A stretch of DNA of 64,000 nucleotides from Callorhinchus milii (lineage: Eukaryota), in contig NW_024704762.1 in assembly GCF_018977255.1 (NCBI RefSeq), positions 3,906,001-3,970,000 on the forward strand, read 5' to 3'. Positions within the stretch are counted from its first letter, which is position 1. Each line of letters begins with the position of its first letter. The position numbers and the translations under genes are program-made. This document shows positions 1 through 64,000 of this stretch, piece after piece. The notes beneath the pieces were generated by a model that had not been told where the DNA came from, made no database searches, and saw only the letters and a program-made list of their open reading frames with translations.

Positions 1-299
1 GTGTCATGACTGTATTTTGTAGTCCAACACAGCAGTTAACCTCTACCCCAATGTTCTGGTTTCCGCTGTCAGGTTTCCATTACATCCTGTGTGCTATAAA
101 TAGAGTCTTGGTGCCTCATCACTTCATTGATAGTGACTGGTCTCTGGCAAGATGCATTGCTATGGATTTAGCTGAAAGGAAAGGGCAGCCTGTGTATTCT
201 GGATGAAATGACTGAATGATGATATTGATATCTATTTGGATCATTGCACATTAACCAGACAAGGCTGACAACAGAAAGGCTTCTGCTAACTTAACAGCG

Positions 300-505
300 G
301 TTGAATAAAGAATATTACAGCACAGAAGGAGGCCATTCGGCCCATTGTACTTGTGCCGGCTCTTTGGAAGAGCTAACAACTTGTTCTACTCCCCCGCTCC
401 TACCCCGTAGCCTTGCAAAGTACCTATCCAATTCCCTTTTGAAAGCTAATATCGAATCTGCTTCCACCACCCTTTCAGGCACTGCCTTCCAGACCATCCA
501 GACAT
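300..505 (-). mobile_element. CR1 3'-end fragment (similar pieces at ~13020-13210, 13725-13930, 21550-21740, 22420-22620, 31275-31465, 51725-52030, 56390-56720)
   Basis: VWKAVPERVVEADSILAFKRELDRYF is a CR1 ORF2 terminus, followed by the CR1 3' UTR. Confidence 0.7.
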
Positions 506-528
506 CTGGCCTAGTTACTTTAATGTAC

Positions 529-5922
<5,394 letters not shown>

Positions 5923-6281
5923 TGTGTATTGCCCGAGCGATGAACCCTGCTAATTAGACACAGACAATCATTCCTGTTTGTCACAGACAAATCCCTTAAT
6001 TTGGTCACACAAGCAATGACTGTTTTGCAGGACACTACTGTGCAATATTGTCTACCGCGTTTCACCCACAAAATATACAGTTGATTCACTTTACAGTACA
6101 ATATATTCCACGAAGCGCCTTTTTATTTTTATCATTTTCTCTTTGAGTCGCGAGAGAAAAGCCTTCGTGTCAAGGCACCTCACACTGCACAGCACTGCAA
6201 CAGTCACAACACGTGAAAACACGGTTAAGATTCGTGCCAGCACCCAGCGCCAGACGGAGAAACAAGAGAAACCAACCTTAC

Positions 6282-6480
6282 GGTGGTGTCCTCACGAGCT
6301 CACTGCAGATCACTCGGCTCTGAAACTTTCTGGAAAGTCTTACACAGCCTCTCAGCATCAAACAACCGCCCCCTCCCCTCTCAGGCGGTGCGGGTTTAAT
6401 TACTTGAGTGCCTGCTGCCTCTGTGCCTTATTCTCACAGCTTAATTGCGTGAGAAGGAACCTCACTCACCCACAGGAAGT
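6282..6480 (-). promoter_or_regulatory. Probable non-coding exon 1 and promoter of gene A
   Basis: Donor CCG|GTAAGG-like site at 6276-6281, ~335 nt above the exon-2 acceptor (5947). Family members have a non-coding first exon. ETS core CAGGAAGT near 6473. Confidence 0.45.
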
Positions 6481-7413
6481 TTCATCTCTTTTTCCAATGA
6501 GCAACTGAAGCGCAGAGCGATGTTGCTAGCCAGAATGCGTGAGTGATTGACACACATCGTAAGGGCTAACAGGAAGGTTCTGAAAACAGTGGAAAAAGTG
6601 CAACGTAGATTCGCTCGGTGAACTTTGAAGTGATGGTCTCAGTTTGACACAGATCTGCATCACTAACAAACTTTGATGCGGTCTCCCCATTCAGCCTGGC
6701 TCAGTTGGTGACTCTCTCGTTTCTGAGATCAGAAGATTGTTGATCACACATTGGATTTTTTTTTAATACGTGCGATAACGAAAGCGTTCTTTCAGAGGAA
6801 ATAGCTTTTTATCTAGAGTGGATGTGGAGCTAAAATTATAATAATAATAATCCTCACATTTGATACAGCGCCTCATCACATCATTGAGACACCTCAAAGC
6901 GCTCCAAGGAATAGACTGACGAGCAGTTTGATGTGTATTTTGTGGGAGAAACCAGTAAATGATTAAAATCTCTAAGATCCGAAGCACAAAGAGGCAGTGA
7001 ATGATCTAAAATAGTGAGGGCGAAGGTGACCGACAGCAAAAGAACTGACGTAAATATCACAATAATGTTAATCCTTGCATTTGATGTTTCTCCTTTCACA
7101 TTGGGAGGATATCTCTGGGACGCTACCCTGTGTGAGGGACGCTGTATAAATTCAAGTTGTTGTTGTTGTTATCTCAAAGCACTTCACAGGATTTATTGTA
7201 AAATGTAGTGCAGTGTTTTAAGGCAAACTCAGCAGCCAATTTGTGCACAGCGACATCCCACACAAAATAACCATGAAATGAATGACAATAACAACAACAA
7301 CAACAACATGCACTTATATAGGGTGGAGTAAGGAAACTTGCCGAAGGCTTTGCCCTGCCCAGGAATTGAATCCGGTTCCTGTCGCTTGCGAGGCGAGTGC
7401 TCTAACCACTACC

Positions 7414-7750
7414 GTGGAGTCCTGTAGCTCAGTGGTTAGATTCACTCGCTTTGCAAGCGAGAGACCTGAGTTCAATTCCAGGCAGAGGGCGAAACCTTGG
7501 GCAAGTTTCCTTACTCCACACAGAGCCTAATAATAATCCCTCCAAAACCAAAAACAATAATAGTATTGGTCATTTTCAATCCACGACTGTCTGTGGGACA
7601 TTCCGTGCGCAATTGGCTGCCGCGTTCGCCCACAAATATACAGTCAATTCACTTTACAGTGTGTTCTGTGCAGCGCTTTGGGACGTCCTCCCGACGTGAA
7701 AAATGCTATAGCAAATGCAAGGATTATTATTATTATTATTATTATTATTA
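7414..7750 (+). mobile_element. Young tRNA-Ala-headed SINE (short subfamily), nested in an older SINE
   Basis: A box TAGCTCAGTGG, TTTGCAA loop, B box GTTCAATTCC, Deu-type 3' body, (TTA)n tail; absent at the equivalent site in unit 2 (~17638). Confidence 0.85.
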
Positions 7751-7989
7751 CCCTACAGGACTCCATAGTTTACAATTAAGTGGCCGAGATTTTTATACAC
7801 CTTCCTCTTTTCTTTGCACGATCAGTGCCTTGTGCACGAGGCTAAGCAGACAAAGAGATATTTCCATGTTATATTTTCCATTGTATCTCATGGTAAATGT
7901 CATGGTGAGGTGACTAAATTGTGTAGCTCTGTTAATTTAAATTTCCTGCAGTTCTACAATGTTACCATCGGGTGTTAATCCATCTCATT

Positions 7990-8485
7990 CAGATGTCGCC
8001 TGCATACTGACCCGGACCAAACTCCGTATCCACACCTCACCAGTTCTGGCCCAGGCTCCACTGGCTCGCCATCACCGAATGGATCGACTCCTAGATCCTC
8101 ACACTCCTGTTCAAATCCCTTCACTCCCTGGCATCTCCCTCACTCTCCGACCTACTCACTCCCCAATCCACCACCCGGCACCTCCGCTCGACTGGCACCA
8201 GCCTCCTCTCCATCCATCGAACCCCCCGCCCCACCATCGGAGGTTGCACTTTCAGCCACTACACCCCGAAACTCTGGAATGCTCTCCCTCAATCCCTCCA
8301 TCTTGACCCCTCTCTCCCCTTTTCAAGTCGCAGCCCTTCGTCGATTGCATTTACGGCCACCTCCGCCCCTGACGATCCCCCTCCCCTACCACCCCAACAC
8401 CTTCCCCCGGCTTGGAGTCAGGCTTCGCCACTGTTAAGCGCTCTGAGACGCTGCAGCTGTTATATAAGTGCAAGTTGTTGTTGTT
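7990..8485 (+). mobile_element. Degenerate L2 3' fragment (other L2 tails at ~1690-1960, 14790-14975, 45110-45430, 49120-49290, 52410-52680, 53890-54200)
   Basis: Decayed R-x-H-T-S-P-V-L-A-x-L-H-W-L-like coding remnant; tail TATATAAGTGCAAG(TTG)n. Confidence 0.6.
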
Positions 8486-9632
8486 AAAATCGGAAAGTGT
8501 ATTGTTACCCCAAACAATGGCGCCCCCTGGTGGCAGATATTGGTACAGTAGGTATTCCTTTGGAGATCCTCACCAAATCCACAGTGGGTCTGAAAGGATG
8601 AGATCAAAATGTCTCCCTTCATCCAATCTGCCTATTCTACATCTTATGATGAAGTTAGAAGAAGGAGAGGGATTTGCCTGACTGCCCATCGACGGTGCTT
8701 GCGGTCACCCACTCCCTCCCCCCAGTTCGGCGTCAGGCTCCCCAACTGTCAAGTGCCCCAAGATGCTGCCCGTGTAAAGGGTGCAGTGTAAGTGTAAGTT
8801 ATTGTTGTTGAGCACAGTTTCAGCCTTTGCATCAGCTCAATCTCGTGTCTCGGGCTAGTGCACACGTGTGGGTGTCAGGTGTCAGGTGAGGGCAGGATCG
8901 GGGCTTCGCTGTGAAGACTCATGGGTGCAAATAGGCACTTGGGCGAAGTCCTTGCTCTCAGGCTAAGTGTGGACCTCATTACACTTTACCGTCCAGCACT
9001 AATGCAGCCCATTTCCTTCTACAATTATTTTCTAAAGTCTTTGAACAGAGAGACAGAGGGAGAGTGTGAGGAGTGAACATGAAGAACATCAGACCAATTG
9101 GAGTATCTGTGAAATGTAATAACCTTTATACTTGATATCGCACCTCATAATCATCCTTTAATACAGCACCTTATCACATTGAGAGCCTGTCTCAAGCACT
9201 TCACAGGATTTACCGTGAGCTGCGGTGACTGTGTATTTTGTAGGCAAACGCAGCAACCAATTTGCGCACAGCAATGTCCAACAAACAGCCATGATGTGAA
9301 TGATCAATTTTATTTGGAGTGACAGCTGGACTACGAGTCCTGATGTGAGGCTTTCCAGTCCAATATGGATCTCTGAGTTTCTGTAGTCTCCAAACCTTCG
9401 GATTGAAATTCCACCTGGATATTTACAGTGTCCTGGAATTGGTAAAGTCTTAAAAACTGGCATCAACATGAAGTTTCAATTCAACAGTTTGCCAAATGTT
9501 GAGACTCTAAAATACTACATAGAGTAAATCTAGACCCAAATGGAATTTCTCCCCATTAGATTCTTTTGGAAGCTTTGATTTGATTTCTTGGGAAGGTGGG
9601 GAGAGGAGGGAACAAGGTCGAGGAGCTCAAAA

Positions 9633-9953
9633 TAATAATAATAATAATAATCCTTGCATTTGATATAGCGCTTTTCACGTCGGGAGGACGTCCCAAAGCG
9701 CTTCACAGAACACACTGTAAAGTGAATTGACTGTATATTTGTGGGCGAACGCGGCAGCCAATTGCGCACAGCAATGTCCCACAAACAGTCGTGGATTGAA
9801 AATGACCAATTTATTATTGTTTTTTGGTTTTTGGAGGGATTATTATTAGGCGTGTGGAGTAAGGAAACTTGCCCAAGGTTTCGCCCTGCCTGGAATTGAA
9901 CTCAGGTCTCTAGCTTGCAAAGCGAGTGCTCAACCACTGAGCTACAGGACTCC
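9633..9953 (-). mobile_element. Young SINE (short subfamily), unit-1 specific
   Basis: Full head to tail; CAAAA duplicated at the ends; empty sites at ~18938 and ~27955. Confidence 0.85.
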
Positions 9954-10345
9954 AAAAGGCAGGGAAAGGTGGACAGTTCTATTAAGGATCCGGAACATTC
10001 AGGATAAGAAAGTTGAGATATTTGGTGAACAAGTCTGACCATTTCTGTATTGGAGATAACTGACATTGACCGTCAGAACTTCCTTCTTCACTGACTTCAC
10101 TTTAATAATAATCCTTGTATTTGATATAACGGCTTATCATGTTGTTGAGACGTCTCAAAGTGCTTCACAGAATACACTCTAAAGTATTTTATGGACTCTG
10201 TATTTTGTGGATTGTATACTTTTAACGCCCTTACTTCCCAAGAACCTATCAATCTTCCTTTTGAACATCCCAATTGTTTCTGCATCTACAGCCTCTGGGG
10301 CAGGTTAAAATCAAACCAGGAGGTCAGGTCAGATTGCCGTCTCTC

Positions 10346-10351
10346 TTTATT
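10346..10351 (-). terminator. Poly(A) signal AATAAA of B1 (equivalents: B2 19110-19115, B3 28127-28132)
   Basis: AATAAA about 400 nt past the stop codon, conserved in all three copies. Confidence 0.6.
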
Positions 10352-10747
10352 ACACAGCTCTGTACTTCTGAGTCCATATATGAATGAGCAACAGAGACAC
10401 CAAAACAGAACGTTAATACTTTGACTTTTGCATAAAATGCAGAATACCAGAGTCACTTCAGTAGCACATGCATAAAGAAATATTTTTAAGCAACCGATTT
10501 TTAAGCGCTCCAAGATGCTGCCCCGGGTGAAGTTTGCTATATCAATGCACGTTGTTGTTGTTGATTTAGTCCGGGAAAAGCATTTAACGATTTCCGATAA
10601 TATGAAATTCTTTCTCAAAGGTTTGTTGGCGGAGCCTTCTTAAACGACACTGGGACATGGTGACTGAAGGCAGCTGAAGATGCCTACAATCTTAGAAGAG
10701 TTTGGATTTCTTAAAGTGGAGTCACTACAGTTCCAGTTGGTCCACAT

Positions 10748-13700
10748 TTACACCACAGGATAATGTGCGTAACTGGCAATGCCGCAGTTATTGCCCTTGT
10801 CCTTTGCCGTGTGGAAGTATCCACTGTTGCCCCATTTGACTCCCCAACTAAAGGAAGAAAGAGATAGAAATTACGGTTAACATCACTTAAGGTCATAAAG
10901 TCACACCAAAAAAGCTTGTGTGCTGCTCTGAGATTAAGAGGTGGACGAGAGCGGGGCAGGAGGGATTTAGGGAGAGGAGGAGGCCATTCAGTCCATCTGG
11001 CCTGTTTCACCATTTTATTGGATCATAGCAGATTTGGTAATCTCATCTCTCTGCTTTTCTCCACATGTGTTAACACTCCTACTTAGTTCCCAAGTATCTG
11101 TCGATCTTTTGACCAATGCATTCTGCATCTCTGACCTCCTGGGTTCCACAGTTTCACAAGCCTCCATGGGAAGAAATCTCTTCTGATCTCACTCCTAACC
11201 GGCTGAGCTCCAATTTTAAGACCATTACAATGCAGAGATAATGTGAAGCATATCCTCAGAGTGATAAGCACCGGCAGAAGTTACCCCTAGTGAAGGGCAC
11301 AATATAAATTCAAGTTGTTGTTGTCTCCATCTTTAGGCAAAACTGGAAAGAAATCAACACGTAATGTAAGTTCGCATGAGTTGGTTCAGAAAAAGAAAGT
11401 TCCTTTGGCCCATTCAATCTCACGCTCATCTAAACCAATTCCTGTCATTCATTTGAAAGACTGTCAAGCTTTCACATCACACATCAACAAAGCATGACCG
11501 CTGTATGCTCTTGGGTACCTTTGCAAGTGAGAGACCTGGGTTCGATTCCCAGCAGAGTGAAACCTTTCCTTACTCCACACGCCTGATAATAATCCCTCAA
11601 GAAAATAAAACAATTATAAATTGGTCACTTCAAACCATGACTGTTTGTGGGACGCTGCTGTGCGCAATTGGCTGCCGCATTTCGCCCACAAATATATAGT
11701 CAATTCACTTTAGTCTATTCTGTGAAGCGCTTTGAGACGTCTAGAAGACGTGAAAAGCGCTATATCAACGATTATTATTATTATTATTAAGTGGGTTAAG
11801 AGAGGAGCCCAGAGCTTAGAGGTCAAAGCACTGTATGTCACTGGTGCTAACCTTTTCTACGCTTTGCATTTGGTTAAAAGAAAATTGTGCATAATAGCTG
11901 AACTCTTACCAATATTTGGCGGTGTTGGGAAGCAAATAGGACTGTAGTTTAAAATGCCCTGGTTGCCTCATGGTGAAACACTACACTGCTTGAGAGGCGC
12001 TATATAAATGCAACTTGTTGTTGTTGTTGTGAGACGTACCTGTTTTTAACAATCCAATATGGTTCTCCTGCTTCAGTCCCATATCCAACACCAGTAACCC
12101 GTGGTCCATTACAGTCTTGCTACACGCCTCATCATAATAAATGCCTGTAAACAGCAGAAGTATTAAAGAATTGTAGAGCAGAAGGAGCCCATTCAGCCCT
12201 CTTATGACATTATTACAATTCGCGAGCTCTTTGTTCCACAATCTCTAAGGCGCATTTGAAGAATTTACATCAAATTTGTGATCTTAAGGTGTTCCTTAGG
12301 TGTAATTTGAGGTATTCTATGGTTCTTGGGGGAGATTTTGCAGGGAAACTTGATGTGTGTCTTCTGATGCTAAGAGACGCAGATAACAATAATAATCCTT
12401 ACTTTTGATATAATGTCTTATCACATCGTTGAGACAAGTTGAAGCACTTCACATAATATACTGTAAAGTGTATATTTTGTGGGCGAACATCATAGCCAAT
12501 TGCACACAGCAGTGTCCCACAAACAGCCGTGGATTCAGTAACAAAAATTTTTTTAAGGTATTGTTACTCCCCAGAAAGCGATCCACCAATCGACTAATAA
12601 ATGGGTTCCTATTTACTTCTAGATGAACAGAGACGTGCGGAGTGAGGAAACTTGGCCAAGGTTTCGCCCTGCTCAGGAATCGAACCGGGTTCTCCCGCTT
12701 GCAAGGCAAGTGCTCAATCCAATATGGATCCACTACCTTACAGGATCGAGGAAGGTATTTAGCTGATAAACGAGAGCACAAGGCTCTGCGTAACTCTGAC
12801 TTCTCACCTGATTTGTAGAACATGAATGACGCACGACCTGCGTCAAAGCCGACAGCTATTGGGCCGACAGTGGCCACCGCAGCGGCTAAGTCCCTCTCCG
12901 AGTTCTTCCTGATCATCTTCACCCCCTGACATGTGGCCACGCTCTCGTTCTCCTTACTGGTACAAACTCCGTTCTGCAACGTAAGTACAGCCCTTAGAGA
13001 CACCGAAGCCTCGAGTCACATGAAAAAAGTCCAATATCATTTTTTCACCCAGCGAGTTGTTGGGATCTGGAATGCATTGCCTGAACGGGCGGTGGAAGCC
13101 GATACGATAACAACTTTCAAGAGAGACGTAGATAGATATTTGGAGGACAAGTTTGCAGGGCTATGGGGAGAGAGCTGGGGAGTGGGATTAATTTGGAAGC
13201 TCTTTGAAAGATTTATACCTCATTGGAAAAGGTCTTGCGGCTGGGAGTGACATGGGCATATTTGTTTTCGTATATATCAATCGATCATGAGTAATTTTCA
13301 GTTTTGCATTTTCCGCTGCAGTTACACCTGGTGGCCGATGAGTCAAAGTGGTGCTGTGACATCTTGTGTCACAGAGTACGCACATAGCCAAGTGGCGGGA
13401 ACAAAATAAAGAACACAGACGACGTTAAGCCGAGGCAACAACAATCCAATTACATTTTTAAAGCGCCGAGTCCTCCCACTGAGTCCTCCCAAAAGGAGTC
13501 CTCCCACAGGAGTATAGATAAAGATGAAATGTCTGTCTGTGTGTCAATCTACATTCCGTATTGGATCCTTCGGTTCCAAAGAAAGCTGCAATGGGTATAG
13601 CTAGTATAATATAATATCATAATAATAATCCTTGCATTTAATACAGCGCCTTAACATCTCAACAGCACATCATTTTCAAGATGTCTCAGTGGCTGTGTAA

Positions 13701-16404
13701 ATGTGGGTGATATAGCAGCCAATTTATAGAATCATAGAATCTCAGAGCACCATCATGCCTGTGCCGGCTTCTGGAAAGAGTTATCCAAACAGTCCCACTC
13801 TTCCACTCTTTCCCCATAGCCCTGCAAATGTTACCTTTTCAAGTATATATCCAATTCCATTTTGAAAGTTATTATACAATGCGCTTCCACCATCCTGTCA
13901 GGCAATGCATTCCAGATCGTAACAACTCGCTAGATTTTAAATAAAATTTTAGATGCAACTTGCGCAGAGCGATGTCCCACAAACAGCCATGGAGCGAGTG
14001 ACTAATTTTATTCGAGCGATTATTGGCGAGGACACCAGGAGAGAAAGTCTCTTCTCTTTTCAAATAGTGTCACAGGTTGCTTAACGTCCACCTGGACAGG
14101 CAGATGGGACCTTGGTTTAACGTCTCACCTGAAGGACGGCATAGACATATAGGGTCTCCAAGTCCTGAGCTGGGGATTGAACCCACAACCTTCTGCCACA
14201 GAGACGAGAGCGCTACCAACTGAGCCACGCTGGCACTTTGAGGTCATTGCCCCAGTCATTGACAAAACAACAACAACAAAATTGCATTTATAGAGCGCTT
14301 TTCACTTTGGGAGGACATCCCAAGGCGTTGTACAGTTGCGTTGAGACCCAAGCAGGGGGGAAATGGTCAGGGTGAGGGGAGGGAAGGAAGGGAGCGAGGA
14401 GGGGGTAGAGAGTCGAGAGGGGAGGTGTAGGCACTTTTGAAGAGAAGAAAAGGAAGGTGTTTAAAGAGAGGGTAAGTTACCTTGGCAGTGTAGGGGTAGG
14501 ATTCCTCCGAGTTGATTCCTTTCTCTTTAATGAAGAGGAGGGAATGGATACTGGAGCCACCGTTACATCCGTGATTCCCGACACTCTGGCTGCAGTCCAT
14601 CAGGTACTGCTCGCTAAGCGAGATCAACTTCCCCGTTTTCTTAAACCACTGACCTTCCAGGACCCCGGTCGTACAGAATGCCCAACATGAGCCACAGGCT
14701 TTCTGGTGAATGAGGAGCAACAGCGAATTAATAACAATAACAATTCTTGCATTTGCTACAGCGCCTTATCACAGAATATCTTAACCATTCTTTTCCTTCC
14801 GCTCGGCCGGCACTGGCCTGCTCCATCTCCCCCACCCCCGCCAGCCCCACCATTGGTGGTCGAGCCTTCAGCTTTTCTGACCCCACCTTTTGGAACTCCA
14901 TCCCAGAACCCCTCCACCTCGTCCCCTCTCTTTCCTCCTTCAAGGCCCATCTCAAGACCTTCCTCTTGACCCCGCATTCAATAGTTTAGTAGGCGCTAAA
15001 AGTGATTCTCCTTCACCTGGTCCTTCACTCCGGTAACGTAGCCTTTAGGGCGCCAGTCAACACTCTGAGGGAGGTCAGTCTTATCATCAGCTGTAAATAT
15101 GTTGCATGTTTTGTTGTTATATTGCCTTGTGTTTCGCCTATTCAACAGGTTACTGAACTCCTCAACGGTCTGGAAAGGTAAGTGATGTTGAGATTTGTTA
15201 GTTACAATATCGCCACACGGTGGGTGTGAGGGAAGAGAACAGCATCAGGTCATGATATCTTTTGGGATAATATCCCATACACACAAACAGTTGTGGATCG
15301 AGTGACTAAATTGTGATTATTCTTTTTCAAGGAATTATTACCACCCAAAAGCGATCCACCAATCAAATAACAACTGGGTTCCTACTTACCGCGAGGTAAC
15401 CAGAAGTATGTGAAGTGAAGTAAGATCGCTTGCGAGGCGAGTGCTCTAACCACTACACGACAGGACTCCACAATCAATCTTCATCCCGATTCAATGGGAG
15501 TGTTTCAAAGATTCGCTGTTCACCTTTCACACTCTCACACTTCAGGTACCTACCATGTCTCCAAACTGATTCATCCCCACAGCAAACGTGTGTTTCCCCA
15601 TGAAGTAATCCGTGTTGTGCTTCTCAATATACTGCAGGTTCTGCTCCCACACATTTCTTCTAAACACAGCATCTTTCTGAAAAGTAGGATTTACACCCGT
15701 GTCAAACTCCAACTCCTTTTAGCATAGAAATCATCAATCGAGAGAAATATTTTCCACCTGGATAGCTTAGCATTTCGGATCATCTGACTAACCACATTCA
15801 CCAATCTCGTCCAAACGACTGCATTTCTGACAAAACAACACTCTTGTCAACATTGCACAGGAGCGTCAGCTTAGATTTTGAGTCTCAAACTTCTGATGTG
15901 GAGGCTTGAACCCACAACTTTCTGACCCAGAGGCAAGAGTGTTACCAAATGAGCCAGTCCGACAATTTGCATGGGAGAAGAGAGCAGAGAAGAGGAGAGA
16001 GGAGAGAAGGGGAAAAGAGGAGAATAGAGGAGAGGGAGGAGAGGAGAGAGTGGCTGAAAATAGACGAGCTTCTCAGGTTTGGGCTAAGCCTCGGTGTTAA
16101 GGCAGAGTTAGAGTCTCCCAAAGACGTGATAATATTTTGTTTTAAAATTTCATTTTCAGAAAGAGCACAAGGAAATAAGATGGATGAGTGTAAATAACTA
16201 TAACTGGAGTCTGGAAAAAAATGTGAAACATGAGACATTGCCCTAACCCTCTCTGGTGAAAAGCTTTGCTCTTACCTCCTGGTACAGCTTCTTGTGAAAA
16301 GATTTCCAGCTCAGCCACTCATTGTCCAATTCTGGATTGATCGAGACTGTTGAAGCTTTAACTAGAACGAACACCACAAAACAGCCCCTCAGCAGGAAGT
16401 TCAT
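10748..16404 (-). CDS. Cathepsin L/S-like protease, copy B1 (apparent 1-bp frameshift in exon 7: pseudogene or sequence error)
   Basis: Exons 16276-16404, 15554-15676, 15017-15169, 14481-14702, 12808-12973, 12040-12144 (105 bp vs 106 in B2/B3; a C is missing near 12089), 10748-10847. Motifs [26 protein letters not shown] (after frame correction), [12 protein letters not shown]. Confidence 0.88.
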
Positions 16405-16634
16405 GACGAGTTATCTGTCAGAACAAAACACGGGGATCAGACAGACAGTGAGCAAGTTACTCTGAGACAAGAGATTTTGTGCGGCAGTGGTCATCTCCCT
16501 GCTTTGATATAACGTCTTATCACTTCATTGAGACGTCTCAAAGCGCTTCACAGAATATACTGTGAAGTGGGTTGACTGAATTTTATGGGCAAAAGACACA
16601 TATGATAAAACAACATTTTTATCAATAGTCCTAC

Positions 16635-16690
16635 CTTCCAGCCGTCCTGCCCTCTGGCTAATGTGCGGAGCGCGCAGGTCAATATATACC
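16635..16690 (-). promoter_or_regulatory. B1 TATA box and short non-coding exon 1
   Basis: TATATA at 16683-16688 and donor AAG|GTAGG at 16634; conserved in all three B copies. Confidence 0.6.
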
Positions 16691-19511
16691 ATAGTTAACA
16701 GCAGCGTCCTGTCCACCCTCAAGATGCTGCTGTAACACAAATGATTGACAGGTCCGAGTGATCAAGTTGACAAATAATATCAGATATCTCGCGTCCTGTA
16801 AGGTGACCTGTTGCTCAGTAAGCAATTTATTTCCCCCTTCCGCACAGTAACGCTGATTGCTGAGTGTAACTCATTTGTTAGCTTTAAGATCAGAGCAGCT
16901 TTGGTGCAGAGTTTTTGTGTTAGAATCCAAAGCCAAATGAACGGCCTTTTGTCACCGAGGTCCCGCTGTGATGCCAGAATATTGTGTTTGAGCACACGGA
17001 GCTCAACAACGAGGTAACAGAAACCTCCACACTGCGACTGTTGACTCTGCTATCGGCCAATAATGATAATAATAATAATCATAATATTAATAATTCTTGC
17101 ATTTGATATAGCGCCTTATCATTCCGTTGAGACCACCTCGAAGTGCTTCAAAGAACAGACTGTCAAGCAGATTGACTACTTTGTGGGTGAAACCAGTAAA
17201 TGAATAAAATCTCTAAGATCCGAAGCAGAAAGAGCATTGTGGGAGGCAGCGAGTGATCTTAAATAGAGAGGGTGAAGGCGACCGATAACAAAAGCTCTTT
17301 TGAACTTAAGTAAGTATCACAATAATGTTAATCCTTCCGTTTGATGTTTCTCCTTTCACATTGGGAGGATATCTCTGGGACGCTGTATAAATTCAAGTTG
17401 TTGTTGTTATCTCAAAGCACTTCACAGGATTTATTGTAAAATGTAGGGCAGTGTTTTGAAGGCAAACTCAGCAGCCAATTTGTGCACAGCGACATCCCAC
17501 ACAAATAGCTATGACGATGACAACAACAACAACATGTACTTACATAGCGTGGAGTACGGAAACTTGCCGAAGGCTTTGCCCTGCCCTGGAATTGAATCCG
17601 GTTCCTGTCGCTTGCGAAGCGAGTGCTCTAACCACTACCCTACAGGCCTCCATAGCTCACAATTAAGTGGTTGAGATTTTTATACACCTCCGCCCCCGCC
17701 CCCACACCCAAGCAACACCTCCCTCCTGGCTCGGAGTCAGGCACCGCCAGTGTTAAGTGCTCTGAAACGCTGCACTGCGTGGAGGGCGATATATAAGCGC
17801 AAGTTGTTGTTACTAAAAGCTGAAAATGTATTTGAAAATGAACAGTAGGTGTTCCTTTAGAGATCCTCACCAGATCCACAGTGGATCTGAAAGGATGAGA
17901 TCAAAATGTCTCTCTTCATCCAAGCTGCCTATTCTACATCTTATGATGAAGTTAGAAGAAGGAAAGGGATTTGCCTGACTGCCCATCGACGGTGCTTGCG
18001 GTCACCCACTCCTTCCCCCCAATTCGGCGTCAGGCTCCCCAACTGTCAAGTGCCCCAAGATACTGCCCGTGTAAAGGGTGCAGTGTAAGTTAAGTTGTTG
18101 TTGTTGAGCACAGTTTCAGCCTTTGCATCAGTTCAATCTCGTGTCTCGGGCTAGTGCACACGTGTGGGTGTCAGGTGTCAGGTGTCAGGTGAGGGCAGGA
18201 TCGGGGCTTGGCTGTGAAGACTCATGGGTGCAAATAGGCACTTGGGCGAAGTCCTTGCTCTCAGGCTACGTGTGGACCTCATTAGATTTTACCGTCAGCA
18301 CTAATGCAGCCCATTTCCTTCTACAATTATTTTCTAAAGTCTTTGAACAGAGAGACAGAGGGAAAGTGTGAGGAGTGAACATGAAGAACATCAGACCAAT
18401 TGGAGTATCTGTGAAATGTAATAACCTTTATATTTGATATCGCACCTCATAATCATCCTTTAATACAACACCTTATCACATTGAGAGCCTGTCTCAAGCA
18501 CTTCACAGGATTTACCGTGAGCTGCGGTGACTGTGTATTTTGTAGGCAAACGCAGCAACCAATTTGCGCACAGCAATGTCCAACAAACAGCCATGATGTG
18601 AATGATCAATTTTATTTGGAATGACAGCTGGACTGCGAGTCCTGATGTGAGGCTTTCCAGTCCAATATGGATCTCAGAGTTTCTGTAGTATCCAAACCTT
18701 CGGATTGAAATTCCACCTGGATATTTACAGTGTCCTGGAATTGGTAAAGTCTTAAAAACCACAGAAAATTGGCTTCAAAGTGAAGATTCAACAGTTTGCC
18801 AAATGTTGAGACTCTAAAATACTACATAGAGTAAATCTAGACCCAAGTGGAATTTCTCCCCATTAGATCCTTTTAGACGGTTTGATTTGGTTTCCTGGGA
18901 AAGTGGGGAGAGGGAGGGAACGAGGTCGAGGAGCTCAAAAGGCAGTGAAAGGTGGACAGTTTAATTAAGGAGCCAGAACATTCAGGATAAGAAAGTTGAG
19001 ATATTTGGTGAACAAGTCTGACCATTTCTGCATTGGAGATACCTGACATTGACCGTCAGAACTTCCTTCTTCACTGACTTCAGGAGGTCAGGTCAGATTG
19101 CCGTCTCTCTTTATTACACAGCTCTGTACTTCTGAGTCCATATATGAATGAGCAACAGGGACACCAAAACAGAATGTTAATACTTTGACTTTTGCATAAA
19201 ATGCAGAATACCAGAGTCACCTCAGTAGCACATGCATAAAGAAATATTTTTAAGCAACCGATTTTTAAGCGCTCCAAGATGCTGCCCCGGGTGAATTTTG
19301 CTATATCAATGCACGTTGTTGTTGTTGATTTAGTCCGGGAAAAACATTTAACGATTTCCGATAATATGAAATTCTTTCTCAAAGGTTTGTTGGCGGAGCC
19401 TTCTTAAACAACACTGGGACATGGTGACTGAAGGCAGCTGATGATGCCTACAATCTTAGAAGAGTTTGGATTTCTTAAGGTGGAGTCACTACAGTTCCAG
19501 TTCATCCAAGT

Positions 19512-22500
19512 TTACACCACAGGATAGAGTGCGGAACTGGCAATGCCGCAGTTATTGCCCTTGTCCTTTGCCGTGTGGAAGTATCCTTTGTTGCCCCATT
19601 TGACTCCCCAACTAAAGGAAGAAAGAGATAGAAATTACGGTTAACATCACTTAAACTCATGAAGTCACACAAAATAAAATTTAACGCTCGTTTCCGCTCT
19701 GAGATTAAGAGGTGGACGAGAGCGGGGGAGGAGGGATTTAAGGAGAGGAGGAGGAGGCCATTCAGTCCCTCTGTGCTGTTCCACTGTTATATTGGATTAA
19801 AACAGATTTGTTAGTCTCATCTCTCTGCCTTTTCTCCACGTGTTAACACTCCTACTTAGTTCCCAAGTAATCTGTCGATCTTTTGACCAATGCATTCTGC
19901 ATCTCTGACCTTCTGGGTTCCACAGTTTCACAAGCCTCCATGGGAAGAAACCTTTTCTGATCTCATTCCTAACCGGCTAAGCTCCAATTTTAAGACCATT
20001 GCAATGCAGAGATAATGTAAAGCATATCCTCAGAGTGATAAGCACCAGCAGAAGCTACCACTAGTGAAGGGCACAATATAAATTCAAATTGTTGTCGTTG
20101 TTGTTGATGTTGTCTCCATCTTTAGGCAAAACTGGAAAGAAATCAACACGTAATGTACGGTCAAAGGAGTTAGTTCGGAAAAAGAAAGTCCCTTTGGCCC
20201 ACTCAATCTCACCAGTCACAGGGTCAAGTGGGTCAAGAGTAGAGCCCAGAGCTTAGAGATCAAAGTGCACTCACTGTACGTCGCTGGTGCTAACCTCTGC
20301 TACGCTTTGCATTTAGTTAAAAGAAAATTGGGCATAATAGCTGAACTCTTACCAATACTTGGCAGTGTTGGGAAGCAAATAGGACTGTAGTTTAAAATGC
20401 CCTGGTTGCCTCATGGTGAAACACTACACTGCTTGAGGGGCGCTGTACAAATGCAACTGGTGCTAACCTCTAAGATGCTTTGCATTTGGTTAAAAGAAAA
20501 TTGGCGCTGTTGGGAAGCAAATAGGACTGTAGTTTGCAATGCCGTGGTTTTCTCATACTGAAAGTGCTCTGGGACACTATACTGCTTGAGGGGCGCTATA
20601 TAAATGCAACTTGTTGTTGTTATGAGACGTACCTGTTTTTAACAATCCAATATGGTTCTCCTGCTTCAGTCCCATATCCAACCACCAGTAACTCGTGGTC
20701 CAGTACAGTCTTGCTACACGCCTCATCATAATAAATGCCTGTAAACAGCAGAAGTATTAAAGAATTGCAGAGCAGAAGGAGCCCATTCAGCCCTCTTATG
20801 ACATTATTACAATTCGCGAGCTCTTTGTTCCACAATTCCACGGTTCTTTGGGGAGGGTTGGAGGAGATTTTTCAGGGAAACTTGATGTGAGTCTTCTGAT
20901 GCTAAGAGACGCAGATAACAATAATATTAATAATAATCCTTACTTTTGATATAACGTCTTATCACATCGTTGAGACATGTTGAAGCACTTCACATAATAT
21001 ACTGTAAAGTGTATATTTTGTGGGCGAACATCATAGCCAATTGCACACAAACAGCCGTGGATTGAGTAACCAAATTTTTTCTTAAGGTATTCTTACCCCC
21101 CAGAAAGCGATCCACCTATCGACTAATAAATGGGTTCCTATTTACTTCTAGATAAACAGAGATGTGCGGAGTGAAGAAACATGGCCAAGGTTTCGCCCTT
21201 CTCGGGAATCGAACCGGGTTCTCCCGTTTGCAAGGCAAGTGCTCAATCCAATATGGATCCACTACATTACAGGATCGAGAAAGGTATTTAGCTGATAAAC
21301 GAGAGCACAAGGCTCTGCGTAACTCTGACTTCTCACCTGATTTGTAGAACATGAATGACGCACGACCTGCGTCAAAGCCGACAGCTATTGGGCCGACAGT
21401 GGCCACCGCAGCGGCTAAGTCCCTCTCCGAGTTCTTCCTGATCATCTTCACCCCCTGACATGTGGCCACGCTCTCGTTCTCCTTACTGGTACAAACTCCG
21501 TTCTGCAACATAAGTACAGCCCTTAGAGACACCGAAGCCTCGAGTCACATGAAAAAAGTCCAATATAATTTTTTCACCAGCGAGTTGTTGGGATCTGGAA
21601 TGCATTGCCTGAACGGGCGGTGGAAGCCGATACGATAACAACTTTCAAGAGAGTCGTAGATAGATATTTGGAGGACAAGTTTGCAGGGCTATGGGGAGAG
21701 AGCTGGGGAGTGGGATTAATTTGGAAGCTCTTTGAAAGATTTATACCTCATTGGAAAAGGTCTTGTGGCTGGGAGTGACATGGGCATATTTGTTTTCGTA
21801 TATCCCTATCGTTCATGAGTTATTTTCAGTTTTGCATTTTCTGCTGCAGTTACACCCGGTGGTCGCTATGTCAAGGTGGTGCTGTGGCATCGTGCGTCAC
21901 AGAGCACCTACATATGTACGCAAGCACTGCAGTCACACCTGGTGGCCGGACCGGCTTACTGTGGCATCTTGCGTCACAGAGTACGCACGTAGCAAAGTGG
22001 CGGGAACAAAATAAAGAACACAGACGAAGTTAAGCCGCGGCAACAACAATCAAGTTACATTTTTAAAGCCCCGAGTCCTCCCACTGAGTCCTCCCAAAAG
22101 GAGTCCTCCCACAGGAGTATAGATAAAGATGAAATGTCTGTCTGTGTGTCAATCTACCTTCCATATTGGATCCTTTGGTTGCAAGGGAAGCNNNNNNNNN
22201 NNNNNNNNNNNNNNNNNNNNNNNNNNNNNNNNNNNNNNNNNNNNNNNNNNNNNNNNNNNNNNNNNNNNNNNNNNNNNNNNNNNNNNNNNNNNNNNNNNNN
22301 NNNNNNNNNNNNNNNNNNNNNNNNNNNNNNNNCGCCTTAACATCGCAACAGCACATCATTTTCAAGATGTCTCAATGTACAGTGGCTGTGTAAATGTGGG
22401 TGATATGGCAGCCAATTTATAGAATCATAGAATCTCAGAGCACCATCATGCCTGTGCCGGCTTCTGGAAAGAGTTATCCAACTAGTCCCACTCTTCCGCT

Positions 22501-25500
22501 CTTTCCCCATAGCCCTGCAAATGTTACCTTTTCAAGTATATATCCAATTCCATTTTGAAAGTTATTATACAATGCGCTTCCACCATCCTGTCAGGCAATG
22601 CATTCCAGATCGTAACAACTCGCTAGATTTTAAATAAAATTTTAAATGCAATTTGCGCAGAGCGATGTCCCACAAACAGCCATGGAGCGAGTAACTAATT
22701 TTATTTGAGCAATTATTGGCGAGGACACCAGGAGAGAAAGTCTCTTCTCTTTTCAAATAGTGTCACAGGTTGCTGAACGTCTACCTGGACAGGCAGATGG
22801 GACCTTGGTTTAACGTCTCACCTGTAGGACGGCATAGACTTATAGGGGCTGCAAATCCTGAGCTGGACCCATAACCTTCTGCCACAGAGGCGAGAGCGCT
22901 ACCAACTGAGCCACGCTGGCACTTTGAGGTCATTGCCCCAGTCATTGACAAAAGGAAGGTGTTTAAAGGGAGGGTAAGTTACCTTGGCAGTGTAGGGGTA
23001 GGATTCCTCCGAGTTGATTCCTTTCTCTTTAATGAAGAGGAGGGAAAGGCTGTTGTAGCCACCGTTACATCCGTGATTCCCGACACTCTGGCTGCAGTCC
23101 ATCAGGTACTGCTCACTAAGCGAGATCAACTTCCCCGTTTTCTTAAACCACTGACCTTCCAGGACCCCGGTCGTACTGAACGCCCAGCACGAGCCACAGG
23201 CTTTCTGGTGAATGAGGAGCGACAGCGAATTAACAATAATAATCCTTGTATTTGCTACAGCGCCTTATACCGTCTTCAGGACGTCTCAAAGCGCTTCACA
23301 GAATATCTTAACCATTCTTTTCCCTCTGCTCGGCCGGCACTGGCCTGCTCTATCTCCCCCACCCCCGACCATTGGTGGTCGAGCCTTCAGCTTTTCTGCA
23401 CCCACTTTCGGGAACTCCATCCCGGAACCCCTCCACCTCGTCCCCTCCCTTTCCTTCTTCAAGGCCCATCTCAAGACCTTCCTCTTGACCCCGCAATCAA
23501 TAGTTTAGTAGGCGCTAAAAGTGATTCTCCTTCACCTGGTCCTTCACTCCGGTAACGTAGCCTTTAGGGCGCCAGTCAACACTCTGAGGGAGGTCAGTCT
23601 TATCATCAGCTGTAAATAGGTTATATGTTTTGTTGTTATATTGCCTTGTGTTTCGCCTATTCAACAGGTTACTGAACTCCTCAACGGTCTGGAAAGGTAA
23701 GTGATGTTGAGATTTGTTAGTTACAATATCGCCACAGGGTGGGTGGGAGGGAAGAGAACAGCATCAGGTCATGATATCTTTTGGGATAATATCCCATGTG
23801 CACAAACCGTTATGGATTGAGTAATAATATAATAATAATAATCCTTGCATTTGATATAGCGCTTTTCACGTCGGGAGGACGTCCCAAAGCGCTTCACAGA
23901 ACACACTGTAAAGTGAATTGACTGTATATTTGTGGGCGAACGCGGCAGCCAATTGCGCACAGCAATGTCCTACAAACAGTCGTAGATTGAAAATGACCAA
24001 TTTATTATTGTTTTTGGTTTTGGAGGGATTATTATTAGGCTCTGTGTGGAGTAAGGAAACTTGCCCAAGGTTTCGCTCTGCCTGGAATTGAACTCAGGTC
24101 TCTCACTTGCAAAGCGAGTGCTCTAACCACTGAGCTACAGGACTCCACAAGTGACTAAATTGTGATTATTCTTTTTCAAGGAATTATTACAACCGAAAAA
24201 ATGATCCGCCAATTAAATAACAACCGGGTTCCTACTTACCGCGAGGTAACCAGAAGTATGTGAAGTGAAGTAAGAAAACTTGCCTTACATTTCGCCCTGG
24301 CTGGGAATCAAACCCAGTCCTCTCGCTTGCGAGGCGAGTGCTCTAACCACTACACTACAGGACTCCACAATCAATCTTCATCCCGATTCAATGGGAGTGT
24401 TTCAAAGATTCGCTGTTCACCTTTCACACTCTCACACTTCAGGTACCTACCATGTCTCCAAACTGATTCATCCCCACAGCAAACGTGTGTTTCCCCATGA
24501 AGTAATCCGTGTTGTGCTTCTCAATATACTGCAGGTTCTGCTCCCACACATTTCTTCTAAACGCAGCATCTTTCTGAAAAGTAGGATTTACACCCGTGTC
24601 AAACTCCAACTCCTTTTAGCATAGAAATCATCAATCGAGAGAAGTATTTTTCCTCTAGAGCTTAGCATTTCGGATCATCTCACAAACCACATTCACCAAG
24701 AAATGTGCCTTATCACCATAATCGCAGGCCCACAATAATATTCAAACAGTATCAGTAATCCGTGCATAATCCTTCCTTTATCATTGTGTTGATAAGCTGA
24801 TAAACATCTTTGCAGATTTTGCTGTGGAGAAATCACTGTGTATTTTGGAGTCAAACACAGCAGCGAGTTTGCACACAGCAGCGTCCCACAAACAGCCATG
24901 AAGTAGATGATTTTGCTTTGGTTTTATCTGGAGGATTGTTGGCCAGGACACCAGGTGAAACTCCCTTCTCTTTACAAATAGAGCCACGGGATCCTTAACA
25001 TCCATCTGACCTCAGTTTAACATCTCATCCAAGCGACAGCATTTCTGACAGAACAACACTCTTGTCAACATTGCACAGGAGCGTCAGCTTAGATTTTGAG
25101 TCTCAAACTTCTGATGTGGAGGCTTGAACCCACAACTTTCTGACCCAGAGGCAAGAGTGTTACCAAATGAGCCAGTCCGACAATTTGCATGGGAGAAGAG
25201 AGCAGAGAAGAGGAGAGAGGAGAGAAGGGGAAAAGAGGAGAATAGAGGAGAGGGAGGAGAGGAGAGAGTGGCTGAAAATAGACGAGCTTCTCAGGTTTGG
25301 GCTAAGCCTCGGTGTTAAGGCAGAGTTAGGGTCTCCCAAAGAAATTATATTGTTTTTTTAAAAAATTAGATTTTTAGAAAGAGCACAAGGAAATAAGATG
25401 GATGAGTGTAAATAACTATAACTGGAGTCTGGAAACAATGTGAAACATGAGACATTGCCCTAACCCTCTCTGGTGAAAAGCTTTGCTCTAACTTTTTGAC

Positions 25501-25675
25501 CCAGAGGCAAGAGTGTTACCAAATGAGCCAGTCTGACAACTCTTACCTCCTGGTACAGCTTCTTGTGAAAGGTTTTCCAGCTCAGCCACTCATTGTCCAA
25601 TTCTGGATTGATCGAGTCTGTTGAAGCTTTAACTAGAACGCACACCACAAAACAGCCCCTCAGCAGGAAGTTCAT
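19512..25675 (-). CDS. Cathepsin L/S-like protease, copy B2 (intact, 332 aa)
   Basis: Exons 25547-25675, 24451-24573, 23536-23688, 22983-23204, 21337-21502, 20633-20738, 19512-19611 sum to 999 nt, open, GT-AG. Gln19/Cys25/His159/Asn175 present. Confidence 0.95.
22192..22332. other. Assembly gap (others 31051-31178, 46345-46481)
   Basis: N runs. Confidence 1.
23822..24148 (-). mobile_element. Young SINE (short subfamily), B2 intron-3 specific
   Basis: Nearly identical to the 7414 and 9633 copies; empty sites at ~15302 and ~32642. Confidence 0.85.
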
Positions 25676-25933
25676 GACGAGTTATCTGTCAGAACAAAAC
25701 ACAGGGATCAAACAGACAGTGAGCAAGTTACTCTGAGACAAGAGATTTTGTGCGGCCAAAAGGTCTATCTCGTAGACCACGTCGGTGGTCATCTCCCTGC
25801 TTTGATATAACGTCTTATCGCTTCATTGAGACATCTCAAAGCGCTTCACAAATATACTGTAAAGTGGGCTGACTGTGTATTTTATGGATGAAAGACACAT
25901 ATAGTAAAACAAAATCTTTATCAATAGTCCTAC

Positions 25934-25990
25934 CTTCCAGCCGTCCTGCCCTCTGGCTAATGTGGGGAGCGCACTGATCAATATATACCA
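25934..25990 (-). promoter_or_regulatory. B2 TATA box and short non-coding exon 1
   Basis: TATATA at 25982-25987; donor at 25933. Confidence 0.6.
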
Positions 25991-28528
25991 TAGTCAACAG
26001 CAGCGTCCTGTCCACCCTCAAGATGCTGCTGTAACACAAATGATTGGCAGGTCCGAGTGATCAAGTTGACAAATAATATCAGATATCTCGCGTCCTGTAA
26101 GGTGACCTGTTGCTCAGTAAGCAATTTATTTCCCCCTTCCGCACAGTAACGCTGATTGCTGAGTGTAACTCATTTGTTAGCTTTAAGATCAGAGCAGCTT
26201 TGGTGCAGAGTTTTTGTGTCAGAATCCAAAGCCAAATGAACGGCCTTTTGTCACGGAGGTCCCGCTGTGATGCCAGAATATTGTGTTTGAGCACACGGAG
26301 CTCAACAACGAGGTAACAGAAACCTCCACGCCGCGACTGCATTGTGGGAGGTAGTGAGTGATCTAAAATAGAGAGGGTGAAGGCGATCGATAACAAAAGC
26401 TCTTTCGAGCTGACATAAATATCACAATAATGTTAATCCTTGCATTTGATGTTTCTCCTTTCACGTTGGAAGGACATTACCACTACCCTCCAGGACTCCA
26501 TAGCTTACATTTAAGTGGCTGAGATTTTTGTACACCTTCCTCTCTTCTTTGCACACCCTTTCAGCCACTACGCCCCGAAACTCTGGGACACGCTCCCTCA
26601 ATCCGTCCCCAGCCCCTCTTAGACTGAGCTTACAGCCACCTCCACCCCCGCACCCCACCCCCCACCCCCCAGCACCTCCCCCCTGGCTTGCAGTCAGGCT
26701 CCGCCACTGTTAAGCGCTCTGAGATGCTGCCCTGCGTGGAGGGCGTTATAAAAGTGCAAGTTGTTGTTGTTAAAATCTGAAAGTGTATTGTAACTGTGTT
26801 ACCAGTGGCGCCATCTTGTGGCGGATATTGGTACAGCAGTTGTTCCTTTGGAGATCATCACCAGATCCACAGTGGGTCTGAAAGGATGAGATCAAAATGT
26901 CTTTCTTCATCCAAGCTGCCTATTCTACATCTTATGATGAAGTTAGAAGAAGGAGAGGGATTTGCCTGACTGCCCATCGACGGTGCTTGCGGTCACCCAC
27001 TCCCTCCCCCCAGTTCAGCGTCAGGCTCCCCAACTGTTAAGTGCCCCAAGATGCTGCCCGTGTAAAGGGTGCAGTGTAAGTGTAAGTTATTGTTGTTGAG
27101 CACAGTTTCAGCCTTTGCATCAGCTCAATCTCGTGTCTCGGGCTAGTGCACACGTGTAGGTGTCAGGTGTCAGGTGAGGGCAGGATCGGGGCTTGGCTGT
27201 GAAGACTCATGTGTGCCAATAGGCATTTGGGCGAAGTCCTTGCTCTCAGACTAAGTGTGGACCTCATTACACTTTACCGTCCAGCACTAATGCAGCCCAT
27301 TTCCTTCTACAATTATTTTCTAAAGTCTTTGAACAGAGAGACAGAGGGAGAGTGTGAGGAGTGAACAGGAAGAACATCAGACCAATTGGAGTATCTGTGA
27401 AATGTAATAACCTTTATATTTGATATCGCACCTCATAATCATCCTTTAATACAGCACCTTATCACATTGAGAGCCTGTCTCAAGCACTTCACAGGATTTA
27501 CTGCGGTGACTGTGTATTTTGTAGACAAATGCAGCAACCAATTTGCGCACAGCAATGTCCAACAAACAGCCATGATGTGAATGATCAATTTTATTTGGAG
27601 TGACAGCTGGACTGTGAGTCCTGATGTGAGGCTTTCCAGTCCAATATGGATCTCTGAGTTCCTGTAGTATCCAAACCTTCGGATTGAAATTCCACCTGGA
27701 TATTTACAGTGTCCTGGAATTGGTAAAGTCTTTAAAACTGCATGGATTTTCAAGTTCTTTTTGTGGAAGTATATTCTGAAAACCACAGAAAACTGGCTTC
27801 AAAGTGAAGATTCAATTCAACAGTTTGCCAAATGTTGAGACTCTAAAATACTACATAGAGTAAATCTAGACCCAAGTGGAATTTCTCCCCATTAGATCCT
27901 TTTGGACGGTTTGATTTGGTTTCCTGGAGGGAGGGAACGAGGTCGAGGAGCTCAAAAGGCAGGGAAAGGTGGACAGTTCTATGAAGGAGCCAGAACATTC
28001 AGGATAAGAAAGTTGAGATATTTGGTGAACAAGTCTGACCATTTCTACTTTGGAGATACCTGACATTGACCGTCAGAACTTCCTTCTTCACTGACTTCAG
28101 GAGGTCAGGTCAGATTGCCGTCTCTCTTTATTACACAGCTCTGTACTTCTGAGTCCATATATGAATGAGCAACAGGGACACCAAAACAGAACGTAAATAA
28201 TTTGCTTTTTGCATAAAATGCTGAATACCAGAGTCACCTCAGTAGCACATGCATAAAGAAATATTTTTAAGCAACCGATTTTTAAGCGCTCCAAGATGCT
28301 GCCCCGGGCGAAGTTTGCTATATCAATGCACGTTGTTGTTGTTGATTTAGTCCGGGAAAAGCATTTAACGATTTCCGATAATATGAAATTCTTTCTCAAA
28401 GGTTTGTTGGCGGAGCCTTCTTAAACAACACTGGGACATGGTGACTGAAGGCAGCTGAAGATGCCTACAATCTTAGAAGAGTTTGGATTTCTTAAGGTGG
28501 AGTCGCTACAGTTCCAGTTCATCCAAGT

Positions 28529-31500
28529 TTACACCACAGGATAGAGTGCGGAACTGGCAATGCCGCAGTTATTGCCCTTGTCCTTTGCCGTGTGGAAGTA
28601 TCCATTGTTGCCCCATTTGACTCCCCAACTGAAGGAAGAAAGAGATAGAAATTACGGTTAACATCACTTAAAGTCATGAAGTCATACAAAAAAGTAATTT
28701 AAAGCTCGTCGCTGCTCTGAGATTAAGAGGTGGACGAGAGCGGGGGAGGAGGGATTTAGGGAGAGGAGGAGGCCATTCAGTCCATCTGGGCTGTTTCACC
28801 ATTTTATTAGATCATAGCAGATTTGTTAATCTCATCTCTCTGCCTTTTCTCCACGTGTGTTAACACCCTTACTTAGTACCCAAGTATAAATGCAAGTTGT
28901 TGTTGTCGTCTCAATTTTTAGGCAAAACTGGAAAGAAATCAACACGTAATGTATGGTCACAGGAGTTAGTTCAAAAAAAGAAAGTCCCTTTGGCCCATTC
29001 AATCTCAACCTCATCTAAACCAATTCCTGTCATTCATTTGAAAGACTGTCAAGCTTTCACATCACACGTCTGCAAAACATGACCGTTGTAGGCTCTTGGG
29101 TACCAGCTCAAGTCTTCACCCACCTGAGTTCCTGCCAGTCACAGGGTCAAGTGGGTCAAGAGTAGAGCCCAGAGCTTAGAGATCAAAGTACACACACTGT
29201 ACGTCCCTGGTGCTAACCTCTGCTACGCTTTGCATTTGGTTAAAAGAAAATTGGCGCTGTTGGGAAGCAAATAGGACTGTAGTTTGAAATGCCCTGGTTG
29301 CCTCCTGGTGAAAGTGCTCTGGGACACTACACTGCTTGAGGGGCGCTATATAAATGCAACTTGTTGTTGTTGTTGTTGTTGTTGTTGTGAGACGTACCTG
29401 TTTTTAACAATCCAATATGGTTCTCCTGCTTCAGTTCCATATCCAACCACCAGTAACTCGTGGTCCGTTACAGTCTTGCTACACGCCTCATCATAATAAA
29501 TGCCTGTAAATAGCAGAAGTATTAAAGATATGCAGAGCAGAAGGAGCCCATTCAGCCCTCTTATGACATTATTACAATTCGCGAGCTCTTTGTTCCACAA
29601 TCTCTAAGACCCAATTGAAGAATTTCCATCAAATTTATGATCTTAAGGTGTTCCTGAGGTGTAGTTTGGGGTATTCTACGGTTCTTGGGGGCGGGGGGGA
29701 GATTTTGTTGGGAAACATGATGTGAGTCTTCTGATGCTAAGAGGCGCAGATAATAATAATAATAATCCTTACTTTTGATTTGACATTTTATCACATCGTT
29801 GAGACACGTCGAAGCACTTCACATAATAAATCACGTAAAGTGTACATTTTTGGGCGAATGTGACAGACAGCCAATTGCACACAGCAGTGTCCCACAAACA
29901 GCGGTGGATTGAGTAACCAAATTGTTTTTAAGGTATAGTTACCCCCAGAAAGTGATCCGTCAATCAACTAGAACTTACTTCTAGGTAAACAGAGGCTTCT
30001 GTGTGGAATTAGGAGACTTGCCGAAGGTTTCTCCCTGCCCGGGAATCGAAATCCACTATCTTACAGGATCGAGGAAGGTATTTAGCTGATAAACGAGAGC
30101 ACAAGGCTCTGCGTAACTCTGGCTTCTCACCTGATTTGTAGAACATGAATGACGCACGACCTGCGTCAAAGACGACGGCTATTGGGCCGACAGTGGCCAC
30201 CGCAGCGGCTAAGTCCTTCTCTGAGTTCTTCCTGATCATCTTCACCCCCTGACATGTGGCCACGCTCTCGTTCTCCTTACTGGTACAAACTCGTTCTGCA
30301 ACGTAAGTACAGCCCTTAGAGACGCCGAAGCCTCGAATCACATGAAAAAAGTCCAATATAATTTTTTCACCCAGCGAGTTATTTGAGGAGGACAAGTTTG
30401 CAGGGCTATGGGGAGAGAGCTGGGGAGTGGGATTAATTTGGACAGCTCTTTCAAAGACCTGGCACGGACATGATGAGCTGAATGGCCTCTTCTGTGCTGT
30501 ATAATTCCATAATAATATTCTATCTTCTTCTTTACATGTACTAATAAAATGACAATGTCTTTCTGCGCTTCCAGAAGGATCTCAATAACCGATTGACGTA
30601 GAGACATGATTTATATCTCATCGGAAATAGTCTTGCAACTGGGAGTGACATGGGCATATTTGTTTTTGTATATATCCTATCGTTCATGAGTTATTTTCAG
30701 TTTTGTAGTTACACCTGGTGGCCGCTGAGTCAAAGTGGTACTGTGACATCGTGCGTCACAGAGTACCTACAAATGTATGCACGCACTGCAGTCACATCTG
30801 GTGGCCGGCCCGGCTGACTGTTGTGCTGTGGCATCCTGCATCACAGAGTACGCACGTAGTCAAGCGGCGGGAACAAAATAAAGAACACAGTCGAAGCTAA
30901 GCCGCGGCAGCAACAGTAAAATTATATTTTTAAAGGGCCAAAAGGAGTCCTCCCACAGGAGTCCTCCCAGAGGAGTATAGATAAAGATGAAATGTCTGTC
31001 TGTGTGTCAATTTACATTCCATGTTGAATCCTTTGGTCGCAAAAGAAGCTNNNNNNNNNNNNNNNNNNNNNNNNNNNNNNNNNNNNNNNNNNNNNNNNNN
31101 NNNNNNNNNNNNNNNNNNNNNNNNNNNNNNNNNNNNNNNNNNNNNNNNNNNNNNNNNNNNNNNNNNNNNNNNNNNNNNATTTGATACAGCGCCTTAACAT
31201 CTTGACAACACGTCATTGCCAAGCAATCTCAATGTACAGTGGCTGTGTAAATGTGGGTGATATAGCAGCCAATTTATAGAATCATAGAATCTCAGAGCAC
31301 CATCATGCCTGTGCCGGCTTCTGGAAAGAGTTATCCAACTAGTCCCACTCATCCGCTCTTTCCCCATAGCCCTGCAAATGTTACCTTTTCAAGTATATAT
31401 ACAATTTGAAAGTTATTATACAATGCGCTTCCACCATCCTGTCAGGCAATGCATTCCAGATCGCACAGCAATGTCCCACAAACAGCCATGGAGCGAGTAA

Positions 31501-33469
31501 CTAATTTTATTTGAGCAATTATTGGTGAGGACACCAGGAGAGAAAGTCTCTTCTCTTTTCAAATAGTGTCACAGGTTGCTTAATGTCCACCTGGACAGGC
31601 AGACGGGACCTTGGTTTAACGTCTCACCTGAAGGACGGCATAGACTTATAGGGGCTCCAAATCCTGAGCTGGACCCATAACCCTCTGCCACAGAGGCGAG
31701 TGCACTACCAACTGAGCCACGCTGGCACTTTGAGGTCATTGCCCCAGTCATTGATAAAAGGAAGGTGTTTAAAGGGAGGGTAAGTTACCTTGGCAGTGTA
31801 GGGGTAGGATTCCTCCGAGTTGATTCCTTTCTCTTTAATGAAGAGGAGGGAACGGTAGTTGGAACCACCGTTACATCCGTGATTCCCGACACTCTGGCTG
31901 CAGTCCATCAGGTACTGCTCACTAAGCGAGATCAACTTCCCCGTTTTCTTAAACCACTGACCTTCCAGGACCCCGGTCGTACTGAACGCCCAGCACGAGC
32001 CACAGGCTTTCTGGTGAATGAGGAGCAATACTGAATTAATAATAATAATAATAATAATCCTTGTATTTGCTACAGCGCCTTATAACGTCTTCCAGACGTC
32101 TCAAAGTGCTTCACAGAATATCTTAACCATTCTTTTCCTTCCGCTCGGCCGGCACTGGCCTGCTCCATCTCCCCCACCCCGCCAGCCCCACCATTGGTGG
32201 TCGAGCCTTCAGCTTTTCTGACCCCACCTTCTGGAACTCCATCCCAGAACCCCTCCACCTCGTCCCCTCTCTTTCCTCCTTCAAGGCCCATCTCAAGACC
32301 TTCCTCTTGACCCCGCATTCAATAGTTTAGTAGGCGCTAAAAGTGATTCTCCTTCACCTGGTCCTTCACTCCGGTAACGTAGCCTTTAGGGCGCCAGTCA
32401 ACACTCTGAGGGAGGTCAGTCTTATCATCAGCTGTAAATATGTTGCATGTTTTGTTGTTATATTGCCTTGTGTTTCGCCTATTCAACAGGTTACTGAACT
32501 CCTCAACGGTCTGGAAAGGTAAGTGATTTGAGATTTGTTAGTTACAATATCGCTACAGGGTGGGTGGGAGGGAAGAGAACAGCATCAGATCATGATATCT
32601 TTTGGGATAATATCCCATACACACAAACAGTCATGGATTGAGTGACTAAATTGAGATTATTGTTTTTAAAGGGATTATTAACCCCCAAAAAGTGATCTGC
32701 CAATCGATTAAAAACTGTAAACAGAGGCACATAAAGTGAAGTAAGAAAACTTGCCTTACATTTTGCCCTGGCTGGGAATCAAACCCAGTCCTCTCGCTTG
32801 CGAGGCGAGTGCTCTAACCATTTCACTACAGGACTCCACAATCAATCTTCATCCCGATTCAATGGGAGTGTTTCAAAGATTCGCTGTTCACCTTTCACAC
32901 TCTCACACTTCAGGTACCTACCATGTCTCCAAACTGATTCATCCCCACAGCAAACGTGTGTTTCCCCATGAAGTAATCCGTGTTGTGCTTCTCAATATAC
33001 TGCAGGTTCTGCTCCCACACATTTCTTTTAAACGCAGCATCTTTCTGAAAAGTAGGATTTACACCCGTGTCAAACTCCAACTCCTTTTAGCATAGAAATC
33101 ATCAATCGAGAGAAATATTTTCCACCTGGATAGCTTAGCATTTCGGATCATCTGACTAACCACATTCACCAATCTCGTCCAAACGACTGCATTTCTGACA
33201 AAACAACACTCTTGCCAACATTGCACAGGAGTGTCAGCTTAGATTTTGAGTCTCAAACTTCTGATGTGAAGGCTTGAACCCACAACTTTTTGACCCAGAG
33301 GCAAGAGTGTTACCAAATGAGCCAGTCTGACAACTCTTACCTCCTGGTACACCTTCTTGTGAAAGGTTTTCCAGCTCAGCCACTCATTGTCCAAAGCTGG
33401 ATTGATCGAGACTGTTGAAGCTTTAACTAGAACGCACACCACAAAACAGCCCCTCAGCAGGTAGTTCAT
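28529..33469 (-). CDS. Cathepsin L/S-like protease, copy B3 (apparent 1-bp frameshift at start of exon 6: pseudogene or sequence error)
   Basis: Exons 33341-33469, 32922-33044, 32358-32510, 31789-32010, 30131-30295 (165 bp vs 166 in B1/B2; ctcg vs ctccg near 30292), 29398-29503, 28529-28628. Confidence 0.88.
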
Positions 33470-33713
33470 GACGAGTTATCTGTCAGAACAAAACACAGGG
33501 ATCAGACAGACAGTGAGCAAGTTACTCTGAGTTGAGAGATTTTGTGCAGCCAAAAGGTCTATCTTTTAGACCACACCAGTGGTCATCTCCCTGCTTTGAT
33601 ATAACGTCTTATCACGTCATTGAGACGTTTCAAAGCGCTTCACAGAATATACTGTAAAGTGGGTTGACTGTGTATTTTATGGGCAAAAGACACATTTTTA
33701 TCAATAGTCCTAC

Positions 33714-33770
33714 CTTCCAGCCGTCCTGCCCTCTGGCTAATATGGGGAGCGCACAGGTCAATATATACCA
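33714..33770 (-). promoter_or_regulatory. B3 TATA box and short non-coding exon 1
   Basis: TATATA at 33762-33767; donor at 33713. Confidence 0.6.
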
Positions 33771-34302
33771 TAGTTAACAGCAGCGTCCTGTCCACCCTCA
33801 AGACGCTGCTAAAACGCAAATGGTTGACAGGTCCGAGTGATCAAGTTGACAAATAATATCAGATATCTTGCGTCCTGTAAGGTGACCTGTTGCTCAGTAA
33901 GCAATTTATTTCCCCCTTCCGCACAGTAACGCTGGTTGCTGAGTGTGACCCATTTGTTAGCTTTGAGATCATAGCAGCTTTAGTTTTTTGTCAGAATCCA
34001 AAGCCAAATGAATGGCCTTTTGTCACGGAGGTCCCGCTGTGATGCCAGAATATTGTGTTTGAGCACACGGAGCTCAACAACAAGGTAACAGAAACCTCCA
34101 CGCCGCGACTGCTGTCTCTGCTATCGGCCAATAACGATCATAATAATAATAATAATCCTTGCATTTGATAGTCTCATCACCTCATAATAATAAATAATAA
34201 TCCTTGCATTTGATATAGCGCTTTCCACGTCTTCTAGACGTCTCAATGCGCCTCACAAAATATACTGTAACGTAAATTGATTGTGTATTTGTGGGCGAAA
34301 CG

Positions 34303-34382
34303 CCAGACAGACAGACAGACAGACCGACCGACCGTCGGTCAGACGGACGAACGGACGGACGGACAGACAGACAGACAGACAG
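34303..34382. repeat. (GACA/GACG/GACC)n tetranucleotide microsatellite
   Basis: Read directly. Confidence 0.9.
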
Positions 34383-35164
34383 GTGACCTCAATGTAGATA
34401 AAGCCAAGCCATTTCTCAGGTACATTTCACAAGCCAGCAAGCTTGCTAACTCTGCGGGGGGATGAGATCACTCTGTTTCGTGCTTTGCAGATTAAGCAAA
34501 ATACTTCATCAACCATCACGTGTGCTGATGGAGGGGTGGCTGGTTGACTGGAGGGAACACCTTCCTTCAAAAATAAAAATAAACTCATCCCTACATTTTT
34601 TACAGCACCTTTTTCTGATTGGGAGGACATCTCAAAGCCTTCACAGGATTTAGGGTAACGTGTGGTGACTGTGTATTTTGTAGGCCAACACGGCAGCCAA
34701 TTTTTAACACAGCAATATCTTACAAACAGCCATGGCATGAGTGAGCAATTTTATTTTGGTGAACTATTGGTCAGGAGACCGGGAGAGAGAAACTCCTTTC
34801 TCGTTTCAAGCACCACAGGAACTTTGATATCCACCTGAAGAGGCAGACCTCACTTTAACCATTCATCCAAAGGACGGCACCTCTGACGATGTAGGATACT
34901 CCAAGCACTGCATTTCTGTGTCATCTTAGACTATCAGGGTTTAAAGTCCCGACGTAGCTGGGTGCCGAGGCAGCAGGACAAGAGGTGGCAGGTTCAGGGG
35001 TAAGTGCGAGTTCAGTAATGTCTCAGATTGACACACTCAGGCGAGTGTCTAATTGTTGATGTTGAGCTTGGCCTTTCCCAGGAGTGAGTGTCACAGAATG
35101 AAAATCCACTTGGTCCATCTGTGCTAGTCTTTTCTTACGATGTGGGCGATGCTGGCAAGGCTGT

Positions 35165-35550
35165 GAAGTCCTGTAGAGTAGTGGTTAGAGCACTCGCCTC
35201 GCAAGCGAGAGGACCCAGGTTCGATTCCTGGGCAGGGAGAAACCTTAGGCAAGTTTCTGTACTCTATACGCCTCTGTTTACTTAGCAGTAAATAGAAACC
35301 CGTTTGTTAGTCAATTGACGGATCGCTTTCCAGGGGTAATAATCCCTTTAAAAAATAATAATAATAATTTCGTTACTCAATCCACGACTGTTTGTGAGAC
35401 ACTGCTACACGCAATTGGCTGCCACGTTTCGCCCACAAAATACGCAGTCAATCCATTTTATAGTATATTCTGTGAAGTTCTTTGAGACATCTGAACAACA
35501 TGATAGGGCGCTGTATCAAATGCATGGATTATTATTATTATTATTATTAT
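35165..35550 (+). mobile_element. tRNA-headed SINE, long subfamily (others: 835-1199-, 12385-12720-, 38410-38758-, 39460-39741-, 40230-40633-; short type 11520-11790+, 58597-58878+, 60381-60600+)
   Basis: Head GTAGTGGTTAGAGCACTCGCCTCGCAAGCGAG..GGTTCGATTCC, an extra ~80-nt middle segment, and the shared 3' body with (TTA)n tail. Confidence 0.8.
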
Positions 35551-36359
35551 AAGGTTAGCACGTACCAACATCTAACAACTGAGTGACTTGTTAAGCTATT
35601 TCATAGTGTGGGGACTACGAGCACTTCACAGGCAGTTAATGTCGAGGGCAGTGACTGGTTCCGTGGGAAGATGGTAAGAAATAAGAGTGACTTGCAATCG
35701 AGGGAGGCAACTGTTTGGATCTGTATGCAGCAAGAAGTTGCTTTCGCTCAAATGTTTCCCTTTGTTCGCTGCGGTTCCCATTCGCACCATTATGCGGTGC
35801 TACACCCAATTTTGCAGCATTCTGTGCTATTTCAGCATAGTTGGTCGCGCTCTCGTATCTGAGTCAGAAGATTGTGGGATAAATAATAATAATAATCCTT
35901 GTATTTGTTATAGTGCCTTATCACGTCTTCAAGACGTCTGAAAGCGCTTCACAGAATATGCCGTAAAATGAATTGACTGTTATATATTTTGTGGTCGAAA
36001 TGTGGCAGTCAGTTTACGCACAGCAGTGTCCAACAAACAGCCATCACCTTAGATAATTATTTGGGGAGGACAAGTTTGCAGGGCTATGGGGAGAGAATGG
36101 GCGAGTGGGATAGAATTCAGATGAGACATTAAACCGAAGTCCCATGTGGTCTGAGTTCAACCTCAGCTGAATGTGCTGGCTGTATGGAGCCTTGTGATAA
36201 AATGGGTCAAAGCTTCCTGTTGTGGTTATAAAACAGTCTAAAAATCTGAGCTTGACAGATTTGACATTAGTTTGATCACGCAATCCTGGATGCTTTGCGT
36301 GCGACTGATTGTAATAAGCCACTTCTCCCAGATATTCTGAACGTCAACAGTAAATGAGT

Positions 36360-36790
36360 AAACAATTCATTACATCGAGGCTCGACTGTGCAAACTCACT
36401 GCTTGTCGGCCTCCCCAACTCCTCCCGCCTCAGGTTGCAGATCATCCAGAATTCTGCAGCCCGTGTCTTCTTCCGCACCAGGCTCCGCGACCCTATCACC
36501 CCCATCCTCGCCCGACTCCACTGGCTTCCCGTCACACAGAGGATACAGTTCAAGATCCTGGTCCTCACCTTAAAAGCCCTCAATGGTCTTGTTCCCGGCT
36601 ACTTCTTTGACCTCCTAACCCCCTACCACCCTGTTCGCTTCCTCCGGTCAGCGGACTCCGGCCTGCTTCACGTCCCCCGCCTTGTTCACCACTATCGGCA
36701 GGCAGGTCTCCCACCATTCTGCACCCACCCTCTGGAACTCTGGTACCAGCACCTTGGAACGTCCTCCCGACGTGAAAGACACTTTACAAA
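36360..36790 (+). mobile_element. L2-type LINE 3' fragment
   Basis: FITSRLDCANSLLVGLP..LQIIQNSAARV..ITPILARLHWLPVTQRIQFKILVLTLKALNG is the L2 ORF2 C-terminus. Confidence 0.85.
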
Positions 36791-37306
36791 TGTAGTTTTG
36801 TTATTGTTGTAACATCTGTTAAATGTATTGACTGTGTATTTATAGGCAAAGATGGCAGTCAGTGTGTGCGCGGTGATGTGCTCTGGTTTAAGCTCTGGGA
36901 CGCTAACCTGGTTCAGGAGCGCTATATAAATGCAAGTTGTTGTTGTTATTGATGTCCCACAGACAGACAGGACCCTAATGACCAATTGTCTGAGGATCAC
37001 CAGCCAGGGCACTCTCTCTTCTCATTTCCAATTATGTCACGGTTTACTTTACATTCACTTGAACAGACGAAGAAGGCCCTTTGACCCATCTGCTCCCATC
37101 CTGTAGAACACCCACCCTTCTGCCCTCACAGCACAGTATCAAGCTGTGTGTTTTTTAAATAAGTCCCAGTGTCCTGGCCTCAGCCCCGCTTCCTGGTAAA
37201 CGTATTCTAGTCATTCATTATCCTCTTGAGTAAAAAACTTCCTGGTGTCTGTCCTGAAATTGCCCTTTACAACTGTAAACCTGAGTCCTCCTTTGATGCA
37301 TTAAAG

Positions 37307-37483
37307 TACAGTCAAACTCGTAGAAGTCTGATCTGTATAAATCGTATCATCGCCTAAATCGTACATCTGCCCAAGTCTCGTTTAGGAGTTTATATTGCAT
37401 GCGAGTTTGACATAACTCATACTTTGCGTGAGTCATATTAAATGTATAGACCCAACCGTAAGACTTAGTTGAGGTTTACTGTA
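37307..37483. mobile_element. Tc1/mariner (pogo/Tigger-like) MITE
   Basis: TA-CAGTCAAACTC...GAGGTTTACTG-TA termini; related copies at 43996-44172 and (partial, inverted) 52691-52802. Confidence 0.7.
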
Positions 37484-39279
37484 TTGTTCTGGGTTGGCTT
37501 TCTCAATCTCATTTAAAGTTCTATGCACTTTTCTAAGGTCCCCCCCTGAGGTCCTCAGCTCAGCCTGTCATGTCCAGGCAACTCTGCAGTGATATGAAAC
37601 TGCTTGATTTACAGTGAACAGAACTCCTCAGATTAGAATTAGAACATGTGATGTTCTTTCTCTTTGCTTGTTTTGACTTGAATAAAAAAAAACGCTGTGT
37701 ATAGGAATAAACTTTACCTTAAAAGGGTCACTGCCTGACTTCAACAACAACAAATTACATTTACACAGCGCCTCCAGCGTCAGGAGGATTTCCCAAGGCA
37801 TTGGACAAAGAGGGATTTGGATTCAAGCAGGGTATTGGGATCAGAAGGGGCGGAGGGCACTGAGGGTTAGGCTAGACCGCAGCAGGAACCTTGGCAGAAG
37901 TTCCCTCCTTTCCCCGTCTGCAGTCCAGAGTCACTCAATGCCCCACTAACAGCGAGAGTCTAACCCAGCACCGAGCACGAATTGGAGCCTTTCTGGCCTT
38001 GTGTGTGTTCTCTGGAACTCACCAAATGAGGTCTCCGCCAACTGAGCTGTCGAAGGTCACTTTCCCTCCCATCCCCTCCTCTCCACTCCTCCCCACAACC
38101 ACCCACCCCAACCCCACCCTCCATTGCCTCCCTATCCCATCTCCTCCCGGCTTGTCAGCAAACACACAAGAGTCTCACAACATTATGGGTTAAAAAATCA
38201 TCCATTTTGTATGTATTGAGTAAAAGATACATCAGTGATGCACATGGGGAGGGGAGAAGAGGAGAATTAACAAGGTCTCATTAGGAAAACAAGTGTCATT
38301 AACAGCTTGCAGCGGAAACAAAAATCTCAGGCAGTGAAGTTTGCCTCCTCCAGGGAATTCCAAGAGCCTCCCACTGACTTGCTCGGCCTCCACTCTAAGC
38401 TGAGAGCTGATAATAATTCTCACATTTGATAAAGTGTCTTTTCACATCGTTGAGATGTCACAAAGCGCTTCACGGGATATGTTGTAAAGTGGTTCGACTG
38501 TATATTTTGTGGGCGAAACGCAGCAGCCAATTGCGCACAGCACTCGTGGACTGAGTGAGCAAATTTCTTTTTTTTTGTGTGAGATTATTACCCCGGAAAG
38601 CGATCTGCTAATCAACTAACAGCCAGATTCCTACTTTCTGCTAAGTAGACAGGCGTGAGGAGTAAGGAAACTTGCCTAAGGTTTCGCCTCGCCCGGGAAT
38701 CGAACCTGGGTCCTCTCGCTTGCGAGGCAAACGCGCTAACCAATACTCTATGGGACTCAACTGATGGATTATTGCAAGTCAGTGAGATGTGTGTGGATTT
38801 ACCGAGAAGAGATACACTTCACATCCTTCCTCTGGGATGAGGTTCCCTTTACACTGAGGCTCTCTTTCTCAAGCCCCACGGGAAGGAGTCCAAAGATGCT
38901 CCATTTCCTTTAATGTGGCAACAATTTAATAACATGGTTTAAAACTTTCCCTTTTAGTCGAGGGTGCCTGTTAGTTGGGGTTAATTTTGCAGCATTTCTT
39001 AATGGATTTAAGAAATCCGGAAGCCCATGACTCCAACTCGGATCCATTTTCAGCACCTGATTCCCTTGGGTCGGAGTGACTGCTTGCGATCTCTTAATTA
39101 AGAAATCCGCTAAGAAATGGCGCAAAATTGACCCAAATTATTTCGGGAACAGAAAGGACAAAGGATTCTTTGCTGGTTTTTATAATATCCAAGCTTAGTT
39201 TACAAAGTGAACTCACACTGTATGGGAAATAATCTTCCCAATGGCAATAATATTCTAACAATCAGACACATTGCAAAAT

Positions 39280-39285
39280 TTATTC
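39280..39285 (-). terminator. Candidate poly(A) signal of gene C
   Basis: AATAAA ~22 nt after the stop, with TGTGTCT downstream. Confidence 0.45.
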
Positions 39286-39307
39286 CCAGATTTTGTCCAG
39301 CAAAATT

Positions 39308-44809
<5,502 letters not shown>

Positions 44810-47750
44810 GGTGGAGGACCTGACAAAAGATGAACACAAGAGATTTAATTTGCTCTTCCTGATATTGATCTACGTTTGTTGCGTGTTCAGCCGGGCATCT
44901 GACACACGCGGAAACTCATTACCAGGACTAAGATTCTCCGACCCGAACAATGGAAAAATTCCAACATCTAAACCTCATATCCCATCGGTTGCTGCCACTG
45001 CAGTACACAAAAGGGGGAAAGATGCATGTGATGAACATCTTTTCGCTTTTTCACGAAGACAGAGCTCTTTAAAGCTCTCTGGGTCGCTACCCTGCCTGGA
45101 GGGCGCTATATAAGTGCAAGTTGTTGTTGTTTATGCATCAGCTTTGCATTCAATACAGTGCCTTTCGTGTTGAGAACAAGAACCATTTGTATTTACATAG
45201 CATCTCTCACGCAGGGTAGCGAGCCAGAGTACTTGACAGTGGTAGAGCACGACACCAAGCTGGAGGGAGGGCGTTGCTGGGGGAAGATGTCCGTACGCAC
45301 GGTCGAAAGGAAAGGTCTTCAGGTGCGTTATGAAGATGGGGAAGGAGGAGGCGAGGCAGAGGGATTTGACAGGCGCTCCGAGATGACCCCACCCCACTTG
45401 AAAGGCGCTGTATAAATACAAGTTGTTATTGTGGGAAGAAGTCTCAAAGCACTTCACAGAATTAGCTGTAAAGTGGAGTGACTGTGTACATTTGTAGGTG
45501 AGCGCGGCAGGCAATTTGCACACGGAAAAGTCCCACAAAGAGCCACACACAAAAAAAAACTGAGTGAGTGGGGGCTGTTGGCCAGGATATGGGAAGAACT
45601 TCTCTCCTCTTCACAGAGAGAAAAACACTTTAGCAGAAAAACTCAACTCTGTCCGATCAGCAAAGGAGGCGTATGACTTTAAGTGAAAACACATTTGAAT
45701 TCAATCAGAGAAAAAGAAACCCCAGGGGCTTGAATTTCCTCTCTGTTTGAACGCAAGCGATTTGTTGTTTGACAAACCCAAAAGTAAGTTTCCTGTGTTT
45801 TTAGATGAAGTACATATAACTCTATAACTTCTAAACTATTTGCTGACCAGATGTTCACTGGTTATGGTTTCAGTTTAACTGAGCTATACAAAAAAAAGTT
45901 AACGTTTGATTTCCTTTCCCTTTTCGTCTCTCTCAAAAAAAAGTTTTTACCCTGTTAGACCAGTTGAGAGTGAAAGTTAGGAACAAAGTTTGCTTCTGGA
46001 ACGATTCAATCTGTTCATTTCTATTGCGAAAGGCGTATTCTTAAGGAGGATTAGCACAAGTTGTTAACAACACTTGAAGCCCTTTAGGGTAGGTTGGGTC
46101 CCTAGAAAAATGTGTCCAGATTTTTGCGAATCGCTGGCAAAGGGTCACAGCCTCTCAAGTCTCCTGTCCAAGTACAGGTTGTCTCTTAACTGCCCATGAT
46201 TTGCCCAAGACGGAAGGTCTCACCTGATAGAATAGCCTCTCCGAGGAAGACTGCTGCTCGTAAGATTGCAGACCTGCTGACTGAGTGTAAAAAGCAACTT
46301 CCTTCCAGTCATCTCATGTGACTGGAAAATTCCCCGAGTCCAATNNNNNNNNNNNNNNNNNNNNNNNNNNNNNNNNNNNNNNNNNNNNNNNNNNNNNNNN
46401 NNNNNNNNNNNNNNNNNNNNNNNNNNNNNNNNNNNNNNNNNNNNNNNNNNNNNNNNNNNNNNNNNNNNNNNNNNNNNNNNNGACGTGATAAGGCACTCTA
46501 TCAAAAGCAGGGATTTTTATTATTTTTACTACACTGATCATCCTATTTAGAGCAGGGAGGGATAATGCAGGAAAGAGCAGTTATTGTCGGCCTGTAAATC
46601 GAGGGCACTTTTTTCTGGTTTAAATGCAATCCTACAATCTACAAGGAAATAAAATGGGGTTCTTCACCCACTCCTCCCCCTCCCACCCCAGTTAAGTGGG
46701 TTAGCGTGAGTTACATTTCACACAAAACACACAGTTACTACACTTTGCAGTACATCCTGTGAAGCGCTTTGCGATGTCCTCCCAGCATGAAATGAGCTGT
46801 ACCAAATGCAAAAAATATTATTACTAATAAATAATAATAAATAATAACAATTCTTACCTTCGGTTTAGCACTTTATCACGTCAGAAGGACGTGCCAAGGG
46901 TCATCACAGGTGCTTCACAGCTAACTGTGAAGTGGAGTAACTGTGTATTTGTTAGCAAACACGCCAGCAAAATTGCACATAAGCAACGTCCCACATACAG
47001 CCGTGGAGTGAGTGACCAATTTTATTTAAGGGACTGTTGGCGAGGACGCCGTGGGATCTTTAACGTCTCATCCAAAGAGCAGCACCTCCGACAATCCAGC
47101 ACACCCCCAGCACTGCATTGGAGCGTCATCTTAGACCATGTGAGTTCAAGTTCAAGAACCCACAAGCTTCTGACTCACAGACGAGAGTGCTACCACTGAG
47201 CCAGGCTGACACGCTAACAGTTACCTGTGTTTTTTTGTGTGGGGTGCTCACATCCCCGGGGAGGGAACTGAGTGCCCAGGTAGATGTTGGGTGTATATTA
47301 CGTATTGTTTAGGTGAAATGAGAGGGAGTGGGGGGGGTGGGAAAGTGTTCTCCCAGGAGGTGACTCAGCACCAATGTCTCTCTATTGTTCCAATCATTGG
47401 AACGAGCTCTTATCCAGAAAGACTTGATAAACTGCTTCTCAAGGAGGAACGTCACTGGTTGGCCTGACCAGGACACCGAAAGTGTCCCATTTCCAGCACT
47501 AATAATAATAATAATCCTTGCATTTGATACAGCTCCTGATCATGTCGTCAAGACGACTCAAAGCGCTTCATCAAATAAACTGTAAAGCGAACTGAATGTA
47601 CTTTTGCGGGTGAAATTCGGCGGCCAATTGCGCACAGCAGTGAACCACAAACAGTCGTGGTTTGAGTGACACAGTGAAGATTGGTTTGGTTGAGTTCCTT
47701 TTTTTTAAAAAACCAAATAAAGACACAATTTATTTTTTACAAACTTAAGT

Positions 47751-47756
47751 TTTATT
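47751..47756 (-). terminator. Candidate poly(A) signal of gene D
   Basis: AATAAA ~1.2 kb past the stop, followed by GU-rich AATTGTGTCTTTATTT. Confidence 0.5.
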
Positions 47757-48953
47757 TTAATCTCTGGTGCTCAGAATACACTTAAAAGTCTAGCAATGCA
47801 ATTTTTGCAGGGAAGTTTCTAGAAAGCAAATCACATCCACGCACAATATTATATCTCGGCTTTAAAAGCACAATGGGGCATTAACCTTTCAAACACCACA
47901 CCAACACCAGAGCTCCAAATCCAAGATTTGTACATTTCCTCGTGAAATGTTGCAGCGTAAATTCCACTTTGGAACAATTATCAGTAGAATTTTGTATTTC
48001 TTTTTCAAGGGGCAGACAGATTTGGCTCTAGATTTACCGTAGAACTTGCCAAATTCTGGGTAAAAATAATTATTAATAAGTAACAATAATAATTATTGTT
48101 AATATTAATACTGTGAAATGCTAAGAAGATAGAATAACTCGAGAACCAGGTGGAATTTCTCTCTCTTAAGCAGTTAGTGTAAATTATTTCAATAATTATA
48201 CTTCATGTTGTTTCTTTCATGTAAAATAACAGAAACCCAGGATTAAGTTGTAGGTGATGAAGCAATGGGGTGGTTAATAATAAGGACATAGATTACAAGT
48301 TCTTCATCCTTGTAGGAGGCAGGTTTGCATCTGTCTCCTCCATAGGTGTCTCTTCAATTCCCTCTAATTAATTAATTGGCACATTGAATGCTTCATTCAT
48401 GCTGCTTATCTGGGTTGTGATTCCCTGTGGATCCCTGCTCCTCACACACACCCACACATACACACACCCAGCCCCCAACCCCCCCCCAAGCCCAGAGCTG
48501 GTCAAGTCACACCCAAGATCTATGAACATCTTGCACTGTCCATCCCTGCCCACCCCATCAACACCAACGCTGATTCATCTCAAAGCTTTTGGGCTGTCCC
48601 TAAGGTTTTGCCCCCAAAAGTTACTAAAGTTACATTAAATATACTTTGGACAATTTTAATGCACATATAATATCAGCCATCAAAGTGATATTCAACATCA
48701 AATTTCAGAACAGATTCATCTGAATATTCCAGTGGATAATCTGGCCTGACAGCAACAACACAATTTCTTGCTGTCAGGCCCCAAATTTCCTGGCAAATGA
48801 AGACCTTGAGTCAACAGGTTCAATTGGTCTCCTATATAATCAACACACAATCACACCGCTGTAAATGGAAACATGTATAACATTATAAAGTGGAATTTTG
48901 TTGGAGGGTCTTATCCTCGGCCCCTCCTGTCTGCACGCCTGGAAGCCTTGCCC

Positions 48954-54759
<5,806 letters not shown>

Positions 54760-55724
54760 CGCAAATTACCTAACGGAATAAAAACAATGCCGTCAAAGTC
54801 AATCAATCAAAATTTAAAGGGATCAGTGAACAAGAACTATTCCCTTCACTCACCTGTGTACATGTGTGTTGCTCATTCACCTGTGTATTTGTGTGACACT
54901 GCACTCACCCATGTACTTGTGTGATACTGTCTCACCTGTGTATTATTCCTCTCACCTGCGTGACAAGCAGTGATTTGTATTGGACTATCTTTGACCTGAA
55001 CTTTCACCAAATTGATCTGCTTTTCTCACCAGACAGATGTGACTCTAAGATCTCCCGCACACCAGTACTGACAGCAACAACTTAGCAACTCTCTTGCTGC
55101 GTCTTTCTGACAAAGAAACCCGATAACGAAGACTGATGGGTCAGCAATTTCAAGTTGGAACTGAATAATAATGATCCTCGCAATTTGATACAACGCCTTT
55201 CACGTCAGGAGGACGTCTCAAAGCGCTTCACAGGATTGACTGTAAAGGGAAGCGACGAGAAATTTAGACACAGGGGTAGAATTGTGCAGATTCTTTAAAA
55301 TTTGGGACTGGCTGGATCACAGTGGTCTTTTTTGCTCTTATCAAAGACTTAGCAAAACCAAAACACTCTTATTTAGTGATCTGGGTATGGTAAAGGTACT
55401 GTGCAATTATCCCATTCCTCTAGTTTGTATCAGCGCTACTGTGGTAACAATTCTCAACTGCGTACCACTTTATTACCCAAAGGCTTCCTTCTGCATCACA
55501 ACTTAATCAGCCTGGCTTAAGCTAAGGCTGATAGTGCTTTCGCCTGTTTCAGATGATTTTATGGAACTTAATTGTGGATTCAAGTTCCATACGCCACATG
55601 CTTCTGTTTATCCAGCAGTAAATAGGAACCCAGTTGTTAGTTGATGGGCGGATCACTTTCCGGGGGTAAAAATCCCTCCAAAAATAAATAATGTGGTCAC
55701 TCAATTCACGACTGTTTGTGGGAC

Positions 55725-56182
55725 TGTTGGGATTTCCGATCCCGAGAGTTTGAAATATGACCCGACCATCCGAGGTGGTGCAATAATTATTTTATTAAAA
55801 GACAGTGAGCTTAACAGTGTGTAAAGAAGAGTAAGTAACAAAAGTGGAAGAAGATTCCTTTGCTGTCGTCACGTGCTTGCCCTGGTTTCGCTGCCCAGTT
55901 CCCTTGCTCGCCCTCCTGCCAGCTGGGACTAACTGACTTCTTTCTTACCCTTCGCTAATTATACCCTTTTCTGGACTCTTGCCAGATACCTTCTTCCCTC
56001 TCACAACTCGTCCTGCACATACTCATCCTAATCAATCATTGCCCTGACCGGTGTTGATAAGGTGAGTCTCCATTGTCTTGTTGATATTGATGTTATTCGG
56101 GACTGGCCTTGGGACCTCCTTTGAGCAGTTTATCCTTCTTAATTAGGAAGTCCCCCCTCCTTATCTTCCGAGGCCTGGCACA
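55725..56182 (-). mobile_element. Solo LTR (458 bp)
   Basis: TG...CA termini; 4-bp TSD GGAC (55721-55724 and 56183-56186); splits a SINE; minus-strand GGGTATAA (55959-55966) and AATAAA (55791-55796). Confidence 0.75.
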
Positions 56183-57462
56183 GGACGCTGTCTTGCGCAA
56201 CTGACTGTTGCGTTTCACCCATAAAATATCCAGTCAATTCACTTTACAGTATATTCTGTGAAGCACTTTGAGTCGTCTCAATGATGTGATAAGGCACTAT
56301 TATCAAATGCAAGGATTATTATTATATCAAGCACCTGCCCACACAGTTCATCATGTGACCAGAAAATGTAAGGTAATTTACATTTACAGATAATAGAATC
56401 CTTCAGCACAGAATGAGGCCATTCGGCCCATCGTACCTGCTCTTTAAATCCAACTACAACAACAACAACCACATTTGTATCGCGCCTTTCAAAACAAGTC
56501 TCACTCTCCCGTTCCTTCCCCAAAGCCTTGCAATTTTTTTTCATTTACAAGAACCTATCCAATGCCCTTTAGAAAGTTATTATTTATCTATTTATCTTAT
56601 TATTTATCTATTATTATCTACTTCCTCCACCCTTTCAGGCAGTGCATTCTAGATCGTAACAAGTCGCTGCGTAAAAAGAAATCTCCTCGTCTCGCCTCTG
56701 GTTCTTTTGTTTGCCAATTATCTGGAATCTGTGCCCACCTGGAGGAAAGTTTCTCCTTATTTAGTCGACCAAAAATCCTCAGAATTTTTAACAACTCGAT
56801 TAAATCTCCCTTGAAGGAGAACAATCTTAATTCTGCAAAGAAAATAAGAAGCAAGATAGACATCCAACAGGCAGCGTGTGAGGACGTTGTGTGTGTGTGT
56901 GTGTGTTTGAAGAGGACGAATTACAGTATTTCTGCAGATAAAAGAGTTTGCAAAGATGGTGTCAATTTCGAAGTGAAACCAAACATTCTTCAAGACACTG
57001 AAACTTCTGGAAATCACCAGCCTAAGAATGTTTCTGTTTCACTTGAAATTCGACCTTTATTTACAGTAATTGACCTCCCCCCAATGAACTACCCTTAGCA
57101 TTTCTGTATCGATCAGGAAGTACTGTATATAAAGTATTCAATGTGATAGTTTCTCAACGTGCAGCTGAGGCGTGGGATTTAGTCAGTGCCGGGGAGAGAC
57201 AAGCGATCTCCAAACCCTCTGGGGTAAAAGTCTCTCCCATTCTCCGTTTCGCCTTTAACTTTGAGCAAAAGTTTAGCAAAATTTTGAAAACTTTTTTTTG
57301 CTCTGTACCTCGGCGTGAGAGCAGGAAGGAACATGGGGACATGTTTGCCTCACCTAATGATTTACACCGTTAATTCTTTCTTTTTAACTTACGCCAAATT
57401 CTTTCATCTCTGAGCCCTGAGAATCAAATAGGAGGGTTTTTTTTTCACATGTTATTCCTTAC

Positions 57463-57640
57463 CTTTCTCAGCTTCTTCTCTCCTGGATGAACAAGAGCCA
57501 CCAAAAAAAACCCCTAGTCTGAAGCTATCGGGAAATGGTACGGATCTTATTTAATCAGGCTCCACCCAGTGACATTACTTCATGTGACCTGTTCAGATTT
57601 TTTTGCTTAGATATGAAAAACACATTACTTCCTCTTTCGA
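57463..57640 (-). promoter_or_regulatory. Probable exon 1 and promoter of gene D (TATA-like, M-box/CLEAR, PU.1 site)
   Basis: Donor AAG|GTAAG at 57462; TTAAATAA at 57547-57554; GTCACATGA at 57580-57588; AAAGAGGAAGT at 57627-57637. Confidence 0.55.
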
Positions 57641-60600
57641 CTTGAATTCCGCTTTTTGCAACTGCTTTGTACAGTACAATACAGCAGTGTATTGACAGAT
57701 CTCCCAATTTGTAACTTCCTGCTTTGTGATTATTTGTTAATTCATCATCATCATAATAATAATAATAATCCTTGCATTTGATATATCACGTCTTCGAGAC
57801 GTCTCAAAGCGATGCACGGAATACACTGTAAAGCGAATCGACTGTGTATTTTATTGCATTTTAAGTTTATTATCCAGTGACGGAAACACGGCAACCATTT
57901 GCATCCAGCAAGCAAGGTGTTCGGCCACAAAGCCATTCTATCCATAGTGTTGACTAAGGCACCAGGAGAAACTACTCTTCGAATAGTGTCGTGAGATGTT
58001 TACCAGGCAGCCGGGTCCTTGGATTAAACACCTCCCAAAAGACAGCAACCCCCCACCCACACCTCCACCCCCACTGCAGTGTTAGAGTGATAGCAGAGAT
58101 GGAACTTTATCCAGACATGGAGCTTGGACCCACAATCTTCTGATCCAGAGGCAAAATTGTGGACCAACTGAGCCCAAAGCATGATACAGCCAAGTTTGTT
58201 CAGGCAACACTGACGCCCTCTGTAACTCAAGTAATATTAATAATCCTTGCATTTGATACAGCGCCTTATCACATCTTCGAGACGTCTCAAAGCGCTTCAC
58301 AGAATATACCGTAATGTGAATTGACTGTATATTTTGTGGGCAAAACAAGATCTTGACCATTCTTTTCCTGTGTCGTGTTCTCGTTCTCATTTCTCAGCTA
58401 TAATGACAGAAGTGAAACTCTCCATCTTAAGAAATTCAATCATATGATGGATCATTGTGACAACTTCTGTTTCTCGTGTGGTCAATTGCTCAAAGAGAAC
58501 CTTTTTGACTCACAAATCAGTTTGAATGGGAAAACCTCATCACATTCTTCCTCCCACTGTCCCCACATGATATAGTTGGTAAAGTAACAGTTTTATGAGA
58601 CACCTGGGTTCAATTCCAGGCAGGGCAAAACCTTGGGCAAGTTTCCTTCCTCCACACACCTAATAATAATCCCTTCAAACCCAAAAAAAAAAAAAAATTG
58701 GTCATTTTCAATCCACGACTGTTTGTGGGACACTGCTGTGCGTAATCGGCTGCTGCGTTTTGCCCACAAATATGCTGTCAATTCACTTTACAGTCTATTC
58801 TGTGAAGCGCTTTGAGACGTCGAGAAGACGTGAAAAGCACTATATCAAATGCAAGGATTATTATTATTATTATTATTGGTAAAGTATGAAAGAGATGTGA
58901 TGTTAAAATTAAATGTTCCTATGTTCCTTACAATAATCCTTGCATTTGACATAATACCTTATCATGTCATTGAGACATCTCAAAGCACAAGATTTTACTG
59001 TGAAGTGTAGTTGTAGGCAAATGCAGTAGCCAATTTGTAGACAGCAACGTTCATGTTTTTATTTGGGCGATTGTTGGACAGGACACCAAGATAAACTCCT
59101 TTCTCTTTTCCAATAGTGCCGTGGGTTGTTTAATGTCTAAATGTTTAATGTTCACCTGGAAAGGCAGTCAGGACTTCAGTTTAACATCTCATCCAAAACA
59201 TTGCACATCCGACAATGCAACACACCACCAGCACAGCATTGGAGGGTCAGGATGCACTCTGTGAGCTCAAAGCCCCGACGTGAGGCTTGAACCTACAGCC
59301 TTCTAATTCAGAGACGAGAGTTCTACCAACTGAGGTCTGTTTGATAAAAATTTCTCCTGGTGTCCTGGACAACAGCCCGCCCCCCAAATAAAATTCACTT
59401 TGTGGCTGTTTGTGGGACTTTGCTGTACACAAATTGGTTGCTGTGTTCACATAGACACTTTGAGCTCAAAAGGGCCAATATGGGGTTATAACAAACTGAG
59501 CCAAGGACCATAACAAAAACAGATGGTCAGAGCTTAATAGGTGCAGGGGCACCGATGTTACCATGTGAGTCTCAGATGTGCTCACAATAGCTCGTGTGTC
59601 TGTTCCTTTCTTTAGAAACAGATCCACAAATTAAATAAATATGGAAATGAAATATCACTTCCTCATCATAGCCAATTTGGATAGTTTTTGCGTGCTCCTC
59701 CAAAATAAAAATTGATTGTTCGCTTCATGACTGTTTCTTGGAAACTGTTCGGCCTCGGCCCCACCTTTCTTCCCCATCATCAGGTCGCGCCTGAAGACCT
59801 TCCTCTTCGACCGCGCCTACGGTCACCTCCACCTCTCCCCGGCTCAGGGTCGTGCTCCACCACCATCAAGCGCTCTGGGTCTCTATCCTGCGCGAGGAGG
59901 CGTTGTATAAATGCAAATTGTTGCTGTTGTGTGCAAATTGGCTGTGTACAGAATACACAGCCGCTACATTATGCATGACATCCCCTGAAGTGCTTTGAGA
60001 TGTCCTCCTGATCTATGCTAAATCAAATGCAAGGATTACTTTTAGTGGTCAGCGTGGAACACAACCTGTTAAAGGGGGAAGTTGAACGAGATCTAGGGTT
60101 GGTCAGTTGACTCATCGCTCACGCTGTCAAAAAATTATGAGTCAGCAATAAGCAGCGCAAACAGGACGCTGAGCAAATGTTTCCAAATCAGTTGATTTCA
60201 GGTCTGATTCAAGTTGGATAATGCAATCTGCCTACAGTGGTTTGGTCAGGCCTTACGTGCAGTACTGCGCATAAGTCTGGTCGCTATGATGCAAGGAGGC
60301 AATGCAACCCAACCAGTAACTGGGTCACCTCTCATCCGTCACGTTAGTGTCACAAGCACTCCGGGGCACGACCCCACAATGTCCTGTAGCTCAGTGGTTA
60401 GAACACTCGCTTTGCAAGTGAGAGACCTGAGTTCAATTCCAGGCAGAGGGCGAAACCTTGGGCAAGTTTCCTTACTCCACACAGAGCCTAATAATAATCC
60501 CTCCAAAACCAAAAACAATAATAAATTGGTCACTTTCAATCCATGACTGTTTGTGGGACACTGCTCTGCGCAATTGGCTGCCGCGTTCGCCCACAAATAT

Positions 60601-60796
60601 ATAGCTCAAAGTCCCAACACGGGAGCCCACAATCTCCTAACACAGCGGTGTGATTGCTACCAACTGAGTCAGACAGACAGACAAAATAAGACACAATTTT
60701 AAATGCAATCGGCTGCAATTCTCTTTATTTAAATAAAACTTGTAGCGAATCAATCTGTGAAAGATTTCGCAACCCGGGGCGCTGCCTTACATTGGA

Positions 60797-60990
60797 GCCA
60801 AGCCAGGCCAGGCCAAGCCAGGCCAAGCCAGGCCAGGCCAAGCCAAGCCAAGCCAGGCCAAGCCATGCCAAGCTATGCCAGGCCAGGCCAGGCCAGGCTA
60901 AGCTAAGCCAGGCCAAGCCAAGCCAAGCCAACCCAAGCCAGACCAGGCCAGGCCAGGCCAAGCCAAGCCAGACCAGGCCAGGCCAGGCCC
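60797..60990. repeat. (CCAGG/CCAAG)n pentanucleotide array
   Basis: About 38 mixed units, read directly. Confidence 0.95.
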
Positions 60991-61351
60991 ACAACTGCTG
61001 AACACAAGTCCTTTTTTTTGCTGGAATCGCAGTGCTGTGTCGGTGGGGAGAAGTGAAGTAACTCTCAGGCACTCGCGGTGCCATTAACAGGCGCTGCCCA
61101 GCAGGGGGCGGGGGGGGGGGGGGCAAACAGCTGCTGATTCCTACTGCGGGTTTGCGCAGAAGTGGGGGGGGGAGTGGGGGGGGATAGAGAGAGAATAAAA
61201 AAAGAGTTGTATTGTTTTATGAATGGGTGAGGACAGTGTGTGAGTGAGGGAGTGAATGAGCGGATACTTTGTTGCCGTGTGACGGCGCGCGGTGTTGGGC
61301 GGCGCATACAATGTATCCGTGTGGGTTCCTTTGTGACGTGGGAAAAAGACC

Positions 61352-61406
61352 TGCGATGGCCGGGAATGGAACCCGAGAGCTCTGCTCTCCACTATACCAC
61401 CATCGC
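61352..61406 (-). pseudogene. tRNA-Gly(TCC)-derived element lacking the anticodon arm (55 nt)
   Basis: GCGATGGTGGTATAGTGGAGAGCAGAGCT-CTCGGGTTCCATTCCCGGCCATCGCA aligns to vertebrate tRNA-Gly(TCC), as I recall it, with a 17-nt internal deletion. A T5 run follows at 61343-61347. Confidence 0.75.
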
Positions 61407-61474
61407 TCAGCCACACTCACAGCTGCACACACTGGGACAGGAACTCCCCCCCACCCCCATCCTGTGTGTGGGTG

Positions 61475-62065
61475 TGGGGGGGGGGGGGGGAGGGGGTTAG
61501 TGGGATAGGGAGGGGGGGTTAGTGGGAGGGGGAGGGGGTTGAGGGGGAGGGGGGGTGAGTGGGAGGGGGAGCGGGGGTTAGTGGAATGCAGAGGGGGGTT
61601 AGTGGGATGGGGAGAGGGGTTAGTGGGATAGGGGGGGTTAGTGGGATGGGGAGGGGGGTTAGTGGGATAGGGGGGGGTTAGTGGGATGGGGAGGGGGGGT
61701 TAGTGGGATAGGGAGGGGGGTTAGTGGGAGGGGGAGCGGGGGTTAGTGGAATGCAGAGGGGGGGTTAGTGGGATAGGGAGGGGGGTTAGTGGGATAGGGG
61801 GGGGTTAGTGGGATGGGGAGGGGGGGTTAGTGGGATAGGGGGGATTAGTGGGATGGGGAGGGGGTGTTATTGGGATGGGGGGGTAGTGGGATGGGGAGAG
61901 GGCGTTAGTGGGATAGGGGGGGGTTAGTGGGATGGGGGGGGTAGTGGGATGGGGAGAGGGCGTTAGTGGGATAGGGGGGGGTTAATGGGATAGGGAGGGG
62001 CATTAGTGGGATGGAGAGGGGGGTTATTGGGATGGGGGGGGTAGTGGGATGGGGGGGTGGGGGGA
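61475..62065. repeat. G-rich minisatellite, unit ~GGGGGGTTAGTGGGAT(A/G)GGG(GA)
   Basis: Roughly 25-30 degenerate ~20-bp units, read directly. Confidence 0.95.
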
Positions 62066-62247
62066 GTTTGCTCTCCACCCCCACAATAACAACTTGCTTA
62101 CTCCCTGGCTCTCAAACCTCCGCAAAACACACGGTCACTACACTTGTATACCCGTACATATCCCGCGGCGACGTGATGAGGTCACTGTGTCGAACGCCGG
62201 GAATCAAACACCAACACAAATACAAAGGCGTTGTGTCAAACCCAGAG

Positions 62248-62282
<35 letters not shown>

Positions 62283-63699
62283 ACGTCCTAACATTTTTAA
62301 ATCCCGGAGAATGGTCCTCAAATTCAGTCTCGGTTTGGAAGCCATTTTGATCTAAAAAAAAAGAAATGCGGAAAACCTGGTTTTCCGAAACCGGAGCGGG
62401 GATTAAGAATTGTGATCCGGCTTCACCCGGTTTAAATTTTAAGGCAAAAATGGCTCAAACTGGCTCAGGAATAGGTGGAATTTGGGGCTTTAAATGAGCA
62501 AACCATACACCTTCCTACTCCCCCCCCATATCATCGTACTTAAATAAATAAATATTTAAATAATTATTTAAATAGGGGGTAATAATCTTTTCAAAAAAAA
62601 TAATTTGGTCGCTTTAATCCACGACTGTTTTTGGGGACACTGCTGTGCGCAATTGGCTGCCGCGTTTCGCCCACGAATATACAGTCATTACATTTACAGT
62701 ATATTCTGTGAAGCGCTTTGAGACGTCTCAATGACGTGATAAGGCGCTATATCACATGGAAGGATTATTATTATTATATTATTTCACAGTCTCTAGGGGC
62801 TGTTGCTGCCTCCTGGTCTCGGCACATTTTAGAGGTGCTTTTGATGAGATGGTCTAACCGGTGAGGACTGGTTGGTCCCAGCGCTTTGGGAAGTCCTCCT
62901 CACGTGAAAGGCGCTACGCAAACGTAATTTTGCGTCGTATTCTCCCGCGTACATCACAGGGGAACGCTTTTACTGTCCTGGAAAAGGAGGACTCTCGCTC
63001 GCTCTGTTTGGGGTTTAAATCTTGACGGAAGAGGGGAATTCTAGAGGAGGAATGGCTCACAGTAGAAAGTTTCCAAATTTCTCAGTTAGAAAATAATATC
63101 TCAGGAGACGAGACACGACATGTCAAGCGACTGCCAAGATGGTGGAAGGCGAACTGGATGGATCTTGGCCTTTCTTTCGTCCAGCAAATTCTTGTGTGTT
63201 TATGTATGGCATTTGTATGGCACTGATGAGTGGGTGGGACATACTTTTTTTGGTCAGCCAGATGTCCTGAGACAGGAGGAAACTCATCACCATGCTAAGG
63301 GTATTCAAACCAAACTGAGTGTGCCATGACTATATGGATATGACACGTGGAGAAACATATAAAGCCATAGTGATAAGATAAAAATATGTGTGAAACTCAA
63401 AGATGGGCGAGAGAACTGTGAGATAGACGGATAGATGTAATAATAATAATAATTATTATAATGCTTGTATTTGATAGAGCGGCTTATACCATCATTGAGA
63501 CATCTCAAAGTGTTTTGCAAGGTTTACAGTCGTGTCTTAAGCGCTCTGAGACGCTGCCTTATTGGGAGGGCGCTGTATAAGTGCAAAGTTGTTGTATTTT
63601 GTCGGTGAAAGAGACTCGTAAACACACGCACACAAACTAGATACGACAGAGGAATCAAGTGAGAGAACCATAATTAGGAGAAGGCCGAAAGCAGTTTGA

Positions 63700-64000
63700 T
63701 TTAAATAAGACACAATTGAAGTGTTTTTTTAAAAAGTTTATTACAAATGTTGAGTGTATCAAACAGACCTTTTCATTGACCATTTTAAAACAGCACGGTT
63801 ACAAAATGTCAATACTTTCTCCGGGTTAACGTGGCTGTCGAGCTTTGGTCTCGGGAGACAAACAATAAAACCAGTCTTACGTAAACGGTTACAAAAAAAA
63901 GTGAGAGGATACAGCAGAGAGTGGTGTTTAAATACAGGCAATGTTTTTGTATATCATTATGTTGTCACCCCTGAATAGCCCAAACTGTGAAACCACATCG
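63700..64000 (-). other. Probable 3' UTR end and poly(A) site of the next minus-strand gene
   Basis: Repeat-free AT-rich sequence; AATAAA at 63737-63742 followed by a GU-rich element at 63703-63717. Confidence 0.4.

Follow-up and report, generated by a model that had tools for sequence, protein, structure and literature searches.

The placental cathepsin L-like cluster of rodents is one vertebrate example of tandem expansion, and selection on the S2 subsite after duplication is already known from Fasciola cathepsin L. According to the portions of PMC5917446 and PMC3708847 consulted, the secreted duplicates FhCL1, FhCL2, FhCL3, and FhCL5 of Fasciola hepatica have a positively selected cleft and varied P2 preferences. 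The same portions indicate that (i) positions 67 and 205 act as specificity switches between cathepsins K and L (PMC5917446) and that (ii) an aromatic residue at 67, together with His61, accompanies the acceptance of proline at P2 (PMC3708847). For vertebrates, the consulted text of PMC13664112 mentions a rodent-specific multi-copy ctsl group, and that of PMC13095802 reports notable cts12 expansions in chondrichthyans.

Here, we analyzed the tandem cathepsin L-like genes B1, B2, and B3, which are three head-to-tail minus-strand copies in a 64,000-nucleotide stretch of Callorhinchus milii DNA (the window). We consider it probable (roughly 70%) that these are real copies whose S2 codons diverged through selection for different cutting preferences, with gene conversion likely keeping the remaining sequence alike.

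Structure and integrity of the B1 to B3 locus

Each of the three B copies could be modeled as seven exons bounded by AG/GT splice sites. The preliminary description had set the cluster at 10748..32010, a range that contains B1 and B2 but leaves the start of B3 (33469) outside. In the following list, types a and b denote two shark and ray paralogs considered further below.

8351..34156, strand not assigned: three head-to-tail units of ~9 kb, including intergenic DNA
10748..16404, minus strand: B1 gene, cathepsin L-like, with 7 coding exons (16276-16404, 15554-15676, 15017-15169, 14481-14702, 12808-12973, 12040-12144, 10748-10847); pocket Ser67, Ser68, Gly133, Met157, Gly160, Tyr205, type-b-like at 67, 133, and 160
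14544..14555, minus strand: B1 codons 67-70, Ser Ser Ile His
12098..12109, minus strand: B1 codons 157-160
12101-12103, minus strand: B1 catalytic His159 codon
12089, minus strand: one-base deletion in B1 (single C versus CC in B2), between His159 and Asn175
19512..25675, minus strand: B2 gene, open 332-codon frame (exons 25547-25675, 24451-24573, 23536-23688, 22983-23204, 21337-21502, 20633-20738, 19512-19611); pocket Tyr67, Asn68, Gly133, Leu157, Glu160, Ser205, type-a-like at 67 and 160
23046..23057, minus strand: B2 codons 67-70, Tyr Asn Ser Leu
20692-20703, minus strand: B2 codons 157-160
28529..33469, minus strand: B3 gene, from the 7-exon model and codon comparison (exons 33341-33469, 32922-33044, 32358-32510, 31789-32010, 30131-30295, 29398-29503, 28529-28628); pocket Ser67, Asn68, Val133, Thr157, Glu160, Ser205 (Tyr205 in record P0139)
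31852..31863, minus strand: B3 codons 67-70, Ser Asn Tyr Arg
29457-29468, minus strand: B3 codons 157-160
30292, minus strand: one-base deletion where exon 5 of B3 begins (C in place of the CC of B2)
525..5922, minus strand: gene A, older cathepsin L-like paralog, with its last exon just before the window
39311..44797, minus strand: gene C, older cathepsin L-like paralog
48957..54759, minus strand: gene D, older cathepsin L-like paralog (record P0203)

B1, B2, and B3 belong to papain family C1A and have the papain fold. Peptidase_C1 (PF00112) was found in 3/3 B records (E about 1e-77 to 1e-79), and the I29 propeptide (PF08246) was found with E about 1e-14. ERFNIN and GNFD motifs are markers of cathepsin L-like propeptides, and the B translations contain motifs of this type (D-R-W-N-I-N and G-N-F-D). 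Gln19, Cys25, His159, and Asn175 are present in all three records, as are three disulfide pairs in the proteins, and a B2 model (pLDDT 90.4) aligned with procathepsin L in Foldseek with a TM of 0.88-0.90. The catalytic codons are also present in all three window copies, where they lie out of frame past the breaks in B1 and B3.

The B units are 88-98% alike in blocks, each with unit-specific repeat insertions, and the p-distance between copies in non-coding DNA is 0.041-0.050. That mis-assembled haplotypes, a concern raised in the preliminary description, or mis-polished reads give the appearance of three copies is very improbable and already largely refuted. The B3 records disagree at residues 3, 49, and 326, and the letters at residue 3 are exchanged between the B2 and B3 records, which could be due to cross-copy polishing; however, the copies lie in tandem with 4-5% non-coding divergence and insertions of their own, intact 332-aa records exist for all three, a second annotation set has the same three pocket types, and exon depth is roughly threefold in two other samples. 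In X1, exon contigs have a depth of 17-26 versus 7 for a B1-specific intron piece, and both His207 and Leu207 are present in X1 and X3. B1 to B3 are thus three real tandem copies and unlikely to be haplotypes.

Exon 6 of 7 in B1 (105 nt) and exon 5 of 7 in B3 (165 nt) are each one base short, leaving an open frame in this assembly for B2 only, which is identical to record P0133. Nevertheless, in-frame records exist for B1 (P0137, which differs from it by one residue, and P0015) and for B3 (P0139 and P0013), and both deletions are therefore probably assembly errors. Each shortens a two-base run, which is a typical long-read error. Contigs over the B1 break contain the extra base but also B2/B3 letters, and so do not prove that B1 is intact.

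Variation and probable selection at the S2 codons

Codon comparison of the 216 mature residues yielded 12 differences among the copies, exactly at the positions and with the residues given in the preliminary description, and the three 12-mers that it had quoted for codons 67-70 were located at 14544, 23046, and 31852. Pocket residues were assigned by alignment, with numbering checked against human procathepsin L and cathepsin V: B mature residues 69, 70, 135, 161, 164, and 210 correspond to human Leu69, Met70, Ala135, Met161, Gly164, and Ala214, which the consulted text of PMC9712828 names as S2 residues. All six S2 positions (papain 67, 68, 133, 157, 160, and 205) vary, as had been claimed. 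This 6/6 among 12/216 variable sites is a strong enrichment (hypergeometric P=7e-9), matched by 0/400,000 draws from a variability-weighted null with weights from 89 other cathepsin L-like proteins. Papain 158, counted as an S2 residue in the portions of PMC5917446 and PMC3708847 consulted, and a residue near 86 are invariant among B1-B3; with these two added to the S2 set, 6/8 sites are variable (P=2e-7). The 116-aa prepro region contains 10 further amino-acid differences, so the earlier statement that the copies differ almost only in S2 applies to the mature domain and not to the whole protein.

Codon models, run in our own implementation rather than codeml and on the three sequences only, agreed with the diversifying selection previously proposed for the S2 codons. 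In a fixed-sites model, omega was 12.9 at the six a priori S2 codons (LRT versus omega=1, P=3e-5), 19.8 in the cleft, and 0.77 in the prepro region, which is weakly constrained; the rest of the mature domain gave ~0.17, indicating a scaffold under purifying selection. Omega above 1 at the cleft codons is as in a selected S2 panel of the Fasciola type. Site models gave P=0.006 for M1a/M2a, P=0.005 for M7/M8 (the comparison that had been suggested), and P=7e-4 for M8a/M8; their site posteriors flagged all 22 variable codons and so cannot rank them. Measured against non-coding divergence, the S2 codons show 7 amino-acid changes versus 0.95 expected (P=6e-5), whereas the rest of the mature domain shows 4 versus 34 expected.

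Synonymous differences also occur in four of the 22 codons with an amino-acid change (P=0.003 relative to the coding background and 0.07 relative to the intron rate). In addition, 6/8 synonymous changes lie within five codons of variable codons (P=0.026). Omega may therefore be overestimated owing to older tracts or mutations that span several bases. When the 67-70 block was left out, 5 changes were observed versus 0.62 expected (P=5e-4); the S2 changes outside this block are single-base and are spread over three exons.

These results also bear on relaxed constraint, whereby B1 and B3 would be pseudogenes or redundant and the pattern would be drift. The one-base deletions, a prepro omega of 0.77, and Cys29 of B1, which occupies a nearly invariant site (entropy 0.09), are what decay would leave behind; yet the paucity of changes in the mature domain outside the cleft, the concentration at S2 sites, which drift would not pick, the intact B1 and B3 records, and the two-base-run context of both deletions make it quite improbable.

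Another alternative is that parasite or prey cystatins, or other inhibitors, drive the cleft changes instead of substrate choice, which we regard as unlikely. Protein inhibitors also contact the prime side, around Trp177 and the catalytic His, where the B1-B3 mature comparison revealed no variable site; further, an arms race predicts continual turnover, whereas these sites stay fixed in the orthologs from sharks and rays. What such escape would explain is the spread of changes across the whole non-prime cleft (67-70, 205, 207) and the difference at 205 between two B3 records, and cathepsin L inhibitors secreted by parasites do exist (PMC7692546).

Probable gene conversion and the shark and ray paralogs

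In non-coding DNA, odd-one-out patterns occur in clusters, with 130 adjacent repeats versus 97.8 expected (P=1e-4), and the B copies look like gene-conversion mosaics. The term "recent" in the preliminary description thus dates the homogenization and not necessarily the pocket variants, which may be old given this mosaic and the match to shark and ray paralogs described below. As conversion donors of codons 67-70, genes A, C, and D were rejected, since each encodes different residues at every one of these positions.

Among the sequences examined, the B subfamily occurs in cartilaginous fishes only. In our tree, B groups with types a and b (0.81), apart from a clade (0.96) made up of shark ctsla, Xenopus, ostrich, and human CTSV; B as an ortholog of vertebrate CTSL/ctsla was rejected, with shark ctsla grouping elsewhere. 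Type a (Tyr67/Glu160, 20 proteins) and type b (Ser67/Gly160, 17 proteins) belong to one subfamily with B, at 68-74% mature identity to it. They are annotated as procathepsin L-like or cathepsin L2-like and form a tandem pair. The two types are ~78-86% identical and stable across the 16 species with both, whereas the chimaera copies are ~95% identical and shuffled. Within each shark and ray paralog, 5/6 S2 sites are fixed or nearly fixed, indicating long-term constraint on these pockets; between the types, 4/6 differ (67, 68, 133, and 160).

At 67, 160, and propeptide position 106, B2 agrees with type a and B1 with type b in the same phase, and B3 is mixed. The suggestion of a simply lineage-specific system therefore does not stand, as pocket states Tyr/Ser67 and Glu/Gly160 match two paralogs kept across sharks and rays. 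Two histories could account for this match, namely parallel evolution and an old dimorphism that outlasted homogenization. The latter is a variant of our favored explanation with changed dating, and we hold it to be a serious possibility, if at somewhat less than even odds: Tyr67/Glu160 and Ser67/Gly160 genes would predate the split of chimaeras from sharks and rays, and conversion and unequal crossing-over in the chimaera line would have homogenized the pair while the pocket codons stayed distinct under selection. Retention rather than fast new change would then explain the high omega.

Besides the shared phase, the rarity of these states argues for such an old origin, as Ser67 (0/89) and Glu160 (1/89) are rare in other cathepsin L-like proteins, yet both occur in the chimaera; so do the conversion-like mosaic and the synonymous changes clustered at variable codons. 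Tyr/Ser67 and Glu/Gly160 are, however, single-base changes able to recur, and Tyr and Cys at 106 are also found in outgroup paralogs. Among the matches listed for contigs of other species, X7 and X8 show 2 and at least 3 exon-4 variants, of which one has the Tyr67 base and the rest lack it, which favors the older date; the X7 pieces differ from B1 at 21/178 and 15/165 letters. Other chimaera proteins were absent from the 14 short matches and the 120 matches listed. AU tests on 24/76 tree proteins (p-AU 0.61, 0.46, and 0.37) give no grounds for dating the a/b split later than that of the chimaeras, but the best tree sets B outside a+b. Moreover, five pocket differences (68, 69, Val133, 157, and 207) are found in neither type, which shows that new change arose as well. 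Whole-gene orthology, with B1 as type b and B2/B3 as type a, was rejected (p-AU 9e-59). Accession numbers yielded no consistent gene order, as Pristis and Hypanus disagree, and this approach was dropped.

Predicted specificities and comparison with described proteases

Under our favored reading of selected cutting preferences, each B copy would be synthesized as a zymogen carrying a signal peptide, then be lysosomal or secreted, and would cut with its own P2 preference. From its residues, B2 (His61, Tyr67, Leu157, and Glu160) is predicted to have a narrow, acidic-floored pocket that may accept Pro or small residues at P2, by analogy with cathepsin K and Fasciola CL2/CL3, or alternatively Arg/Lys through Glu160. 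In B1 (Ser67, Gly133, Gly160, and Tyr205), the pocket would be open and deep and would suit bulky hydrophobic residues at P2, and that of B3 (Ser67, Val133, Thr157, and Glu160) would be shallow and polar. Glu160 could also lower activity; we found no characterized precedent. As to use, our best guess, which we hold loosely, is complementary bulk protein breakdown in the gut or lysosome. None of the 24 runs listed as carrying the sequence came from RNA, which weighs neither for nor against a tissue role.

More tentatively, cartilaginous fishes may possess an undescribed two-pocket system, older than the chimaera-shark split, whose pocket codons survived conversion and were reshuffled, and which includes a Glu160 pocket of new specificity. 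If so, recombination at the scale of exons would have produced a panel of proteases in a vertebrate. The match to two conserved shark and ray paralogs points to an unstudied shark-wide proteolytic function. The locus is also a clean case for weighing parallel evolution against selection that resists gene conversion, and one in which two probable one-base assembly errors would make two genes look dead. Further, B1-B3 form a natural mutagenesis series, with 95% identical scaffolds and nearly every S2 residue different, making the roles of 67, 68, 133, 157, 160, and 205 in P2 choice directly testable. A literature search returned nothing on these genes, Glu160, or a replayed dimorphism, although published work on vertebrate cathepsin history or catshark tissue expression may already cover the subfamily or its expression; cathepsin is never mentioned in the main text of the whale shark genome paper, and the consulted part of a shark skin paper has one cathepsin L fragment of unplaced clade.

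The B cluster is likely the chondrichthyan cts12 expansion of PMC13095802, whose consulted text does not mention pockets or these genes. B and human cathepsins L and V have a common fold, catalytic residues, and I29 propeptide at ~50% identity; however, where human cathepsin L has Leu, Met, Ala, and Gly in the pocket, B has Ser/Tyr67, Ser/Asn68, Gly/Val133, and Glu160. As read from the alignment, the B pockets depart from a hydrophobic S2 for bulky P2, with polar or charged residues at 67, 68, 157, 160, and 205. An acidic residue at 160 was encountered almost only in the B subfamily among the sequences examined, and the Fasciola and human rows in the table of PMC5917446 contain no Glu160. B2 resembles FheCL3 in combining His61 with an aromatic 67. 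In contrast to the Fasciola enzymes, B1-B3 are vertebrate host genes, 95% identical, with a conversion-like mosaic. With the rodent placental cathepsin L-like cluster they share the form of a vertebrate tandem expansion, reached in an independent lineage.

Pocket differences among B1, B2, and B3

Exon models place six cathepsin L-like genes in the window, all on the minus strand, with three near-identical tandem copies (B1-B3) lying alongside the older paralogs A, C, and D.

Cathepsin L-like gene models in the window
525-5922, minus strand, gene A
10748-16404, minus strand, gene B1
19512-25675, minus strand, gene B2
28529-33469, minus strand, gene B3
39311-44797, minus strand, gene C
48957-54759, minus strand, gene D

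A codon comparison of the three B copies reproduced exactly all 12 mature-domain differences of the preliminary description, whose claim that the copies differ almost only at the S2 pocket holds for the mature domain and fails for the prepro region, where 10 further differences fall in 116 residues. All six S2 sites (67, 68, 133, 157, 160, and 205; papain numbering) are among the 12 variable positions (P=7e-9, unweighted), and none of 400,000 draws reached this overlap with any of three schemes that weighted sites by how much they vary among 89 other family members. Counting in papain 158 and a residue near 86, both invariant across B1-B3, leaves 6/8 (P=2e-7). The enrichment is thus far above chance expectation. 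Variable mature residues 69, 70, 135, 161, 164, and 210 align with cathepsin L S2 residues, as that set is given in PMC9712828. The predicted B2 structure has a pLDDT of 90.4 and a TM of ~0.9 to procathepsin L; pocket positions were assigned through alignment rather than from model coordinates. The pocket signal is real and statistically firm.

Codon models (our own implementation; three window sequences, broken codons coded as missing) gave an omega of 12.9 at the six S2 codons, chosen a priori (P=3e-5 versus omega=1), 0.77 in the prepro region, and 0.17 in the mature domain outside the cleft. Diversifying selection had been proposed for these differences, and site-model comparisons on the three sequences (M1a/M2a, M7/M8, and M8a/M8) were each significant (P<0.01). 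In agreement with the codon models, 7 amino-acid changes at the S2 codons were seen against 0.95 expected from non-coding divergence (5 against 0.62 without the 67-70 block). Counting against a simple selection reading, whole-gene pN/pS is <1, site posteriors do not tell cleft from prepro sites, and synonymous changes bunch at variable codons, a pattern compatible with multi-base mutation or with tracts of older origin.

Reading frames and locus

B1 is one base short at 12089 and B3 at 30292, so that B2 is the sole open frame in this assembly. Protein records P0137, P0134, and P0139 give intact 332-aa proteins for all three copies, with pockets as in the window except Tyr205 in B3, and P0015 and P0013 likewise keep the frame across the deletion sites. 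At the B1 break, contigs from two other samples do have the extra base, together with B2/B3 letters; they mix copy letters, are therefore collapsed, and do not settle the B1 frame. Assembly error is the probable source of both deletions. B3 residue 205 (28550-28552) is Ser in the window versus Tyr in P0139, and residues 3 and 49 differ too; these mismatches could be pocket-site allelic variation, conversion from B2, or cross-copy polishing. A contig of X3, a sequencing run of another sample, matches 14448-14718 with B1 letters at codons 67-70 and B2/B3 letters near Cys25-Ser29, and is either collapsed or a recombinant allele.

B1-B3 sit within three ~9-kb units with common intergenic DNA and a non-coding divergence of 0.041-0.050 (4,111 filtered columns). 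One B exon, searched as DNA against its own genome, had 7 matches, only 3 of them close (95-100%) and the other 4 at 73-78%. Upstream of the window (contig positions 3876001-3906000), tblastn found at least three additional plus-strand cathepsin L-like genes, some of which have exons absent from its output; one carries Tyr-Pro at 67-68 and Cys133. Two further such exons lie outside the cluster on the same contig, at 4263555 and 2842489. Records P0239 and P0300 join gene D exons 1-3 (52921-54759) to gene C exons 4-7 (39311-42095), matching the window exactly except at exon edges; either they are annotation chimeras, or read-through splicing gives the C mature domain the propeptide of D.

Conversion-like mosaic and the shark/ray paralogs

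Along the B unit, the odd-one-out copy changes in runs (P=1e-4), the pattern expected of gene conversion or unequal crossing-over. A tree of 76 proteins places B as sister to a pair of shark/ray paralogs, here types a (n=20) and b (n=17), which were sorted by eye in 21 species (both types in 16), with extra isoforms and fused models excluded. Type a has Tyr67 in 16/20 (Phe in 3), Lys68 and Ser133 in 20/20, and Glu160 in 19/19, whereas type b has Ser67, Val68, Gly133, and Gly160, each in 17/17. B2 carries Tyr67/Glu160, B1 carries Ser67/Gly133/Gly160, and B3 carries Ser67/Glu160, with propeptide residue 106 in the same phase as these states; among other family members, Ser67 occurs in 0/89 and Glu160 in 1/89. 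Whole-protein orthology of B1 with type b was rejected by an AU test, which does not separate an a/b duplication before the chimaera split from one after it. For two other species, likely other chimaeras, the matches listed include 2 variants of the codon-67 exon in one and at least 3 in the other; one variant has the Tyr base.

We give a probability of roughly 0.4 to an inherited pocket split protected from conversion; the alternative is parallel re-evolution, and selection is needed in both. Asn/Ser68, Val133, Met/Thr157, and His207 are new in the chimaera, whichever history holds. In type a (e.g., P0019 and P0020), Lys68 and Glu160 are both invariant at the S2 floor, where, judging from sequence, a salt bridge may close the pocket. 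A neighboring paralog, the P0193 cluster (Hemiscyllium, Chiloscyllium; 12 members), has its own recent expansion in bamboo/epaulette sharks.

Putative roles and known systems

The B proteins carry the catalytic residues, an I29 propeptide, two N-glycosylation sequons, and conserved cysteines; they would be made as zymogens and sent to the lysosome or secreted, each copy presumably with its own P2 preference. As to role, our leading guess, at less than even odds, is bulk digestion or lysosomal breakdown; immune processing is less likely, and egg or reproductive use slightly less likely again. A cts12 expansion is described in chondrichthyans (PMC13095802), of which the B genes are candidate members; a literature search of incomplete coverage found no report on the B genes, Glu160, or the a/b split.

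Cathepsin K and cathepsin L preferences switch when residues 67 and 205 are exchanged (PMC5917446), and in FheCL3 an aromatic 67 with His61 accompanies P2-Pro acceptance and collagen cutting (PMC3708847), a pairing that B2 shares (His61, Tyr67). Gly133, Gly160, and the aromatic 205 of B1 resemble the deep cathepsin S pocket described in PMC9712828, and cathepsin B accepts basic P2 residues through an acidic pocket residue (PMC9712828), which Glu160 might mimic, though from a different position. B1-B3 would be a further case of S2 diversification following duplication, a kind already known from Fasciola (PMC5917446).
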